DNA from: Candidatus Hydrogenedens sp.
GTDB taxonomy: Bacteria; Hydrogenedentota; Hydrogenedentia; Hydrogenedentales; Hydrogenedentaceae
NCBI GenBank assembly: GCA_049968235.1
Contig: JBMFRC010000006.1
Coordinates: 96,001 to 160,000 of the forward strand
Direction of reading: 5' to 3'
Length of the DNA: 64,000 bases
Shown here: in pieces, positions 1 through 64,000 of the stretch
How the letters are laid out: the number at the start of each line of letters is the position of its first letter
Position numbering within the stretch: the stretch's first letter is position 1
The notes under the pieces: generated by a model
What the model was told of the DNA's origin: nothing
What the model saw: the letters and a program-made list of their open reading frames with translations, nothing else
Database searches by the model: none
Program-made: the position numbers and the translations under genes

Positions 1-3000
1 ACTTATCCTTTTCTTATATTAGTTAATCCAACAGTAACTCAAAAATTAATAGGTACTCACTATATCTTTGGTAATGGAACCGATATAATAACTGATATAA
101 AAACACCTAGTACCGATTCAAGCACATTTTTCATTGTAGGTTATACCAATAGTTATTTTGAAAATTTTAATTGGAATAACACCGAATTTACTTCCAATCC
201 GTTTGATACCTCGCTCAATAATGGGGCAAATGAAAACTTTGATGCAATGGTATGGAGACTTCAATGGAACAGCATAGAAAATACAATCACGCCTACATGG
301 GGAACATTTTTAGGGGGAACTTTAAATGATACAGCATTGTCCATAGGTACTGTTGATAGTAATCACATTTGCTTTTCGGGTATAACAAATTCTCCTGATT
401 TCCCATTACAGGGGTGTCAAACTATAGCACCAGCATATTTACCAAGCCATTATTTATCTGCTTTTAATATATCGGGTAAAGTTATATATGTAAATCCTGA
501 CAGTTCTGTTGATCCCACTGATGGCAGTTCATGGGAAAAAGGTTACCATACTATTTCAGAAGCCATTAGTTCTGCTAACAACTATGATGAAATATGGATA
601 AAATCTGGATATTACAATGAAAGGCTTACAATTAATGGATTTTCAAATCTTATCTTGCGAGGTGGTTTTTCAGGTTTAGAAACGAATATAGATGAAATAA
701 ATCCATGGGAAAATCCAACAAAGATTTCCCCTATACAGGTAAAAGGAACGGGAAACTTAGGAACACCCACCTTAAATATTACATCGTGCATGAATATTGT
801 ATTAAATGGACTTGTTTTTGAAAGTGGAACTAATATACTTGGTGATGGTGGAGCCATAAATATTTCTAATTCCACTGTTCGTATCCTATGTTCTCAATTT
901 TACAAAAACAATTCAAATGGGAACGGTGGGGCTATCTATATTAATAATTCGTATGCAAACATCGCAAACTGTGTATTTGTTCAGAATTCTTGTTCAGGAA
1001 ACGGTTCGGGTATTTCTGCTAACGAATCTACAGTTAAAATTATACATTGCACATTTGCTAACAATTTTAATTCCGTTAGCGAAGATGTTAGCACTGTAGA
1101 CATTCAAGGTTCTACATCTATGCTAATGATACTCAACTCTATAATCTGGGCTAATGAGGGAAATACTCATGTTCAGATAAATTATCCTGAAATTATTCCT
1201 CCTGTAAATCTTCTATTCAGCCATTCAATTATCCAAAATTTCAGTTTATTATCTACACCACCATCACCCAATACCGTACTTGATACTAACCCTCTATTTA
1301 TTGAGAACCCGTCCGAAACAACACCTGGCGACTTAAATTTAAATCTGGAATCACCAGCGGTAAATCTTGCTGACCCAATCTCACTTACAATAGAATACGG
1401 TGCTGTTAATGAAGATATTCGTCGCAAACCGCGAATATTTATGGGAGAGAGTTGTAAACCTGATGCAGGAGCCTTCGAAATATTTCCTGCTCCCACACCT
1501 GTAATCACACTCTTGGGCGATAATCCCTTATATTTAACTATAAATAATCCCTACATTGAACCTGGATATGTATCTAAAGATGGATGTGATGTTGATATAA
1601 CATTTTTAGTAGATGTTACTTCCAATGTAAATACAGAACAGACAGGAGAATACACTGTAGAGTATTCGGTAATAAGTCCGTATGACCAGGGACAGATAAT
1701 AAAAGCAATCCGGAGAGTTATAGTCATCACTGCTTCATCGCAAATCATCCTTAACGGACCATCCGATGTGGTAATAGAATGTGGAAACTTTTTTATTGAC
1801 CCCGGTGCAGTAGCATTTGATTTATTGGGGAATAATATTTCCAATGAAATTATTGTTACGGATAATGTTGATTATTCAACTCCTGGAACATATACCATAG
1901 AATATAGTGTAACAGAGACAGAAAGCCATCCTGCCCTTCATGCTGTAAGAAATATAACGGTTCAGGATACAACTCCCCCAATACTTATTCTAATAGGTCC
2001 TCCGCAGATTACCATTCCTTGTGGTTCAACATGGTCTGACCCGGGATACATTGCATTTGACCAATGTTCACTTAATAATGTGCAGGTAAATGTAACAGGT
2101 AGTGTAAACACTTCTGCCACTGGAACCTATACGATTACTTACACTGCCTATGATGAGAACGAACATACATCCACTCTCACAAGAAAAGTCGTTGTTGATT
2201 GCAATATTCCTCAATTACAACAATGCCAGAATCAATGTTCTAATGATACTTCTCCTGTAGATAACGATGGAGATGGTCTATCATTTTGTATAGAGACTTG
2301 TTTGGGGACATCCGACCAGGATATAGATAGCGATGATGATAGTATGCCGGATTATTTTGAAGCAACATATAACTTAAATCCACTATTTAATGATGCGAAG
2401 GAAGATGCAGATTTAGATGGATTATCAAATCTTGAAGAATTTCTTACAAAGACCAATCCTATTGATTCCAATTCTCCATGGGAAGCCCATTATGTATCTA
2501 ATTCTGGCGATGACGATAATCCCGGGACATTGCAGTCCCCTCGTGCTACTATAACAACTACTCTTGGCAATATTAATACAAATCAAAATAAACAATCCTC
2601 TATTGTGCTGTTTCCAGGGAATTATTATGAAGATATTGTTTTATCAGAAAATATTGTTTTAATTGGAATCACAGCCTACGGTGAAAATAACAGACCTGTT
2701 ATCTACGGAAAAATTACGGGGGCTAATGGAGCAAAAATTTATAATGTTGATATAAAATCCAGTACAACCTCACCTGCAATAATTCCTGTTAAAGCCGAAG
2801 TTGAGAAGCCCATACTTCTGAATTGTGGTAATACTTCCATGCATATACGAAATGTCCGCTTTTTAGGTACAGGTTCGGAGATAGGTATATCTGTAGAAGG
2901 TGGAAATTGCTATAACACCATTATAGAGAGATGCCTCTTCCAGGATTTAAGTATTGGAATTCTAATAGGTGATAGTATCCCTGTTATCAGGAGATGCATT

Positions 3001-3957
3001 TTTAAATCATCACTTTCAACAAAAACTGATTCAACAGGTATTTATATTGAAGATAATTCAGGAAGTTACAATCCATCCAATTCTTTAGGTGATGTTAATG
3101 ACCCCAATACAGGTTGGAATACATTTAATCTTAATGGAGGAAAAGCGATAGTATGTAAAAGAGCCGAGGAGATTAAGGCTCATAACAATGACTGGGGAAC
3201 AGAGGATAGTGGAGAAATTTTAAATCAAGTTGAAGGAAATTTAGATACCCAATATTATCTGGGGAAAGGTAAAGCCATGATTGCTTCTTCACTTGCATGT
3301 GTTGTGTGGAATGCCAATAACAGAGACCCTATCATCAACGCCACGGTAGCAATAAATCCTTCTGTCTATCCACCATTAACACAAAATACAAAAGGCGTTT
3401 ATACTTTCTCATCCATTCCATCAGGGACCTATACCATAACAATATCTGCCCCTAATTTTTTAACACGACAGATTAATACAAATATACCTGAAGGAGATTT
3501 AAAATCTGAATCTGTAGCATTAAAACCTGTTGAAGGTGAAGGAACGGCTGATGGAGAAGGAACTACCGAAGGAATTCAAGAAGGTTCTACGGAAGGAACA
3601 ACTGAAGGTGAAAAAGAAATATTAATTCCTGATGTAAGAGGAATGTCTGTAGAGGAAGCAACTCAAGTATTAAATTCTGCAGGACTTCGTGTTTCAAATA
3701 CTATAAAAGAAGAATATAACCAGGAAGTTTCCAGAGGGAAAGTTACTCGAACGGAACCAGCAATCGGGACAAAAGTAGTCCAAAATACAGAAATAACTCT
3801 GGTAGTTAGTAAGGGGGCAAAAAGAAGATTTATTATTTCCTGTGGTCCTAATTACAATAGAAACTCGTATTGGGGCGATATAATCATTTGTATCTTTGCA
3901 TCCACCTTGCTTTTGTACAATCGTCCAGGAAAAGTATCTATAAATAAGAACAAATAA
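1..3957 (+). CDS. Giant secreted/surface multidomain protein, 5'-partial. It contains right-handed beta-helix repeats, three Ig-like (DUF5011-like) repeats, thrombospondin-type-3-like Ca-binding aspartate repeats, a second beta-helix, a carboxypeptidase-regulatory-like beta-sandwich, an acidic E/G/T linker, a C-terminal PASTA domain and a short hydrophobic tail.
   Basis: Frame 1 is open from nt 1 with no stop before the first ATG at 247, so the gene starts upstream of the window. Beta-helix NxxGGAI-type repeats are present (GGAINISNS, GGAIYINNS). Three repeats of about 80 aa have the form G.Y.DPG..A.D...tG.YTI.Y. Aspartate repeats read DNDGDG / DSDDDSMPD / DADLDGLSN. Residues near the C-terminus (IPDVRGMSVEEATQVLNSAGLRV...TLVVSKG) fit the PASTA consensus closely. 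Confidence 0.7.
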   Translation, partial: TYPFLILVNPTVTQKLIGTHYIFGNGTDIITDIKTPSTDSSTFFIVGYTNSYFENFNWNNTEFTSNPFDTSLNNGANENFDAMVWRLQWNSIENTITPTWGTFLGGTLNDTALSIGTVDSNHICFSGITNSPDFPLQGCQTIAPAYLPSHYLSAFNISGKVIYVNPDSSVDPTDGSSWEKGYHTISEAISSANNYDEIWIKSGYYNERLTINGFSNLILRGGFSGLETNIDEINPWENPTKISPIQVKGTGNLGTPTLNITSCMNIVLNGLVFESGTNILGDGGAINISNSTVRILCSQFYKNNSNGNGGAIYINNSYANIANCVFVQNSCSGNGSGISANESTVKIIHCTFANNFNSVSEDVSTVDIQGSTSMLMILNSIIWANEGNTHVQINYPEIIPPVNLLFSHSIIQNFSLLSTPPSPNTVLDTNPLFIENPSETTPGDLNLNLESPAVNLADPISLTIEYGAVNEDIRRKPRIFMGESCKPDAGAFEIFPAPTPVITLLGDNPLYLTINNPYIEPGYVSKDGCDVDITFLVDVTSNVNTEQTGEYTVEYSVISPYDQGQIIKAIRRVIVITASSQIILNGPSDVVIECGNFFIDPGAVAFDLLGNNISNEIIVTDNVDYSTPGTYTIEYSVTETESHPALHAVRNITVQDTTPPILILIGPPQITIPCGSTWSDPGYIAFDQCSLNNVQVNVTGSVNTSATGTYTITYTAYDENEHTSTLTRKVVVDCNIPQLQQCQNQCSNDTSPVDNDGDGLSFCIETCLGTSDQDIDSDDDSMPDYFEATYNLNPLFNDAKEDADLDGLSNLEEFLTKTNPIDSNSPWEAHYVSNSGDDDNPGTLQSPRATITTTLGNINTNQNKQSSIVLFPGNYYEDIVLSENIVLIGITAYGENNRPVIYGKITGANGAKIYNVDIKSSTTSPAIIPVKAEVEKPILLNCGNTSMHIRNVRFLGTGSEIGISVEGGNCYNTIIERCLFQDLSIGILIGDSIPVIRRCIFKSSLSTKTDSTGIYIEDNSGSYNPSNSLGDVNDPNTGWNTFNLNGGKAIVCKRAEEIKAHNNDWGTEDSGEILNQVEGNLDTQYYLGKGKAMIASSLACVVWNANNRDPIINATVAINPSVYPPLTQNTKGVYTFSSIPSGTYTITISAPNFLTRQINTNIPEGDLKSESVALKPVEGEGTADGEGTTEGIQEGSTEGTTEGEKEILIPDVRGMSVEEATQVLNSAGLRVSNTIKEEYNQEVSRGKVTRTEPAIGTKVVQNTEITLVVSKGAKRRFIISCGPNYNRNSYWGDIIICIFASTLLLYNRPGKVSINKNK

Positions 3958-3974
3958 TCCGACTTATCGTTTTT

Positions 3975-5021
3975 TTAAGGCTCAGATTTTTTGTTGTGCT
4001 GTTTCTTTTTAATTGCCTTACGGTAATGCATAACCGCATCTGTGTGGGTATCAATATCTTTACTAAATGTATGTGTCCTCCCATCTGCATTAGATACAAA
4101 ATAAAGATATTCCCCTAATTCAGGAAATAAAGCAGAGCGTAAACTGGTAAGACCGGGATTTGATATAGGAGTAGGAGGTAAACCTTTATATTTATAGGTA
4201 TTATATGGGGAATCCACTTCCTTATCGGCATTGGTTAGTAATACTCCATATTTTTGATTGGCATATTGCAATGTCGCATCAATTTGGAGAGGCATGTCTT
4301 TCTTTAATCGATTATATATAACTTGTGCAATAAGAGGTCGTTCTTCATCTATTTTTGCTTCTTCTTCAATTAAAGAGGCTATTATAACTTTTTGATATTT
4401 CTCTTCATTGGAAAGTTCAAAGCCATTTTCCTCCATCAATTTTTTCCATTCTTTATCAAACTGACTAATCATTACATCAGCAAGGGTTTTAGCATCAGGT
4501 ATCTCTTCAAATAGATATGTCCCCGGCATTAAAAATCCTTCTACGGTAGGACCCGCGATATTTTTCTCTTTTGCATACTCACTAGAATTTACAATTTTTA
4601 GAAATTCTTCCGGGTCTGGAGCAATCATTGATATTTGTTTATTTGTTAAACCCTCCGGAACAGTTATTTTATATGCACATATAGGACGAATAGGACCTTT
4701 TAGTAGAAGTTCATATATTTGTTGAACAGAATATCCTTTGGGAATAGAATATATACCATATTTTATATCTTTATCCCCTCCTTTTATTCTTAACAAGGCT
4801 AAAAAGAAAATTTCATGGGGAATAAGTCCTTTTTCTTTAAGTAGAAACGCAATATCTTGTGCGGTGTTTCCTTTATTTACGGTTATTTCAACAGGTTCTC
4901 CCGGAACCCCTTCCCTTACTATATATACATACCCCCCTGCAATAACAATGCCCATTACCAATAATAAACATATCACTATAAATAAACCCACAAGTAATAT
5001 TTTTAATATGATTCTTTTCAT
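3975..5021 (-). CDS. mltG: Endolytic murein transglycosylase MltG (YceG family)
   Basis: The protein has an N-terminal TM helix and the YceG-like body including KGLPPTPISNPG. It lies adjacent to ruvX/yqgF, which is a conserved pairing. Confidence 0.85.
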   Translation of the reverse strand: MKRIILKILLVGLFIVICLLLVMGIVIAGGYVYIVREGVPGEPVEITVNKGNTAQDIAFLLKEKGLIPHEIFFLALLRIKGGDKDIKYGIYSIPKGYSVQQIYELLLKGPIRPICAYKITVPEGLTNKQISMIAPDPEEFLKIVNSSEYAKEKNIAGPTVEGFLMPGTYLFEEIPDAKTLADVMISQFDKEWKKLMEENGFELSNEEKYQKVIIASLIEEEAKIDEERPLIAQVIYNRLKKDMPLQIDATLQYANQKYGVLLTNADKEVDSPYNTYKYKGLPPTPISNPGLTSLRSALFPELGEYLYFVSNADGRTHTFSKDIDTHTDAVMHYRKAIKKKQHNKKSEP

Positions 5022-5032
5022 ATCTCTACTTT

Positions 5033-5560
5033 TTATTTACTTTTATGCAATTCTAGATATGTTTCTAATAGTTTTGCAGCTGCAATTTTATCAATAATAC
5101 CTCTCTGTTTTTTTTGTCCTACGCCGATGTTTGTCAACGCTCGTTGGGCTACAGTAGTTGTTAACCTTTCATCTATCTTTTCAATGTCTACATTAATTTT
5201 TCCTTTGATTTCTTCTATAAAACTTTTCACTTTTTCCGTTTGTATCCCTTCACTTCCATCCATTTTTAAGGGATAACCAATAATCACTTTTTTTACCTCT
5301 TTTTCTTTAATAATCTCCTGTATTGTTTTGATGAAATCTGTGGTTTTCCGCAAATCTATTACCATCAGCGGAAATGCAAAAATCCGGAGTGGGTCACTTA
5401 TGGCAAGTCCTATGCGAACTTCACCATAATCAATTGCAAGTATTCTTCCTTCTTCCAATTCAGGTTCCTTTCTTATTTTAATATTTAAACATTTTATTTT
5501 ATAATTGTATAAATCTGTTAATTTTTCACAAGAATTATAACGCTCTTGGGAGTTTTTCAT
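5033..5560 (-). CDS. ruvX: Putative pre-16S rRNA nuclease / Holliday-junction resolvase-like YqgF (RuvX)
   Basis: The protein contains ILAIDYGEVRIGLAISD and a C-terminal GYPLKMDGSEG...AAAKLLETYL. The annotated ATG at 5560 overlaps the divergent ATG at 5559. The real start is probably the TTG at about 5458 (aaggaa RBS upstream), which gives an about 141-aa protein. Confidence 0.75.
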   Translation of the reverse strand: MKNSQERYNSCEKLTDLYNYKIKCLNIKIRKEPELEEGRILAIDYGEVRIGLAISDPLRIFAFPLMVIDLRKTTDFIKTIQEIIKEKEVKKVIIGYPLKMDGSEGIQTEKVKSFIEEIKGKINVDIEKIDERLTTTVAQRALTNIGVGQKKQRGIIDKIAAAKLLETYLELHKSK

Positions 5561-6239
5561 GCATATCGAAGATAGACCTATTCATTTTTCAGTTGAATTG
5601 ATACACAATCCGACACCTATAAATAAAGAAATTTTACAAAGATTTTACTATGATTTAATCGGTTCACCTGTTTCCTATGACAGTATTGATTTTAGTTTTC
5701 CTATGCAAACACGATTTTACTCAACACGAGGGAATCGAAGCCAATCCATGGTTCTTTTTCTTTTAGACCGCAGTATAATTATAGAAGAATGGACAACCAT
5801 CACTTTTAATGAATTCCTGAATAAAGTTAATGAATTAGGACCCAAAATATTACAGGTTAGAAATCAAATGGCTTTTCTCGCTCATACTGGGACTTTACGC
5901 TCAACTTTTGCACTAACTCGATATGACGATGCAAAGTCTTTTATTGTAGAAAAATTATTAAATCAATCCCAGGAACTGATGATTGACCATTTTGGACGAC
6001 CCTTAGCAACAACGGGAATACGATTTGTTTTTCCGGAATCAAACGATACTCCCGGAATATATCATGTGCTAATTGAATCTTTTCGCCACAGTAAAAAAGA
6101 ACTATTTGTTGAAGTACGGGGGATTTTTGGAAGGCAACCTGTCTCGGCACAAAATATAGATCTGATAATTGAAAATTTAAAAGAAATGCGTGAATTCCTT
6201 ACTCAACGATTACAGCCTTATCTAAATCAATACGATTAA
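5559..6239 (+). CDS. Hypothetical protein (226 aa), no recognisable motif
   Basis: An intact ORF that fills the gap between ruvX and the AKR gene. No family recognised by eye. Confidence 0.45.
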   Translation: MHIEDRPIHFSVELIHNPTPINKEILQRFYYDLIGSPVSYDSIDFSFPMQTRFYSTRGNRSQSMVLFLLDRSIIIEEWTTITFNEFLNKVNELGPKILQVRNQMAFLAHTGTLRSTFALTRYDDAKSFIVEKLLNQSQELMIDHFGRPLATTGIRFVFPESNDTPGIYHVLIESFRHSKKELFVEVRGIFGRQPVSAQNIDLIIENLKEMREFLTQRLQPYLNQYD

Positions 6240-6242
6240 TCT

Positions 6243-7223
6243 TTACCATCCCCGTAAACGATATACATCAAGAGGTTCTCTATCTGTTGGTAAAGGAGGT
6301 TGATAAGACAGTTTTGAAATCTCTTCCCGTTGTTCAATCGATAGATTCAAATCAATACATGGTATTACCTCTTTGAATTGTTCCAGAGTTCTTGCCCCTA
6401 ACAAAATAGATGTAACAATAGGATTGCTTTTTACCCAACTTGCTGACAGAACAGCAGGTGAATAACCTTTCTCCTCCGCATAATGGACAAATTTTCGGGT
6501 TATTTCTTCATACATGGGGTTATTGTAACGCTGTTGATACATCTTATTTTCATTTAATCTCCCCTTCTCTCCTTTTAAATATTTTCCGGTCAACATACCT
6601 GCACCCAGAACATTATAGGGTATAACTGCCAGACTCTCATGTTTGGCTAAGGGTAATATTTCTACTTCTACCTGTCTTTTAATAAGGCTATACATAGGTT
6701 GGATACATATAACGGGTGCATAATGGAATTCTCTTGATACTGCAATTGTCTTCATTATTTGCCATGCAGAGAAGTTAGAAATACCCATATAAAGGACTTT
6801 TCCCTGCATGATTAATGTATGTACTGCTTCTAAAGAATACTCTATGGATGTGTATTCATCCCAATGATGGAGATAAAGTATATCAAGATATTCTGTATTT
6901 AATCTTCGTAAAGATTCTTCTACAGATTGTATAATGTTTTTCTTTGATAATCCTTCATTATTTATCCCTTTTTGGGAGGGGAAAAATACCTTCGTTGCAA
7001 GAATAATATCTTTTCGACTGTTACCTATCCATTCTCCTACAATCTTTTCTGTTTCTCCTTTATTGTAATTATGAGCAGTATCAAAGAAGTTTATACCAAT
7101 ATCATAGGCATAGTCCATAATTTTGAAACTAACATCTTTATCTGCCTCATTACCAAATGTCATTGTCCCCAGACATATCTCAGAAACTTTCAGACCTGAT
7201 TTCCCTAATGGAACATATTTCAT
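6243..7223 (-). CDS. Aldo/keto reductase (Tas/YajO-like NADP-dependent oxidoreductase)
   Basis: The protein has an N-terminal LGKSGLKVSEICLGTMTFG motif and carries AKR signature residues across its length of about 326 aa. Confidence 0.8.
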   Translation of the reverse strand: MKYVPLGKSGLKVSEICLGTMTFGNEADKDVSFKIMDYAYDIGINFFDTAHNYNKGETEKIVGEWIGNSRKDIILATKVFFPSQKGINNEGLSKKNIIQSVEESLRRLNTEYLDILYLHHWDEYTSIEYSLEAVHTLIMQGKVLYMGISNFSAWQIMKTIAVSREFHYAPVICIQPMYSLIKRQVEVEILPLAKHESLAVIPYNVLGAGMLTGKYLKGEKGRLNENKMYQQRYNNPMYEEITRKFVHYAEEKGYSPAVLSASWVKSNPIVTSILLGARTLEQFKEVIPCIDLNLSIEQREEISKLSYQPPLPTDREPLDVYRLRGW

Positions 7224-7263
7224 AGATTATCTCCCTCATAAAAAATCTTACATAAAGAGAAAG

Positions 7264-7337
7264 TGGCGGCGCAGGGATTCGAACCCCGGACACGCGGATT
7301 ATGATTCCGCTGCTCTAACCAACTGAGCTACGCCGCC
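7264..7337 (-). tRNA. tRNA with CAT anticodon (elongator tRNA-Met, or tRNA-Ile2 if lysidinylated)
   Basis: The reverse complement reads GGCGGCGTAGCTCAGTTGGTTAGAGCAGCGGAATCATAATCCGCGTGTCCGGGGTTCGAATCCCTGCGCCGCCA. It has a cloverleaf with a GTTCGAATC T-loop, the anticodon loop is ATCATAA (CAT), and CCA is encoded. Position 1:72 is a G-C pair, so it is not an initiator. Confidence 0.9.
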
Positions 7338-7504
7338 GTAAGGAATATTATTATAACAAATGTGTTTTTTATTATACAACAGTTCAAAAAATCTATACTT
7401 ATAACTTATGATGCGAATTCATATAATATTAGGTTTGAAGTCGTTTTATTCTACTTTTTTTTCTTATACTATTTAGAAATTTATTTAGGATTAGGAATAC
7501 GTAT

Positions 7505-8269
7505 ATGACGGTTATACTTTCCTGGAATGTTAATGGATTCCGTTCTGTCTTAAAAAAAGGATTTATGGAATGGCTTGAAACAGTTTCTCCTGATATTCTT
7601 TGTTTACAGGAAACTAAATTAAAGCATTCTGATATAAATGACAATTCTTTCCCGATACCTTCACAATATCACGCTTATTGGAGTTGTGCTAAAAAACCGG
7701 GCTACAGTGGAACCGCTTTTTTCTGTAAAAATAAACCCATTCAAATCATAGAAATAGAAGAACCTGATTTTACACATGAAGGGAGGGTGCAAATAGCTGA
7801 TTTCGGTGATTTTATCCTTTTTAATTCCTACTGGCCTAACAGTCAGGAAGAAAAAAAACGGCTTCCTTATAAACTCAGGTTTATTGATAAATTGCAGAAA
7901 ACACTTCTTGATTTCGTTAAGAAAAAGAAAAACATACTCGTATGTGGAGATTTTAATATAGCCCATACAGAGATTGACCTTGCTCGACCTAAAGAAAATG
8001 AAAATCATGCAGGTTATTATCCTGAAGAAAGAGAGGCTATGACAAATTTCTTACATTCAGGTTTTGTAGATACTTTTCGTATGTTTTGCAAAGAAGGAGG
8101 TCACTATACATGGTGGTCGTATCGAACAAATGCCAGGGCTCGGAATATTGGTTGGAGAATTGATTACCATGTCGTAAATGAATCGTTTAAGAAGCATATT
8201 AAACGGTCTTGGATTTTATCGGATGTTTCTGGGTCTGACCATTGTCCAATAGGTGTTGAAATTATTTAA
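7505..8269 (+). CDS. xth: Exodeoxyribonuclease III (AP endonuclease, Xth family)
   Basis: N-terminal ILSWNVNGFRS...LCLQETK, central NxYWPN and C-terminal SDHCP motifs are present, and the length of about 254 aa fits. Confidence 0.9.
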   Translation: MTVILSWNVNGFRSVLKKGFMEWLETVSPDILCLQETKLKHSDINDNSFPIPSQYHAYWSCAKKPGYSGTAFFCKNKPIQIIEIEEPDFTHEGRVQIADFGDFILFNSYWPNSQEEKKRLPYKLRFIDKLQKTLLDFVKKKKNILVCGDFNIAHTEIDLARPKENENHAGYYPEEREAMTNFLHSGFVDTFRMFCKEGGHYTWWSYRTNARARNIGWRIDYHVVNESFKKHIKRSWILSDVSGSDHCPIGVEII

Positions 8270-8283
8270 ATAGGTATATTTTT

Positions 8284-8865
8284 ATGAATAAATCTTATGT
8301 TACAACCAAACAAGGGGACACCGGAAAAACAAAATTACCCGCTGGACATTGGATATCAAAGGATTCGGAAATTATCGAATGTCTCGGCTCTTTAGATAGT
8401 CTCCGCACCAACTTATCTTATCTTCGATTGCAAATTTTACAATCTGATAATCCTCACAAGATATTTCTTTCTGAGGTACTTCTATGGCTTATTCATTGCT
8501 GTTTTATAACCGGGACACAAATATCCGACCCTTCTGGAACGATTATCCCCTCTAACCATCCAAAATTAAGTCAAAAACACTTAGAACAATTAGAACAATG
8601 GCAGGCTCAATTGGAAGAGCAAATTCAATTGCCAAGAAAATTTATTGCATCTGCCAGTAATTCTGTTTCTGCGTATGCTGATATAGTAACCACAGTTGCA
8701 AGAGAATTTGAACGCCGACTAATCGCTTTAGAGAAAAACCAACCTCACAAAACCAATAATGTATTTATTCCTTTTTTTAATCGTTTAAGTGATTTTTTAT
8801 TTATCATTGCACGAATTTTAGATAATAATAATTTCCATACTGTAGATTATACTCTTATCCAATAA
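8284..8865 (+). CDS. ATP:cob(I)alamin adenosyltransferase, PduO/MMAB type
   Basis: The N-terminus contains TTKQGDTGKT and ECLGSLDSL, a helical-bundle pattern typical of PduO-type adenosyltransferases. Confidence 0.7.
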   Translation: MNKSYVTTKQGDTGKTKLPAGHWISKDSEIIECLGSLDSLRTNLSYLRLQILQSDNPHKIFLSEVLLWLIHCCFITGTQISDPSGTIIPSNHPKLSQKHLEQLEQWQAQLEEQIQLPRKFIASASNSVSAYADIVTTVAREFERRLIALEKNQPHKTNNVFIPFFNRLSDFLFIIARILDNNNFHTVDYTLIQ

Positions 8866-8868
8866 ATT

Positions 8869-9714
8869 CTATCCTTGCCCAGATAACTTTAATACTTTAT
8901 TTATAAAATTTTTCAGTCCATTTATATATTTATCTCCCGTTATAACAAACCCTTCATTATGGTCGCCTGTAATTTCTAAAAATTCTTTTTCACATTCTAA
9001 TAAATCAAATATTTTTTGCCCATGGTAATATTTAATAAGCGTATCCTGAGGACTATGAATAACTAAAACCGGGGATTTTATATTTTTTAACTTCTTTTTT
9101 GTATAAAATTCATTTCCTCTGGCAAAACGCTCTGGAAACCATGAAAACATATCTTTTGCCACATCAATTGTAGAAAGGAAAGTACTTTCAAGGATTACTC
9201 CTGCACATTCTACTTTCGTCGCTAAATCTGCCGTTACAGCACCCCCTAAAGAACGACCAAAAAGAATTACATTCTGTGGTGAATATCCCTTCCTTCCTAT
9301 TAAATACTTCCACATTGCTAAAGCATCGTTGCAACATCTTTCTTCTGAAGGTCTCCCCGTTGACTTACCGTATCCGCCATAATCGTAAACCAGCACGCTG
9401 AGACCTAACTTTCGGAATATGCCAACAGATTCCAATCGGTCTGCTATATTTCCAGCATTTCCATGTGAAAAAAGAACCACACCTTTTGATTCTTCACAAG
9501 GAATATACCATCCGTGAGTCTTCTTCTTATCTACCTGAACCACAATATCTTCATATTCCCACTGATAAAAATCGGGGGTTCTGTAAATATAAGTTGACTT
9601 TTGATACAGGATGTTAGGAAATATATATTTAGCAAACAAAGAGAATGAAATCATAGCAATAGTGATAGATAGTATTAAAATAATACATAAATATTTATAT
9701 TTAACTATTTTCAT
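8869..9714 (-). CDS. Alpha/beta-fold hydrolase with N-terminal membrane anchor
   Basis: An N-terminal TM helix is present, the HG box reads FSHGNAG, and the nucleophile elbow reads GRSLGG. Confidence 0.7.
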   Translation of the reverse strand: MKIVKYKYLCIILILSITIAMISFSLFAKYIFPNILYQKSTYIYRTPDFYQWEYEDIVVQVDKKKTHGWYIPCEESKGVVLFSHGNAGNIADRLESVGIFRKLGLSVLVYDYGGYGKSTGRPSEERCCNDALAMWKYLIGRKGYSPQNVILFGRSLGGAVTADLATKVECAGVILESTFLSTIDVAKDMFSWFPERFARGNEFYTKKKLKNIKSPVLVIHSPQDTLIKYYHGQKIFDLLECEKEFLEITGDHNEGFVITGDKYINGLKNFINKVLKLSGQG

Positions 9715-9734
9715 TTACATATTGATTAATGAAA

Positions 9735-10415
9735 CTATTTTTGACCATAATAACCGTCTTTCCCCCATTTTCGTTCATAATGTTTCCTTAAATACACCTC
9801 TTCTATTGTTTTTATATTTCCATCACTTATCATAATTGTATGGTATGCCATTTCCGCTAACTGTTCAAGAACAAAGGCTGTTTCAACTGCTTTCTCTACA
9901 TTTTCTCCCCAAACGAAAGGTCCATGTCCTGGAATAAGAACCGCCTTACATCTTTCTTCATTATTTTCCAAAATACATTGAACGACCTTTTCACCTATTG
10001 AATTTTCATAGTCTTCTGTATCAGGTATTTTTGTTAATGGAACATCTCCGAAAAAATAATCTGCATGAGTAGTTCCCAAACATGGGATTGGTTTTCTTGC
10101 CTGAGCCCAACATGTTGCAAAATGGGAATGTGTATGAACAACACCACCTGCACCGGACACATTTTTATATATAGATAGATGAACGGGTAAATCTACAGAT
10201 GGTTTTAAATCTCCCTCAACAATTTTTCCGTCTATATCTACAACGACCATATCCCTTACTTTTAGTTTGTGATAAGGAACTCCACTGGGCTTAATCACCA
10301 CCAGGTTACTTTCTCTATCTATTCCACTGGCATTTCCCCATGTTAAAATTACCAGTTTTTCTTGAACTAGTTGCAAATTGGCTTCCAAAACTTCCTTTTT
10401 CAATCGCTCTAACAT
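9735..10415 (-). CDS. araD: L-ribulose-5-phosphate 4-epimerase (class II aldolase/adducin family, AraD-like)
   Basis: The protein aligns nearly end to end with AraD: LEANLQL...LTWGNASG..IKPSGV...HTHS.HAT.WAQA...GTTHADYF...LRKHY..K.G..AYYGQ. Confidence 0.8.
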   Translation of the reverse strand: MLERLKKEVLEANLQLVQEKLVILTWGNASGIDRESNLVVIKPSGVPYHKLKVRDMVVVDIDGKIVEGDLKPSVDLPVHLSIYKNVSGAGGVVHTHSHFATCWAQARKPIPCLGTTHADYFFGDVPLTKIPDTEDYENSIGEKVVQCILENNEERCKAVLIPGHGPFVWGENVEKAVETAFVLEQLAEMAYHTIMISDGNIKTIEEVYLRKHYERKWGKDGYYGQK

Positions 10416-10427
10416 TGTACTTACCTT

Positions 10428-11426
10428 TTATTCATCTGCATTTGATTGAATCATATTACTGACTTTTTCTGGATTTTCCATAACAGATATTAATATTTCT
10501 TCTATCTTTTGGGCACATTTAAGATTCATAATTTCTGTGCGTATTTTTCCGATATATGGGTAACCATGTAAATAACCATTATAAAACTTTCTAAATATGG
10601 GAACTCCTCTTTGCTCGCCATAGTATTCAATGTGCTTGCGGAAATGTATAAGACACCAATGTATTCGTTCTGTAATGTCAGGTTCAGGAGTATATTCACC
10701 TTTTTCCAGATATAATTTACAGCGTTTAAATAAAAAGGGATTTCCAATAACAGCCCTTCCTATCATAACTCCATCCGCGCCCAATGCAAAGCATTTTTCA
10801 ACATCCTGCGGTGTTTTTATATCCCCGTTAGCAACAAAAGGTATTCTCGTTTTTTCTTTTATTTTAGGTACCCAGGACCAATCTACATCTCCTTTTAATC
10901 CCTGTTGTCTTGTTCTTAAATGTACTGTGATAAAATCAATACCTATGTTATAAGCAATTTCTAAAACATCAAAAATAGTAATATTATTATCGTCCCAACC
11001 TAATCGTGTTTTTAATGTAACAGGTAGTTCTATATTTGATTTTACTTCGTATAAAACGCGTTCCAATTTTTTTAAGTCCCTCAACAAACCTGCACCATCT
11101 CCCCTATTTGCAATTTTTTTAACCCAACAACCTGCGTTAATGTCAATAAAATCCGGAGCATAACTTTCCGCTGTTTTCCCTGCATTTACCATTGATGTTT
11201 CAGAACTACCATATAATTGAATACCGATAGGTCTCTCCTGTTCATTAAAACTCATTTTCTTTAAGGACCTATCTACATTACGGATTACCGCCTCTGCACT
11301 GATAAATTCAGTAATAACGACATCCGCACCCCATTCTTTGCATATGTTGCGAAACGGGAAATCAGTTATATCATCCATAGGGGCGAGAAACAAAGGCTTT
11401 TCTATTTCATATTTTCCAATTTTCAT
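10428..11426 (-). CDS. dusB: tRNA-dihydrouridine synthase (Dus family)
   Basis: The protein contains LAPMDDITDFPFR, a TIM-barrel FMN site and C-terminal helical Dus features. Confidence 0.85.
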   Translation of the reverse strand: MKIGKYEIEKPLFLAPMDDITDFPFRNICKEWGADVVITEFISAEAVIRNVDRSLKKMSFNEQERPIGIQLYGSSETSMVNAGKTAESYAPDFIDINAGCWVKKIANRGDGAGLLRDLKKLERVLYEVKSNIELPVTLKTRLGWDDNNITIFDVLEIAYNIGIDFITVHLRTRQQGLKGDVDWSWVPKIKEKTRIPFVANGDIKTPQDVEKCFALGADGVMIGRAVIGNPFLFKRCKLYLEKGEYTPEPDITERIHWCLIHFRKHIEYYGEQRGVPIFRKFYNGYLHGYPYIGKIRTEIMNLKCAQKIEEILISVMENPEKVSNMIQSNADE

Positions 11427-11437
11427 TGTATTGAATT

Positions 11438-13153
11438 TTATTTATTCATTTTAAAAAGTTTCATGGCACAAAATTTAGGTCCACACATCGTGCAATAATT
11501 TTGATTTATTTTATCTCTCCCGTCTTCCTTTATACATGGATTACTTTCTATAAACATTTGCAATGATTTTTCGGGGTCTAATGCAAGAGCAAATTGGTCC
11601 TCCCATGAGAATTTAACCCTTGCTAATGCCATAAGGCAATCCCGAAGAAAAGCGGAAGGCAAACCTTTTGCAATATCTGAAGCATGTGCCGAAATTCGAT
11701 AGGTAATTACGCCTTCTCGTACATCCTCCCTATTGGGTAAACCTATATGCTCTTTGGGTGTAACATAACATAACATAGCGGTTCCTGCAGAGCCGATAAG
11801 CGTTGCCCCGATAGCAGAGCTAATATGGTCATAACCTGTTGCAATATCTGTTACAACGGGACCCAATGTATAAAATGGAGCGGAATTGCACAAATCCTTT
11901 TGAATTTCAATATTATCCATAATTTTATTCATAGGGATATGCCCCGGCCCCTCATGCATCACCTGAACATCGAATTTCTCTGCCCTTCTGGCAAGTTCAC
12001 TTTGAATTTTTAATTCTGCAAATTGGGCTTCATCATTTGCATCATAAATACATCCCGGCCTCAAGCCGTCCCCTATCGAAACCGCGACATCATAGGCAGA
12101 TAATATTTCACAAATTTCATCCCAGTGGGTATATGTAAAATTCTGTTGTTTATGCATTTTCATCCATTGTGAAATAATTGCACCTCCACGACTGACAATA
12201 CCTGCTAATCGTTTTTCCACCAGTGGCAGGTGTTCTTCCAGTAATCCGGCATGAATTGTGAAATAATCTACTCCTTGTTCCGCTTGTTTAATTAAAACAT
12301 CGCGATATAATTCCCATGAAATTTCTTCTGGCTTTCCTTCTACCTTCTCTAATACTTCATAAATCGGTACTGTTCCAACAGGAACGGGTGAATTCCGAAT
12401 TATTGCTTCTCGAATGGTTTCTATTTCTTCCCCTGTGCTTAAATCCATAACTGTATCAGCACCACACATTACTGCCCAAATCATCTTTTCTACTTCTTCT
12501 TTAATCCCGCTACGAATAGATGAATTTCCTATATTTGCATTAATTTTTGTTCGTAGTCCTTGCCCTATTCCCATCGGTTCTAATTCCGGATGATTAATAT
12601 TTGCAGGTATAATAATTCTTCCTTCTGCTACTTGTTTACAAATCCATTCCGGGGAAATCATCGATTCTTTTATGATTTTCTCTGCTTTCTCTTTCCACAA
12701 CCAATCTATCCACATTTTATTTTGTGTTATTTCAATACTTTCTCGATGTGCTACATATTCCATCTCCGGAGTAATAATACCTTTCTTTGCATAGTACCGT
12801 TGTGTTACCCTTTTCCCACATTTTGCTTTTCGTATTATTTTATTTCCTTTTTGAAAACTTTGTATTTCTTCCCTTAACTTTATCCATTCATCTCGTATCT
12901 TTGATATTCCAATCTGAAAATCCGATAATTCTGTTATACTTTCATAAGGTCCTGCTGTATCATATATATAATATTCAAAAGCATGTGAAGAATATTTCTC
13001 TTTTAACGCATCCGGGACAATGTTTTCGTTAATTTTTATTTTCCTTGTAGGTATTAAAAAATTAAATTCCTTCCCATTTATATTTATATATTCTTTTTGA
13101 ATTTTAGATTTCAAAACATCACTTTTTATAAAGTTATTCATTCTTCTACCCAA
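11438..13153 (-). CDS. thiC: Phosphomethylpyrimidine synthase ThiC (long N-terminal form)
   Basis: The C-terminal [12 protein letters not shown] radical-SAM-like motif is present and the ThiC core is conserved. Confidence 0.9.
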
Positions 13154-13208
13154 TACTAATTAGACTATACATTCTTCTTAATTATAGCAATAAAAAATTA
13201 GAGATATT

Positions 13209-15827
13209 TTAAATGTAAACAAGAACTTCTATCTTTTCATTTCCTTCTATCAAACGATATTCTTTTACATGAAGCATTGCAACAACATCTTTCAAGAGTA
13301 TTTGACATGCTTCATTTTTCGTGGTTGGACATTTAACTTCTATCTTTGAGACAGGTGCTGCCAAACTTATATTCGCATCCGCTTTGGCTTTTCTAATGGG
13401 GTTAATCAGCAAGATAAGGTCTTCATATAATTCTGGATATTTTGTTGGAGGCACCTCATTAAACTCTTCAATAGATGGCCATGGACTCCTGTGAATAGAA
13501 TTTGCCATGTCTTTATCATTTGAATATTCCCAACTCCAAATCTCCTCTGTAATATAGGGTAAATAAGGAGCAAATAAACGAATAATAGCACGATGTATTA
13601 GTCTTAACGCACTACAAGCGGAGAGCCGTTCATTATTTAATTCCGGTTGATAAACACGAGGTTTTATAATTTCCAGATAATTATCACAAAAGACATTCCA
13701 GAAAAATTCTTCTGTCAACATTAATGATTGAGCATAATCAAATTCCTCAAAACTGGCGGTTGCTCTTTGAATACATGTTTTTAGTTCATTTATAACTGAA
13801 ATGTCAATAGGATTTTGAATAATTCCTCTTTTTAGTAATCCTCTATCCACATTTTGGAGTTGCATAATCGCAAATTTACTTGCATTAAATAATTTTGTAC
13901 ATAGTTTTCTACCTACTTTAAAAGCCTGTTCATCGTAAGCAGTGTCCACCCCCAATCGTGCCTTTGCTGACCAATAACGAACGCTATCTGCACCGTGTTG
14001 CTCAATCAGCGGTTCAGGAGTTACTACATTCCCATGACTTTTTGACATTTTTTTTCGGTCAGGGTCTAATATCCAACCACTTAACACCACATTTTTCCAG
14101 GGAATTTCACCATCATGAAGATATGCTTTTACAATAGTGTAAAATGCCCATGTTCGGATAATATCATGCGCCTGGGGGCGTATATCCATGGGGAACAATT
14201 TTTTATGTCTTTCTGGATTTAAAAACCAATGTGTTGCTATCTGTGGAGTAAGAGAACTTGTTGCCCATGTATCTAATACATCTGGTTCTCCGGTAAAGCC
14301 GTTCGGTTTATCTCTTTGTTCTTCTGTATAACCGTGAGGGACATCCGATAGGGGGTCAATAGGTAAATCTTTAATATCAGGTAAAATGGGCTTACTATAT
14401 ACAATTATTCCCTCTTCATTTATTGGGTACCATACCGGAATAGGGACACCAAAAAATCTCTGTCGGCTCAAACACCAGTCCTGATTTAATCCTTCAACCC
14501 AGTGTTCATATCGTTTATACATATAATCGGGATGCCAATTTATCTTTTTACCCTGTTCAATAAGTGCCTCTTTTTTATCAATAATTTTTGTGTACCATTG
14601 TCGTGTTGGAACAATTTCCAGAGGTCGGTCACCTTTTTCAAAGAAACGAACTGCATGCGTAATTTGCGTTTCAGGACGGTCAATTACACTCTCCGTTTGG
14701 TTTGCAATTTCGATAATGACCTTCTTGGCATTTCCTGTATATAGTCCCTCCATTCTGGAATAGACTTCATTGGCTTTTTGTGGATTCATGGAAGGGACAA
14801 TCAAGTGGCCTTCATCTAAAGAATTGTTTGGTTTTTCATTGACACTTACAAATTGCACATGTAATAAAGTGCCATTCCTCGCCACAATTTGTCGGAGAGG
14901 TAAATTGAATTGTTTCCACCATTCCACATCCGTTTGGTCTCCGAATGTACATACCATGACAACACCTGTTCCTTTTTCGGGCTCCGCTTTTTCATCTGCC
15001 ATAATAGGTACGGGAACATGAAACAAAGGCGTTAAGATTGTTTTCCCTATGTATTTCTTATACCTTTCATCATCTGGATGTACCAGAACTGCAACACAAG
15101 CAGGAAGTAATTCGGGACGTGTAGTTGCTATTATGAGATAATCACTACTATCAGGGAAAGGAAAGCGAAAATAATAAAAAGCAGAAGGGACATCCTTATC
15201 TACAAGTTCCGCTTGTGCAATTGCTGTCTGATAATCGATATCCCACAAAACAGGTCTCTCTTCTTGATATACCTCCCCTTTTTTGTAAAGTTCAATAAAA
15301 CTTGCCTGAGAAATTAAACGGCAATGTCGGTCTATCGTTGCATATTCTAGGTCCCAGTCATAACTCATTCCGAGCCTTGTCCATAAGTTCCGAAATGCTT
15401 TTTCATCTTCAATAATAACCTGGTCGCATAACTCAATAAAGTTTTTCCTACTTACTGCCATAGGGGGTGTCCCTTTTTTACCGGGAAAGACTTTAAGATT
15501 GGGGTCATATGGCATTGAAGGTTCACAACGGACATTAAGATAATTTTGAACTCTTCGTTCGGTTGGCAATCCGTTATCATCCCATCCTATTGGGAAAAAG
15601 ATATTTTTACCTTTCATTCTTTGATAACGAACAATAAAATCTTGATGGGAATAACTGAACATATGTCCAACATGCAAAGAACCACTTACAGTAGGGGGAG
15701 GAGTATCGACAACGAAGGTCTCCTCACGGTTTTTTGTAGGGTCCCAACGATATATCCCTGTTTCTTTCCATGTTTTTATCCAATTCTCTTCAATTTTCTT
15801 TACATCATAATTTTGAGGTAAATCCAT
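13209..15827 (-). CDS. valS: Valine--tRNA ligase (class I aaRS)
   Basis: A HIGH-type PPTVSGSLHVGH motif and a KMSKS motif are present, and the length is 872 aa. ValRS is the best fit; another class-Ia aaRS (Ile/Leu) is less likely. Confidence 0.75.
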   Translation of the reverse strand: MDLPQNYDVKKIEENWIKTWKETGIYRWDPTKNREETFVVDTPPPTVSGSLHVGHMFSYSHQDFIVRYQRMKGKNIFFPIGWDDNGLPTERRVQNYLNVRCEPSMPYDPNLKVFPGKKGTPPMAVSRKNFIELCDQVIIEDEKAFRNLWTRLGMSYDWDLEYATIDRHCRLISQASFIELYKKGEVYQEERPVLWDIDYQTAIAQAELVDKDVPSAFYYFRFPFPDSSDYLIIATTRPELLPACVAVLVHPDDERYKKYIGKTILTPLFHVPVPIMADEKAEPEKGTGVVMVCTFGDQTDVEWWKQFNLPLRQIVARNGTLLHVQFVSVNEKPNNSLDEGHLIVPSMNPQKANEVYSRMEGLYTGNAKKVIIEIANQTESVIDRPETQITHAVRFFEKGDRPLEIVPTRQWYTKIIDKKEALIEQGKKINWHPDYMYKRYEHWVEGLNQDWCLSRQRFFGVPIPVWYPINEEGIIVYSKPILPDIKDLPIDPLSDVPHGYTEEQRDKPNGFTGEPDVLDTWATSSLTPQIATHWFLNPERHKKLFPMDIRPQAHDIIRTWAFYTIVKAYLHDGEIPWKNVVLSGWILDPDRKKMSKSHGNVVTPEPLIEQHGADSVRYWSAKARLGVDTAYDEQAFKVGRKLCTKLFNASKFAIMQLQNVDRGLLKRGIIQNPIDISVINELKTCIQRATASFEEFDYAQSLMLTEEFFWNVFCDNYLEIIKPRVYQPELNNERLSACSALRLIHRAIIRLFAPYLPYITEEIWSWEYSNDKDMANSIHRSPWPSIEEFNEVPPTKYPELYEDLILLINPIRKAKADANISLAAPVSKIEVKCPTTKNEACQILLKDVVAMLHVKEYRLIEGNEKIEVLVYI

Positions 15828-15955
15828 AAAAAACCTTCCTTTAATAATTAAAATCTCTTACAAAAAAATCTGGAAAATCGAAAGGACAGGTAAATAGTAT
15901 ACTAAATCAGAATATTCTTTGGAAAGTTGTAAGTAAAAAATGAATATTTTCACTT

Positions 15956-16615
15956 TTATAGTAGATTAAAACCTGTTAAACCGAAAGTGAGTAAAAAACC
16001 TGCTATATAATGCAAAGGAGGCGAGATAATTCGTGAACCTAATGTTATCGCAATAATAAGTCCAAAGGGGCCCATTTGTTGTAAGAATCGTTGTCCTTCC
16101 GGTGGAAGAAAATAATTTAAGACATGATGTCCATCTAAAGGAGGTAGTGGAATACAATTGAAAAGTAGTAAAACAAGATTTATCATTACAATGGAAATGG
16201 ATACTAAACAGGCTGGAGAGGAAAACATTTCATCCGGGGTTGAAATACCATTAATGATAACGGTTAATCTTAAAACGAAAGTAAATGCTATAGCCAATAA
16301 TAAATTTGCTGAGGGTCCTGCTATAGCAACAAAAACAGAATGAAGTCTTGGATTTCTTAAATTCCGAATGTTTACAGGAACAGGTTTTGCCCAACCAAAT
16401 AGAAATGGGAATTGCGTTATCATCATCATTAACGGCAAAATAAAAGTTCCCAACAGGTCCGCATGTTTTATGGGATTTAATGTTAATCGTCCCAACATTC
16501 GTGCTGTATGGTCACCAAATCGGTCTGCAGCAGCTGCATGTGCCGCTTCATGTGCGGATAAGCAAAATAGCAAGCATATATATTGTACCAAGATTTGTAA
16601 AATATGGTCAGCCAC
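15956..16615 (-). CDS. Site-2 protease family intramembrane metalloprotease (peptidase M50)
   Basis: The HEAAH zinc motif lies in a TM helix, followed by the downstream NxxPxxPLDG motif (NCIPLPPLDG), in a polytopic membrane protein. Confidence 0.8.
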   Translation of the reverse strand: MADHILQILVQYICLLFCLSAHEAAHAAAADRFGDHTARMLGRLTLNPIKHADLLGTFILPLMMMITQFPFLFGWAKPVPVNIRNLRNPRLHSVFVAIAGPSANLLLAIAFTFVLRLTVIINGISTPDEMFSSPACLVSISIVMINLVLLLFNCIPLPPLDGHHVLNYFLPPEGQRFLQQMGPFGLIIAITLGSRIISPPLHYIAGFLLTFGLTGFNLL

Positions 16616-16726
16616 TTAAATAACCCTCGTATAATATTGTGTAAGTATACTTTATATATAATATGACATGTCAAAAAGGTATAATGTTTCTAAAATCTAT
16701 ATAATCTATATTTTTTACAACTATAT

Positions 16727-18238
16727 ATGATTGATACATTATTATTGAAAACATATATCACTATTCTTTCAGTCTTATCTAAGAATAAAGATAATCTATC
16801 CGAAAATTTCATTTCGCTTAACGATTTTTTACATCTTTTTTCTCAACCCAAACTCAACCTCATAAATACGAAAGACTTCTTACAACAGGTAGAAGAGTGT
16901 TTTAATCTTCACATAGAAACTGGAAATAAGCTACATTCTGTTCATTTGAATATTGATAAAATGATTGTATTAAATTGTCTGTCTATCTTTAATAAACTTA
17001 TCGGTAAAAATATTTTTTCTATTTATTATGAGGAAACACAAGAAGGTGGTTTTCTCATTCCGAATCTCACTTTGTTTTCATCGAATAATCTGGAGCAATT
17101 GTCAAATTTTATCTTGGTTAATAATTTTTTACCTTTAAATACTTCATTCATTAATACACAGTGGACTAAAATCACAAATGGTGGAAAAATACAAATCAAA
17201 CAAAATCAAATTATATTCAAGCTTGCTGGTTTTAAATTACCAGCCAGGAACAATCCTTTATGTGAATTTGCCCCTGAATTTTCTTCTGCATTAGAAGAAG
17301 AAATCGAAAGTCTCATCTCTAATTATATATCCTCATGGGATTTTAATAAGATAATTGATATTCATGTATTTTTCAATTCTATATGGGAATATTTAAGACC
17401 GTTTATAACTAATCCTAATAAAATAGAGATTAGAATAGATAAACCTATCCCTATACTAAAGATATCGGAACTCAGTTTATCTTCAATACTTCTTTGTAAT
17501 ATTTCTCCATTTATCATTTTGCATAACCTTCTAACAGGGATATTCAGTATTAGTTATGAGACAAAAGGGAAAAACTTTATGGTCGAAACAGTAATAAGAA
17601 CGGAGAAACCTTTTGAATATCCTTTAATTGCCCAAAGGGCAATTAAATATTTCGTGGAACAAATAAAAGGAAGTCTAACCATTGAAAGTAAACAAATAAA
17701 AAATGATTGTATATTTACAACTACACTTTCTATTCCCGACAATATCGGCATTTTTTTAGATACCGAATTACATGGTTGGGAGTGTCTAACAGCAGAAAGT
17801 CAGGATATTTTACGACGATTGAGTTATGAATGTTCAATACCTTATGAACATCCATTTATTTCAGAACTTATTCGATTTGAAATAGAAAATTATTTTCGTG
17901 AACTTTTCTCAAAGCCTCTATTTATCAATCTTTCCCATGAATTATTGGAGAGAAACAAGCGTTATATCAGTCATACTATAAAATCTATGTTAGAGGAAAT
18001 AGAAAAAGGAAAAATCAAAAAGAATTCTTTTAATCCTTTATCCATAGGACAAATAATGGATGCCTTTTTAAGTTTACCTGACGTAGAAAATAGATTTCGT
18101 AAAATTTTTAATACAGATACAGTCAATATGACACATTTATTAGAATTATCGAAAACATTAAAAGAATTCCCCCACTCCAGCAAATCATTGATTTCTATAT
18201 TAATTTTCTTTATACAAAATACAAAGAAGTCCAATTAA
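16727..18238 (+). CDS. Hypothetical protein (503 aa), orphan, very AT-rich
   Basis: The long ORF has no recognisable motif. It is flanked by a strongly AT-rich 110-bp upstream region and ends 6 nt before the convergent hydrogenase-like regulatory operon. Confidence 0.5.
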   Translation: MIDTLLLKTYITILSVLSKNKDNLSENFISLNDFLHLFSQPKLNLINTKDFLQQVEECFNLHIETGNKLHSVHLNIDKMIVLNCLSIFNKLIGKNIFSIYYEETQEGGFLIPNLTLFSSNNLEQLSNFILVNNFLPLNTSFINTQWTKITNGGKIQIKQNQIIFKLAGFKLPARNNPLCEFAPEFSSALEEEIESLISNYISSWDFNKIIDIHVFFNSIWEYLRPFITNPNKIEIRIDKPIPILKISELSLSSILLCNISPFIILHNLLTGIFSISYETKGKNFMVETVIRTEKPFEYPLIAQRAIKYFVEQIKGSLTIESKQIKNDCIFTTTLSIPDNIGIFLDTELHGWECLTAESQDILRRLSYECSIPYEHPFISELIRFEIENYFRELFSKPLFINLSHELLERNKRYISHTIKSMLEEIEKGKIKKNSFNPLSIGQIMDAFLSLPDVENRFRKIFNTDTVNMTHLLELSKTLKEFPHSSKSLISILIFFIQNTKKSN

Positions 18239-18244
18239 TAGCTT

Positions 18245-18784
18245 CTAAACTTTTAATGTTTTGATAATGTTATTTATTTCATTCTCTATTAACTTATATA
18301 TCTCTATATCATTCATATTCGAGAATCTTTCTCTACATTCTCCCGTGTGAATTGATAAAAGTGTGTGTGTATTGTGGATAATATAAATTTGCATATTAAT
18401 ATTGGGATTCGTAATAAACATTCCGGCAATGGAATTCCCTAAATCTCCTACTGGCATCCTGTCAATATTTGATAACACAAAAGTCAACGCAACCCTGGCA
18501 CCTCCTAAATCTTCACTTTTACCAATTACAACATCGCCACCGGCTCTTTCTGCTGAACCTTTAGCCAAACTTAATCCCATTCCCACTATTTTTGATTTTT
18601 TTGTTGTATAAAATGGGTCAAACAACTGTTCTTCATCAACGCTAAAACCTTTTCCATTATCTTCAATTATCAGGGTAAGCAAATCAGTTTCCTCATTTAT
18701 ATCCAACAAAATTCGTATCTCATTTGCACCTGCATTAATTGAATTTTCTATCAAATCAAGGATATGTAAAGAGAGTTCAATCAA
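18245..18784 (-). CDS. Stand-alone GHKL/histidine-kinase-like ATPase (HATPase_c) with no HisKA domain
   Basis: N, G1 (DNGKGF) and G2 (GMGLSL) boxes are present. There is no H-box or dimerisation domain, and an 80-aa C-terminal extension follows. It overlaps the upstream PHP gene by 8 nt. Confidence 0.7.
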   Translation of the reverse strand: MIELSLHILDLIENSINAGANEIRILLDINEETDLLTLIIEDNGKGFSVDEEQLFDPFYTTKKSKIVGMGLSLAKGSAERAGGDVVIGKSEDLGGARVALTFVLSNIDRMPVGDLGNSIAGMFITNPNINMQIYIIHNTHTLLSIHTGECRERFSNMNDIEIYKLIENEINNIIKTLKV

Positions 18785-19547
18785 TTTCTATGACCTCCAA
18801 AACAGTATTTGTCCTTATTCCTTTTTTTATACCGTCAAAAGTGAGACTATCCACGCATATTTCTGTTCGAACATGCCCAATTTCATCTATAGAATGTGCA
18901 TCTGAAGAAGTAATTACCGGAAGATTTTGAGGTAGTGAATATATGATACTTTTTAAAAGAAACTCTTTCTTTTCGATAACCCTTTTTACTGATATAGGTG
19001 ATATTTCTAACACATCAAACACATTGTCAGGAATAATACCCAGCTGGCTTGTAATAGAAAAAGAAGGGCGGTCAACATGACTGGCAATAATCATTGCGTT
19101 ATATTTTCTTAATAATGCAATTACATTTTCTAAATTCATACCCGATGATAAATACAGCGATTTTTCTTCTTCTCCTATAACTTCTCCTTTTGAATTAATA
19201 ATTAGCTGAGGTTCTAAAAAGTCTTTCTTGTTTAACTCTTCACTTAAAGTTTCTCTTATAATTTTTCCAACCGACTCTGCATCTTCTAAATCGGGAAATA
19301 TCCCTAAAACATGTACTTCTTCTTCAGTTGTAATCTCTATTCCTGGAAGAAATAATATCTGTGGGAACCAATTCTGTCCATATTCATAAAATGCCCGCAC
19401 ATTCCTCGTGCTATTGTGATCACATATAGCAAATGCATTTATCCCTTTTTTTATTAAGCGTGGATATATATTCTGGGGTAGCATCATTCGGTCTGCACAT
19501 GGGGATAAAACAGAATGAATATGTAAGTCAGAAAATAATATGGACAA
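18777..19547 (-). CDS. PHP-domain metal-dependent phosphoesterase
   Basis: The N-terminal DLHIHSVLSPC...ICDHN histidine motifs are typical of the PHP family. Confidence 0.75.
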   Translation of the reverse strand: MSILFSDLHIHSVLSPCADRMMLPQNIYPRLIKKGINAFAICDHNSTRNVRAFYEYGQNWFPQILFLPGIEITTEEEVHVLGIFPDLEDAESVGKIIRETLSEELNKKDFLEPQLIINSKGEVIGEEEKSLYLSSGMNLENVIALLRKYNAMIIASHVDRPSFSITSQLGIIPDNVFDVLEISPISVKRVIEKKEFLLKSIIYSLPQNLPVITSSDAHSIDEIGHVRTEICVDSLTFDGIKKGIRTNTVLEVIEID

Positions 19548-19551
19548 AACA

Positions 19552-19902
19552 CTACCCTCTTATACCCAACTCATACAATTTTCCAACAATATTAAATGCA
19601 GTATCGGAAGATGAAAATAATAATATTTTTTCTTGTTCTGCTTTCTTCATGACATTATCATCGGGATGGCGGTTTTGTATAAAAATGACTGCAGAAATTT
19701 CTGCATGGACACATACCGCTATTACATTGATATGTGTCTGTAAAGTAATTAGAATAGAGCCTTTTTTCGCATTTGCTAAAACATCACTCAGTAAATCCGA
19801 TACATACCCTTCACTAACTTCTCTATCTAATAAGTCAGCAATTTCAGGAGTAAGTAATTCCAATTGTAATTCCTCATAAATTTCTTTTAATTTCTTACTC
19901 AT
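19552..19902 (-). CDS. DRTGG-domain protein
   Basis: A small (about 116 aa) protein with a DRTGG-like core (ILITLQTHINVIAV...). It is a paralogue of the 21496-21840 product. Confidence 0.6.
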   Translation of the reverse strand: MSKKLKEIYEELQLELLTPEIADLLDREVSEGYVSDLLSDVLANAKKGSILITLQTHINVIAVCVHAEISAVIFIQNRHPDDNVMKKAEQEKILLFSSSDTAFNIVGKLYELGIRG

Positions 19903-19918
19903 ACATTTATCTCCATTT

Positions 19919-21499
19919 TTACATTCTATTCAAATATGGGCAGTTGTTTATATCTTTCTTCATTATTACAATGTCTTCTGCAAAATTCAAGCATGCGGGT
20001 GCTCCACAAACTCCACAATCATAGCCGGGTAATTTTTTATTTATTTTTTCTATCTCACTAAGTTTCTGAATCGCTATTCTTACATCCTCATCAAGTCGCA
20101 CACCTTTCCGTGAATTGATAGTGGATACACGGTATATTGCATCTATTTTTTGATTTTCATATTTATGCTTCTGTTCATTCCAGAATGAATCAAAAATTAT
20201 TTTTGACATGGTGGGTTCTTCACCCCAATATGGAGAGCCAAAACAGCCATTATAGCAAGCATACAATTCCACCATTTTTATAGGGACAGGTAATTGTTTC
20301 TTTTCTATATTTTCTAAAAACGTTTTTACCTGCTCTATTCCAGATATTGTTACTATGCCATCATTGCTATTTTTGTCAATATTTATATTGTGTATTTTAT
20401 CTTTTTGTTTTTTCTTATTTGTTTCTTTATATATATCCATTATCATTTCAAATGATTTCTGGGGAGAAATCATTTGAATAGAAATATCTAAATTTTTATT
20501 GTTATTAACTGCGGATATCTGAGCAGGACAAGAAGGTATAAAAAAGATATTTCGTCTTTCAGCGAAACTACTTATCGCTGTTTCTATAGGTCCCAAATAG
20601 GGAGCAATATTATCAATCAATGAAGGATATTCCGTTTGTATCCAGTATAGGACTGCGGGACAAACGGGTAATATTAAAGGGAAATTAATTTTTTCATTGT
20701 TCTCAATATATTTTTGTGTTTCTTTTTGTAATACTTCCTCCCATAATACTAATGGAAATACTTCCAATCCTTTTCTGTGGAATTTTTCTTCGAACTCATC
20801 CCATGAATAATAAAGTAGAATAGAAGCAATCCATGGTGAGGGGGCGATAAGTATTCCCTGCTTTTCCTTTTCATGATTTTTCTCGCAATCCTCCAAATCA
20901 AATACTTTCGTAGGACATATCTTTATACATTCATTACAATTGATGCAATGGTGAGACAAAATATACAAGTTTTTTTCATACAGTCTTATGGCTTTTGTGG
21001 GACATCTTGATAGACATTGCAAACATTTTTTACATTTCTCTGCCGTTACATGAACATAACTATCAACTTTTGAAAAATCTTTGTCTGACTTTACAAATAT
21101 AAGTATTTTTAACAAAGTGCCTGTGGGCTCGCTATGTATAACAAAGTAGTCTGAATTTTTCCTTATGTTAGGTAAACCCATTCCTGCTCCGAAACCCATT
21201 TCTCTTGCTTCGTCGGGTGCAGTAGAGTACCCTTCCTGAACAGCAAGGTCAATTCGGGGAATACCGGGTCCTGTATCCTTAACTACAATCTCAATTTTTT
21301 CATCATCTATTGTAAAATTAATTTCTCCTCCATAAGAATGGATAATAACATTCATCTCCGACTCATAAACGGCAATCATAATCTTTCGGATTATTTCGGG
21401 GGCTATTGCCAACTTACTTAATATTTCTTTAATTTTTGAAGAAACCTGTCCGCCACCTAAATAATCTCCTTTTTTTACTGGATATGAACCTGTAATCAT
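19919..21499 (-). CDS. Fusion protein: GHKL ATPase (anti-sigma/serine-kinase-like) + 2x[4Fe-4S] ferredoxin + [FeFe]-hydrogenase large-subunit-like domain with degenerate H-cluster motifs + RnfB-type Fe-S domain
   Basis: The N-terminus has HATPase motifs (DTGPGI, GFGAGMGLP). Two ferredoxin motifs follow: CKKCLQCLSRCP and CINCNECIKICP. The next domain carries PVCPAVLYW, IPSCPAQ and ELYACYNGCFGSP, which correspond loosely to the hydrogenase motifs TSCCP, MPCxxK and ExMACxxGC. The C-terminal DCGVCGAPACLNFAE...NCP matches the RnfB N-terminal Fe-S (Cx2Cx4C...C) domain. Confidence 0.65.
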   Translation of the reverse strand: MITGSYPVKKGDYLGGGQVSSKIKEILSKLAIAPEIIRKIMIAVYESEMNVIIHSYGGEINFTIDDEKIEIVVKDTGPGIPRIDLAVQEGYSTAPDEAREMGFGAGMGLPNIRKNSDYFVIHSEPTGTLLKILIFVKSDKDFSKVDSYVHVTAEKCKKCLQCLSRCPTKAIRLYEKNLYILSHHCINCNECIKICPTKVFDLEDCEKNHEKEKQGILIAPSPWIASILLYYSWDEFEEKFHRKGLEVFPLVLWEEVLQKETQKYIENNEKINFPLILPVCPAVLYWIQTEYPSLIDNIAPYLGPIETAISSFAERRNIFFIPSCPAQISAVNNNKNLDISIQMISPQKSFEMIMDIYKETNKKKQKDKIHNINIDKNSNDGIVTISGIEQVKTFLENIEKKQLPVPIKMVELYACYNGCFGSPYWGEEPTMSKIIFDSFWNEQKHKYENQKIDAIYRVSTINSRKGVRLDEDVRIAIQKLSEIEKINKKLPGYDCGVCGAPACLNFAEDIVIMKKDINNCPYLNRM

Positions 21500-21840
21500 T
21501 GTTGTATTTTTCCCTTTTCAAATATTCCATAAATGACACCACAGGTTTCATACATCTCTAAGGAAGATACTAAAAGAAAGGCTTTATTTTCTTCCGCACT
21601 TTCTATCAACTCATGGATAGGTTCTGAGTCTGTAATAAGACATATAGCAGGAACATCAAATATATTAAACAACTGAACTAGAGAGATATGATTTAAGTGT
21701 GTAATTATCAATGTGTTTTCGCTGGCTGAATGAATTAAATCACTAATTCGGTCCCCTGCAAAAACTTTCCCTATTTCTGTTTTTTCCCCTTTAACAACAA
21801 CCTCTATACCTAATACCTTTATAATATCCTGTATATCCAC
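21496..21840 (-). CDS. DRTGG-domain protein (first gene of operon)
   Basis: A 114-aa protein whose stop overlaps the start of the downstream fusion gene by 4 nt (ATGA). Confidence 0.6.
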   Translation of the reverse strand: MDIQDIIKVLGIEVVVKGEKTEIGKVFAGDRISDLIHSASENTLIITHLNHISLVQLFNIFDVPAICLITDSEPIHELIESAEENKAFLLVSSLEMYETCGVIYGIFEKGKIQQ

Positions 21841-21907
21841 CTGAAAAACTCCAAAGTATATATCTATTCTATCAAAGATTTACTCTGGAGTGTATTTGAA
21901 AAAAGGA

Positions 21908-23431
21908 TTACTGTTCTTCTTCAGATTCCTTATCCTCTTTATTATTTCTTCCTGTTATTTTCATCTTTTCTAAATACTCATCTAAAGTAAGCCCACTTTC
22001 TCGGATTTTTTCAATATATTTAGATACTGCTTCAAAATAAGTAAAATCACATTTTCTTAGTCCTTCTTTAATCTCGTCTGTATTATTTCCTTCATTTCTT
22101 TCCAAAGAGCGTAGCAGTCGATTTTCAAATTCCATTTTTGAGAGCACTACTTTATATGTTTTATCTGCCACTAAATCTGTTTTTACTGCAACTTTATCTG
22201 GGGGGAACGACCTTTCATATTCTGCGTTTATTCCTGCCCATTCCGTTCTACTCCAGCCGTATTTAAGCAAATCAATTAAATATTGCTCAATTTGCTTTCC
22301 TGTCAATGTTATTTCGACCAGTTCTTTAGCGCGGTGTCCTGCTGTTAGATAGACAGCATTGTAATCTAATTTAGTGGGTGGAAATGTACTTCGAATAAGT
22401 AATCGCGGATGACAAAAGGCAATATCAGCATTGGCTCTTTCTTTAATTGCATTAGCACTTAATACTCCAATTTGACTTGTATTAATTAATTTTCTGTTAT
22501 CTATCAAAAACTCTGATGCGATTGGACATATCTTCTTCTCTTCTGCTGATACCCAATTTAAAATTCCTTCATCAGGTTTTATAATATCATGTTTCATTTC
22601 CACTACCTGGTTCGTATATCTACTAATCTTTTGCTTCTCATTATCTATCACCAATTTTAAATGCCCCGCATACATAGCATAGGAACCCGCCTGAACGATG
22701 ATTGCATTTGTATCTTCACACTGCCTTGCTTCCTTCAATAACTCGTGAGTATGTCCGGAAATAAACACAGAAATTTCAGGGATTTTTTTAGATATTTCTG
22801 CACAGGCGTTACTTCCAAGATGGCATAGTGCAATAATGAAATGACAACCTTGTTTTTTTAATTCATCAATCGCTTTTTTTAGTTCGGGAACAGATTCTCT
22901 GGCAACTTTCATTTCTTCACCACCTAATTTCACAACACCGATAAAACCTATGGGTAAATTTCCCACTTTTTTTACAACCCACGGCTTATAACAATGTTCT
23001 AAACCTTCTTTATAATTTGTTCCTACAAATTCTACTGAAGGTGACAGTTCCCTTAACTTGCAAAGTCGTTCAATTCCTTTATCATAATCATGATTTCCGA
23101 TAACCATCACATCATATTTCATTTGCTCTATGATCTTATACATCATTTCTCCATCAGTTAAATCCGCAACCATGTCTCCTTTATCTGTCAAATCACCTGC
23201 ATCAAGCAACAATACATCTGGATTTTCTTCCCTTACATTATTTACAAATCCTGCAATATAGGGAATTCCTCCTACACCCAAATAACCCGGTCGTATATGG
23301 TCGTGAATATCATTTGTATAAACAATATTAACTTCTACATCTTCTGAAAATAAATTAAAAGAAACCAAAAACAGTAAAATTACACTCAAAAGTACCCTCA
23401 AATAATAATTTTTGTTATTCTTTGTCAACAT
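21908..23431 (-). CDS. Secreted bifunctional metallophosphatase / 5'-nucleotidase (UshA-like)
   Basis: A signal peptide precedes calcineurin-like motifs (NDIHDH, GNHDYD), and a C-terminal 5'-nucleotidase substrate-binding domain follows. Confidence 0.8.
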   Translation of the reverse strand: MLTKNNKNYYLRVLLSVILLFLVSFNLFSEDVEVNIVYTNDIHDHIRPGYLGVGGIPYIAGFVNNVREENPDVLLLDAGDLTDKGDMVADLTDGEMMYKIIEQMKYDVMVIGNHDYDKGIERLCKLRELSPSVEFVGTNYKEGLEHCYKPWVVKKVGNLPIGFIGVVKLGGEEMKVARESVPELKKAIDELKKQGCHFIIALCHLGSNACAEISKKIPEISVFISGHTHELLKEARQCEDTNAIIVQAGSYAMYAGHLKLVIDNEKQKISRYTNQVVEMKHDIIKPDEGILNWVSAEEKKICPIASEFLIDNRKLINTSQIGVLSANAIKERANADIAFCHPRLLIRSTFPPTKLDYNAVYLTAGHRAKELVEITLTGKQIEQYLIDLLKYGWSRTEWAGINAEYERSFPPDKVAVKTDLVADKTYKVVLSKMEFENRLLRSLERNEGNNTDEIKEGLRKCDFTYFEAVSKYIEKIRESGLTLDEYLEKMKITGRNNKEDKESEEEQ

Positions 23432-23560
23432 AAACTACTCCTTTAAATGTTTTACATGTATATATAAAAATTTGACTATAATTACCTTTTTTAGGTTTAT
23501 TTTTCTTATATTTATATTTAAACAATTTGCTCTCAAAATTTATTGTAATAAGGAATAAAA

Positions 23561-24181
23561 ATGTCATTTCTTTCAAAACAGCCGTTTTTCTTATTCATAA
23601 CTTTATTTCTCTTTTCCTGCTCCAATGCTATTGTTCAGGAAACAAATCTAAAAGGAGAATTTAAAGTATTAGAAGTCCAACCTGTATCAGCCCCAATAAA
23701 TAATATCATTAAAAATGGTTCTTTTATAGAATGGCTCTCTGGAACGCGGGTTCCCTCAGGTTTTCTACCTCCTTTTTCTCAATACTCTTATGTAAATAAA
23801 AAAGCCAAAAAAGGAACCGGCTATGAAGTTGTTCAAAAGTGGATAAAAGCCGATGTAGGTGTGGACATAGGGAATATGTTTCGTACTTCTTTATCTGATT
23901 TACAACCGAATAGTTACATCTTTTCTGTAAATGCCACATTATTAAAAGGTCCAAAAGTTAATATAGGGATATGGAAAATATCCGAACCTGGCAAAATGGA
24001 ACCTTTTATAGACCCTCTTATAGAAGTCTTGGGCGAATTGAATAAACCTATTCATCTTGAAAAAGAATTCAAAATAGACCAAGGTGACACATATTTTTTA
24101 TGTGCCTATGCACCTGAAGGAACACCGCAAATTATCTGGTCAGACTGGATACTATCCGTAGCACCTACAAATAATAAGTAA
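23561..24181 (+). CDS. Hypothetical lipoprotein
   Basis: A signal peptide with a lipobox-like LFSCSN is present. No other motif was recognised. Confidence 0.45.
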   Translation: MSFLSKQPFFLFITLFLFSCSNAIVQETNLKGEFKVLEVQPVSAPINNIIKNGSFIEWLSGTRVPSGFLPPFSQYSYVNKKAKKGTGYEVVQKWIKADVGVDIGNMFRTSLSDLQPNSYIFSVNATLLKGPKVNIGIWKISEPGKMEPFIDPLIEVLGELNKPIHLEKEFKIDQGDTYFLCAYAPEGTPQIIWSDWILSVAPTNNK

Positions 24182-24186
24182 ATTTA

Positions 24187-24612
24187 TTATTCCCCTGTAA
24201 CTGTAATTCTTTTCCCTATAGAGACTGATTTCTTAGGTAGTGTTATTTTAAGTAAACCCATTTGCATTTCTGCGCTAACTTTATCTTCATCTATCTCATC
24301 AGCGAATTCAATAATCTTTTCAAAACTTCCATATAAACATTCGCAAAAAACTGTTTTTTCATCGCCTTCATCTGCTCTTCTTACTTTATTTCCGCGTATA
24401 CTCAATTTGTTTTTATCAATAGTCAACACAATATCTCCTTTCTTTACACCTGGCAATTCTACAAAAACATAATACTCTGCATTTGTTTCATAAACATCAG
24501 CAAGAGGTTCCCAGGGTTCACCTTCATTTAAACCTGTATTGAGACGACGCCATACTTCCATCATCAATTTTCGAGGCAATACTCGTAATGTATCAAAAGG
24601 GGAAATAAACAT
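24187..24612 (-). CDS. Small heat-shock protein, Hsp20/alpha-crystallin family
   Basis: An alpha-crystallin domain (DVYETNAEYYVFVELPGVKKGDI...ITV) is present in a protein of about 141 aa. Confidence 0.85.
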   Translation of the reverse strand: MFISPFDTLRVLPRKLMMEVWRRLNTGLNEGEPWEPLADVYETNAEYYVFVELPGVKKGDIVLTIDKNKLSIRGNKVRRADEGDEKTVFCECLYGSFEKIIEFADEIDEDKVSAEMQMGLLKITLPKKSVSIGKRITVTGE

Positions 24613-24748
24613 GGCATATTCTCCTATTTATATTTAGTTGTATCTACTATTATTATATACCAATAATGACTGGAAGTGTTTCGTTTTTCTGATAAAAATA
24701 TTCAATGTCCAATATATTTTTGAAGACAATTAATTGGAATTTACGAAA

Positions 24749-25957
24749 TTAACCGAATATTTCTCTGGCTGTATAAAACAACTTCGGAATATCTAAATAA
24801 TAAGGACATTGCTCCATAGCAGTTCTAATCTGCTCTTTTGATAGATTTTCGATATATTTTTGAATATCTTTATAACAATAACGAGCCCAACTTTCATCTC
24901 CGTATCTCTTTGCATACAAAATACATCGCCAGACATCTTGCACATGTAGTTCTTCCTGCATACCTTTTTCACAATGCTGGTTACAACCGGCACAATAAAG
25001 ATGTTGTGTCCTTTCTGCTATATTTCTCAACTGTTGTTTTTCCAACTCTGTTAATTTCATAGGTGTTATCGCTGCATACGCATTTTCATGAACATGTTGT
25101 ATATTCCCCATTTGGGATGCAATACCTGCAATCCGTTCATCTTCCCACACTGCTTTCAATTTTGCCTGTATTTTTGTAAAATTTTTTGATGTCCATGGTA
25201 ATAATTCTTCGCCATCATCCGGAATACTACCTAATGTTTTAATTGCTACCAGCCCTATTCCTGCTTCTGTGCATGCATCTATTGCTCTATTTAAATTATC
25301 CTTTCCCATTTCACGAAAACTATACTTAAACATAATCACATCAATTCCTCCTCCTAGCTTGCTGGCTTTCATCATAAGTTCATGTGCATTCCCGTGATGA
25401 GCACTAAAACCAAAATAGCGTATTTTTCCCTCTTTTTTTAATTTATCCCCCATATCTATAAACTCTTTGTCCAAAAATCGTTCGTGCTTAACAATATGCA
25501 TGTAAAAAATATCTAAATAATCTGTCTCCAATTCCTGCAACGACAAATTTATATTCTCAACAAACTTTTCAGGAGTGGCTTTGTCCTCTGTTTGATGAAC
25601 TTTGGATGCAATTATCAACTTTTTTCTATCCCCAATTTGTTTAATAAAAGGAGCTATCGTTTTATGAGATTGTCCTTCTGCATACATTTGGGCAGTATCT
25701 AAATGATTTACCCCTAATTCGTATGCACGATGCAATCTTCTATCATATACCGGATCCAAATTTTGACAACATCCCATAATCAGGATAGGTGTTACAATAT
25801 CCGTTTTACCTAATTTCCTGACTGGAACCTTAGTTCCGGGAGGTATTTTCCAGGAACTCGGCTTATTTTCAGTCTCTTCCGAAAAACTTGTTTTAGTTAA
25901 TATGCTTGCTGTAGTTACTGTTTTAATTGTTTGTTCGATAAAATCTCTTCGATTCAT
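24749..25957 (-). CDS. Tat-signal aldo/keto reductase with Cys-rich C-terminal extension
   Basis: The N-terminus reads MNRRDFIEQ..., a twin-arginine RRxFI motif followed by a hydrophobic stretch. An AKR core follows (HLDTAQMY, GFSAH). The C-terminal 80 aa or so contain CAGCNQHC, C...C and CPYY. Confidence 0.7.
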   Translation of the reverse strand: MNRRDFIEQTIKTVTTASILTKTSFSEETENKPSSWKIPPGTKVPVRKLGKTDIVTPILIMGCCQNLDPVYDRRLHRAYELGVNHLDTAQMYAEGQSHKTIAPFIKQIGDRKKLIIASKVHQTEDKATPEKFVENINLSLQELETDYLDIFYMHIVKHERFLDKEFIDMGDKLKKEGKIRYFGFSAHHGNAHELMMKASKLGGGIDVIMFKYSFREMGKDNLNRAIDACTEAGIGLVAIKTLGSIPDDGEELLPWTSKNFTKIQAKLKAVWEDERIAGIASQMGNIQHVHENAYAAITPMKLTELEKQQLRNIAERTQHLYCAGCNQHCEKGMQEELHVQDVWRCILYAKRYGDESWARYCYKDIQKYIENLSKEQIRTAMEQCPYYLDIPKLFYTAREIFG

Positions 25958-26043
25958 TTTAATATACCTTAAATACAGTTGCTTTTATAATTCACACTTT
26001 GTTATAAATTATAATTAAACTAAAACACATAAGGAGTACTTTT

Positions 26044-26451
26044 ATGCCATTAATTCAATGGAACGATTCTTTAAGTGTCGGCATTCCTTCTATGGATACA
26101 CAACATCAAAAATTAATCAATATTATAAATCGACTACATGATGCTATGCGTGAAGGAAAAGGGAAAGATATTATATCCCCCGTATTAACGGAGTTACATA
26201 ATTATACCGTTACTCACTTTACAGCAGAAGAAAAATTAATGGAACAATGTAAATACAGTGGTCTTGCCGTTCAGAAACAACAACATAATAATTTTGTCAA
26301 TCAAATTAAAAAGTATCAGTCTGACTATGAAAAAGGTTCATTAACTCTTCCTCTTTCGGTTTCCAATTACTTAAAAGACTGGCTTATTAATCATATTCAG
26401 GGTCTGGATAAAAAATATGAGACATCTATGAAATCAGCAGGAATTAAATAG
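26044..26451 (+). CDS. Bacteriohemerythrin (hemerythrin-like di-iron protein), copy 1
   Basis: The protein contains MDTQHQ...HFTAEE...QHNNF...WLINHIQGLDKKY, a His/Glu/Asp iron-ligand pattern. Confidence 0.85.
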   Translation: MPLIQWNDSLSVGIPSMDTQHQKLINIINRLHDAMREGKGKDIISPVLTELHNYTVTHFTAEEKLMEQCKYSGLAVQKQQHNNFVNQIKKYQSDYEKGSLTLPLSVSNYLKDWLINHIQGLDKKYETSMKSAGIK

Positions 26452-26462
26452 GAGAAATATCT

Positions 26463-26870
26463 ATGGCTTTTCTCAATTGGAACGATAATTTTAATATTGG
26501 AATATTTCAAATTGATGCTCAACATAAAAATCTGGTTAATATTATTAATCAGTTATATGAAGCGATGAGTGTAGGGAAAGGAAAAGAAATTATTGGGAAA
26601 ATTGTAAAAGAATTGGCGGGTTATACAATTACTCATTTTGGCACTGAAGAGAAACTCATGCAGGAACATGGCTATCCTGAATTGCCTCAACATAAAAAAG
26701 AACATGAACTTTTTGTTAAAAAAGTTCAGGAATTTAATAATGAAATTCAAAAAGGGAATCTTATCATTGTTTCTAATGTTGCCAATTTCTTGAAGGAATG
26801 GTTGATAAAACATATTCAAGGAACCGATAAGAAATATGGTCCATTTTTAAAGGGAAAAGGGGTAAAATAG
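26463..26870 (+). CDS. Bacteriohemerythrin, copy 2 (tandem paralogue)
   Basis: It has the same length and motif pattern as copy 1 (IDAQHKN...HFGTEE...WLIKHIQGTDKKY) and starts 12 nt after copy 1 ends. Confidence 0.85.
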   Translation: MAFLNWNDNFNIGIFQIDAQHKNLVNIINQLYEAMSVGKGKEIIGKIVKELAGYTITHFGTEEKLMQEHGYPELPQHKKEHELFVKKVQEFNNEIQKGNLIIVSNVANFLKEWLIKHIQGTDKKYGPFLKGKGVK

Positions 26871-26948
26871 GAACTGTTATATATACCGTTTTTTAGCATG
26901 TTATAACCAATATATTTGAAATGACACTACATTAACTATGAAACCGAC

Positions 26949-28217
26949 ATGTTTGAACCTAAATATATTTCGTTATTAATTTTTATTTTATTGTATCTCC
27001 TGTTCTTCATCCTGCCTTCGCGTAGAAGTATTACTGCTATTATTGCATCTACTATTATCCTAATTACAGGAATAATGGCACCTACAGAATTTTTCTTAGC
27101 CATTAACTGGAATGTGATGGGTATTTTTGTAGGTATGCTTTTTCTTGCAGATATTTTTATTGATAGTCGCTGTCCTGCTTTCTTAGCCACTTATCTCATT
27201 CATAAAAAAATGAGCACGCCTGTTGCTTTATTAGTAATTTGTGGACTAGCTTCATTTATTTCTGCATTTGTAGAAAATGTTGCTACTGTTCTCATTATCG
27301 CTCCTATATGTTTTGAATTGGCAAAACGATTAAAAATTGACCCGCGTGAATTAATAATCGGTATTGCGATTTCGAGCAATTTACAGGGAACAGCAACTTT
27401 AATTGGAGACCCACCCAGTATGCTTTTAGCGGGGTATGTGCATCTTAACTTTTTAGATTTCTTTTTTTACCATGGTAAACCCGGAATTTTCTTTGCAATA
27501 CAGATAGGTGCTATTACTTCCTTAACTTTTCTTTACTGGACATTCAAAAAATATAAAAGTGAACAGGAAGTAAGTATTGAACCTATAAAATCGTGGATAC
27601 CTACTTTCCTTCTTTTATTGTTAATTTTCCTGCTTGCCCTTGCATCGTTTTTTGAAGAAAGTTTTTTCACATCCGCAGGATTTATTTGTATGGTAATTGC
27701 AGGTATAGGTCTTATCTGGGCAAAGTATACCAGTAAAATCTCTATAATAAATAGCATTAAAGAACTCGACTGGGACACTACTTTGTTTCTTCTTGGTGTA
27801 TTTATAATGGTGGGCACTTTAAATAAATTTGGCTGGACGAACGATATTGCAGAATTAATATACAAATATGTGGGAAATAATAAAATTGTGATATATTTTG
27901 CTCTTATCATTATATCCATTGTTTTATCTGGATTTATTGATAATGTCCCATATCTCGCAGCAATGCTACCTATTACAACAATCCTTGCAGAAAAAGGAGG
28001 TTTCAATCCTACCTTACTTTATTTCGGCTTGCTTATCGGTGCCAGTCTTGGAGGAAATATAACTCCTATTGGGGCATCAGCAAATATTGTGGGAACAGGG
28101 TTGCTAAAAAAGGAAGGCTATCCTGTATCATTTATGCAATGGATAAAAATTTCCATTCCATTTACCCTTATTGCGGTTATCCCCGCATCTATATTTGTTT
28201 TATTTATATGGTTATAG
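26949..28217 (+). CDS. ArsB/NhaD-superfamily ion/anion permease
   Basis: A polytopic membrane protein with GTATLIGDPPSMLLAG and GGNITPIGASANIV motifs, typical of ArsB/NhaD/CitMHS permeases. Confidence 0.7.
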   Translation: MFEPKYISLLIFILLYLLFFILPSRRSITAIIASTIILITGIMAPTEFFLAINWNVMGIFVGMLFLADIFIDSRCPAFLATYLIHKKMSTPVALLVICGLASFISAFVENVATVLIIAPICFELAKRLKIDPRELIIGIAISSNLQGTATLIGDPPSMLLAGYVHLNFLDFFFYHGKPGIFFAIQIGAITSLTFLYWTFKKYKSEQEVSIEPIKSWIPTFLLLLLIFLLALASFFEESFFTSAGFICMVIAGIGLIWAKYTSKISIINSIKELDWDTTLFLLGVFIMVGTLNKFGWTNDIAELIYKYVGNNKIVIYFALIIISIVLSGFIDNVPYLAAMLPITTILAEKGGFNPTLLYFGLLIGASLGGNITPIGASANIVGTGLLKKEGYPVSFMQWIKISIPFTLIAVIPASIFVLFIWL

Positions 28218-28264
28218 GTAAGATAAAATTGAGCATTAATAAATTTCTATCAAGGAGTCTTGCT

Positions 28265-29347
28265 ATGCCATTATTCTGTTTGCTTATCTCTTCATGCGTT
28301 GTTCTACATAATCCTCCTATCCTATCAACTGAAGATTTCATATCAATAGTTCAAAATAGCGGGGGAACTGTAAACTATATTTTTGAAGATGAACGACCCT
28401 TCAAAGAATGCCATGCCTCTACAATAGTCGAAACAGCGGAAGGGAATATCCTATCCGCATGGTTTGGAGGAACAAAAGAAAAAAATCCAGATGTGGCTAT
28501 CTGGCTATCCCGATGGGACGGCAAAGAATGGACCACACCTAAAAAAATAGCCAAAGTACGTGAAGAAGCACATTGGAATCCTGTTCTATTCAAAGACCAG
28601 GATAATATTATCTATTTGTTTTTCAAGGTAGGGAAAGATGTACCCATTTGGTCCACTTATTGGATGAAAACAGAGGATAACGGAAAGACCTGGTCAGAAC
28701 CGATCGAACTGGTACCGGGTGATATTGGCGGTAGAGGTCCCGTAAAAAATAAACCTATCATCCTGCATGACGGGACATGGCTTGCTCCTGCTTCGACCGA
28801 AATTAAAGGTTGGCGTTGTTTTGCGGACAGGAGCAATGATAAAGGCGTAACATGGATACGAAGTGATGATTGGAATATCGAATCCTCCGGAATTCGTGGG
28901 AAAGGCGTTATCCAGCCTACTTTCTGGGAATCTCAGCCTAATTATGTTCATGCACTCATGCGTTCCACAGGTGGCTGTATTGCCCGCTGTGACTCAGAAG
29001 ATGGCGGAAAAACATGGGGAAAAGTTTATCGTACCGATTTGCCAAATAACAATAGTGGTATTGACCTTATCAAAAATACAGACGGCGTTCTCTGGTTAGT
29101 TTATAATCCCATCAGCGGGAACTGGGGACCTCGCAATTCTTTAATGTTTGCATATTCCAGAGATAATGGCAAAACATGGACAAATTTCGTTTATCTCGAA
29201 AAGAATTTAATCCCCACTCATGAATACTCTTATCCTGCCATTATTACCACACATAAAGGGATTGCTATTTCTTACACATGGCGTCGAGAACGAATAAAAT
29301 TCTGGGAAATCCCCAATGATGTCCTAAAAAAATATATAACCCTATAA
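28265..29347 (+). CDS. BNR/Asp-box repeat exo-alpha-sialidase-like glycosidase, secreted
   Basis: Four Asp-box motifs (TEDNGKTW, SNDKGVTW, SEDGGKTW, SRDNGKTW) are present with a hydrophobic N-terminus. I chose the ATG at 28265, which has an aaggag RBS, over the upstream ATG at 28139, which overlaps the permease gene. Confidence 0.75.
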   Translation: MPLFCLLISSCVVLHNPPILSTEDFISIVQNSGGTVNYIFEDERPFKECHASTIVETAEGNILSAWFGGTKEKNPDVAIWLSRWDGKEWTTPKKIAKVREEAHWNPVLFKDQDNIIYLFFKVGKDVPIWSTYWMKTEDNGKTWSEPIELVPGDIGGRGPVKNKPIILHDGTWLAPASTEIKGWRCFADRSNDKGVTWIRSDDWNIESSGIRGKGVIQPTFWESQPNYVHALMRSTGGCIARCDSEDGGKTWGKVYRTDLPNNNSGIDLIKNTDGVLWLVYNPISGNWGPRNSLMFAYSRDNGKTWTNFVYLEKNLIPTHEYSYPAIITTHKGIAISYTWRRERIKFWEIPNDVLKKYITL

Positions 29348-29468
29348 TTTCTTCTATCCCTCTGCAAATGGATATTTACATCCACAACGAATAAATCCGT
29401 TGAAACAATTTGTTTTCTATTCGTGTCTTATATGAAACACAAAATTCTCATACTTTAAGGATTTTATC

Positions 29469-30782
29469 ATGCTTTCACAGACCCTAAAAATAACTTTCTT
29501 TTTTATTTTACTTCTTTGCTTGCTCTCCTTTCCTTATGCCTTTTCTGAACCTGTTTTCAAAGCAGGCTTTGCAATGGTAGATATTACCCCTCCTGCGGGC
29601 ATCCCAATGTGGGGGTATGGAGCAAGACATGATTTACCTTCCGAAGGTACAAAATATCCACTGAATTTCAAGGTTGTCGTATTTGATGATGGAACAAATC
29701 GTCTCGCTATTGGCGGATTGGATTTAGGTCGTTCACCTACACAATGGTCAATGGAAAAAATCACAGAACGCCTGAAAAAAGAATGTGGCGTTTCTTATGT
29801 CATGCTTGCCGGCTCACATACCCATCACGGACCTGTTATAGAACTAATAAATGAACCCAACTGTGGACAGGGTAAATTTGATAAAGCCATTCAATATGTT
29901 GACGAGCTCGAAAACAAGATTTGTACGGCAATATCCGAAGCAACAACAAGACTTATTCCCGCAAAAATTGGCTGGGCAAGTGAGCAAACTGACTTGAATC
30001 GCAATCGTGTATCAAAGAAACCGCAAAAAATGCGAGACCCGGAACTAACCATAATTCGGATAGATACAATAGATGGTAAACCTATTACAGCAATAATTAA
30101 TTTCTCTGCACACCCAGTACTCGATGATATATTTGACCGTCGCTGGAGTTCCGACTGGGCAGGTATTATGCAAAAAAGATTTGAAGAATTATTAAATGTC
30201 CCCTGTATATTCCTTCAAGGTTCCACAGGTGATATGTCGCCCAATACCAATGACCAACGAAAAGGAATGGTCGGATTTGGAAACGCTATCGGAGAATATT
30301 CCGCCGAACTTTATAAAAAAATATCAACAACTGTTCCTACACAACCACAAATACAATTCATATCTGAACGATTTACATACCCTTCCCGCATGGATACAAA
30401 CAATCCCCTCGTTATGGCTGTTTACAAACAAGGATTTTTCCCGGAACTTATCAACGCACTATTAAAAGAATTCTCCAATAACACTGTCTCCGTAACCTTA
30501 TCAACTGCCCTTATAAACAAAGAATTAGCACTTGTTGGTGGTTCCGGCGAATTCTTCTCTGGTCTTGCCATCCGTCTAAAAACCAATTCACCAGCAAAAA
30601 AGACAATATTCTTGGGATATTGCAACGGACATTCCCTTTACATCCCCACTGTAGAAGCGGTCGAAGAAGGTGGATACGGTGCCGACCCTATGTTTTCATG
30701 GGTCCCCCCAGGAACAGGTGAAAACCTAATAGACAAAGCCTGTGCAAACATCAAAGAAATGCTAACCCAAACTGCCAATTAA
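29469..30782 (+). CDS. Neutral/alkaline ceramidase-like hydrolase, secreted (putative)
   Basis: After a signal peptide the protein reads GFAMVDITPPAGIPMWGYGAR...GTNRLAIGGLDLGR, which resembles the N-terminal catalytic region of neutral ceramidases. The assignment is tentative. Confidence 0.5.
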   Translation: MLSQTLKITFFFILLLCLLSFPYAFSEPVFKAGFAMVDITPPAGIPMWGYGARHDLPSEGTKYPLNFKVVVFDDGTNRLAIGGLDLGRSPTQWSMEKITERLKKECGVSYVMLAGSHTHHGPVIELINEPNCGQGKFDKAIQYVDELENKICTAISEATTRLIPAKIGWASEQTDLNRNRVSKKPQKMRDPELTIIRIDTIDGKPITAIINFSAHPVLDDIFDRRWSSDWAGIMQKRFEELLNVPCIFLQGSTGDMSPNTNDQRKGMVGFGNAIGEYSAELYKKISTTVPTQPQIQFISERFTYPSRMDTNNPLVMAVYKQGFFPELINALLKEFSNNTVSVTLSTALINKELALVGGSGEFFSGLAIRLKTNSPAKKTIFLGYCNGHSLYIPTVEAVEEGGYGADPMFSWVPPGTGENLIDKACANIKEMLTQTAN

Positions 30783-31308
30783 TTTTACTTAGTTCGACAT
30801 TCAACAATCTCTAACAAAAAGCCCCATTTACATCCAGTAATTGTTTACACAATTAATAAATAAAACCTTATATCAAAACATCCCATTTTTTAAGCAGGGG
30901 CTTTTGGTATGCAAGCGTATTAATGTATAGGCGAAATTTTTTTGCCTCCCTCTCGGATAAATATTATTTTTTCATCGGGTATGTGAGAATATGCGTGTTG
31001 ATGCAATAAAAATGTCTGTATCACAATATTTTTTTATTCATTTATGCGTTTTTTAATTTATCTAGGACGGATTGATGTATATTTGCGTATTTATTAGTGC
31101 GAATGATTATTCGCCACTACATTTTTCTGTGTTCATGATAAATGCATCTTGTGGGAAATTCTATAAATTTGAATAGGGATTGCTGGTAAGGATTATATTG
31201 TTTTCGATAAGATAATCGAATAAAATTTATTAGATAGACAGAGGAAATAACATTAAAAGTCATAAAAAGAGGAATATATTAGGTCTCCACTAAGGGGATA
31301 AGTTTTAA

Positions 31309-31374
31309 TTATCCATTTTGTTATCTATCTGGTCGCATTATTTTTTCTATCTATCCAATTTTGTTATATCTATC
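31309..31374. repeat. Imperfect direct repeats (TATCCAtTTTGTTATCTATC / TATCCAaTTTTGTTATaTCTATC; three TATCTATC cores) inside a 680-bp noncoding region
   Basis: Read directly from the sequence. TATCTATC cores sit at about 31322, 31348 and 31367. Confidence 0.5.
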
Positions 31375-31403
31375 TCTCCTGTTTAACCCATTACAAAATA
31401 ATT

Positions 31404-31437
31404 AGCCCTTGTTGTTATTTTTTTTAGAACAAGGGCT
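31404..31437 (-). terminator. Rho-independent-type hairpin downstream of pntB
   Basis: AGCCCTTGTT, a 14-nt loop and AACAAGGGCT form a perfect 10-bp stem about 25 nt after the pntB stop. The flanks are T-rich. Confidence 0.55.
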
Positions 31438-31461
31438 ATGAAATTTTGCGATGATATATTA

Positions 31462-32880
31462 TTACTCTTGTGCTTCTTTGAATTGATTAATGATTGCTGT
31501 TAAGGTTTGTTTAGCGTCTCCAAAAATCATGCGTGTATTTTCTTTGAAGAAGAGCGGGTTTTCTACGCCGGAGAAACCGGAAGCAAGAGACCGCTTTAAG
31601 ACAAAACAGGTTTTGGCATAATCTACATTAATAATAGGCATTCCGTAGATGGCACTCTTGGGGTCTTCTCTTGCGGAGGGATTAACAACATCGTTTGCAC
31701 CGACTACGATACAAACATCTATCGTGTCAATTATCGGATTAATATCATCCATCTCCAGCAATTGGTCATAAGGGACATTGGCTTCTGCTAATAGGACATT
31801 CATGTGTCCTGGCATACGACCGGCAACAGGGTGAATGGCGTATTTTACTTCCGCTCCATTTTTTTCTAATAGGTCTGCTAATTCTTTTACTACATGTTGT
31901 GCTTGTGCAACTGCCATGCCATAGCCCGGAACAAAAACTACAGAACGAGCTGCTTCCAATACGAAATAGGCATCTTCAGGTGTTAATGCTTTCACTTCAC
32001 CGGTCACAGAAGTGCTCACTGCTCCTTCCGATGAACCAAAACCGCTGAACAGCACATTTGCAAGGGAACGGTTCATAGCTTTGCACATAATCGCTGTAAG
32101 GATAATACCACTGGCACCGACTAAGGAGCCTGCTACGATTAATACGGTGTTATTTAATACGAAACCGGAGGCACATGCTGCCATACCTGAATAACTGTTT
32201 AATAGACATATCACAACAGGCATATCTGCCCCGCCGATAGGGATGGTTACTAAAATACCAAGGATATTTGCTAATATCATTAGCAATATAACTGCGGGAT
32301 AAATTACAGTACCATTGGGACTTGCAAAGAAAAGGACTCCCATCAGGATGCCTAATCCTAATACAACAGCATTTACTAACTGTTGTCCCTTAAATAGGAT
32401 GGGCTTCCCTTGAATTTTTTCTTCTAACTTTGCGTAGGCAACCATACTTCCTGAGAATGTAACTCCACCAATCAGCATTGCTAAATAGGTGGCAAGTATT
32501 AAAACAATATTCTCAAGGCTATATTCACCATAACCTTTGCCGGTATAGGTAACATGGAAATCCGACCAACCAACTAACATACTGGCAAGTCCACCTGTTC
32601 CATTGAAAAATGCAACGAAGCCGGGCATGGAGGTCATCGGAACTTTAATTGCAGCAATGGCTCCAATAACAGTTCCGATAAGTCCACCGATTATTATCCA
32701 TTCGTAGGATTTAATTACCGGATTTACAAGCGTAACAGCAATAGCAAGGCACATTCCTAATCCGGAGATGATGTTTCCTTTAATGGCGGTTGTCGGTTTA
32801 CTGAGCATTTTCAGCCCAAGAATAAAAGTAACCGCCGATACCATATAGGCGACTTCAATTAATATTTTAATCTCGTTCAC
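31462..32880 (-). CDS. pntB: NAD(P) transhydrogenase subunit beta
   Basis: A polytopic N-terminal half is followed by a C-terminal NADP(H)-binding domain (GYGMAVAQAQH...VGANDVVNP). Confidence 0.9.
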   Translation of the reverse strand: MNEIKILIEVAYMVSAVTFILGLKMLSKPTTAIKGNIISGLGMCLAIAVTLVNPVIKSYEWIIIGGLIGTVIGAIAAIKVPMTSMPGFVAFFNGTGGLASMLVGWSDFHVTYTGKGYGEYSLENIVLILATYLAMLIGGVTFSGSMVAYAKLEEKIQGKPILFKGQQLVNAVVLGLGILMGVLFFASPNGTVIYPAVILLMILANILGILVTIPIGGADMPVVICLLNSYSGMAACASGFVLNNTVLIVAGSLVGASGIILTAIMCKAMNRSLANVLFSGFGSSEGAVSTSVTGEVKALTPEDAYFVLEAARSVVFVPGYGMAVAQAQHVVKELADLLEKNGAEVKYAIHPVAGRMPGHMNVLLAEANVPYDQLLEMDDINPIIDTIDVCIVVGANDVVNPSAREDPKSAIYGMPIINVDYAKTCFVLKRSLASGFSGVENPLFFKENTRMIFGDAKQTLTAIINQFKEAQE

Positions 32881-32882
32881 GG

Positions 32883-33374
32883 TTATTTCCTTTCCTTCCC
32901 TTTAAACATTCTTAACATTCTGTCTGTAACAAGATAACCACCTGCAACATTTATCATGGCACAAATCATTGCGATAACACCGATACCTATTAATAACACT
33001 GAATCTCTCCCCTGTCCTGCTGCCAGACAGGCACCGACAACTGTAATTCCTGATATAGCATTTGACCCGGACATAAGGGGCGTATGAAGTTGGGATGGAA
33101 CTTTGGTCAATATTTCCACTCCGAGAAATACCGCTATCAAAAAAGTAAATAGAAGTAATGTCATGGGGTTTAATGCCCTGGTACCGGGTGATGTTTGTTC
33201 TGTTGCACATTCCGTAGCAGTAATAGCGGGTATCATTCCTGTCCCTGCATTACTATCCGCTTTTACTTTTGTGAAACTTCCTAACAATAAAAGAGATAAG
33301 ATGGAAGCAAACACTACCAAACTTATCCATCCCATCAGTGGAATTTTATTTAGTTTTATTACATTTTTTTTCAT
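32883..33374 (-). CDS. pntA: NAD(P) transhydrogenase subunit alpha, part 2 (membrane)
   Basis: A small TM protein between pntA-I and pntB with an ATGA overlap with the upstream gene. Its N-terminus is longer than usual, so the true start may be internal. Confidence 0.7.
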   Translation of the reverse strand: MKKNVIKLNKIPLMGWISLVVFASILSLLLLGSFTKVKADSNAGTGMIPAITATECATEQTSPGTRALNPMTLLLFTFLIAVFLGVEILTKVPSQLHTPLMSGSNAISGITVVGACLAAGQGRDSVLLIGIGVIAMICAMINVAGGYLVTDRMLRMFKGKERK

Positions 33375-34504
33375 TGTGAACTCCTTGCCTTTTGTATTAA
33401 TTCATTTCTCAATTTGCCTTCATGAATTATCAAACATCCATTTAGAATTTCATCTTCTATTTTGTAATTGAACGATTTTGTTTCTTTATTCCAGAAATGT
33501 TCTATGAGATTCCCTAAATTAGCAGAATACATTTGACTTGCATGAACCGCCACGCGTCCCGGAAAATTCTCTGCTCCAATCACAATAACATTGTCTATTA
33601 TCACCTCTTCGCCGGGTTTTGAACCTTCGACATTTCCTCCCGTTTCTGCTGCAAGGTCTACAATAACACTGCCCGGCCTCATTGCTTTTATCATATCATT
33701 TGTAACCAATAGCGGAGCCTTCTTACCGAAAACCTGAGCGGTTGTTATTACAACATCAGACTGGGCTATAACTTTTTTCATGCCTTCCCGTTGTTTTTGT
33801 TTCTGTTCCTCTGTGAGTTCCAGTGCGTAACCATCTTTTGTTTGTCCGGTAGGTCCCACATCAATCTTCACAAATTTTGCCCCTAATGATAAGACCTGTT
33901 CTTCTACCACAGGTCTTGTATCGAATGCTTCCACTCGTGCACCTAATCGTTTTGCGGTGGCTATTGCCTGCAACCCAGCAACACCACAACCGATAATAAA
34001 AATGCGAATGGGCTTTAAAGTTCCCGCCGGTGTCATCATCATTGGAAATACCATCGGCAACCTATTTGCAGCAACTATAACCGCAACATAACCTGCTAAA
34101 TTTGCCTGTGAACTTAACGCATCCATCTTCTGGGCTAATGTGGTTCGTGGAATCATTTCCATCGAAATCGCGTTAACTTCACTTTTAATAAATTCATCCT
34201 GTATAGCAAAATCAAAGAAAGGTTCTAAATAACTAATATGCAAAGAACCTTTCTTTTGTAATTTAATTTCCTCGATAGGGGGTTTTCTTAATCGTAAAAC
34301 AATATCTGCGTTTTTCAATCCATCTTCACGTGATACCACCTTTGCACCTGCTTCAGTATATTGTGCATCTGAATAACCACAATTCCACCCCATATTGGAT
34401 TCAATACATACCTCTGCTCCCAACTTGACTAATTTTTTTACTGTATCGGGAACTATAGGTATGCGAGTCTCTTTAGAGTAGACTTCCTTTGGAATAAAAA
34501 TCAT
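33371..34504 (-). CDS. pntA: NAD(P) transhydrogenase subunit alpha, part 1 (AlaDH/PNT domain)
   Basis: The protein has an AlaDH/PNT N-domain and a Rossmann GxGxxG motif (IIGCGVAGLQA). Confidence 0.9.
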   Translation of the reverse strand: MIFIPKEVYSKETRIPIVPDTVKKLVKLGAEVCIESNMGWNCGYSDAQYTEAGAKVVSREDGLKNADIVLRLRKPPIEEIKLQKKGSLHISYLEPFFDFAIQDEFIKSEVNAISMEMIPRTTLAQKMDALSSQANLAGYVAVIVAANRLPMVFPMMMTPAGTLKPIRIFIIGCGVAGLQAIATAKRLGARVEAFDTRPVVEEQVLSLGAKFVKIDVGPTGQTKDGYALELTEEQKQKQREGMKKVIAQSDVVITTAQVFGKKAPLLVTNDMIKAMRPGSVIVDLAAETGGNVEGSKPGEEVIIDNVIVIGAENFPGRVAVHASQMYSANLGNLIEHFWNKETKSFNYKIEDEILNGCLIIHEGKLRNELIQKARSSQ

Positions 34505-34674
34505 AAAAATACCCTCTCAATCATTTAATTATTCGTTTGAAAAAGAATTTATCTTTTTACCAAATTAAATATAGTATAAGAGAACGTGAGTAAAAAGTTC
34601 AACTTATCAAGCAATATACTTACCATTAAATAATTAGAAATAATACAATGATTTTTAAAAAATTAAAAAATACT

Positions 34675-34704
34675 TGACAAACTACTATATATTGTGCTAC
34701 TATA
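34675..34704 (+). promoter_or_regulatory. Candidate sigma70-like promoter (TTGACA - 18 nt - TACTAT) in the pntA / LPS-kinase divergent intergenic region
   Basis: Hexamers read by eye. The direction and the gene served are uncertain. Confidence 0.2.
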
Positions 34705-34868
34705 TATTTGGTGTTTGGGAATTGCGTATGCCCGATTCCTCAGACCAGCCCAAAACTTCAATATAAAAATTGAATATGAATTTTCCTCTTGCGCCTACAG
34801 AGCAATTTCTCAGACACCCCCCGCAAATATAGCGGCAGGAAGCCCAAACCTGCCGCTCCTCCCTTTCA

Positions 34869-35756
34869 ATGTTTCTCTTTTTTATTTCCATGTATGTGTT
34901 TTATAATTTATTATTCTTTTATTACTTACAAATGAGATGTAATAACAATATGCCTATACAATTACCTGCTGTTTATAAAATATTTTCAAATAACATGGGG
35001 CATATAGTTTTAAGAGAAGATTTATCCCATGACCTAATTGAAATACTATCTGCATTATTATCTAATTCTACACCGGACAAATTAATCCTTTTATCGGGTG
35101 GCAGAAATAATGTATTCTTATACAATTTCAATACTCACTTTTCCATTTTGATAAAGCAATATTCGCATGGTGGCATCTATAGAAATATTTTTCCCCGATA
35201 TTATTTTTTTTCTAATCGTTTTTTGAATGAATTTTATATGTATATAAATATATTAAAAAATAATTTATCTGTGCCTGAATATCTTGGGGGATTTTGGTCA
35301 AAAAAATTTGGACTTTACAAGTGTGGAATAATCACGAAGTACATCCCGTATACATATACATTAGACGAATATTTAAATAATAATTTCTATTCAATTGAAG
35401 AAAAATATGACATATTAATCAAATGTGGAAAAATTATTAAGAATATGCACGATATAGGAATTTTTCATAATGATTTACAAATTCGAAATTTATTAATCAG
35501 TTCTACAGAAAAATCTGTTTATATAATTGATTTTGACAATGCAAAAAAGGTATCCACATTAAATAGTTATTATTGTTCACAAAATTTATTACGATTAAAA
35601 CGCTCTTTTCTAAAAAGGGGTATCAGTACAGAATTTTTTAATATCCTGTTAAATGGTTATGGTATTTCTCATCTCTCTTTCCTTGCAGAAGTCTTTTCAT
35701 TTCCTCATATACAATGGATAAATTATAAAAATCGTTATATTAATAAAAACAAATAG
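34869..35756 (+). CDS. Kdo/WaaP-family lipopolysaccharide kinase-like protein (protein-kinase-like fold), copy 1
   Basis: Catalytic-loop and DFG-like segments are present: IFHNDLQIRNLLI ... YIIDFDNAK. An alternative start at the ATG at 34950 would remove the hydrophobic N-terminal 27 aa. Confidence 0.65.
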   Translation: MFLFFISMYVFYNLLFFYYLQMRCNNNMPIQLPAVYKIFSNNMGHIVLREDLSHDLIEILSALLSNSTPDKLILLSGGRNNVFLYNFNTHFSILIKQYSHGGIYRNIFPRYYFFSNRFLNEFYMYINILKNNLSVPEYLGGFWSKKFGLYKCGIITKYIPYTYTLDEYLNNNFYSIEEKYDILIKCGKIIKNMHDIGIFHNDLQIRNLLISSTEKSVYIIDFDNAKKVSTLNSYYCSQNLLRLKRSFLKRGISTEFFNILLNGYGISHLSFLAEVFSFPHIQWINYKNRYINKNK

Positions 35757-35762
35757 ATAATA

Positions 35763-36542
35763 ATGAAATACAGTAAGAAATCAAAATATCATATTTGGTC
35801 AAATGAAGATAACTTTGACCCAGATGTTTTTTTGACTGAAATATTCAATACAGGAAAAGTATTAAAAGAAACAGATAAAACTTCTTCTCTCCAATGGTAT
35901 TCTTACTTTGTAAAAAAGACAAACTATTCTCTTTCTGAAGGGATATTCAGGCATCTCTTTTTATCAAGCCGTTGTAGAAGTGCATGGAATATTAGCAACT
36001 ACTTAATAGATAATCATATACCTACACCAAAACCTGTTGCATATCTTGAATTGTTAAAATATTCATTACCTTATCAGCATTTTTTCATTTCAGAATATCT
36101 ACGCGGTAGTTATAATATTGAGGTATTCATTAGAGATGGTATTTATTTGAGTAAAGGTATAACATTAGAATACTTCTTTGAGATAATGAAAAGATTTCTT
36201 ATTCTTTTGTGGGATAAAGGAGTATATCATAAAGACCTATCTGGTAAAAATCTATTGACAATGGAAGGAGAACCTATATATTTAATTGATTTAGATGCTA
36301 CCTATTTGATAAATCATTTTGCGATAAAATATAAAATAAGGAATTTAACACAGATTTATGATTCCTTCTGTGATTTCGTTAATGAAAAAATACTGAAAGA
36401 TTTCATTTTCACAATGCTTGATGATTTATCATTAAAGGAAATAAAGATAATCTATACTAAGATACAACAACTCCAGAAGCAACGAAGAAACCAACATTTA
36501 AGGAATATTCAGCGGTATAATAAAAAGGATAATTTATCATAA
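35763..36542 (+). CDS. Kdo/WaaP-family lipopolysaccharide kinase-like protein, copy 2 (divergent paralogue)
   Basis: The protein contains VYHKDLSGKNLLT ... YLIDLDATY. It starts 7 nt after copy 1. Confidence 0.65.
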   Translation: MKYSKKSKYHIWSNEDNFDPDVFLTEIFNTGKVLKETDKTSSLQWYSYFVKKTNYSLSEGIFRHLFLSSRCRSAWNISNYLIDNHIPTPKPVAYLELLKYSLPYQHFFISEYLRGSYNIEVFIRDGIYLSKGITLEYFFEIMKRFLILLWDKGVYHKDLSGKNLLTMEGEPIYLIDLDATYLINHFAIKYKIRNLTQIYDSFCDFVNEKILKDFIFTMLDDLSLKEIKIIYTKIQQLQKQRRNQHLRNIQRYNKKDNLS

Positions 36543-37810
36543 TGGAAAAAGAGAATGAAATTACAAAATTAGATTGGCTGGACGACAATATCCGGAATTA
36601 CATTCAATCCATATATCGAGTTCAGCACTTTTATTCAAATTTAACGGATATTGAACAACTTATTGTAATTATTACAGAAGAATGTAAAAAAGCATGTAAT
36701 GCGGAAGCAGGTTCTTTACTACTCTATGATGAGAAAAAGGAAGAACTCTTTTTTCAGGTAACTTTAGGTCCGGTGGGTTCTGAAATAGTAAAGAAAGAAA
36801 TTCGCATACCTGTAAACTGTGGTATTGCCGGGGAAGTTGCAAGAACAAAAAGACCTTTGATTGTTAATGATGTCAAAAACGATTCTCGTTTTTTCCCGGG
36901 GGTAGACATAGCAACTCAGTTTTCGACACGGAATATTCTTGCAGTCCCATTGATTGACCGCCAACGATTAATTGGCGTTATTGAGATGGTTAATAAAATA
37001 GGTAATGCACCCTTTTCGCATGAAGACCTCCGTTTCCTGGAAATATTAGCATCATGGGCTGCTTCTGCTGTTGTAAGTTCACAATTAATACAAGAGAAAT
37101 TACAGGCGGAACGATTTGCTACAATAGGTTATACATTAACCGCATTAGCACATCATTTGAAGAATATACTTACGGGAATGTTAACCAGCACAGAACTTAT
37201 CGAAAAATCATTGAACCAAAAAAATTATGAGGTTGTTCATAAAGCCTGGCCTGTCCTTAAAAGGACTTCCCTTTATGTTTTTGAGTTTGTCAAAGATTTA
37301 TTATTATTTTCAAAATCTCGAACCCCACAAAAAGTATATTGTCATTTAGAAGATATAACCAATAAGGTATCCGAATTTTTTTTCGACCTTTTTTCAAACC
37401 GTCAAATCGAACTCATCATTGATATTTCTCGGGTGAAGGACAAAGTATTCCTTGACCCCAACGGCATTATTCATTGTTTAACCAACTTACTTCTAAATTC
37501 TGGTGAAGCAGTTCCAGAAAAGAAAGGAGTTGTAAAAATTGAAGGGGAATTGTCTCAAAACAAAGATTTGATTATTACAGTATCTGATAATGGAAAAGGA
37601 ATTCCATCGGAAGATATTGAACATATTTTTGAACCGTTTTTTACAACAAAGGGTTATCGGGGAACTGGTTTAGGTTTGTCTGTTACCCAAAAGATAGTAG
37701 AGGAACATGGCGGTAGAATTAAGGTTGTTAGCGAAAAGGACAAAGGAACAAAATTTATTATTACACTTCCCCAGACAAATACAGAAATAAATAGAAAGGA
37801 GACAACTTAA
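36542..37810 (+). CDS. GAF-domain sensor histidine kinase (orphan; no response regulator nearby)
   Basis: A GAF domain in the N-terminal half is followed by an H-box (LTALAHHLKN) and HATPase G-boxes (DNGKGIP, GTGLGLSV). Its start overlaps the stop of the upstream kinase gene. Confidence 0.8.
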   Translation: MEKENEITKLDWLDDNIRNYIQSIYRVQHFYSNLTDIEQLIVIITEECKKACNAEAGSLLLYDEKKEELFFQVTLGPVGSEIVKKEIRIPVNCGIAGEVARTKRPLIVNDVKNDSRFFPGVDIATQFSTRNILAVPLIDRQRLIGVIEMVNKIGNAPFSHEDLRFLEILASWAASAVVSSQLIQEKLQAERFATIGYTLTALAHHLKNILTGMLTSTELIEKSLNQKNYEVVHKAWPVLKRTSLYVFEFVKDLLLFSKSRTPQKVYCHLEDITNKVSEFFFDLFSNRQIELIIDISRVKDKVFLDPNGIIHCLTNLLLNSGEAVPEKKGVVKIEGELSQNKDLIITVSDNGKGIPSEDIEHIFEPFFTTKGYRGTGLGLSVTQKIVEEHGGRIKVVSEKDKGTKFIITLPQTNTEINRKETT

Positions 37811-37813
37811 GCA

Positions 37814-38080
37814 ATGAAACAATTTAAAAACCTTGAATCAGTAGGATGGATTTTCTGGGCGGTTTGTAGTGTTTTATTACTTGTTCCGAATTACTTTCTC
37901 TCTGGGTTACTGCTGTATGATAACTCCCTTGGTGCTTATATAGGTTTCACTATAGGAATGTCTGCTGTTATAGGTGCCGTTATTGCATGGGTTGTCAACG
38001 AAATTCTTTATAGGATAAATCTTGCAAAATACAAAGAAACAAAGAAGAGAGAAAGAAAAAAGAAAAAGAAAGCCAGTTAA
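37814..38080 (+). CDS. Small membrane protein with Lys/Arg-rich C-terminal tail
   Basis: An 88-aa protein with two TM helices followed by KETKKRERKKKKKAS. It starts 4 nt after the HK gene. Confidence 0.45.
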   Translation: MKQFKNLESVGWIFWAVCSVLLLVPNYFLSGLLLYDNSLGAYIGFTIGMSAVIGAVIAWVVNEILYRINLAKYKETKKRERKKKKKAS

Positions 38081-38103
38081 ATGGTTTATTTTGGAGAACA
38101 GCC

Positions 38104-39582
38104 TTGAAACTACTTGATTTGCTTGATTATGTGGAAAAAAATCCGAAAGATTATGAAAAACGTTGGAAATTAGCAAAGAAACTGTATCAAAACAAAGATT
38201 ATACATTAGCATTAGAACATTTGAAGGTGCTTATAAATGAATGGGAGTGCCATATCAATGTTTATCGGTTCTTATCTGCCACATTATATCGTCTCGGAAA
38301 ATATGAAGAATCTATAAATGAGTTAAAAAAAGCCATTAAAAAATGGGATAAAGAACCCGGACTATATGAACAATTAGGAAGAGTATTGATTTCATCCGGG
38401 AAAATTGAAGAGGCAAAAAAAGTTTATGAAAAACTTGCTGAAATTTGTCCTGAACATAAATGGGCACAAACGACGGTATCACGAATAGAAAGTTTTTTGA
38501 GTAAAAAACATGTTCGAAAGACACCCTTTCCGTTTACTTTTGGCTCTGATTTCGATTTACTCCCTGAATCTATCTGTAAGCGTTGTGGAGCAGAAAATCA
38601 GGGGTATATTGACCGTTGCTGGAAATGTGGAGAAATACTAACATCTGAAACAAATCCGTCCGATGTAACTACTACTGAAATCTGTTTAAACCCCGTTACT
38701 ATATTAACACCAGAAATCATAACGCTTCTTCTTGGATTGGTTACTATTTCATTTATATCTATAAATATTTTTATGTCTCTCAAGTTTTTTTTAGGAGATT
38801 ACAAATCCGTTCATGTTAGTTTGACCTTCTGGGATATTTATCGGTATGACCTTTTCCCTGCTCGCTTCCTTACCAGTATTATTCTACTTTTCATTTCACC
38901 TATTTTTATCAAGTTAGGGCTAAACATTACAGGTTTACGAGATAAAATTCCTTATAATCTAATCGTTTTAACAGGACTGGTTATTGCTTCTTTTATCAAT
39001 TTAGCATCATGGTTATCCAAACCTTTATTTTTATGGGGCTTTATACTGGTTCCAATCTTTTCTTTCCTTGTTATTTTCGGAACATTTGCCATATCTCTTA
39101 TAAAAACACTAAATCTTTGTTTATTTCAGATGTTTATGTTATTCCTATCAACTGTTATTATTTTTAGTGCTGTTGAATCTCATATCCTGAATACCTTCAT
39201 AAATCCTTTTACTCAAATTCCTACTGTTGCCCGCTTCTTCAAATACCAGTATATACAACCACCCCACACGATAGAATTAAATAGTCCGGATGGTTCCCCT
39301 ATAATCAAAAATATATCCTTTGATAAAACAGGTTCTTATTGGCTTGACATGAGAGCCAATAAAATGAAGATAAACCTATTTTTAGACAACCCCGACACAT
39401 TCATCCTTGAAGTTAATAAAGGTGAAACAAAACCTATTATCTACCAAAAAAGTAAAGATAATAAATGGTCTGCGATCTGCTTTGTAAATACAGATGAAAT
39501 CTTTACGATTAAAATCTCTACGGAAAATAAAACTCCATTTGTTGCCCGAATACAAAGTCTTTTTATTTTAAGTCCCCAGTAG
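38104..39582 (+). CDS. TPR-repeat / zinc-ribbon / polytopic membrane protein (hypothetical)
   Basis: The N-terminus has TPR-like helices. A Cx2C...Cx2C ribbon (CKRCGAENQGYIDRCWKCGE) follows, then about six TM helices and a C-terminal soluble domain. Confidence 0.5.
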   Translation: MKLLDLLDYVEKNPKDYEKRWKLAKKLYQNKDYTLALEHLKVLINEWECHINVYRFLSATLYRLGKYEESINELKKAIKKWDKEPGLYEQLGRVLISSGKIEEAKKVYEKLAEICPEHKWAQTTVSRIESFLSKKHVRKTPFPFTFGSDFDLLPESICKRCGAENQGYIDRCWKCGEILTSETNPSDVTTTEICLNPVTILTPEIITLLLGLVTISFISINIFMSLKFFLGDYKSVHVSLTFWDIYRYDLFPARFLTSIILLFISPIFIKLGLNITGLRDKIPYNLIVLTGLVIASFINLASWLSKPLFLWGFILVPIFSFLVIFGTFAISLIKTLNLCLFQMFMLFLSTVIIFSAVESHILNTFINPFTQIPTVARFFKYQYIQPPHTIELNSPDGSPIIKNISFDKTGSYWLDMRANKMKINLFLDNPDTFILEVNKGETKPIIYQKSKDNKWSAICFVNTDEIFTIKISTENKTPFVARIQSLFILSPQ

Positions 39583-41197
39583 AGAGCAAAAATTCTCGTG
39601 CAATTTTATTGTCTGGGAAGCGATACAGACATTCGCGATACCATTTTATACTCTCTTCTTTTTCATCTAATTCTTCTGCACATCTACCTAATAATAAATA
39701 AATATTTCCATCATCTATTTTTGTAAGGGCTTCTTTCAAAACTTTGTAAGCGTTATAGTAATCTTTTTTTCTTATCAATTCTTGAGCATAACCTTCATAC
39801 ATAGCATAAGTTGCAAATTTATAACTTACAAGATTTCGATATTTTTCTTCACAATCCTGCCCTAATATTAGTAGTTTTTCTGCTTGCCGAAGTTTATAGT
39901 CGGGAACCCATAATTTATAAGTAAGAAATACAATAGATATAAGTCCGAAAACAGAAAGAATAAATCTTGTTTTCGTGTTAGCATTCAATAACTTATTAAT
40001 TTGTATATTTTCCCTTTTGAACATTCTTTGTTTCTCATTACACAATGACAACAACGCTACGACCAGATGAGAGGAACTAATTAAAATCGGGTTTAAAAGA
40101 GAAACTAATATGAATACCAACCATACATAAGGATTTCTATAAATAAAAATAGGAGAAAGATAAAATAAACTTACAAATATAAGTCCGGATACTCCTGTTT
40201 CCGATAACAACTCAAGTATGTCATTATGGGCATGTAAAGTCAATAGTTCATTCCGAATATGCATACTTCCATAACTTGAATGTAAGGCATCAGCCAGATA
40301 TTTCGGACTCCAATAATAAAAATTTCCCCAACCCACACCTAAAAACGGATTAGATAAAAACATTCGAATAGAACCATCGTATATCCACAAACGCACACGA
40401 AATCCCACATCCATATCAGAAAAACTATACCTTAAACGCTCATATATAAATGGTAATGCAAGTAACATTCCCAATAACATAGATACCAAAATGTATGTGT
40501 TTTTTTTATTAAACCCTCTATTTTCTTTATATATATTTGTGAAATAAAAAGTCATTATTATTAAGATAGAAAACCATGAACTCCGTGAATTGCTTAAAAT
40601 TAGTCCGCATCCCAAAACAAAAAAACTAAGAAACTTAAACATGTCTCTCATTGGAAACTTATCCCAGCGAACCAGAATACCTACCATCACCATAGCGATA
40701 TATGTTCCAGCAAGATTTTGATTTCCGAAAACAGAATACAACTGTTTGTAAAATGAATAATTTGGAAATAAAACAGGTAACAAATCGAGATATTGCACAA
40801 TTAATGAAATAGCGACAAATACCCCAGATAATAAAATCCCATACTCTATATATGTTTCATATTTTCCATCCCTATTTAAATCGGATATTAAAACAAGTGT
40901 AATAAAAACTAAAAACAACTCCATAGAACGGAGTAATGTTTGTTCTGGAACTTTCGCATAAAAAAAAGTTAAAAATAAATATAAATTTAGGATAAAAAAG
41001 AAAATGAGAGGTATAGGTGTAAATAATCTTTCTCTATTTTTCAGGAAGTAAGGTAACAATAATATTAAAAAGATACTTAACATAATCTCTTTTGGATAAA
41101 GAAATGATGTAAATTCAAAAGAAAATACAATCGGAGGAATAAGTAAAGTGAAAAGTAGAATAATTCCAACTACTTTTTCCTTCCCCACTAAATTCAT
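39563..41197 (-). CDS. O-antigen ligase/polymerase-like (Wzy_C family) membrane protein with C-terminal TPR
   Basis: Ten or more TM helices with a large periplasmic loop, and a C-terminal TPR-like region. It overlaps the convergent upstream gene by 20 nt. Confidence 0.55.
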   Translation of the reverse strand: MNLVGKEKVVGIILLFTLLIPPIVFSFEFTSFLYPKEIMLSIFLILLLPYFLKNRERLFTPIPLIFFFILNLYLFLTFFYAKVPEQTLLRSMELFLVFITLVLISDLNRDGKYETYIEYGILLSGVFVAISLIVQYLDLLPVLFPNYSFYKQLYSVFGNQNLAGTYIAMVMVGILVRWDKFPMRDMFKFLSFFVLGCGLILSNSRSSWFSILIIMTFYFTNIYKENRGFNKKNTYILVSMLLGMLLALPFIYERLRYSFSDMDVGFRVRLWIYDGSIRMFLSNPFLGVGWGNFYYWSPKYLADALHSSYGSMHIRNELLTLHAHNDILELLSETGVSGLIFVSLFYLSPIFIYRNPYVWLVFILVSLLNPILISSSHLVVALLSLCNEKQRMFKRENIQINKLLNANTKTRFILSVFGLISIVFLTYKLWVPDYKLRQAEKLLILGQDCEEKYRNLVSYKFATYAMYEGYAQELIRKKDYYNAYKVLKEALTKIDDGNIYLLLGRCAEELDEKEESIKWYRECLYRFPDNKIAREFLLSTGDLK

Positions 41198-41215
41198 AGA
41201 TATACCCTGTAATTA

Positions 41216-42109
41216 TTATATTCTTATTTTACTTATATGCTTCTTTAACAAACTAAGAAAAGTTTTTTCAGTTTTTGACATGTATAAAAATCGTGGATAA
41301 ATACACACATAAGGAATGGTAGGTGCTTTTTTGATTCTTATTATTTCTACTTTTTCTTGCCAGTCTACAGCCACCATTCTTGGAACAAAAGATATACCAA
41401 ATCCTTCTGCAACATACTTCATAATTACATGAAAAGACCCACCATCAATAACACATTTCGGTTCTATTTTAAGCGTATTTAAGTATTTATTAATTATTCG
41501 TCCCGTCCTTGTTTTTACATCTATCATAACGATAGATTCATTATGCAATTCATAAATTATATTGTTCGTATTTTTTTTTATAAAAGGATGCTTTCTAGAG
41601 GTTACAAGGTAAATGGGGTCCTCACATATCTTTACTTCTTTTAAGTTATTATGTCCTACAGGTTGTGTAACAACACCAATATTAATTTCACCCTTGTATA
41701 CCATATTTTCTATTTCATCTGAAGAACGGGTTATGACTGATAACTGGATATGGGGATACTTTTGTAAAAATTCTCGAATTACTTTTGGCAATAGATGAAA
41801 TGCAAAAGTATCACTTGTCCCTATTTTTAATTCTGAAGAAAATCCCTGTGTTGCTTCCTGAAAAAGCATGTTAAATTTTTTCTGCATTAATGTAAATTCT
41901 TTTGCCAACTCATAAAAATTTTTTCCTAATGGAGTCAGGCATTTCCTTCTTCGGTCAAATAGTTCTCCTCCTAGGTTTTCTTCAATACTTTTTATTCGCT
42001 GACTTAAGGCAGGTTGTGTCCTCCCTGTTTTTTCTGCAGCTTTCCCAAATGACCCGGTTTCTACCAACGCACAGAAACATTGTAATGCATCGTAAGAAAA
42101 AATATCCAT
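41216..42109 (-). CDS. LysR-family transcriptional regulator
   Basis: An N-terminal wHTH (FGKAAEKTGRTQPALSQRIKSIEENLG) and a LysR substrate-binding domain are present. The gene is divergent from purM. Confidence 0.85.
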   Translation of the reverse strand: MDIFSYDALQCFCALVETGSFGKAAEKTGRTQPALSQRIKSIEENLGGELFDRRRKCLTPLGKNFYELAKEFTLMQKKFNMLFQEATQGFSSELKIGTSDTFAFHLLPKVIREFLQKYPHIQLSVITRSSDEIENMVYKGEINIGVVTQPVGHNNLKEVKICEDPIYLVTSRKHPFIKKNTNNIIYELHNESIVMIDVKTRTGRIINKYLNTLKIEPKCVIDGGSFHVIMKYVAEGFGISFVPRMVAVDWQEKVEIIRIKKAPTIPYVCIYPRFLYMSKTEKTFLSLLKKHISKIRI

Positions 42110-42269
42110 AAGTTTTACTTATAGTTTTTATAATTAAAATTCATTAGAATTATACCTTAATATATGCTATTATATCTCCAATATTCTGAACAAGTTTGTA
42201 TTCAATGTGAAAGTATTATACAAAAGATTGCCTTAAAATTATTACTTATGATAGTAAAGGAAACTTCTA

Positions 42270-43337
42270 ATGGATGAACAGTCAAAATTAAGTTATAAAG
42301 ATGCTGGTGTTAATATTGATGTAGCCAATGAAGCCGTTAATGAAATAAAAGAATTGGTAAAGAGGACTTTTAATGACCAGGTTTTATCTAACATTGGTTT
42401 GTTTGGCGGTTTATTTCAACCTGACTTGAATGGGATAGAAGAACCCGTTCTGGTGTCAAGTATTGACGGTGTTGGAACCAAAATAAAACTTGCCATTATG
42501 GCAAATAAACACGATACCGTTGGTATAGACCTTGTTTCACACTGTGTAAATGATATACTGGTTCAGGGAGCCAAACCACTTTTCTTTTTAGATTATATTG
42601 CTATGGGAAAACTAAATCCTACCACAATTGTTGAAGTGGTAAAAGGATTAACATGGGGGTGTGGTCAGGCAGGATGTGCTTTGATTGGTGGAGAAACAGC
42701 AGAAATGCCTGATGTGTATAAACAGGATGAATATGATTTAGTCGGGACGATTGTAGGTATTGTAGACCGTAAAAAAATTATTGATGGGAGCAACATTCAG
42801 GCAGGGGATATTATTCTTGGTTTGGCATCATCTGGACTTCATACCAATGGATATACACTTGCAAGAAAAATATGCTTCGATATTGCCAAACTAAAATTAG
42901 AAGATACTTTTCCCGGGACAAATCAATCTGTATACGACACATTAATGGCTCCTCATATTTGTTATTCTAAAATTATGCAAATTGTTATAAAACTCGCTGA
43001 TGTGCGAGGTATGGCTCACATAACCGGCGGAGGAATTACCGAAAATCTACCGAGAATCCTTCCCGAAGGTATTGGAGCGGAAATAGACCTCTCTTCATGG
43101 CAGGTCCCCCATTTATTTTATTTCTTAAAAGAAACAGGCAATGTTGATGACATGGAGATGCTTCGAGTTTTTAATATGGGTATCGGCTTACTATTTATAA
43201 TTCCGGAAGACCATTTACCAAAAGTATTAAAGGCGTTTGAGCAAGCCGGTGTTTCTTCATACATTGTAGGTAAAACGATTCCAGGAGAAAGAAAAGTATA
43301 CTATAAAGGTAATTTGAAATATGGTAAACCGAATTGA
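42270..43337 (+). CDS. purM: Phosphoribosylformylglycinamidine cyclo-ligase (AIR synthase)
   Basis: The protein contains YKDAGVNID...GIGGFG-like motifs and PurM N/C domains. Confidence 0.9.
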   Translation: MDEQSKLSYKDAGVNIDVANEAVNEIKELVKRTFNDQVLSNIGLFGGLFQPDLNGIEEPVLVSSIDGVGTKIKLAIMANKHDTVGIDLVSHCVNDILVQGAKPLFFLDYIAMGKLNPTTIVEVVKGLTWGCGQAGCALIGGETAEMPDVYKQDEYDLVGTIVGIVDRKKIIDGSNIQAGDIILGLASSGLHTNGYTLARKICFDIAKLKLEDTFPGTNQSVYDTLMAPHICYSKIMQIVIKLADVRGMAHITGGGITENLPRILPEGIGAEIDLSSWQVPHLFYFLKETGNVDDMEMLRVFNMGIGLLFIIPEDHLPKVLKAFEQAGVSSYIVGKTIPGERKVYYKGNLKYGKPN

Positions 43338-46287
43338 AGTAACAATCCGTCCTGAATTAGAAGACCCTATAGGGAAAAGTTTGTGTTCGCAAATTAAAGA
43401 TGACCTATCTATTAACTGCAAATCAGTTCGAGTTGTAGATGTTTATACTATTTTAGCAGAATTAAATCCAGATGAACTTGAAAAAATAGCAGAAGAACTT
43501 TTTTCAGATTCTGTTATTCAAATTGCTTCAATAAACCAGCATATACAATTTCCTCCAGAATACCAATATGTTGTCGAAGTGGGATTTCGTCCCGGAGTAA
43601 CAGATAATGTTGGTAAGAGTGCACGGGAAGGCATACAGGACACACTATCAAGAAATCTCAAGCATAACGAATTTGTATTCAAATCCACAATGTATTGGTT
43701 CGCAGGTCTATCAAAGGAAAACTGTTCGCATATTGCTCAACAACTTCTCGCCAATGAACTGATACAACACTGGACACTTTTGTCTCTCGATGATTTACAT
43801 TGCAAAAAAGATATTTCTTTATTACCTATTCCATTAGTAAGTGAAATGACCGAATCTATAGTTGAAACCATACCTCTAAATCTCTCTGATTCGGAATTAT
43901 TAGAGTTAAGTCAAAAAAGACTATTAGCACTCGATTTACACGAAATGAGAGCCATAAAAGCGTACTACGAAAATTCTACTACAAAAAAACATCGTAAAGA
44001 ATTAAATCTCCCTGAATATCCAACAGATATTGAACTCGAAATCTTAGCACAAACATGGTCAGAACATTGTAAGCATAAGATTTTCAACGCAGAAATTAAC
44101 TATGAAGATGATAATGGAAATTCAACAATAATCAACAGTTTATTTAAAACTTTTATCAAATCTACAACGGAAAAACTAAAATCTGAGATTCAATGGTTAG
44201 TTAGCGTTTTTCACGACAATGCAGGATTAATAGAATTTGACGATGAACACCTTATATCAATGAAGGTTGAAACTCATAACAGTCCTTCTGCATTAGACCC
44301 CTATGGTGGTGCTATTACAGGAATTGTGGGGGTAAATCGGGATATATTAGGTGCCGGTTTAGGATGTCGTTGTATCTTTAACACAGATGTTTTTTGCTTT
44401 GCCTCACCTTTCTATGAAGATAAAATTCCTGAACGATTACTCCATCCGAGACGCGTATTAAGAGGCGTTCATGCTGGGGTTCGTGATGGTGGAAATCAAA
44501 GCGGTATTCCTACGGTTAACGGTGCCATTGTTTTCCATGAACGATTTTTAGGAAAACCTCTGGTGTTCTGTGGAACAGGCGGTATTATTCCCAAAAAAAT
44601 AAATAATAAATTGTCCCATGAGAAACAAACATATAAAGGGGACCTAATTGTAATGATAGGAGGACGAATTGGTAAAGATGGCATTCATGGAGCAACATTT
44701 TCCTCCGAAGAACTACATGAAGGTTCTCCCGTAACTGCTGTTCAGATAGGTGACCCAATTACACAGAAAAAGTTATCGGATTTTCTTTTTGAAGCAAGAG
44801 ACCGTGGATTATATAACTCAATAACAGATAACGGTGCTGGAGGCTTATCTTCAAGTGTTGGTGAAATGGCAAGAGGTTCGGGAGGTGCAAAAATTTATTT
44901 AGACCGTGCTCCTCTTAAATACGCCGGATTAGCACCCTGGGAAATTTTCTTATCGGAATCTCAAGAACGAATGACTGTTGCAGTACCCCCACAACACATT
45001 GATGAATTTATGAAACTTGCTCAAAAAAGAGATGTTGAATCTACTGTATTAGGAGAATTTACCGATTCTGGTTTTTTGGAATGTTATTTTAGTGGCAAAC
45101 TAATTGCATCTTTGTCTATGGATTTCTTACATAATGGCGTTCCTACAATGAATTTACGAGCAAAAATAAAAGGTTCGGAACCAAAGCCTTTTTATATCCA
45201 ACATAAAAACGATATTACAGATGACCTGATACGGGTATTGGGCAGTCTGAATGTTTGTAGTAAAGAGACTTTTGTAAGAATGTATGACCACGAAGTTCAA
45301 TCTCAAACAGTAATTAAACCGTTTCAAGGGATTAACCAGGATGGTCCCGGTGATGCAACAGTAATTCGTCCTGTTTACAATTCCAACCGCGGTCTGGCTA
45401 TTAGTTGCGGTATTTGTCCAAAATATAGTGATTTAAACTGTTACCAGATGTCCGCAAATGCTGTGGATGAGGGCATAAGGAACTTAGTGGCAGTAGGGGT
45501 AAAATTGGGTGATATTGCAGGATTGGATAATTTCTGCTGGCCTGATCCGGTAGAAAGTGACAAAACGCCTGATGGTGCTCATAAATTAGCCCAATTGGTT
45601 TTAGCCTGTCAGGGGTTGCATGATACCTGCCTTGCTTATAAAGTCCCTCTTATAAGCGGGAAAGATAGTATGAAAAATGATTACAAAATAGGAGACATTA
45701 AAATATCTATTCCCCCCACATTGCTCTTCACTGCGATTGGATTCGTAGAAGATATTCAAAATACCATGACGATGGATGTAAAAAATCCCGCTGATAAAAT
45801 TTATCTCATTGGCAAAACTGTTGAAGCATTAGGCGGAAGTGAATGGGCAGAAATACATAAATTTGAAGGGGGAAGTGTTCCGACAGTAAATACAGATAAA
45901 GCGATACACCAATACAATCGGATATATGAAACCATTAAAAATAAATGGATTTCCTCCTGTCATGACTGTTCGGATGGTGGACTTGCAGTTGCATTGGCAG
46001 AAAGTGCTTTTGCAGGTGGACTTGGGATGAAGATAGATATTAATACAATGGGTGTCCATAATGATATTATCGCACTGTTCAGCGAGACACCCTGCCGACA
46101 TATTGTAACTGTTCCTCCTCAGTATGAAAATGATTTTCTATTATTAATGAAGGACCTAGATGTCTTCTATTTGGGCGAAGTAATAGAACAACCTCAATTC
46201 TTAGTTTACGGCACTACAAATAACCTCATTATTAATACTTCCATTTATGAACTTAAAGAAGCATGGCAGAAAACTTTACGGATATAA
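43321..46287 (+). CDS. purL: Fused PurS-PurL: phosphoribosylformylglycinamidine synthase subunit PurS + synthase II PurL
   Basis: The N-terminal 80 aa or so are PurS-like (MVNRIEVTIRPELEDPIGKS...). They are followed by PurL AIRS/AIRS_C duplicated domains, giving 988 aa in total. Confidence 0.85.
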   Translation: MVNRIEVTIRPELEDPIGKSLCSQIKDDLSINCKSVRVVDVYTILAELNPDELEKIAEELFSDSVIQIASINQHIQFPPEYQYVVEVGFRPGVTDNVGKSAREGIQDTLSRNLKHNEFVFKSTMYWFAGLSKENCSHIAQQLLANELIQHWTLLSLDDLHCKKDISLLPIPLVSEMTESIVETIPLNLSDSELLELSQKRLLALDLHEMRAIKAYYENSTTKKHRKELNLPEYPTDIELEILAQTWSEHCKHKIFNAEINYEDDNGNSTIINSLFKTFIKSTTEKLKSEIQWLVSVFHDNAGLIEFDDEHLISMKVETHNSPSALDPYGGAITGIVGVNRDILGAGLGCRCIFNTDVFCFASPFYEDKIPERLLHPRRVLRGVHAGVRDGGNQSGIPTVNGAIVFHERFLGKPLVFCGTGGIIPKKINNKLSHEKQTYKGDLIVMIGGRIGKDGIHGATFSSEELHEGSPVTAVQIGDPITQKKLSDFLFEARDRGLYNSITDNGAGGLSSSVGEMARGSGGAKIYLDRAPLKYAGLAPWEIFLSESQERMTVAVPPQHIDEFMKLAQKRDVESTVLGEFTDSGFLECYFSGKLIASLSMDFLHNGVPTMNLRAKIKGSEPKPFYIQHKNDITDDLIRVLGSLNVCSKETFVRMYDHEVQSQTVIKPFQGINQDGPGDATVIRPVYNSNRGLAISCGICPKYSDLNCYQMSANAVDEGIRNLVAVGVKLGDIAGLDNFCWPDPVESDKTPDGAHKLAQLVLACQGLHDTCLAYKVPLISGKDSMKNDYKIGDIKISIPPTLLFTAIGFVEDIQNTMTMDVKNPADKIYLIGKTVEALGGSEWAEIHKFEGGSVPTVNTDKAIHQYNRIYETIKNKWISSCHDCSDGGLAVALAESAFAGGLGMKIDINTMGVHNDIIALFSETPCRHIVTVPPQYENDFLLLMKDLDVFYLGEVIEQPQFLVYGTTNNLIINTSIYELKEAWQKTLRI

Positions 46288-46296
46288 GGAAAGTCT

Positions 46297-47082
46297 ATGA
46301 TTCAAGTTCTTGTTCTAACAGGTTTCGGAATAAATTGTGAACGGGAAACAGCACATACCTTCCAACAAGCAGGGGCAGAACCTTTACTCATTCATCTCAA
46401 CGATTTAATAGAAAAACCAGATTATCTTGATATATCCAAAATTCTTGCTATTCCCGGAGGGTTCTCTTTTGGCGATGACATAGCATCAGGCAGAATCTTA
46501 GCGAATAGAATTCGTTATCGTTTAGAGAAACCTCTCCAAAAATTTATCAATGATGGAAAACTTATCATTGGTATATGCAACGGCTTTCAAGTTATGGTAA
46601 AAATGGGTATTCTACCGCTGTTTCAAAAAGAATTTAAACAATTAGTAACATTAACCCATAACAACTCCGGGCGTTTTGAAGATAGGTGGGTTTGTTTAAA
46701 TGTAAACAAAAACTCACCATGTATATGGACACAAGGTATAGAAAACATAGAACTACCTGTTCGACATGGGGAAGGTAAATTTATTGCAAAAGACGACATT
46801 GTCTTAAAACAACTTAAAGAAAACAATCAAATCGTGATACAATATGCAAAAAAAGATAAGTCATTGGCAAAAGGAGAATATCCCGCTAATCCCAATGGTT
46901 CAATAGAGGATATTGCTGGTATTTGCGACCCATCTGGTAGAATTTTGGGTTTAATGCCACATCCAGAAGCCTTTTGGGATGCCAAATTACATCCTTTATG
47001 GAATCGTCTTCAACTTAAAGGTCCTGGAGATGGATTAAAAATATTTGAGAATGGAGTTTCCTTTGCCAATTCTCATCTATAA
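46297..47082 (+). CDS. purQ: Phosphoribosylformylglycinamidine synthase I (glutamine amidotransferase PurQ)
   Basis: The class-I GATase motifs GICNGFQ and MPHPE are present. Confidence 0.9.
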   Translation: MIQVLVLTGFGINCERETAHTFQQAGAEPLLIHLNDLIEKPDYLDISKILAIPGGFSFGDDIASGRILANRIRYRLEKPLQKFINDGKLIIGICNGFQVMVKMGILPLFQKEFKQLVTLTHNNSGRFEDRWVCLNVNKNSPCIWTQGIENIELPVRHGEGKFIAKDDIVLKQLKENNQIVIQYAKKDKSLAKGEYPANPNGSIEDIAGICDPSGRILGLMPHPEAFWDAKLHPLWNRLQLKGPGDGLKIFENGVSFANSHL

Positions 47083-47111
47083 CATAGTAACACTAACTTG
47101 ATTTGTAATAT

Positions 47112-48290
47112 ATGCCTAAGAGAAAAACTGACTTTGCCATAAATGATTACAACCTAATACAAACAAGAAAAGACTGGGAAAAAACTCTCAAGGTTATTTC
47201 GATTGAGTCTAAAATGGCTATTGACCTTGAGGCAAACTCTTTGTACGAATATCCCGGTGAAATCTGTCTTATTCAAATTTCTATACGTGGTTATGATTTT
47301 CTGTTAGACCCATTAGCCCATTTTTCATTCCCTGAATTAGGGGAATTGTTAGCCGACAAAAATATTTTAAAAATATTCCATGCATCCGAATATGATTTAC
47401 GACTGTTCTGGAAACAATATAAATGGCAAATTGTAAATCTTTTCGACACAATGTGGGCAGGAAAACTTTTAGGTTGTAAACAACTTGGGCTTGTTTACCT
47501 GCTAAAAACATTCTTAAATGTTCAACATGATAAAAAATTTCAAAAATCAAATTGGAAACATCGTCCTCTTTCCAATCAACAACTAAGTTATGCTTACCGT
47601 GACTCTCACTACCTAATCCCCTTAGCTGAAATTTTGCAAAAGAAACTTGAAGAGAAAGACTTGTGGGATGAGGCACAAGAAATTTTCAATGATTTTGCAA
47701 AGGGAATAGTCATAGAAGAGGAAGAACAAAAATCCATTCAATTCTATAAAACATTTAGAAGTAAACATCTGCCTGAAAAAAACTTAAAAGTCTTACAGGA
47801 ACTTTTCTTTTTCCGCGAAGAATTAGGTCAATCCTTGCATATCCTCCCTAATAAGTTAATTTCCAACAAATGTCTCTTAAACATTTCTAAAAGAATTCCT
47901 GAAACCCTTGATGAACTAAATAATTTAATAACAGGTATATATTCGATATCCAATAAGATAAAAAAAGAAGAACTACTCGAGATTATATTGAAAACGAAAA
48001 ACTTAAATGAACCCCTATATGCACCTCCAATAGCCGACAATCCTAAAATAAAAAGCCGTACCTCTCTTCTTTTACAATGGCGCAAACAAAAATCTATCAT
48101 GCGAAATATTGATTCGGATGCTATACTCCCTAAAAACAAACTCTTTTTATTAGCATTATACGGACCTAAGACCATATCTGAACTGGAAAAGTTAGAAATT
48201 CTGGGACCTGTACGTTTAAAAATGTATGGAGATGAAATAATCAATATTTTTAAGAAATCCGATGAGTTTTCTGAACAAGAACAATTATAA
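47112..48290 (+). CDS. rnd: Ribonuclease D (DEDDy 3'-5' exonuclease + HRDC)
   Basis: Exo motifs (AIDLEAN, YAYRDSHYL) are present. The C-terminal part is HRDC-like. Confidence 0.8.
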   Translation: MPKRKTDFAINDYNLIQTRKDWEKTLKVISIESKMAIDLEANSLYEYPGEICLIQISIRGYDFLLDPLAHFSFPELGELLADKNILKIFHASEYDLRLFWKQYKWQIVNLFDTMWAGKLLGCKQLGLVYLLKTFLNVQHDKKFQKSNWKHRPLSNQQLSYAYRDSHYLIPLAEILQKKLEEKDLWDEAQEIFNDFAKGIVIEEEEQKSIQFYKTFRSKHLPEKNLKVLQELFFFREELGQSLHILPNKLISNKCLLNISKRIPETLDELNNLITGIYSISNKIKKEELLEIILKTKNLNEPLYAPPIADNPKIKSRTSLLLQWRKQKSIMRNIDSDAILPKNKLFLLALYGPKTISELEKLEILGPVRLKMYGDEIINIFKKSDEFSEQEQL

Positions 48291-48338
48291 TACAATGTTA
48301 TAAACAACACATGTCTTCTTTATAGAAGGAATATAATT

Positions 48339-49814
48339 ATGCAAATAAGTATAAATAAGTCCCTTTATAAATTTATTCTCTTTCTGTCTATAATTTTTTC
48401 GATGTTTATTATAACTTTCCACAGTTATACAGATGAACCTGCTTTACCTAAAGGATTATCTTCAAGTGAAAATACAACTTCTCCACAGTTAAAAGACAAT
48501 AATGAACCTGATCTACCTCAAGGATTACAATCCCAACCGACAAATGAACCTCAACTTCCACAGGGACTGGGGGAAATCGCCATAAAAGAAGAAAAAAAAG
48601 AAGAGAATAAACAAAAAAAACCGACGCCTCTTAATATAGACATAAAGGGATTTTTGGATAATCGTGCCGGTATTCGTTATAGAGAAGACAAGCAACAGTC
48701 AAAAGATTTAATCCTTGGGGAATCTCGTTTACAATTAAGAGCGGATAAATTCTGGGATAAGGTGGGTATTGAAACCACAGGGGACTTTTATGGAGATTTT
48801 GTTCAGGAGAAATTAAATTTTGACCTGCGTCAGGCACGGTTAACATGGACATTATCACCTACTTTAGACTTACGGATAGGTCGTCAAATCCTTACATGGG
48901 GAACAGGAGACCAAATCTTTATAAATGACCTCTTTCCCAAGGATTGGAATTCATTTTTTGTAGGTAGAGAACAGGAATATTTAAAAGCTCCTTCTGATTC
49001 TATAAAATTAGGTTGGTATCCTGAATGGTTTAACTTTGAACTTGTTTATACTCCTCGTTTCACACCGGATAGATATATCACAGGAAACCCAATTACATTT
49101 TGGAATCCTCTTTTTAATAGACTTCAGGGAGAAGAGCAAGAAATCCGACCTGACCATCCCGGTCCTCGATTTCGTGATGATGAATGGGCTTTCCGTGCGT
49201 ATAGAAAAATTAATAACTTTGAATTTGCCTTGTATGCTTATTCTGGAAGATGGAAAAGCCCCGGCGGTCAAAAATTATTACCTCCACTACAATCATACTT
49301 CCCAAAACTAAATGTTTATGGGACCAGTTTAAGAGGCCCTGTGTGGAAAGGAATATTATCTTTAGAAATGGGTTACTATGACTCTAAAGAGGACCGCGAT
49401 GGGACAAGTCCCTTTATTAATAACTCGGAAATTCGTTTCTTAGTAGGTTATGAACAGGAATTAGCAAAGGACTTTACAGGTGCTTTCCAGGTTTATTTAG
49501 AACATATGTTAGATTACAGAAATTATGAAAGCAATCAACCTTTCTGGATACATAATAAAGATGAAAATCGTCTATTGACTACAATCCGTCTTACCCGACA
49601 ATTGATGAATCAAAATCTTATTTTGTCATGGTTCATGTATTATTCCCCAACAGACCAGGATTTCTTTTTAAGACCTAATGTTCGTTATAAAATAAATGAT
49701 AAATGGTGGGTTGAAGGTGGAGCCAATATATTTATTGGAAACGAACCTTATACTTTCTTCGGACAATTTATGGAAAACTCAAACATCTATATAGGTGCAA
49801 GATGTTATTTTTAA
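48339..49814 (+). CDS. Putative outer-membrane beta-barrel protein with N-terminal EPxLPxGL repeats
   Basis: A signal/anchor sequence is followed by three EP.LP[KQ]GL repeats and a Lys/Glu-rich segment. The long beta-rich body ends in ...IGARCYF, a C-terminal aromatic residue typical of OMP barrels. Confidence 0.5.
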   Translation: MQISINKSLYKFILFLSIIFSMFIITFHSYTDEPALPKGLSSSENTTSPQLKDNNEPDLPQGLQSQPTNEPQLPQGLGEIAIKEEKKEENKQKKPTPLNIDIKGFLDNRAGIRYREDKQQSKDLILGESRLQLRADKFWDKVGIETTGDFYGDFVQEKLNFDLRQARLTWTLSPTLDLRIGRQILTWGTGDQIFINDLFPKDWNSFFVGREQEYLKAPSDSIKLGWYPEWFNFELVYTPRFTPDRYITGNPITFWNPLFNRLQGEEQEIRPDHPGPRFRDDEWAFRAYRKINNFEFALYAYSGRWKSPGGQKLLPPLQSYFPKLNVYGTSLRGPVWKGILSLEMGYYDSKEDRDGTSPFINNSEIRFLVGYEQELAKDFTGAFQVYLEHMLDYRNYESNQPFWIHNKDENRLLTTIRLTRQLMNQNLILSWFMYYSPTDQDFFLRPNVRYKINDKWWVEGGANIFIGNEPYTFFGQFMENSNIYIGARCYF

Positions 49815-49843
49815 TCATCTAACACTATACAGGACACTGTATA

Positions 49844-51583
49844 ATGCAAAAGCAAAAAAAAGTAAGATTTTATTATATTTTCTTATTGCTAACAATTCCT
49901 TTTCTTATAACAAATAATGTCTTTGCTAAAAAGAAATCTGCAGATAAAAAAACGCCTTCTCAACCGTCTATACCCATCAATCAATATGAGAACCAAAAAT
50001 ACAGTGAATATTCAGGACCTAAAGGCATATTGGATATAGATGTAACCGATGTCGTAGGGAAGTATTGGGGAGCAAGAGTTGATTTATTAAATATAGAGGA
50101 TGGGAAACGATATCGTTTTGATTTTCCGGAGGGGAAAGGAGAACAAAAAGTCCCTATTGGAAGTTTTAGGGCTTATATTTTTGCATATGATAATGGGGTA
50201 CCTATAATGGTGCAAATCAAGGATATTACAATAAAAGAAAATCAACCCGTTTTTATTCCAATTACACTTCTGGAAGGGACAACAGGTCCTCTTGTTTTGA
50301 GAGATTTCGACAGTGATGCTGACCTTGTGCTGGATAGAGTTGAAATAGAATCAGGGACAGACCCTTACAATCCTCTGGATGTCCCCGGTAAAAAGACAAT
50401 ACCTGTCGAAAACAAAGTTATACAAAATAAACCGGGATGGTACAAAGGTGAATTATGTTGCTTTTCTAAATATAGCATCGGTAGTGAAACAGTAGGAGAA
50501 CTAATCAAAAGGGCAGAAAAAGATGGGCTTGATTTTCTCGCTATAACAGATATAAACACATTGAAATCCATTGAAGACCCCGAATATCATTCCGATAAAC
50601 TTGTTCTCATACCTGCAATGAAATGGGGAAATGAACAGATGGGATATGCTCTGGTGTATTGTCCTCGAACACCTTTAGATAGTCCGACAACAATTCCTGA
50701 GGCACAAGCGGAATGTATTCGTGTCCAGGCACAGGGTGGAATTTTTGCTATCGCTCATCCTTGTTTTCCGACAGGCTTCTGGCGTTGGGGTTTAAATTAT
50801 GTAAATGCTATTCAAGTGTGGTGTAGAGAGTGGAGAGCCATTCCACCTCTTACTATAGATAAATTAGATGACTGGCTCAAGGAAAAGAAAAATGGAAAAT
50901 TTATATATTCACTTACAGCCGCAGTAAATGAATCGAAGATTGCATCTGTTTCTGCCAATTCTCAATCAACACGCTTCTGGGATTATGAAGTAGCACGAGG
51001 TGCTATGGTATGTGGCATTGCAGGAAGTCATTCTTCAAACCCTTCAGTTCCCTTAGGAAAGCCCATAACCTATATACGAGCAGAGAATAAATCATTAGGG
51101 GCTATCCTTGAAGGACTTCGTTTGGGAAGAACTTATGTATCTTCTGGGATTAATGGCCCAAAATTAAGTTTTATGGCAGATTCATTAGCGGATAATAAAA
51201 TTGATGTAAGCATTGGAGGTATTGTCCCTCTGGGAATAGATATTCGTTTTGAAGCAATTGCTGAAAATGCAAAAGGAAAAAAATTAGAAGTGTTATTTAA
51301 CGGAAGACCTATCGTTACAAAAATCATTGAAAGTGATAACTTTGCAATCCGTTTTACGGACAAACCTATACGTAGTGGTGCCTACCGACTTCGCATTATT
51401 GGTGCTCCGGAGAATACAAAAGGCTTTGGTGATATAGAAGTCTATGCAATGACCAGCCCTATATATGCACAGGATATTACTCCCGAATTACTCTGGCGTT
51501 TGCCCAAATTTGACCCCAAAAAAGCATGGATAGAAATTAAGCCCAGTGAAGAAGGTTCATACCTCAATCTCCCTGAAAACTAA
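49844..51583 (+). CDS. Secreted PHP-like (CehA/McbA-family) metallohydrolase, putative
   Basis: A signal peptide precedes the segment LDFLAITDINTL...IFAIAHPCFP, which resembles PHP/CehA-McbA metal-binding strands. The assignment is tentative. Confidence 0.4.
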   Translation: MQKQKKVRFYYIFLLLTIPFLITNNVFAKKKSADKKTPSQPSIPINQYENQKYSEYSGPKGILDIDVTDVVGKYWGARVDLLNIEDGKRYRFDFPEGKGEQKVPIGSFRAYIFAYDNGVPIMVQIKDITIKENQPVFIPITLLEGTTGPLVLRDFDSDADLVLDRVEIESGTDPYNPLDVPGKKTIPVENKVIQNKPGWYKGELCCFSKYSIGSETVGELIKRAEKDGLDFLAITDINTLKSIEDPEYHSDKLVLIPAMKWGNEQMGYALVYCPRTPLDSPTTIPEAQAECIRVQAQGGIFAIAHPCFPTGFWRWGLNYVNAIQVWCREWRAIPPLTIDKLDDWLKEKKNGKFIYSLTAAVNESKIASVSANSQSTRFWDYEVARGAMVCGIAGSHSSNPSVPLGKPITYIRAENKSLGAILEGLRLGRTYVSSGINGPKLSFMADSLADNKIDVSIGGIVPLGIDIRFEAIAENAKGKKLEVLFNGRPIVTKIIESDNFAIRFTDKPIRSGAYRLRIIGAPENTKGFGDIEVYAMTSPIYAQDITPELLWRLPKFDPKKAWIEIKPSEEGSYLNLPEN

Positions 51584-51683
51584 CCTTTTACAATCTCTTT
51601 TTTGATAAAATATAATACATCAATCGAAATGATATTGGATTATCCTTTGTTATATCAGTAATCATTCTAATAAGGCATATCAA

Positions 51684-52505
51684 ATGGAAGAAGTAAATAA
51701 CATATACTTAAATGATGACCCGCTTATCATAGCGGGGAGAAAATTTAAGTCACGACTTTTAATTGGCACCGGTAAATTTCCGTCTGCCGAAGCATTACGA
51801 AGAACGATAAAGGCCTCCGGTACAGAGATTGTAACCGTAGCTCTAAGACGCGTTGACCTGAAAAAGCCAGAAAATGATAGTATCCTTTCTGTTCTCAATC
51901 CTAAAGAAATTCTTATTTTGCCCAATACCAGTGGAGCCAGAACTGCAGAAGAAGCATTAAAGTTAGCACGCATTGCCCGCTCTGCAGGATTAGAACCATG
52001 GGTAAAATTAGAACTGACACCAGAACCAAAATATTTACTACCTGACCCTATCGAAACACTAAAATCAGCAGAACTATTAATTAAAGATGGATTTACAGTC
52101 CTTCCTTATATTCAGGCAGACCCTATTCTTGCGAAAAAATTAGAAGAATTAGGCACGGCAACAGTCATGCCTTTAGGTTCTCCCATCGGTAGCAATAAAG
52201 GATTAAAAACAAAAGAACTTATAAAAATTATTATTGAGCAATCCAATATCCCGGTAATTGTAGATGCGGGATTAGGTGCCCCATCCCATTCCGCAGAAGC
52301 AATGGAAATGGGGGCAGATGCCGTCCTTGTTAACACTGCTCTTGCTGACGCTCAAGAACACGAAAAAATGGCGCTGGCTTTCCGTCTATCTACTGAAGCA
52401 GGACGGTTAGCTTTTCGTGCCGGATTGGGTCCGCAACGAGATATAGCAGAGGCTTCTTCTCCATTAACAGGTTTCTTATTTAACACAAAGAACAAATCCG
52501 AATAG
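51684..52505 (+). CDS. thiG: Thiazole synthase
   Basis: The protein contains LIGTGKF...LPNT.G.....A and a Schiff-base Lys region, in a length of about 273 aa. Confidence 0.85.
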
Positions 52506-52528
52506 CAACACTATCATGGTGTAATGAT

Positions 52529-53683
52529 ATGGAACCCTACTCTTTTGCAAATATTCTCAATAAATGGAATTCAGAACTTATTAACGAGGTATATGAAAAA
52601 ACCAATGAAGACAAAGTATTGTATGCGTTAGGGAAAGAATCTTTATCTATTGAAGATTTAATTGCCCTTCTTTCACCAAAAGCATTACCTTTCCTCGAAA
52701 AAATGGCTCAAAAAGCAAACCGATTAACACGCTGGCATTTTGGAAGAACTATATCCATATACGCACCTATATATCTTTCAAATCTTTGTGCTTCGGATTG
52801 TGTATATTGCTATTTTGCATCGCACTCCGGTATTCGTGAAAAACGAGTTACACTTACCGAAGAAGAAATACGAGGGGAATGCATTGAACTGAACAAAAAA
52901 GGTATTCAAACCATATTACTTTTGACAGGTGATGCCCCTAAAATAGTTACTGTGGACTATATATCTCAGGCAGTCCGTATCGCAAAAGAGTACTTTAAAT
53001 CGGTTAGTATCGAGGTATATTCTATGGATGAAGAGCATTATACTCAATTAGCAAATGACGGGACAGAAGGGGTCACCTTATATATGGAAACTTATGATAA
53101 AGAAACTTATGATAAAGTGCACTTATCTGGAAAGAAAAAAGACTATCTATATCGACTCGATGCTCTGGAAAGAGCGGGTAGAGCCGGTATCCGCAGGCTT
53201 ACTTGCGGAGTCCTGCTTGGATTAAGTGACTGGCGTCTCGATGTTGTTTGGCTTGCTTTACATGCAAAATATTTAGAAAAAATGTGCTGGAAAAGTGTGA
53301 TTTCACTTTCTTTCCCAAGACTAAAACATACACCTTCTCGATTTAAAGTACCTCATTTAGTCAGCCTTCAAGAATTGGTTCAAATTATTACCGCAATGCG
53401 ACTTTTTATGCCTTATTCTCCTTTTAACCTAAGTACTCGAGAAAGTGCAGAAGTACGAAATCATCTAATTCCGTTAGGGATTACTTCTATGAGTGCTGGC
53501 TCGTCAACACGACCCGGAGGATATAAAATTTACCAGAATGTTACTGATACACAACGTCCCGTATTAGAACAATTCGAAATTGATGACCACCGAACTGTGG
53601 AAGGAGTTATATCTGCCATTAAAAATAAAGGATACGACCCTGTCTGGGTTGACTTTGAACCCGGTTTTATAAAATCATTATAG
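52529..53683 (+). CDS. thiH: 2-iminoacetate synthase (radical SAM, tyrosine lyase)
   Basis: The radical-SAM CASDCVYC motif is present, and the gene lies directly downstream of thiG. Confidence 0.85.
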   Translation: MEPYSFANILNKWNSELINEVYEKTNEDKVLYALGKESLSIEDLIALLSPKALPFLEKMAQKANRLTRWHFGRTISIYAPIYLSNLCASDCVYCYFASHSGIREKRVTLTEEEIRGECIELNKKGIQTILLLTGDAPKIVTVDYISQAVRIAKEYFKSVSIEVYSMDEEHYTQLANDGTEGVTLYMETYDKETYDKVHLSGKKKDYLYRLDALERAGRAGIRRLTCGVLLGLSDWRLDVVWLALHAKYLEKMCWKSVISLSFPRLKHTPSRFKVPHLVSLQELVQIITAMRLFMPYSPFNLSTRESAEVRNHLIPLGITSMSAGSSTRPGGYKIYQNVTDTQRPVLEQFEIDDHRTVEGVISAIKNKGYDPVWVDFEPGFIKSL

Positions 53684-53703
53684 AAAACAATAGGAGTCCT
53701 AAA

Positions 53704-55308
53704 ATGAATAAATACTTTTTGCTCATTTTCTTGTTTGCTTTAACCTTTACCATAAGTGCTCAAACAGCAAATCCAACAGAATTAAAGGAATTTTCACGCG
53801 AGAAGTACATTGACAAATGTAAAGGGGCATGGTTAGGACAAATGATAGGAGTTACTTATGGAGATAAATATGAATTTCGTTCCAATGGAATTCCCATCCT
53901 TGAACCCTTAGATGAATGGACATCAGAAGCATTAGAACGAGCCTTTGCTCAAGATGATTTATATGTAGAAATGACCTTTTTAGAAGGTATCGAAAAATAT
54001 GGCGTTAATATCTCATTTGAACAGGCTGGAAAAACCTTTGCTGATTCAAAATATCCTCTATGGCATGCCAACAAAGCAGGTAGAGAAAATGTCAGAAAAG
54101 GGATTATGCCCCCTCTATCCGGACATCCTCGTTTTAATTCTCACGCAGATGATATTGATTTTCAGATTGAAAGTGACCTATTCGGGATTATTACTCCCGG
54201 ACTATTCAAAGAAATGCAACAACTGGGAGAAGTTTTCGGTTCTATCATGAACTATGGTGATGGACTTTATGCCGGGTATTTTATTGCAGGAATGTATTCC
54301 GCAGCGTTTTTTATTGATGATAATGTCGAAGAAGTTGTTCGTATGGGACTGTCGTGCATTCCGCCGGAAAGCACCTATCGCAAATGTATCGAAGATGTGA
54401 TAACATCGTATCATCAGCATCCGGATGATTGGCTGGAAACATGGAAATTTATTGAACATAAGTGGCAAGATGATATTGACTGTGAACCAGGAAATCTTGT
54501 AAATATTGATGCCAAAATTAATGGCGCTTATGTTGCTATTGGGTTACTTTATGGTAAAGGGGATCTGAAAAAAACGCTTGAAATTACAACCCGTTGTGGT
54601 CAGGATGCCGATTGTAATCCTTCATCATCCGCAGGTATATTATGTTGTATGAAAGGTTTCTCCGCTTTAGAACCTCTATGGAAAGAACATTTGCCAAAAG
54701 TTAGTGATAATAAATTCATTTTCACCAACTACTCATGGAACACACTTATTGACGCTTCGGTTCGTGTTGCTGAGCAAATTATTGTAAAAGCAGGTGGAAC
54801 TATAGAAAATAATATCTACAAAATCCCTGTTCAAACACCAACTCCACCACCTACATTAGAACAATGGGTCAATAAAAAAGATATGTTTAAACTACCTATT
54901 CCGCCAGAAGAAGTGGCAAAATGGAACGCTCTCTGGAAAGTAAAATCATGCAAAAAATCGGAAGAAGTGGGTGTGTTTCAAAACAAATTTGAGCGTAGCA
55001 ATGTAATTATGATTACACCTCCAGAAGAAGGTGTCCCAGCTCTTATTGAATATTTCTCCGAAATACCCGCAAATACTAAACAATTATTAATAGAGACATG
55101 CACCCCTAACAATCAGCCCTTCTCACTTCGACTTAGAGTTGATTATCTTCCTATTTATGAACAAACTATAAATAATACCCAATGGGTAATATTACCGGTC
55201 AATATAGAAAAATGGGCTGGCAGGAAACATGTGATAACCATCGAGATTATGTCCACCGAATCAAAAAATAAAATAACTGCTTGTTTAGGTAATATTACAT
55301 TTCAATAA
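53704..55308 (+). CDS. Secreted ADP-ribosylglycohydrolase-family protein (putative)
   Basis: A signal peptide is present. GAWLGQMIGVTYGD and GQDADCNPSSSAGILC resemble the N- and C-terminal metal-binding motifs of ADP-ribosylglycohydrolases. The assignment is tentative. Confidence 0.45.
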   Translation: MNKYFLLIFLFALTFTISAQTANPTELKEFSREKYIDKCKGAWLGQMIGVTYGDKYEFRSNGIPILEPLDEWTSEALERAFAQDDLYVEMTFLEGIEKYGVNISFEQAGKTFADSKYPLWHANKAGRENVRKGIMPPLSGHPRFNSHADDIDFQIESDLFGIITPGLFKEMQQLGEVFGSIMNYGDGLYAGYFIAGMYSAAFFIDDNVEEVVRMGLSCIPPESTYRKCIEDVITSYHQHPDDWLETWKFIEHKWQDDIDCEPGNLVNIDAKINGAYVAIGLLYGKGDLKKTLEITTRCGQDADCNPSSSAGILCCMKGFSALEPLWKEHLPKVSDNKFIFTNYSWNTLIDASVRVAEQIIVKAGGTIENNIYKIPVQTPTPPPTLEQWVNKKDMFKLPIPPEEVAKWNALWKVKSCKKSEEVGVFQNKFERSNVIMITPPEEGVPALIEYFSEIPANTKQLLIETCTPNNQPFSLRLRVDYLPIYEQTINNTQWVILPVNIEKWAGRKHVITIEIMSTESKNKITACLGNITFQ

Positions 55309-55395
55309 TTACAAAAATGAAAGAACTACCTTAAATCGTTTAAAATATATACGTGTAAAAAATAACGAAACCTCTCTCAAAAAGGAGTTGTGAAT

Positions 55396-56853
55396 ATGGC
55401 TGTTGCACCCATTAACTTTCCCAAAATTCATTCAGGTCTTCCATACAAAATCAAAGATATTAAATTAGCAGAATTGGGCAGAAAAGAAATTGAATTAGCA
55501 GAGCATGAAATGCCCGGATTAATGGCTCTTCGCGAAAGATACGCTACGAAACAGCCATTAAAAGGTGCCCGTATTATGGGCTCCCTCCATATGACAATCG
55601 AAACTGCTGTTCTGATTGAAACTTTAAAAATATTAGGTGCAGATGTCCGTTGGGCTTCGTGTAATATTTACTCTACTCAGGACCAGGCTGCCGCTGCTAT
55701 TGTTGCTACGGGAACTCCTGTCTTCGCATGGAAAGGTGAAACACTGGAAGAATATTGGTGGTGCACCTACCAGGCAATGTGCTTCCCAAATGGTCAAACA
55801 CCCAATATGATAGTAGATGATGGAGGAGATGCAACATTACTTATTCATCGTGGATACGAATTAGAAGAATATGCCCGCAAAAATGGAAAACTTCCTCCTA
55901 TTATCGATGGACATAAAGAACTCCAAATTATAGACAGTTTGCTTCATCAGATTTATCAAGAAGACCCTGATCGCTGGCATAGGACCGTCGAAAACTGGAT
56001 TGGCGTATCCGAAGAAACAACCACAGGCGTTCATCGACTATATCAAATGATGAAAGAAGGAAAACTACTCACCCGTGCTATGAATGTCAATGATTCCGTA
56101 ACCAAATCTAAATTCGATAACCTTTACGGCTGTCGTGAATCGTTAGGCGATGGGTTAAAACGAGCTACCGATGTGATGATTGCCGGAAAAACAGTCGTCG
56201 TTGCTGGTTATGGTGATGTTGGCAAAGGTTGTGCCCAGGCAATGCGCGGATTAGGTGCTCGTGTTATTATTACTGAAATTGACCCTATCTGTGCTTTACA
56301 AGCGGCAATGGAAGGTTATGAAGTAATGAGAATGGAAGACGCAGCTCCGATTGGCGATATTTTTGTTACTGCAACAGGCTGTTGCGATGTTATTCGTGGC
56401 GAACACATGCTTAAAATGAAACATCGGGTTATTCTCTGCAATATCGGACATTTCGACGCAGAAATTGATGTAGATTGGCTCGAAAAACAGGAAAATATTC
56501 GTGAAGAAAACATCAAACCGCAGGTAGACAAATTCATCTTCCCAGATGGCAAAGAAATCATTTTACTTGCCCGTGGTAGATTGGTTAATTTAGGCTGTGC
56601 AACAGGACACCCCTCCTTCGTTATGTCCAATTCATTCACAAATCAAACACTCGCACAAATCGCCTTATTTACCGAACCCGAAAAATATGAACGAGGAAAA
56701 GTTTATACACTACCTAAAAAATTAGATGAAGAAGTTGCCCGTTTACATCTTGAAAAAATAGGAGTAAAATTAGACCAGCTTACTCAAAAGCAAGCAGACT
56801 ACATTGGCGTCCCTATTGATGGACCCTACAAACCCGACCACTATCGCTACTAA
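55396..56853 (+). CDS. ahcY: Adenosylhomocysteinase (SAH hydrolase)
   Basis: The NAD-binding [10 protein letters not shown] motif is present and the AhcY core is conserved. I chose the ATG at 55396, which sits 8 nt after an AAAGGAG RBS, over the GTG at 55390. Confidence 0.9.
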
Positions 56854-57195
56854 TACCATATAACAAATCCATTTTTTATCCATTTAATACAATTAAAACA
56901 ATATACCATAACCATTACACTATAACAAGTTTACTTATATCTGTATAATTTAATTAGAATTATAATCCCCAACACTACTGATACTAGTTACCAGACAATT
57001 AATTCATGTTTTATCCGCATAATGCGAATATAATGATTAACTTTATTTTTTGATTTAAAAAAAATTTAATTTAACCCACATTTTTTATTATAGGTGTGAA
57101 TAATCATTTGCCCAAAAAATCCCTAAATTTACATATGCCTGTATGTATCCGCCCCGCATAAAATTGGGTATTGTTATTGTTTTGTTATAAAAAAA

Positions 57196-57230
57196 GTAAT
57201 GGAGAACATGTTTGCTCTCCATTACTTTTT
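57196..57230. terminator. Bidirectional rho-independent terminator (GTAATGGAGA / loop / TCTCCATTAC) flanked by an A-run and a T-run
   Basis: A perfect 10-bp stem lies about 30 nt downstream of the glmS stop on the minus strand. It is preceded by an A7 run and followed by a T5 run on the plus strand. Confidence 0.7.
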
Positions 57231-57258
57231 ATCGTTTTGTTAAAAAATTTTATTGTTT

Positions 57259-59094
57259 TTATTCGACGGTAACGCTTTTGGCTAAATTGCGAGGTTGGTC
57301 TACATCACAGCCACGATTTACGGCAATGTAGTATGCAAAAAGTTGTAAGGGAACGGCAACGATAATGGGACTAAAGGGTTCGTAGCAATCGGGAACATAA
57401 ATTACATCTCTGCTATGGGCTACAATATCATCATCACCTTCTGTGGCTACACTGATAACCAACCCTCGGCGTGCTTTTATTTCCTGTATATTAGATACCA
57501 TCTTTTCATAAGTATCGCCTTTTACTGCTATACAAATAACCGGGAAGGTTTCTGTTACCAGAGCTATTGGACCATGCTTCATCTCTCCGGCGGCATAGCC
57601 TTCTGCATGGATATAACTGATTTCTTTTAGTTTCAATGCCCCTTCTAATGCACTCGGAAAATTGAAGTTTCTTCCTAAATAGAAGCAACTCTCTGCATCT
57701 TTATACTCGGGGCGATTTGCCAGTTCTTTTACTTTTTCGTGGTTTTTCAATATATAATCAACTTTTGCTGGAATTGTTCTTAAATGTTCAATCATTTCAC
57801 GGGCTTGTTGTTTGGTGAGTGTCCCACGAATTTGCCCTAACCATATTGTAAAGAGAGCAAATGCCATACATTGCGAGGTATATGCTTTTGTAGAAGCCAC
57901 ACCGATTTCGGGTCCCGCTTGCTGATAGATAACACCGTGAGATTCGCGTGCAACACTGGAACCTACAACATTAACAATTGACGCGACTTTTGCACCACGA
58001 CTTTTAGCGATGCGTATGGCTTCTAAGGTATCCGCAGTTTCTCCTGATTGTGAGACAGCAATTAGGATTGTATTGGGAGGGATAATCGGGTCTCGATAAC
58101 GGAATTCCGATGCTAAATCCAATTCAACCGGGACACGGGCAAATTTTTCTATGAGATATTTGCCTACCATTCCAGCATGCCATGCAGTCCCACAGGCAAC
58201 AACATAAATTTTTTGACAGGCTTTTAATTCATCTTCGGAAATGTTCATATCTCTTAACTGCACTTTATCGGAACCTTCTTCTACCCGTCCCCGAAGTGTG
58301 CTCTGAAGGACTTCTGCTTGTTGGAAAATCTCTTTTAACATGAAATGGGGATAACCTTCCTTCTCTGCTGCTGAATCGTCCCATTCTACATTGTGAACAT
58401 GGACAGGAATAGAGTTTCCATCGACATCTTCAATACAAATAGTATCTCTTCTTATTTCACAGACATGTCCATTATCAATATAAATAACTTTGCGGGTATA
58501 TTTCATAATGGCAGGGACATCCGAAGCGATATAGCCTTCGCCATCTCCAATACCTACAATAAGAGGACTTCCATTTCGTGCTGCTATTAACACATCGGGA
58601 TTGTTTTTACATATTACACCAATGGCATAGGCACCTCGTAAATCTTTAAGGGCTCGTTGAACCGCTTTGAACAAATCTCCGTCATAATATTTTCTTACCA
58701 GATGCACTATGGTTTCGGTATCAGTTTGACTTCTGAACTTAATACCTTCTGCCTGTAATTGTTCACGAAGTTCATGAAAATTTTCGATAATCCCGTTATG
58801 AACCACGGCTATTTCCATTTTCATATCAAAATGCGGATGGGAATTTACTTCTGAGGGTTCTCCATGGGTTGCCCAGCGTGTATGTCCAATTCCCAATTGT
58901 CCCTGTATGGGGTGCTGTTCCAATTTTGCGTCGAGAACTTTTAGTTTTCCAACACTTTTTATATACTCTAAACCATTGTTATTTACGACAGCGACACCAG
59001 CAGAGTCATAGCCACGATATTCCAGGCGGTGCAGACCTGAAAGGATAATTTCTACTGCATTTTTAGGACCTATATAACCCACAATTCCACACAT
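57259..59094 (-). CDS. glmS: Glutamine--fructose-6-phosphate aminotransferase (isomerising)
   Basis: The protein starts MCGIVGY and has a GATase-2 domain followed by two SIS domains. It ends ...VTVE. Confidence 0.95.
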   Translation of the reverse strand: MCGIVGYIGPKNAVEIILSGLHRLEYRGYDSAGVAVVNNNGLEYIKSVGKLKVLDAKLEQHPIQGQLGIGHTRWATHGEPSEVNSHPHFDMKMEIAVVHNGIIENFHELREQLQAEGIKFRSQTDTETIVHLVRKYYDGDLFKAVQRALKDLRGAYAIGVICKNNPDVLIAARNGSPLIVGIGDGEGYIASDVPAIMKYTRKVIYIDNGHVCEIRRDTICIEDVDGNSIPVHVHNVEWDDSAAEKEGYPHFMLKEIFQQAEVLQSTLRGRVEEGSDKVQLRDMNISEDELKACQKIYVVACGTAWHAGMVGKYLIEKFARVPVELDLASEFRYRDPIIPPNTILIAVSQSGETADTLEAIRIAKSRGAKVASIVNVVGSSVARESHGVIYQQAGPEIGVASTKAYTSQCMAFALFTIWLGQIRGTLTKQQAREMIEHLRTIPAKVDYILKNHEKVKELANRPEYKDAESCFYLGRNFNFPSALEGALKLKEISYIHAEGYAAGEMKHGPIALVTETFPVICIAVKGDTYEKMVSNIQEIKARRGLVISVATEGDDDIVAHSRDVIYVPDCYEPFSPIIVAVPLQLFAYYIAVNRGCDVDQPRNLAKSVTVE

Positions 59095-59175
59095 AAAAAC
59101 ACTCCTTTATCTCTTTTGTTTTTTTAGATATGCAATTAATGTTCGTTACAAAAATTTTATTTGAATAAAAAAATA

Positions 59176-60216
59176 TTACTTTTTGTAATAAGACTTTATA
59201 TCGTCAAGGGTTAATGGTTTATAGTCACCGGCATGTCCCGATTGTCCAAAAGCCTTCATTCTTTCAACATATACTTGATATGCCGCTTCACGAGCCGGTT
59301 TTAAATAATCTCTGGGGTCAAATTTATCCGGCTGTTCCCATAAAACTTTACGAATGGCGCCGGTTATTGCTAAACGACTATCGGTATCAACATTTATTTT
59401 ACGGACACCATTTTCAATACCTTTTTTAATCTCTTCTAATGGAATACCTTTGGTCCCTGGCATTTTACCACCATATTTGTTAATTATGTCTACTAATTCC
59501 TGGGGGACAGAACTGGAGCCATGCATAACCATGTGGCAATTGGGCATTCTTTTATGAATTTCAATAATACGTTCCATAGCTAATTTTGGCGGTAATACTT
59601 CGCCTGTAACGGGGTCTTTTCTTGAGGATTTATATGCACCATGACTTGTTCCGATAGCAACAGCAAGCGCATCTACACCCGTTATTTTTACAAATTCTTC
59701 TGCCTGTGCGGGGTCTGTTAAATGGGCTTCTACATCTTTATCGGACAAACCTGCTCCATGTCCATCTTCAATTCCACCCAGACAACCTAATTCCGCTTCT
59801 ACTGTAACACCTAACGGGTGTGCTAATTCAACAACCTTCATTGTAACTTCAAGGTTATCCTGATATGTATTTGGTGTTTTTGCATCTTCTTTAAGAGAGC
59901 CATCTATCATGACAGATGTAAAACCAAGTTCTATTGCTTGCTTACATGTTTCTACACTGTTTCCATGGTCTAAATGCAATGCAACGGGAATATGGGGATA
60001 TTCCTCTACTGCCGCTTCCATCAGTTTTTTAAGGTAAATCATCTTACTATATTTCAACGCTCCCCGACTTGCCTGTATAATAACAGGGCTGTTGGTATCG
60101 TTTGCAGCCTGCATAATTGCCTGGATTTGCTCCATATTATTTACATTGAAAGCACCAACACCGTAGCCACCTCTGGCTGCTTCATCAAGAATTTGTCTCA
60201 TAGGAACTAATGGCAT
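59176..60216 (-). CDS. fba: Fructose-bisphosphate aldolase, class II
   Basis: The protein starts MPLVPMRQILD... and contains HLDHG and the zinc-binding His motifs. Confidence 0.9.
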   Translation of the reverse strand: MPLVPMRQILDEAARGGYGVGAFNVNNMEQIQAIMQAANDTNSPVIIQASRGALKYSKMIYLKKLMEAAVEEYPHIPVALHLDHGNSVETCKQAIELGFTSVMIDGSLKEDAKTPNTYQDNLEVTMKVVELAHPLGVTVEAELGCLGGIEDGHGAGLSDKDVEAHLTDPAQAEEFVKITGVDALAVAIGTSHGAYKSSRKDPVTGEVLPPKLAMERIIEIHKRMPNCHMVMHGSSSVPQELVDIINKYGGKMPGTKGIPLEEIKKGIENGVRKINVDTDSRLAITGAIRKVLWEQPDKFDPRDYLKPAREAAYQVYVERMKAFGQSGHAGDYKPLTLDDIKSYYKK

Positions 60217-60353
60217 AACATTTCTCCTTAATTTAATTGTTTATAGTATTATTACTCTTACAGTTTTTATAGATTTCATTTACACTTAAACTTATAGGAT
60301 TATAGACGGGTAGATATAAGTTGAGTAATTATAACATTTATCGAAAATATAAA

Positions 60354-61052
60354 TCAAACACCTTTTTCTAAATTAAAAACAGGGTATTTGTTTAAGGGGC
60401 ATTGTGAGCATTTAGATATTTTTCTACAATAATCTTTTCCTGTCCAGACAATAAGCCCATGATATTCTTTATAAATATGGACATCTCGAGGTAAATATTT
60501 GTGAAAATAGTTTTGTATCTCATTATAATTTAATTTTTCATTGAGAAGTCCATGTCTTGAAAAGATTCTTTTGGTGTATGCATCTACAACAAAAATCTGA
60601 TGTCCACATGCATATAGTAAAATATCATCAGCAGTTTCGGGACCGATACCTTTTATATTTAGTAGTTCATTTCTCAATTCAATTGTATTTTTGTGTTTCA
60701 TTTTTTCAATTTTTCCATCATATTTGTCAATCAAATAATTACAAAATATGATGAGCCGTTCCGCTTTTTGTCGGAAATATCCTGAGGGGCGAATAGCCTG
60801 TTCTAATTGATTTTTATTACATTGGACTATTTTATAAGGGTTGAGTAATTGTTGGTTTTTCAAATTCTCTATGGCTTTTTCCACATTAGTCCATGCTGTA
60901 TTTTGTGTTAATATAGCACCTATAGCTATTTCAAATGGGGTATCACCGGGCCACCAGCCTGTTGGGCCATAAAAATCCGATAAGGTATTATAAATATCCA
61001 TTAATTTTGGTTGTTCTATTGTCTCTCTCTTCTTCCTATTACAAAACTTCAT
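60354..61052 (-). CDS. HhH-GPD superfamily DNA glycosylase (endonuclease III-like)
   Basis: A helix-hairpin-helix LLNIKGIGPETADDILLYA is followed by the catalytic Asp (VVDAYTKR) and C-terminal Cys residues. Confidence 0.65.
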   Translation of the reverse strand: MKFCNRKKRETIEQPKLMDIYNTLSDFYGPTGWWPGDTPFEIAIGAILTQNTAWTNVEKAIENLKNQQLLNPYKIVQCNKNQLEQAIRPSGYFRQKAERLIIFCNYLIDKYDGKIEKMKHKNTIELRNELLNIKGIGPETADDILLYACGHQIFVVDAYTKRIFSRHGLLNEKLNYNEIQNYFHKYLPRDVHIYKEYHGLIVWTGKDYCRKISKCSQCPLNKYPVFNLEKGV

Positions 61053-61054
61053 GT

Positions 61055-61987
61055 TTATGTTATTCTTTCAACTTCATTCCGTATTGCTCGGATGTGTTCA
61101 GGTGTGGTTCCACAACATCCGCCAATAATTCTGGCTCCATTTTTATAAAAATTAAAAACATATTTTGCCAATATTTCCGGTGTTTCCGGATAATGAATTC
61201 CTTCATCAGTTAATTGAGGTTGCCCTGCATTGGGATATACTAAAAAGGGTATTTCTTTTTCAAAAGCATACATTTTTTGCAATAGGATATTCATGTCCTC
61301 AACGCTTAATGTGCAATTTACCCCAAGAATAGAAACTCCTATTTGTTTCATCTCTTGAATAAACATTTCCGGTGTTGTACCCATAATCGTGTTAAAACGT
61401 TCTCCGATACTACTTCTCATAAAAGTAAAACTGACAACTATCTCCAATTTTGTATTTTCTTTTACAGCATATACAGCACATCGAGCTTCATCCAAATCGG
61501 ACATTGTTTCAATTGTGCAAGAATCTGCTCCCCCTTCTTCTAAGGCAATAGCCTGCTCACGGAATGCTTCATACAACTCATCTTCGGATACATCACCCAT
61601 CATTATAAATTTACCACTGGGACCGATAGAAGCAAGAACATGATGCTCTTCCCCTATTGCTTTTCTTGTTAGATAAGCAGATTTCCTGTTGATTTCTTTT
61701 GCTTCATCTTCTAAACCAAAAGACTTTAATTTTATCCGATTTCCACCGAAACTATTCGTTGAGACCAAATCGGCTCCTGCTTCCTTATACGCAATGGCAA
61801 TATCACCTATGATGTCCGGATGTTTAACATTCCATAGTTCTGGACATTCCCCTGCCTGCATGCCTGCTTTTATTAATAATGTTCCCCATCCCCCATCACC
61901 GACCAGAATTTTACCCGCCTTTATTGATGCTAAAATACTATCCATTAACTTTTTTCTTCTCCCATCCTTTTTATTAAGTGTTTCCAT
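61055..61987 (-). CDS. Homocysteine S-methyltransferase domain protein (MetH N-terminal-module-like)
   Basis: The protein contains ILVGDGGWGT, DLVSTNSF and a C-terminal GGCCGTTPEHI, the zinc/Hcy-binding cysteines. Confidence 0.8.
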   Translation of the reverse strand: METLNKKDGRRKKLMDSILASIKAGKILVGDGGWGTLLIKAGMQAGECPELWNVKHPDIIGDIAIAYKEAGADLVSTNSFGGNRIKLKSFGLEDEAKEINRKSAYLTRKAIGEEHHVLASIGPSGKFIMMGDVSEDELYEAFREQAIALEEGGADSCTIETMSDLDEARCAVYAVKENTKLEIVVSFTFMRSSIGERFNTIMGTTPEMFIQEMKQIGVSILGVNCTLSVEDMNILLQKMYAFEKEIPFLVYPNAGQPQLTDEGIHYPETPEILAKYVFNFYKNGARIIGGCCGTTPEHIRAIRNEVERIT

Positions 61988-62784
61988 GTTTCTTTCACTA
62001 AAAAACTATTTGGGGCATCTTTTTCAACCTGTAAAAACAATTCCCATGGGAAAGCAATTGTTAAATAGTTATCACCTATCTGCTTTTTAACATTTAATCG
62101 TGCAGAAATATCTGTCAAACCAATAACCGATTTAGGCTCTTCACCTTCTTTTATATATGCCCAAATACCTATTGTCTGACATCCTGCTGAATACGGAGCA
62201 ATGACGCTATTCATTGTTCTACTACGGAAATTGGCAAGGATTATTAATGCTGACAACTGATGTGGCTCCACTAAAAAAACGACCGTCCTGGGTTGTTCAA
62301 TATCAGAATTCACTTGTGATAAAGGCTTGAAGATAACATAATCATATGGGATATCGATAATGGGTAATGATTGAATAAAATTCTGAACTTGCTCCGGTGC
62401 GGATAGATACCCTTCTCCATATAAGAAATCCTGTATAAATTCAGGTGTAACTAAATTTCTAATTTGTTCTGCGACACCTTCGCCAATAGGATTCCCCTTA
62501 TTACCTGTCGAAAGAAATCTACAAAAACAATCTTCACCTCCGGGAAAATCTTTATAACAATTTCCGAAACCAAGTCCGATACCACCACCCCAACAGCCAT
62601 AGGTCTCCCGAGAGAATACCGCTGTCTTCCCCTTGGCAGAACTAACGAACCACCACATTACACAACCCCATTTGCCAGGTTTAAATTCTATCGCATGTTC
62701 TGGTTTTTGATTTGACCATAATATCGCTACAGGCTCATATTTCAAAGATAATAAATCCGAAAGAATCGTTTTCATACTTTTCAC
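61945..62784 (-). CDS. DUF169-family protein
   Basis: A conserved uncharacterised family recognised by overall pattern. It lies between the corrinoid protein and the Hcy methyltransferase genes. Confidence 0.5.
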   Translation of the reverse strand: MKSMKTILSDLLSLKYEPVAILWSNQKPEHAIEFKPGKWGCVMWWFVSSAKGKTAVFSRETYGCWGGGIGLGFGNCYKDFPGGEDCFCRFLSTGNKGNPIGEGVAEQIRNLVTPEFIQDFLYGEGYLSAPEQVQNFIQSLPIIDIPYDYVIFKPLSQVNSDIEQPRTVVFLVEPHQLSALIILANFRSRTMNSVIAPYSAGCQTIGIWAYIKEGEEPKSVIGLTDISARLNVKKQIGDNYLTIAFPWELFLQVEKDAPNSFLVKETWKHLIKRMGEEKS

Positions 62785-63462
62785 TTAACTTGCTAATCCT
62801 AATTTTTCATCGAGATATTCAATACAACCTTGTGGGTCTGGGGAATAGGCATCTGCACCTATTTTATTGCAAAAGTCTTGTGTCAATGGTGCTCCTCCTA
62901 CTACTATGGTAACATCAGGAACTTCCGATTTCAGGACTTTAACTGCTTTCTCCATGTTAATCATTGTAGTTGTTAACAGGGCACTCATTCCGACAACAGC
63001 ACCCGGATTTTCTTTTAATACTTGAAGGAATTTTTCAGGGGAAGTATCAACGCCCAAATCTATAACTTTCCAGCCAGCACCTTCCATCATCATTCGAACA
63101 AGATTTTTACCTATATCGTGTAAATCCCCCTGAACTGTTCCTATAATAAAAATTCCTTTATGTTTTGCTTCGCCCCGTTCAAAAGCACTTTTTAAAAAGG
63201 GCATACCCGCATTCATTGCTCGCGCTGACATTAAAACATCCGGAACAAACACTTCATTACAACTAAACTTTTTACCAATAACACTCATACCTTTCATCAA
63301 GCCATCACTTAATATTTGACTTGCAGGTATTCCCATTGCAAGTGCTTGTTGAACTAATTCTTCTGCTCCATCCTGTCCTTTTAAGTCAGGTGGATAAGGA
63401 GAATTTTTGTTAATTTTCCCTCTTTCAACGCAAGTTGCAATTTGTTCCAAAATATTTTCCAT
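62785..63462 (-). CDS. Cobalamin-binding corrinoid protein (B12-binding cap + Rossmann domain, MetH/MtaC-like)
   Basis: The DxHxxG motif (DLHDIGKN), SALLTTT and GGAP are present. An N-terminal helical cap domain is also present. Confidence 0.85.
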   Translation of the reverse strand: MENILEQIATCVERGKINKNSPYPPDLKGQDGAEELVQQALAMGIPASQILSDGLMKGMSVIGKKFSCNEVFVPDVLMSARAMNAGMPFLKSAFERGEAKHKGIFIIGTVQGDLHDIGKNLVRMMMEGAGWKVIDLGVDTSPEKFLQVLKENPGAVVGMSALLTTTMINMEKAVKVLKSEVPDVTIVVGGAPLTQDFCNKIGADAYSPDPQGCIEYLDEKLGLAS

Positions 63463-63525
63463 AGTTATTTCCTTCTCTTGTTTATAAACCTTTGTTAGAT
63501 AAACTCTCTTTTAATTATTAATAAA

Positions 63526-63849
63526 TTAAGAAATCCTTTTCCAATTGTGACCCCCGCCTTTTTTACATGGGACATTGCCATAAGGGCTATCCTTTGACCT
63601 TATTAGTAAGCCACATTTACTACATTGATAATTTCTATCTCCGACTTCACCCAAACAACGCCAGGAATGTCCACCGCCTGCATTATAACTTCCCATCATG
63701 GGTTGATTTACTGATTCTATATGCGTCCCACATTTGGGGCAATAATAGTTTTTTAGGGATTTTACTTCGGCTAATGTGGAATGAGTAAGAAGAAATAGAA
63801 AAAGAATTAAACACATTATAGTTATGAGAAAATATATTTTTCGTTTCAT
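63526..63849 (-). CDS. Small secreted Cys-rich protein with internally duplicated CxxC...GGGHxW module
   Basis: After a signal peptide the sequence reads CPKCGTHIES...GGGHSWRC and then CSKCGLLIRS...GGGHNWKR, a two-fold internal repeat. Confidence 0.45.
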   Translation of the reverse strand: MKRKIYFLITIMCLILFLFLLTHSTLAEVKSLKNYYCPKCGTHIESVNQPMMGSYNAGGGHSWRCLGEVGDRNYQCSKCGLLIRSKDSPYGNVPCKKGGGHNWKRIS

Positions 63850-64000
63850 AATAAATCTCCTTTCCAGATTGTTATATTTTCTATAATAACATAGTTAATA
63901 TATAAAAATGATATAATTCCTCCGTTCAAATCAAATTCAATCTTTAAGTATTAGCATGAATATTCCAGTACAAGAAAATAAAAAAGAGATTTCTAACCTA

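What the first reader, a model, noticed from the sequence alone, without database searches (positions are those of the whole stretch)
34869..39582. Candidate envelope-signalling locus: two tandem Kdo/WaaP-family kinase-like genes, an orphan GAF histidine kinase, a Lys-rich mini membrane protein and a TPR + zinc-ribbon polytopic membrane protein, converging on an O-antigen-ligase-like gene
Five plus-strand genes are separated by 0-23 nt, with the kinase-2 stop overlapping the HK start, so they form a likely operon. The two LPS-kinase-like proteins are mutually divergent paralogues. They have a protein-kinase-like fold with HxDLxxxN and DxD-like motifs, and they could phosphorylate LPS core sugars or, alternatively, proteins. 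The histidine kinase has a cytoplasmic GAF sensor and no cognate response regulator anywhere in the window. The last gene combines TPR repeats, a Cx2C-Cx2C zinc ribbon and about six TM helices. The convergent neighbour is a Wzy_C/O-antigen-ligase-like protein with its own C-terminal TPR. Taken together this looks like an uncharacterised system that couples a small-molecule (GAF) signal to modification of the cell envelope.
Basis: partly seen in the sequence, partly recalled or inferred. Interest (0 to 1): 0.6.

Follow-up and report, generated by a model that had tools for sequence, protein, structure and literature searches.

The report
Composite kinase and envelope-sensor gene cluster
The genes are real, but the locus joins two independent units: an ordinary-looking Kdo-kinase pair, and an uncharacterised phylum-wide module made of a soluble histidine kinase, two membrane proteins and an O-antigen-ligase-like enzyme.

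Summary
All six genes exist as described in a Candidatus Hydrogenedens MAG, tightly packed, with no response regulator in the window. Comparison with 73 species-level Hydrogenedentota loci splits the locus in two.

(1) A core is conserved across the phylum despite changing flanks: GAF histidine kinase (62/64 loci), an 88-aa two-TM Lys-rich protein (62/64), and a TPR + zinc-ribbon + five-TM + β-sandwich protein. A WaaL/Wzy_C-like gene converges on it (36/47; 3' ends overlap in 33/50). A glutaminyl-cyclase-like M28 lipoprotein usually lies upstream (43/57).

(2) The kinase pair K1-K2 sits here only in the Hydrogenedens clade (7/57), where it replaces the M28 gene. In two other MAGs the orthologous pair lies on another contig with a methyltransferase and no kinase module. 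K1 orthologues score 117-141 bits on the KdkA model (cutoff 142).

I infer a membrane sensor/adaptor complex, LapA/LapB-like in architecture, that docks the soluble kinase.

A conserved 165-nt structured RNA with no Rfam match precedes K1.

The parts
34674..34703 (+). Promoter-like element (TTGACA, 18 nt spacer, TG-extended TACTAT) with a direct repeat CTACTATAT
   Evidence: Consensus scan scores 10 of 12. The element is nearly invariant in 8 loci whose flanking proteins are 50-76% identical.
34704..34868 (+). Conserved structured RNA, either a 5' leader of K1 or an independent small RNA. It has an 11-bp closing stem, two small internal hairpins and a 9-bp GC-rich 3' hairpin, followed by a pyrimidine-rich tail.
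   Evidence: Alignment and alifold. The covariance model scores 136-184 bits in every K1/K2-clade locus, always between pntAA and K1. Folding z-score is -3.3 on the + strand and -1.8 on the - strand. Three pairs show compensatory changes, and the G-U pairs fit only the + strand. There is no Rfam match.
34950..35756 (+). K1: soluble Kdo/WaaP-family kinase, KdkA-like, with all catalytic residues present (beta-3 Lys, alpha-C Glu, HxDLxxxN, DFD)
   Evidence: PF06293 62 bits. KdkA model NF002475 gives 97 bits against a cutoff of 142, and orthologues give 117-141 bits. Motif conservation. No TM segment.
35763..36542 (+). K2: divergent paralogue of K1 that keeps HxDLSGKN and DLD but lacks the alpha-C Glu. 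It could be a non-canonical kinase or a pseudokinase partner.
   Evidence: PF06293 32 bits. KdkA model 41 bits. Ortholog-specific HMMs separate K1 from K2. Motifs.
36542..37810 (+). Soluble GAF histidine kinase. The phospho-acceptor H204 and the N, G1, F and G2 boxes are conserved. No adjacent response regulator.
   Evidence: Pfam. Conservation in 66 orthologues. Present next to the membrane-protein gene in 62 of 64 loci. No TM segment.
37814..38080 (+). 88-aa two-TM hairpin protein with a conserved GW and N motif and a polybasic cytoplasmic tail
   Evidence: Alignment of 70 orthologues. Present in 62 of 64 loci. Hydrophobic segments.
38104..39582 (+). TPR (8 helices, residues 3-135) + Cx2C-x10-Cx2C zinc ribbon (157-178) + five TM helices (about 203-362) + C-terminal beta-sandwich (389-491)
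39563..41197 (-). Convergent WaaL/Wzy_C-superfamily membrane enzyme with an extra TM helix and a C-terminal TPR
   Evidence: PF04932 65 bits. Aligns to WaaL 7tpg around HAHND. R205, R269, W271 and H324 are conserved in 49 orthologues. Convergent next to the TPR-TM gene in 36 of 47 loci, with 3' ends overlapping in 33 of 50.

Best explanation
The locus is a lineage-specific fusion of two older gene units. Unit A is specific to Hydrogenedentota as far as sampled. It comprises a soluble GAF histidine kinase, a small two-TM protein with a polybasic tail, and a polytopic protein with a cytoplasmic TPR plus rubredoxin-like zinc ribbon and, I infer, a periplasmic beta-sandwich. It is packed tail-to-tail against a WaaL/Wzy_C-type glycan ligase or polymerase. 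In most lineages it is preceded by a periplasmic glutaminyl-cyclase-like M28 lipoprotein. Inferred mechanism: the two membrane proteins form an inner-membrane sensor/adaptor complex, architecturally like LapA/LapB. The beta-sandwich reads an envelope or glycan state connected with the ligase, and the TPR/zinc-ribbon platform docks and controls the TM-less kinase. The kinase also integrates a cytoplasmic ligand through GAF and phosphorylates a response regulator encoded elsewhere. Unit B is K1-K2, a KdkA-like Kdo kinase with a divergent partner that may be catalytically impaired. Elsewhere in the phylum it forms its own operon with a SAM methyltransferase. In the Hydrogenedens clade, unit B and a new structured leader RNA replaced the M28 gene at the head of unit A, so the kinases are probably co-transcribed with the sensor module there. 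Shown: gene content, domain identities, conservation statistics, the independence of the two units, and the RNA's conservation. Inferred: physical complex, topology, signal, output and co-transcription.
For: Core linkage holds across different flanks: L009 and L011 and 73 species-level loci. Counts are HK 62/64, mini 62/64, Wzy_C 36/47, M28 43/57 and K1K2 7/57. The 3' ends overlap in 33/50 loci. The HK catalytic motifs are conserved and it has no TM segment. The TPR and zinc-ribbon residues are the most conserved part of the membrane protein. AF2 and charge bias give a five-TM, N-in, C-out arrangement with a binding-type beta-sandwich. hhalign aligns the TPR plus both CxxC motifs collinearly with the LapB TPR-rubredoxin region (probability 47%, E 2e-4), and LapB's architecture is documented in PMC11046580. 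The independence of K1-K2 rests, and its KdkA affinity. M28 identity rests. The RNA rests.
Against: No interaction, transcript or phosphotransfer data exist. Homology to LapB is weak: the NCBIfam LapB model gave no hit and the mini protein shows no similarity to LapA. The membrane anchor is C-terminal and polytopic, unlike LapB. The Wzy_C gene is absent next to the core in 11 of 47 loci and lies on the opposite strand. Two genomes keep the mini, TPR-TM and Wzy_C genes without the HK (L028, L034), so the membrane proteins may have an HK-independent role. No response regulator is linked in any locus. All genomes are MAGs.
Confidence: 0.45

Rival explanations
1. One reading: all five plus-strand genes and the Wzy_C gene form one system, in which the Kdo-family kinases are effectors or partners of the GAF kinase and phosphorylate LPS core or module proteins in response to its signal.
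For: In every locus of the clade, comprising 16 fetched loci and 9 metagenome loci, K1-K2-HK are separated by -4 to 23 nt, and the K2 stop overlaps the HK start here. They share a single conserved upstream promoter and RNA.
Against: The adjacency is restricted to one clade (7/57). The orthologous K1-K2 pair is unlinked and forms its own operon with a methyltransferase in MAGs that also carry the core. K1 orthologues are near-threshold KdkA. The same position is held by an unrelated periplasmic M28 enzyme in 43/57 loci.
Confidence: 0.15
2. LapA/LapB-type adaptor: the TPR/zinc-ribbon protein, together with the mini protein, recruits a cytoplasmic envelope-biosynthesis enzyme (for example LpxC) for inhibition or proteolysis. 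The HK would be a regulator or client of this checkpoint and not the main output.
For: The gene pair has the same architecture and order as lapA-lapB: a small two-TM protein followed by a TPR plus two-CxxC protein. Pfam gives a faint LapA_dom hit on the mini protein (E 0.095). L028 and L034 keep the pair without the HK. The Raetz pathway is present in more than 94% of Hydrogenedentota genomes (PMC11406978).
Against: hhalign probability is only 47%. There is no NCBIfam LapB hit and no LapA similarity. The protein has four rather than nine TPRs, and a five-TM anchor plus an extracytoplasmic domain instead of one N-terminal helix. No FtsH or LpxC linkage was seen in any locus.
Confidence: 0.2
3. 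The adjacency is neutral synteny: the HK is a generic orphan kinase and the membrane proteins and the ligase are functionally unrelated neighbours.
For: Within the Hydrogenedens clade the whole 20-kb neighbourhood is collinear, including pntAB and purM/purL. No functional data exist.
Against: Outside that clade the flanks are unrelated, yet HK, mini and TPR-TM stay adjacent and co-oriented in 62/64 loci at 25-35% protein identity. The median HK-to-mini gap is about 2 nt, and the ligase 3' end overlaps in 33/50 loci.
Confidence: 0.08

Closest known systems
LapA/LapB (YciS/YciM) LPS-assembly pair of Escherichia coli
   Same: A small two-TM inner-membrane protein is encoded immediately upstream of a membrane-anchored protein whose cytoplasmic part is TPR repeats followed by a rubredoxin-type two-CxxC metal site. 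The domain order is collinear in hhalign (PMC11046580).
   Different: There are four TPRs rather than nine. The anchor is a C-terminal five-TM bundle plus a beta-sandwich, not one N-terminal helix. There is no significant sequence match to LapA or to the NCBIfam LapB model. The pair is linked to a histidine kinase and a WaaL-like gene, not to pgpB/pyrF.
KdkA (3-deoxy-D-manno-octulosonic acid kinase, NCBIfam NF002475)
   Same: K1 has the Kdo-family fold, matches the model over nearly its full length and keeps all catalytic residues. Orthologues score 117-141 bits against a cutoff of 142.
   Different: The window's K1 scores only 97 bits. It always travels with a divergent paralogue, K2, which characterised KdkA genes do not have to my knowledge. 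The substrate is untested.
WaaL O-antigen ligase / Wzy_C superfamily (Cupriavidus WaaL, PDB 7tpg)
   Same: PF04932 domain, the HAHND histidine motif and conserved arginines.
   Different: It has an extra TM helix and a C-terminal TPR domain. Whether it acts as ligase, polymerase or O-oligosaccharyltransferase cannot be decided from sequence.
Histidine kinases controlled by accessory membrane proteins (for example LiaF-LiaS, YycHI-WalK, BceAB-BceS; from my own knowledge)
   Same: In the proposed logic, sensing is delegated to separate membrane proteins encoded in the same operon as the kinase.
   Different: Here the kinase has no TM segment at all, the accessory proteins belong to different families, and no response regulator is co-encoded.
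PEP-CTERM/exosortase regulators PrsK and PrsT with an O-antigen-ligase-like partner
   Same: It combines a GAF-containing histidine kinase, a TPR protein and a Wzy_C-like gene, and these are the best NCBIfam hits.
   Different: Scores are far below the cutoffs (105 against 300, and 41 against 312). No exosortase, PrsR or PEP-CTERM genes were seen in any locus.

Membership tests
Pfam PF06293 Kdo/WaaP lipopolysaccharide kinase family | Score at or above the gathering threshold of 21.3 bits | tested here: met
   K1 62.3 bits, K2 32.1 bits
KdkA equivalog (NCBIfam NF002475) | Whole-protein score at or above 142 bits | tested here: not met
   K1 97.1 bits and K2 41 bits. K1 orthologues 141.3, 130.4 and 117.2 bits, which is borderline for the family but below the cutoff.
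KdkA | ATP-dependent phosphorylation of Kdo on Kdo-lipid IVA | not testable with these tools
   Needs an enzyme assay or LPS mass spectrometry
WaaP/RfaP heptose kinase (NF011703) | Score at or above 170 bits | tested here: not met
   K1 19.1 bits, K2 no hit
Eukaryotic-like protein kinase (PF00069) | Score at or above 31.7 bits | tested here: not met
   K1 29.0 bits, K2 15.0 bits
Protein-kinase-like catalytic core | Beta-3 Lys, alpha-C Glu, HxD...N catalytic loop and DxD/DFG metal-binding Asp | tested here: met
   K1 has all of them conserved. K2 lacks the alpha-C Glu but keeps HxDLSGKN and DLD, so the feature is met for K1 and only partly for K2.
Two-component sensor histidine kinase (HisKA type) | DHp with a phospho-acceptor His, and a HATPase_c domain with N, G1, F and G2 boxes | tested here: met
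   HATPase_c 97.6 bits. HisKA 25.8 bits, just under the 26.9 cutoff. H204 and all boxes are at least 90% conserved in 66 orthologues.
Two-component system | Cognate response regulator | tested here: not met
   No REC domain in the 64-kb window and none adjacent to the core in any locus. A distant partner cannot be excluded.
LapB (YciM) | TPR repeats followed by a rubredoxin-type two-CxxC domain on the cytoplasmic side of the inner membrane | tested here: inconclusive
   The architecture is present. hhalign gives probability 47%, E 1.9e-4. No NCBIfam LapB hit.
LapB (YciM) | A single N-terminal TM helix that contacts FtsH, and LpxC as client | tested here: not met
   The anchor is a C-terminal five-TM bundle. 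Client binding is not testable here.
LapA (YciS) | Sequence membership in PF06305 | tested here: not met
   13.1 bits against a cutoff of 28. BLASTP against E. coli LapA gives E 1.1. Only size, two TM helices, a basic tail and gene position are shared.
Wzy_C / WaaL superfamily (PF04932) | Domain score at or above 31.7 bits, and a conserved catalytic His and Arg residues in the periplasmic loop | tested here: met
   64.9 bits. HAHND aligns to WaaL 7tpg. R205, R269 and H324 are conserved.
PEP-CTERM system PrsK/PrsT | Equivalog scores (300 and 312 bits) and an exosortase neighbour | tested here: not met
   104.8 and 41.2 bits. No exosortase in any locus.
Known anti-phage defence systems (PADLOC) | A significant match of a component to a system-specific model | tested here: not met
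   Only generic kinase-domain hits of 30 bits or less; none for the HK or Wzy_C
Rfam RNA families (for the leader RNA) | A match at the gathering score or at E of 1 or less | tested here: not met
   No match

The most novel reading that the evidence does not exclude
Hydrogenedentota may possess a phylum-specific envelope checkpoint. In it, a LapA/LapB-like membrane pair with its own periplasmic sensor domain would read the state of WaaL-type glycan ligation and control a soluble GAF histidine kinase, a sensing architecture not described for two-component systems. In the Hydrogenedens clade this checkpoint would have captured the Kdo-kinase pair under a previously unknown riboswitch-like leader RNA, putting LPS-core phosphorylation and envelope signalling under one metabolite-responsive transcript.
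Probability: 0.15. Interest if true: 0.7.

Novelty: new variant of a known kind. Interest (0 to 1): 0.45.

Why it matters
The phylum is uncultured, and its envelope biology is known only from pathway inference. The work yields four things. (1) A sharply delimited module of three to five genes, conserved in roughly 60 species-level genomes, that could be tested for how a TM-less histidine kinase is coupled to the membrane. (2) A possible distant analogue of the LapA/LapB checkpoint outside Proteobacteria. (3) A clear example of tight operon packing that is clade-specific and therefore a poor guide to function. (4) A new, highly conserved structured RNA candidate. None of this overturns a paradigm, because the components are familiar domain families.

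Tried and rejected
- **Anti-phage defence system.** PADLOC gave only generic kinase similarity.
- **PEP-CTERM/exosortase regulatory set.** Scores are far below the cutoffs and no exosortase is present.
- **K1/K2 as eukaryotic-like Ser/Thr kinases or Bud32/RIO.** They fall below the Pfam and NCBIfam cutoffs, and PDB sequence hits are weak.
- **The mini protein as SieB or LapA.** Sub-threshold Pfam hits only, and no BLASTP similarity to LapA.
- **The RNA as a known family, or on the minus strand.** No Rfam hit. The minus-strand z-score is weaker and the G-U pairs do not fit that strand.
- **More divergent contexts for the RNA.** The metagenome scan returned only the same pntAA-RNA-K1 arrangement, so it cannot separate a leader from an independent sRNA.
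- **A second M28 gene, the methyltransferase, or further Kdo kinases in the window.** None found.
- **Literature.** No paper links these components.
Full report
**Observation**

The plus-strand genes are separated by 6 nt, a 1-nt overlap (TAATG), 3 nt and 23 nt. The last of them overlaps the convergent gene by 20 nt.

Pfam confirms every domain call:
- K1: PF06293, 62 bits.
- K2: PF06293, 32 bits.
- HK: GAF 72 bits, HATPase_c 98 bits, and HisKA 25.8 bits (cutoff 26.9).
- The 492-aa protein: TPR repeats plus a zinc ribbon.
- The neighbour: Wzy_C, 65 bits, plus a C-terminal TPR.

An exact-protein look-up places the window in a MAG, GCA_049969095.1. Homologues are named Candidatus Hydrogenedens or Hydrogenedentota. 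That MAG's annotation and the 266-281-aa orthologues start K1 at M28 (34950), so 34869-34949 is probably not coding.

A REC-domain search of all window ORFs found nothing. The same queries found REC domains in several other loci.

**Is the gene order informative?**

Homologues at 50-76% identity keep the whole 20-kb neighbourhood: pntAB on one side, and LysR, purM and purL on the other. Synteny at that depth therefore says nothing about function.

The 492-aa membrane protein has relatives at 26-27% identity whose flanks are entirely different. There the GAF kinase, an 88-90-aa protein, the TPR/zinc-ribbon/TM protein and a convergent, overlapping Wzy_C gene are still together. The two Kdo-family kinases are absent, and an M28 peptidase gene overlaps the HK start instead.

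I then scanned one genome per species with the family alignment and obtained 79 loci, nearly all labelled Hydrogenedentota. Scripted HMM searches on 73 non-paralogous loci gave these counts:

| Gene next to the TPR-TM gene | Loci with it / loci with enough sequence |
|---|---|
| HK | 62/64 |
| Mini protein | 62/64 |
| M28 peptidase upstream of HK | 43/57 |
| K1 and K2 | 7/57 |
| Convergent Wzy_C | 36/47 |

The median gap between HK and the mini gene is about 2 nt. The 3' ends of the TPR-TM and Wzy_C genes overlap in 33/50 loci and lie within 50 nt in 43/50. The flanks beyond these genes vary widely.

**The kinase pair is a separate unit**

A K1+K2 HMM finds no Kdo-like kinase within 10 kb of the core in any locus outside the Hydrogenedens clade. 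A profile search with the K1 family found 580 relatives, including some in other Hydrogenedentota MAGs.

Two of those MAGs also carry the core (L027 and L040). In both, a tandem Kdo-Kdo pair lies on another contig. Its genes overlap one another and a 359-aa class-I SAM methyltransferase, and there is no HK. Ortholog-specific HMMs show that the first gene of each pair is K1-type (122-124 bits, against 20-33 on the K2 HMM) and the second is K2-type (119-140 bits, against 13-20 on the K1 HMM). The paralogue pair therefore predates these lineages.

On the curated KdkA model (cutoff 142 bits), K1 orthologues score 141.3, 130.4 and 117.2 bits. The AT-rich window K1 scores 97, and all K2 proteins score about 41. 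K1 keeps the beta-3 Lys, alpha-C Glu, HxDLxxxN and DFD. K2 keeps HxDLSGKN and DLD but has no conserved alpha-C Glu. Neither protein has a TM segment.

In this clade the pair was placed at the head of the sensor operon, where other lineages have the M28 gene. The window has no M28 copy and no methyltransferase homologue.

**The core proteins**

- **HK.** It has no TM segment. Across 66 orthologues, H204 and the N, G1 (DNGxG), F and G2 (GTGLGL) boxes are at least 90% conserved. I read it as an active kinase whose regulator lies elsewhere.
- **Mini protein.** It is a two-TM hairpin with conserved GW and N motifs and a Lys/Arg-rich tail in all 70 orthologues.
- **492-aa protein.** It models well (pLDDT 83; the C-terminal 298 residues alone give pLDDT 88.6 and pTM 0.79). 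The model shows eight TPR helices, a Cx2C-x10-Cx2C ribbon with four invariant cysteines, five long hydrophobic helices and a beta-sandwich.
- **Topology.** Loop charges across 57 orthologues (L1 acidic, L2 basic) fit a cytoplasmic N-terminus and an extracytoplasmic beta-sandwich. This is an inference.
- **Family size.** An exhaustive profile search finds about 130 full-length 50%-identity clusters, all 470-540 aa long, followed only by fragments and generic TPR proteins. The few members that carry names are Hydrogenedentota.
- **Wzy_C protein.** It aligns to the WaaL structure 7tpg around HAHND. It conserves R205, R269, W271 and H324 in 49 orthologues.
- **Upstream M28 protein.** It is a lipoprotein whose closest solved relatives are 7d18 (5e-50) and glutaminyl cyclases.

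**Comparison with known systems**

A small two-TM protein followed by a membrane-anchored TPR protein with two CxxC motifs recalls E. coli LapA/LapB. [quoted passage not shown] It uses the TPRs and the rubredoxin domain to bind LpxC (PMC11046580).

hhalign aligns residues 31-178 of the family collinearly with LapB 227-376, including both CxxC motifs. The probability is only 47% (E 1.9e-4). The NCBIfam LapB model gave no hit, and the mini protein has no similarity to LapA. I therefore use LapA/LapB as a functional analogy, not as a family assignment.

PrsK/PrsT of the PEP-CTERM system are the best NCBIfam hits but fall far below their cutoffs. PADLOC finds no defence system. I found no literature on this module. 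The one genomic survey of the phylum reports the Raetz LPS pathway in more than 94% of genomes (PMC11406978).

**Proposed mechanism**

All steps here are inferred. The mini protein and the TPR/ZnR/TM protein would form an inner-membrane complex. Its periplasmic beta-sandwich would report an envelope or glycan state connected with the WaaL-like enzyme. Its strongly conserved cytoplasmic TPR/zinc-ribbon platform would dock the TM-less kinase. The kinase would also integrate a cytoplasmic ligand through GAF and signal to an unlinked regulator.

Two genomes keep the membrane genes without the HK (L028, L034). An HK-independent, LapB-like adaptor role is therefore a serious rival.

**An additional feature found in passing**

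Upstream of K1, a promoter-like element (TTGACA, 18 nt spacer, TG-extended TACTAT at 34674-34703) and the next 165 nt (34704-34868) are almost invariant in DNA among loci whose proteins are 47-76% identical.

- The consensus fold has an 11-bp closing stem whose G-U pairs fit only the plus strand, two small hairpins and a 9-bp GC-rich 3' hairpin with two compensatory pairs.
- The folding z-score is -3.3 on the plus strand and -1.8 on the minus strand.
- A covariance model finds the RNA in every K1/K2-clade locus and in nine further metagenome contigs, always between pntAA and K1. It finds none in the remote K1-K2-methyltransferase loci or in the distant core loci.
- Rfam has no match.
- The RNA ends 28-82 nt before K1 and is followed by a pyrimidine-rich tail.

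It is either a cis-acting leader/attenuator of the K1-to-TPR-TM transcript or an independent small RNA with C-rich motifs. The data do not decide between these.

**Verdict**

There is a conserved, uncharacterised envelope-associated signalling module, but its members are HK, mini, TPR/ZnR/TM, Wzy_C and usually an M28 enzyme. The Kdo-family kinases are a KdkA-like pair that joined it only in this clade.

I rate it a new variant of known kinds of system, of moderate interest (0.45).

Noticed in passing
window 34674-34868 (+): A promoter-like element plus a 165-nt structured RNA lies between pntAA and K1. It is nearly invariant, has no Rfam match, and is far more conserved than the neighbouring proteins. 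It could be a leader/attenuator or a C-rich small RNA.
   Followed up: partly
window 18245-21499 (-): This is a three-gene group. One protein combines HATPase_c_2, 4Fe-4S and Fe-only-hydrogenase C-terminal domains (19919-21499). Next to it are a PHP-domain protein (18777-19547) and a 179-aa HATPase_c-only protein (18245-18784). It resembles the HATPase_C-bearing group C1 sensory [FeFe]-hydrogenases reported for Hydrogenedentota in PMC11406978.
   Followed up: partly
L082-L086 and L089 (match at about 10001-10650 in L082, L085, L086, L089; 6641-7351 in L083; 3192-3872 in L084): Several genomes carry a short paralogue of about 225 aa with only the TPR and zinc ribbon. It has no HK next to it and is followed by three conserved genes of unknown function (clusters c45-c47; 620-690, 620-650 and about 430 aa).
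   Followed up: no
L075-L079 and L081, around 9986-11505: In one sub-clade the TPR/ZnR/TM gene is split into two ORFs, a TPR part of about 142 aa and a membrane part of about 400 aa. This could be a real gene fission or a shared frameshift.
   Followed up: no
L028 8645-11473; L034 4982-9034: Two genomes keep the mini, TPR-TM and Wzy_C genes (L028 also keeps M28) but have no HK gene at the locus by tblastn.
   Followed up: partly
L022 13456-14388, L029 13253-14464, L075 6101-7000 (-): A membrane-anchored PAS protein with a C-terminal Cys-rich motif (LPICAxCKKIRDDxGYW...HGICPxC) recurs directly beyond the Wzy_C gene in five loci. It might be a further signalling partner.
   Followed up: no
L038, L048, L050, L052, L058-L061, L065, L072 (about +3.3 kb from the anchor): A secreted glycoside hydrolase family 2 protein of about 1064 aa follows the Wzy_C gene in one sub-clade, 12 loci in all.
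   Followed up: no
L015, L019, L023-L025, L034, L035, L039, L047, L057, L061, L063, L064, L070, L071: Contigs carrying this Hydrogenedentota-type module are labelled uncultured Nitrospirales or Nitrospiraceae, Bathyarchaeia archaeon or Rhodothermaeota in their records. These are probably taxonomic mislabels or binning errors.
   Followed up: no
window 247-3957 (+): A 1236-aa surface protein has three Bact_surface_Ig-like domains, CarboxypepD_reg and a C-terminal PASTA domain. This is an unusual combination.
   Followed up: no

What the first reader, a model, noticed from the sequence alone, without database searches (positions are those of the whole stretch)
61055..63462. Split methionine-synthase-like trio: corrinoid protein, DUF169, homocysteine methyltransferase (no pterin-binding module in sight)
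A B12-binding cap + Rossmann protein (DxHxxG) is followed by a DUF169 protein, and the Hcy S-methyltransferase gene overlaps DUF169 by 43 nt. This equals modules 1 and 3 of MetH as separate polypeptides, plus an unknown-function DUF169 where the methyl-donor-binding (pterin) module would be expected. The trio may be a corrinoid-dependent homocysteine methylation system using a non-canonical methyl donor, or a split MetH whose MeTr module is encoded elsewhere. The downstream ahcY in the same window fits a methionine/SAM-cycle context.
Basis: partly seen in the sequence, partly recalled or inferred. Interest (0 to 1): 0.5.

Follow-up and report, generated by a model that had tools for sequence, protein, structure and literature searches.

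The report
Split methionine-synthase pair with inserted DUF169
A Candidatus Hydrogenedens bacterium carries separate genes for the vitamin-B12 carrier and the homocysteine-methylating part of a methionine-synthase-like system, and in this one narrow lineage a gene of unknown function (DUF169) sits where related bacteria keep a methyl-donor enzyme; nothing found outside this lineage ties DUF169 to B12 chemistry.

Summary
The three minus-strand genes are real: a corrinoid protein (62785-63462), DUF169 (61945-62775) and a Zn-type homocysteine S-methyltransferase (HcyMT, 61055-61945). The 43-nt overlap comes from an upstream in-frame ATG. Homologue N-termini and gene calls support a 1-nt TAATG overlap.

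The corrinoid+HcyMT pair belongs to a widespread stand-alone family. In 80 orthologous loci:
- 40 have the corrinoid gene within 4 kb.
- 34 have a URO-D/MtaA-family methyltransferase.
- 26 have a MetH-type reactivation domain.
- 22 have a CobW-like GTPase.
- 3 have a pterin-binding protein, a true split MetH.
- None has DUF169.

Of 80 DUF169-orthologue loci, only the four from this clade carry corrinoid/HcyMT neighbours. That clade is closely related (GlmS at least 89% identical) and syntenic over about 20 kb, so the trio is one evolutionary event.

Verdict: this is the methionine-forming half of a modular corrinoid methyltransferase system, with its donor and reactivation modules unlinked. 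DUF169's role is unproven: passenger, accessory or new donor module. It is a new variant of a known kind, of moderate interest.

The parts
62785..63462 (-). Corrinoid (cobalamin-binding) carrier protein, 225 aa: B12-binding cap plus Rossmann domain with DxHxxG (GDLHDIGKN). It is of the methyltransferase-cognate (MtxC) type.
   Evidence: Pfam PF02607 and PF02310. NCBIfam best hits are MtgC-type (191 bits) and TIGR02370 (174 bits), both below their cut-offs. The best solved relatives are the Moorella corrinoid protein 1y80 (E 5e-49), MttC, chain 4jgi and MtmC, all ahead of MetH. It is 58% identical to the corrinoid protein of the URO-D-type cluster in L009. dN/dS is 0.016-0.03 within the clade.
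61945..62775 (-). DUF169 (PF02596/COG2043) protein, 276 aa from ATG 62775 (alternative GTG 62784). Invariant residues include C38, C61 and C199 and the Gly-rich GCWGGGxGLGFG loop. Its function is unknown.
61055..61945 (-). Stand-alone homocysteine S-methyltransferase (MetH Hcy-module homologue), 296 aa from ATG 61945. The start shares one base with the DUF169 stop codon (TAATG).
   Evidence: Pfam PF02574 E 1e-71. Zn-ligand Cys triad and Hcy-binding D/E columns invariant in 24 orthologues. Best solved relative is the T. maritima MetH Hcy domain 1q7m, E 2e-48. The 296-aa start is supported.
60354..61052 (-). HhH-GPD DNA glycosylase (best match 3-methyladenine glycosylase type). It starts 2 nt after the HcyMT stop and is probably co-transcribed. 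It is not known to be part of the methyl-transfer system.
   Evidence: Pfam PF00730. NCBIfam PRK13913 130 bits, below its cut-off. Same position in every clade member.
63526..63849 (-). Small 107-aa protein with an N-terminal hydrophobic segment and two CxxC...GGGHxW repeats, 63 nt upstream of the corrinoid gene. It is conserved only within the clade and may be the first gene of the transcription unit.
   Evidence: ORF and sequence. Only sub-threshold zinc-ribbon matches. Homologues found only in clade loci (107-108-aa genes called at the same position).

Best explanation
The corrinoid protein and the HcyMT are the methyl-carrier and methyl-acceptor halves of a modular, MetH-like, three-component corrinoid methyltransferase system.

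Proposed mechanism:
- A donor-specific methyltransferase methylates Co(I) on the carrier.
- The Zn-dependent HcyMT transfers that methyl group from CH3-Co(III) to homocysteine, giving methionine.

The pair belongs to a widespread stand-alone family whose donor partner varies. It is usually a URO-D/MtaA-family enzyme, occasionally a pterin-binding protein (a true split MetH), and in published cases an MttB homologue. The family often also carries a MetH-type reactivation domain and a CobW-like GTPase.

In this Hydrogenedens clade the recognised donor and reactivation modules are not in the operon and must be encoded elsewhere. A DUF169 gene, whose orthologues elsewhere stand alone in unrelated contexts, was inserted once between the two genes and is co-expressed with them. 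Most likely it is not one of the methyl-transfer catalysts.

Shown here: domain identities, catalytic motifs, family-wide contexts, purifying selection. Inferred: direction of methyl flow, Hcy as acceptor, an unlinked donor module, and the passenger or peripheral status of DUF169.
For: - Domain and motif assignments.
- 80 HcyMT-orthologue loci at 45-56% identity: corrinoid gene within 4 kb in 40, URO-D in 34, Met_synt_B12 in 26, CobW in 22, Pterin_bind in 3, DUF169 in 0.
- Precomputed Pfam tables for L009 and L010 show corr-UROD-HcyMT-CobW-Met_synt_B12 and UROD-corr-HcyMT.
- In the NJ tree the trio clade forms a single branch beside the rest of the family. Its most similar outside relatives, L011 and L012 (56% and 54%), carry corrinoid and URO-D genes.
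- 80 DUF169 loci: only the 4 clade members are flanked by corrinoid and HcyMT genes. The other contexts are heterogeneous: flagellar/csrA, OYE/ArsP, FolC/LptD, TrmO/PALP, transporters.
- The clade is shallow and syntenic over about 20 kb.
- No DUF169 fusions, no homology to methyltransferase modules, and no significant solved structural relative.
- Literature precedent for modular HcyMT plus corrinoid systems: PMC5764234 (read as preprint 10.1101/192971), PMC12478193, PMC9324843.
Against: - No donor methyltransferase or reactivation module was found in the 64-kb window, and the rest of the genome could not be searched. The 'unlinked partner' is therefore assumed, not shown.
- DUF169 is translationally coupled on both sides (9-nt gap, 1-nt overlap).
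- It occupies exactly the slot held by URO-D in L009.
- It is under purifying selection (dN/dS 0.04-0.07).
- It diverges in lock-step with HcyMT.
- All of these would also fit a direct functional role. Thirty-two of the 80 orthologous HcyMT genes have no recognisable partner nearby, so context is not uniformly informative.
Confidence: 0.55

Rival explanations
1. DUF169 is an accessory factor of the corrinoid system rather than a methyltransferase. It could act in reductive reactivation of Co(II), cobamide loading, or metal delivery. It would stand in for the Met_synt_B12 and CobW genes that accompany the pair in other lineages, much as DUF1638 and a RamA-like protein serve the split MetH of Phaeobacter.
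For: The clade's operon lacks both the Met_synt_B12 and CobW genes found in 26 and 22 of 80 orthologous loci. DUF169 has three invariant cysteines and a Gly-rich loop, compatible with a metal or cofactor site. It is tightly coupled, selected and co-diverging with HcyMT. A DUF protein next to the corrinoid and HcyMT genes has already proved necessary for methionine synthesis and was assigned to B12 reactivation.
Against: None of 76 orthologues outside the clade is next to any corrinoid gene. There are no fusions, no nucleotide-binding or known redox domain detected, and no similarity to Met_synt_B12 or CobW. A general corrinoid helper would be expected to show at least occasional linkage elsewhere. 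The only other hint is a published figure legend placing DUF169 near hgcA-like genes in Nitrospina, which was not verified here.
Confidence: 0.17
2. DUF169 is a new kind of methyl-donor:corrinoid methyltransferase (MT1) that replaced the URO-D partner. The trio would then be a complete methionine synthase using a non-folate donor.
For: DUF169 sits in the same slot as URO-D in L009. The closest outside relatives of the pair have URO-D and this clade does not. No other donor module is present in 64 kb. The donor slot of this family is demonstrably variable: URO-D of two types, Pterin_bind, and an unknown 355-aa protein in Victivallaceae. Purifying selection and rate matching with HcyMT also fit.
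Against: The evidence is a single evolutionary event in a clade whose GlmS is >=89% identical. Orthologues at 48-57% identity in other phyla keep all invariant residues yet stand alone in unrelated contexts, which implies a conserved function that needs no adjacent corrinoid carrier. The predicted structure gave no significant match to any solved structure, and its best weak matches are thiolase-like/ketosynthase domains; known corrinoid methyltransferase modules are, from general knowledge, TIM barrels. There is no profile similarity to methyltransferase modules and no fusions.
Confidence: 0.12
3. The pair does not primarily make methionine de novo. It would serve methyl-sulfur or methyl-selenium salvage or exchange, for example moving methyl groups between thioethers or selenoethers and a thiol. 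The HcyMT-like enzyme would act on a related thiol/selenol or in concert with a thiol-methylating MtaA-type enzyme. DUF169, a cysteine-rich protein, would handle the sulfur or selenium substrate.
For: In Bacteroidota the partner is an MtaA/CmuA-type enzyme (NCBIfam 148-160 bits, below cut-off) fused to thioredoxin-like domains; the named family members methylate the thiol coenzyme M. A canonical 1217-aa MetH lies next to the stand-alone HcyMT in L070, so the pair is not needed there as the only methionine synthase. AraC regulators upstream suggest substrate induction. Kountz and Balskus propose methyl-S/Se roles for corrinoid plus UroD clusters that lack a folate methyltransferase. DUF169 neighbours elsewhere include TauE, ArsP and PALP enzymes.
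Against: The Hcy-binding D/E columns and the Zn triad are fully conserved, and the closest solved relative is the MetH Hcy domain, so homocysteine remains the simplest acceptor. There is no direct evidence for any sulfur or selenium substrate.
Confidence: 0.1

Closest known systems
Cobalamin-dependent methionine synthase MetH (E. coli, T. maritima)
   Same: HcyMT is homologous to the MetH Hcy module, with the Zn Cys triad and an E of 2e-48 to 1q7m. The carrier has the cap plus Rossmann fold with DxHxxG. The presumed chemistry is CH3-Co(III) to homocysteine.
   Different: The modules are separate polypeptides. There is no pterin-binding module and no reactivation domain in the operon or the window. 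The carrier is closer to methylotrophy-type corrinoid proteins than to the MetH B12 domain. Stand-alone HcyMTs form a clade well separated from a MetH N-terminus.
Three-part split methionine synthase of Phaeobacter inhibens and MtgBCDE of Ruegeria pomeroyi (PMC5764234; PMC12478193)
   Same: A separate Hcy-binding protein plus a separate corrinoid protein. In that system the carrier is shared between methionine synthesis and a non-folate donor methyltransferase (MtgB). A DUF protein (DUF1638) encoded beside the carrier is required.
   Different: Those systems have a defined pterin-binding subunit and RamA-like plus DUF1638 reactivation proteins. None was found here. Whether this pair is orthologous to the alphaproteobacterial one was not tested. 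Only three PVC relatives of this HcyMT have an adjacent Pterin_bind gene.
MttB-homologue + HcyMT + corrinoid protein + activation-domain cluster noted in Electryoneota and 'diverse bacteria' (Williams et al. 2022, PMC9324843)
   Same: The same concept and the same HcyMT/carrier core: a corrinoid-dependent methionine synthesis proposed to use an unknown, non-folate methyl donor.
   Different: The donor module there is a non-pyrrolysine MttB/MtgB homologue and an activation domain is present. Here neither is present and DUF169 fills the slot. In most relatives found here the partner is a URO-D-family protein instead.
MtaABC/MtbA/MtsA methylotrophic systems and type 1 mlp clusters (Kountz and Balskus, PMC10418091)
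   Same: An MtxC-type corrinoid carrier. Sister lineages of this pair carry MtaA/CmuA-family URO-D proteins. Like the mlp clusters, they lack a tetrahydrofolate methyltransferase.
   Different: The methyl acceptor enzyme is a MetH-type HcyMT rather than a second URO-D protein. No RACE/RamA gene was seen. The window itself has no URO-D gene at all.
Core-MetE / Mes folate-independent methionine synthases (PMC7857596; PMC7005905)
   Same: Homocysteine methylation from a methyl-corrinoid rather than directly from methyl-folate.
   Different: Those enzymes are MetE-fold proteins unrelated in sequence to PF02574. Here the acceptor enzyme is of the MetH Hcy-module type.

Membership tests
MetH-type cobalamin-dependent methionine synthase (split form) | Hcy-binding S-methyl_trans (PF02574) module with a Zn-binding Cys triad | tested here: met
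   Pfam E 1e-71. C211/C277/C278 are invariant. Aligns with the T. maritima MetH Hcy domain at E 2e-48.
MetH-type cobalamin-dependent methionine synthase (split form) | B12-binding cap plus Rossmann domain with DxHxxG | tested here: met
   PF02607 and PF02310. GDLHDIGKN is visible in the sequence.
MetH-type cobalamin-dependent methionine synthase (split form) | Pterin-binding (PF00809) methyl-tetrahydrofolate module | tested here: not met
   Absent from the operon and from the whole 64-kb window: tblastn with a MetH Fol domain and hmmsearch with a 4-sequence Fol HMM gave no hits at E<=10. Absent from syntenic clade loci +/-10 kb. The rest of the genome is not testable with these tools.
MetH-type cobalamin-dependent methionine synthase (split form) | Reactivation module (PF02965 domain or RamA-like activase) | tested here: inconclusive
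   No PF02965 homologue in the window or in the clade loci tables. RamA/DUF4445 was not searched for with a seed.
Three-component corrinoid methyltransferase systems (MT1 / corrinoid protein / MT2) | MtxC-type stand-alone corrinoid protein | tested here: met
   The best solved relatives are 1y80, MttC, chain 4jgi and MtmC, all ahead of MetH. The NCBIfam TIGR02370 and MtgC models are the top hits but fall below their curated cut-offs.
Three-component corrinoid methyltransferase systems (MT1 / corrinoid protein / MT2) | Adjacent substrate-specific MT1 of a known family (URO-D, MttB/MtgB, MtaB, Pterin_bind) | tested here: not met
   None in the operon or window. One is present next to orthologous pairs in 34 (URO-D) and 3 (Pterin_bind) of 80 loci.
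DUF169 (PF02596 / COG2043) | Full-length match to the family profile with the family's invariant residues | tested here: met
   E 1.3e-44 over profile positions 2-208 of 209. All invariant columns of 52 orthologues are retained.
Corrinoid methyltransferase (DUF169 considered as a candidate MT1) | Homology or fold resemblance to a known methyl-donor:corrinoid methyltransferase | tested here: not met
Corrinoid methyltransferase (DUF169 considered as a candidate MT1) | Recurrent genomic linkage or fusion with corrinoid proteins across lineages | tested here: not met
   Four of 80 loci, all in one clade. No fusion among the best 150 of 1215 family clusters.

The most novel reading that the evidence does not exclude
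DUF169 takes a direct part in corrinoid-dependent methyl transfer. It would be either a new class of methyl-donor:corrinoid methyltransferase, unlike any solved one, that replaced the URO-D partner, or a new reactivation or chaperone factor for the carrier. This Hydrogenedens operon would then be the first functional handle on a cysteine-rich family of unknown function that is found across anaerobic bacteria and archaea. It could also bear on how other stand-alone corrinoid proteins, such as HgcA, get their methyl group.
Probability: 0.25. Interest if true: 0.75.

Novelty: new variant of a known kind. Interest (0 to 1): 0.4.

Why it matters
Modular corrinoid systems that feed methyl groups from unusual donors straight into methionine are only now being recognised (Ruegeria MtgBCDE; the MttB-type cluster of Williams et al.).

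This locus shows that its HcyMT plus carrier core belongs to a large family across Bacteroidota, PVC, Fibrobacterota and Hydrogenedentota. The usual partner is an MtaA-type enzyme, with a CobW-like GTPase and a MetH-type reactivation domain. I found no description of that cluster in the searchable literature.

The DUF169 insertion is the only observed case of that unknown family embedded in such a system. If the link is functional it would assign a role to DUF169. If not, the locus is a warning that tight operon packing within one shallow clade is weak evidence of function.

Tried and rejected
- The 1236-aa ORF at 247-3957 was checked as a possible MetH. It is a repeat-rich surface-type protein with no Hcy or B12 hits.
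- A riboswitch upstream of the operon was looked for (SAM or cobalamin). None was found in the window at Rfam gathering thresholds.
- The promoter/terminator scan was uninformative: counts were at shuffle level.
- The 'split' HcyMT in MAG GCA_049969095.1 was considered as evidence of decay. It is a run of N in the scaffold.
- DUF169 was searched against plasmids by tblastn, with no match.
- The afdb50 fold library was unavailable. No model coordinates were exposed, so clustering of the invariant cysteines could not be measured.
- Literature searches on DUF169 and COG2043 gave only incidental mentions: nitrate-resistance fitness in D. alaskensis, a YedE-associated gene list, SepRS neighbourhoods, and Nitrospina hgcA-like scaftigs.
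- I searched for the Hydrogenedentota-type URO-D, hoping to find it in trio-bearing MAGs. The family proved 70-78% identical across many phyla, so the top 120 hits could not be assigned to genomes. The Mahella australiensis copy sits in a sulfatase/GH123 sugar cluster without corrinoid genes.
- ahcY as supporting context was rejected.
Full report
**What is there.** The window region 61055-63462 holds three co-oriented minus-strand genes.
- The first (62785-63462, 225 aa) has the B12-binding cap and the Rossmann B12-binding domain (Pfam E 6e-18 and 1.5e-24). It shows the DxHxxG signature as GDLHDIGKN.
- The second is a DUF169/COG2043 protein (E 1.3e-44). It has no NCBIfam model and no sequence relative in the PDB.
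- The third is a homocysteine S-methyltransferase domain protein (PF02574, E 1e-71). Its closest solved relative is the Hcy module of T. maritima MetH (E 2e-48). Its Zn-ligand cysteines (C211, C277, C278) and the D17/G18 and E146 columns are invariant in 24 orthologues.

The 43-nt overlap depends on an upstream in-frame ATG at 61987. The orthologue consensus begins at the Met encoded at 61945. A database protein 100% identical over all 296 aa, the gene call in a >=99.7% identical MAG, and the call in a 76%-identity relative are all 296 aa. The true junction is thus a TAATG one-base overlap. DUF169 most likely starts at ATG 62775, 9 nt after the corrinoid stop codon. An HhH-GPD glycosylase gene begins 2 nt after the HcyMT stop. 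A small cysteine-rich gene lies 63 nt upstream of the corrinoid gene.

**Organism and clade.** Best hits name Candidatus Hydrogenedens. Two MAG contigs (GCA_049969095.1, GCA_049971155.1) are >=99.7% identical to the window. The same order recurs in every clade member examined: chromate transporter on the opposite strand, small protein, corrinoid, DUF169, HcyMT, HhH-GPD, fba, glmS, then ahcY on the opposite strand. This clade is shallow. At the deepest comparison GlmS and AhcY are still 89% identical, while DUF169 and HcyMT are 64% and 63%. Conservation of the trio is therefore one inherited event, not repeated independent evidence. ahcY lies 4.2 kb away on the other strand behind three unrelated genes, and none of the 80 other HcyMT loci has an AhcY match. 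It adds nothing to the argument.

**The pair belongs to a large stand-alone family.** A scan of one genome per GTDB species returned 80 loci encoding orthologues 45-56% identical to this HcyMT. They come from Bacteroidota, Hydrogenedentota, PVC phyla, Fibrobacterota, Ignavibacteriales and others. I labelled neighbours using seeds and HMMs anchored on precomputed Pfam tables. Within 4 kb of HcyMT:

| Neighbour | Loci (of 80) |
|---|---|
| Corrinoid protein (58% identical to the window's in L009) | 40 |
| URO-D-family protein | 34 |
| Met_synt_B12 reactivation domain | 26 |
| CobW/ZigA-like GTPase | 22 |
| Pterin_bind protein (Pfam-confirmed) | 3 |
| None of these | 32 |
| DUF169 | 0 |

- In Bacteroidota the URO-D partner is of the MtaA/CmuA type (NCBIfam 148-160 bits, below the curated cut-offs) and is fused to thioredoxin-like domains. 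AraC regulators often lie upstream.
- In L009 the order is corrinoid, URO-D, HcyMT. That is the same slot DUF169 occupies in the window.
- L070 has a canonical 1217-aa MetH right beside the stand-alone HcyMT, so the pair is not merely a fragmented MetH in that genome.
- In an NJ tree the stand-alone HcyMTs form a tight group far from a MetH N-terminus. The trio clade is a single long branch beside all the other stand-alone HcyMTs. Its most similar outside relatives, L011 and L012 (56% and 54% identity), carry corrinoid plus URO-D genes.
- The carrier itself resembles methylotrophy-type corrinoid proteins (1y80, MttC, chain 4jgi, MtmC) more than the MetH B12 domain.

**DUF169 outside the clade.** A metagenome scan returned 80 loci with DUF169 orthologues.
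- Only the four at >=70% identity, all Hydrogenedens-clade, are flanked by corrinoid and HcyMT genes. The other 76, at 48-57% identity, have none of corrinoid, HcyMT, URO-D, Pterin_bind, Met_synt_B12 or CobW within 4 kb.
- Their neighbours are heterogeneous: a flagellar/csrA/fliW operon in Thermodesulfovibrio; OYE, ArsP and a metallo-beta-lactamase in Desulfatiglans; a FolC-like ligase plus LptD; TrmO_N plus a PALP enzyme; MFS and LysE transporters.
- A profile search of 1.84 billion cluster representatives found 1215 family clusters. The best 150 are all 357 aa or shorter, with no fusion partner.
- Profile-profile comparison with URO-D, Pterin_bind, HcyMT, Met_synt_B12 and CobW alignments gives probabilities of 2% or less.
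- The literature offers no function. The only other hint of a corrinoid link is a figure legend placing DUF169 near hgcA-like genes in Nitrospina scaftigs, which I could not verify.

**Evidence that still favours a link.**
- DUF169 is packed between two functionally coupled genes with a 9-nt gap and a 1-nt overlap.
- It is under clear purifying selection (dN/dS 0.04-0.07; 0.016-0.03 for the carrier; 0.06-0.07 for HcyMT).
- Across five clade members its divergence tracks that of HcyMT almost exactly: 89.6/89.8, 82.8/80.7, 76.3/77.6, 67.7/65.4 and 63.9/63.1% identity. Both diverge several times faster than GlmS or AhcY.
- The clade's operon lacks URO-D, Met_synt_B12 and CobW, and the whole 64-kb window has no homologue of them or of Pterin_bind.
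- The donor slot of this family is demonstrably variable. In Victivallaceae it holds a 355-aa protein with no Pfam match and a weak core-MetE-like hit, followed by a CooC-like ATPase.
- There is a precedent for a DUF protein encoded beside a split MetH being required: DUF1638 in Phaeobacter, assigned to B12 reactivation.

**Mechanism I commit to (confidence about 0.55).**
- The carrier cycles between Co(I) and CH3-Co(III).
- The Zn-dependent HcyMT moves the methyl group to homocysteine, forming methionine.
- The methyl group is loaded by a donor-specific methyltransferase encoded elsewhere. A URO-D-type enzyme is suggested by the most similar outside relatives, and a pterin-binding protein is also possible.
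- Reactivation is also provided in trans.
- DUF169 is a later insertion that is co-expressed but is not a methyl-transfer catalyst.

Shown: domains, motifs, family contexts and selection. Inferred: the direction of methyl flow, the acceptor, and the unlinked partners.

Rivals:
- DUF169 as an accessory or reactivation factor (0.17).
- DUF169 as a new donor methyltransferase (0.12).
- A methyl-sulfur/selenium salvage role for the system rather than de novo methionine synthesis (0.10).

**Comparison with known systems.** In chemistry and core parts the locus resembles three known cases:
- MetH.
- The three-part split MetH of Phaeobacter and Ruegeria MtgBCDE, where one carrier serves both methionine synthesis and a non-folate donor.
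- The MttB-homologue/HcyMT/carrier/activation cluster proposed by Williams et al. to make methionine from an unknown donor.

It fails the membership test for a complete split MetH, because no pterin module and no reactivation module were found in the window. It also fails the test for a complete MT1/CP/MT2 system, because no known MT1 is adjacent. It is best filed as a new variant of a known kind: the acceptor half of a modular corrinoid methionine-forming system, with a lineage-specific DUF169 insertion.

**Limits.**
- The rest of the genome could not be searched, so the presence of metH, metE, a stand-alone pterin-binding gene, URO-D or RamA elsewhere is unknown.
- Neighbour labelling in the 160 loci used simple ORF calling plus seeds and HMMs, spot-checked by Pfam and NCBIfam.
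- dS values approach saturation beyond the closest comparison.
- The NJ tree is a rough distance tree without support values.

Noticed in passing
L009 7427-12514; L020, L031, L037, L040, L042, L047, L063-L065, L072, L074, L082 and others: A widespread cluster across Bacteroidota, FCB and PVC phyla and Hydrogenedentota: corrinoid protein, MtaA/CmuA-type URO-D (fused to two thioredoxin-like domains in Bacteroidota), stand-alone HcyMT, CobW/ZigA-like GTPase and a MetH-type reactivation domain, often with an AraC regulator upstream. I found no description of it in the searchable literature. It includes cultured Mariniphaga and Maribellus species.
   Followed up: partly
L035, L073, L080 (Victivallaceae), e.g. 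L080 5003-6927: HcyMT is followed by a 355-aa protein with no Pfam match and only a weak NCBIfam hit to archaeal 'methionine synthase' PRK00957 (core-MetE-like), then a CooC/ParA/NifH-like P-loop ATPase. This is another unknown occupant of the partner slot.
   Followed up: partly
L070 7947-13549: A Bacteroidales MAG encodes a canonical 1217-aa MetH (all modules) on the opposite strand, with one gene between it and the stand-alone HcyMT. The stand-alone enzyme therefore coexists with MetH there.
   Followed up: partly
L010 8080-9165; L173 8001-9083 (Mahella australiensis): The Hydrogenedentota-type URO-D partner is 70-78% identical across distant phyla (Hydrogenedentes, Firmicutes, Atribacteria, FCB). 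In Mahella it sits in a sulfatase/GH123/sugar-acid cluster with no corrinoid gene. That raises the possibility of a glycan-linked substrate such as O-methyl sugars.
   Followed up: partly
window 60354-61052 (-): An HhH-GPD DNA glycosylase gene starts 2 nt after the HcyMT stop and keeps that position throughout the clade. Its best NCBIfam match is the 3-methyladenine glycosylase type, below cut-off. A different Nth-type HhH-GPD gene lies two genes upstream of HcyMT in L019, and L045 has a similar-sized weak HhH-GPD match in the same position.
   Followed up: partly
window 63526-63849 (-): A small 107-aa protein has an N-terminal hydrophobic segment and two CxxC...GGGHxW repeats, with only sub-threshold zinc-ribbon matches. 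It is conserved upstream of the corrinoid gene only within the clade and evolves fast (43-74% identity).
   Followed up: partly
window 61055-62775 versus L091, L092, L006, L172, L171: Within the clade, DUF169 and HcyMT diverge in lock-step and several times faster than GlmS, AhcY or the corrinoid protein. Both show dN/dS of 0.04-0.07.
   Followed up: yes
L099, L102, L113; L122, L131, L133, L147, L148, L157, L162, L167: Recurrent DUF169 contexts outside the clade are TrmO_N-like protein, DUF169, then a 455-aa PLP (PALP) enzyme; and TPR protein, DUF169, a FolC-like Mur ligase, LptD, then a histidine kinase. The folC adjacency is a faint folate hint that was not pursued.
   Followed up: partly
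window 247-3957 (+): A 1236-aa repeat-rich protein with a C-terminal hydrophobic segment. Its size suggested MetH, but it is unrelated.
   Followed up: partly
L001 2076-2085: The apparently split HcyMT gene (145 + 148 aa) in MAG GCA_049969095.1 is caused by a 10-N scaffold gap, not by a frameshift.
   Followed up: yes
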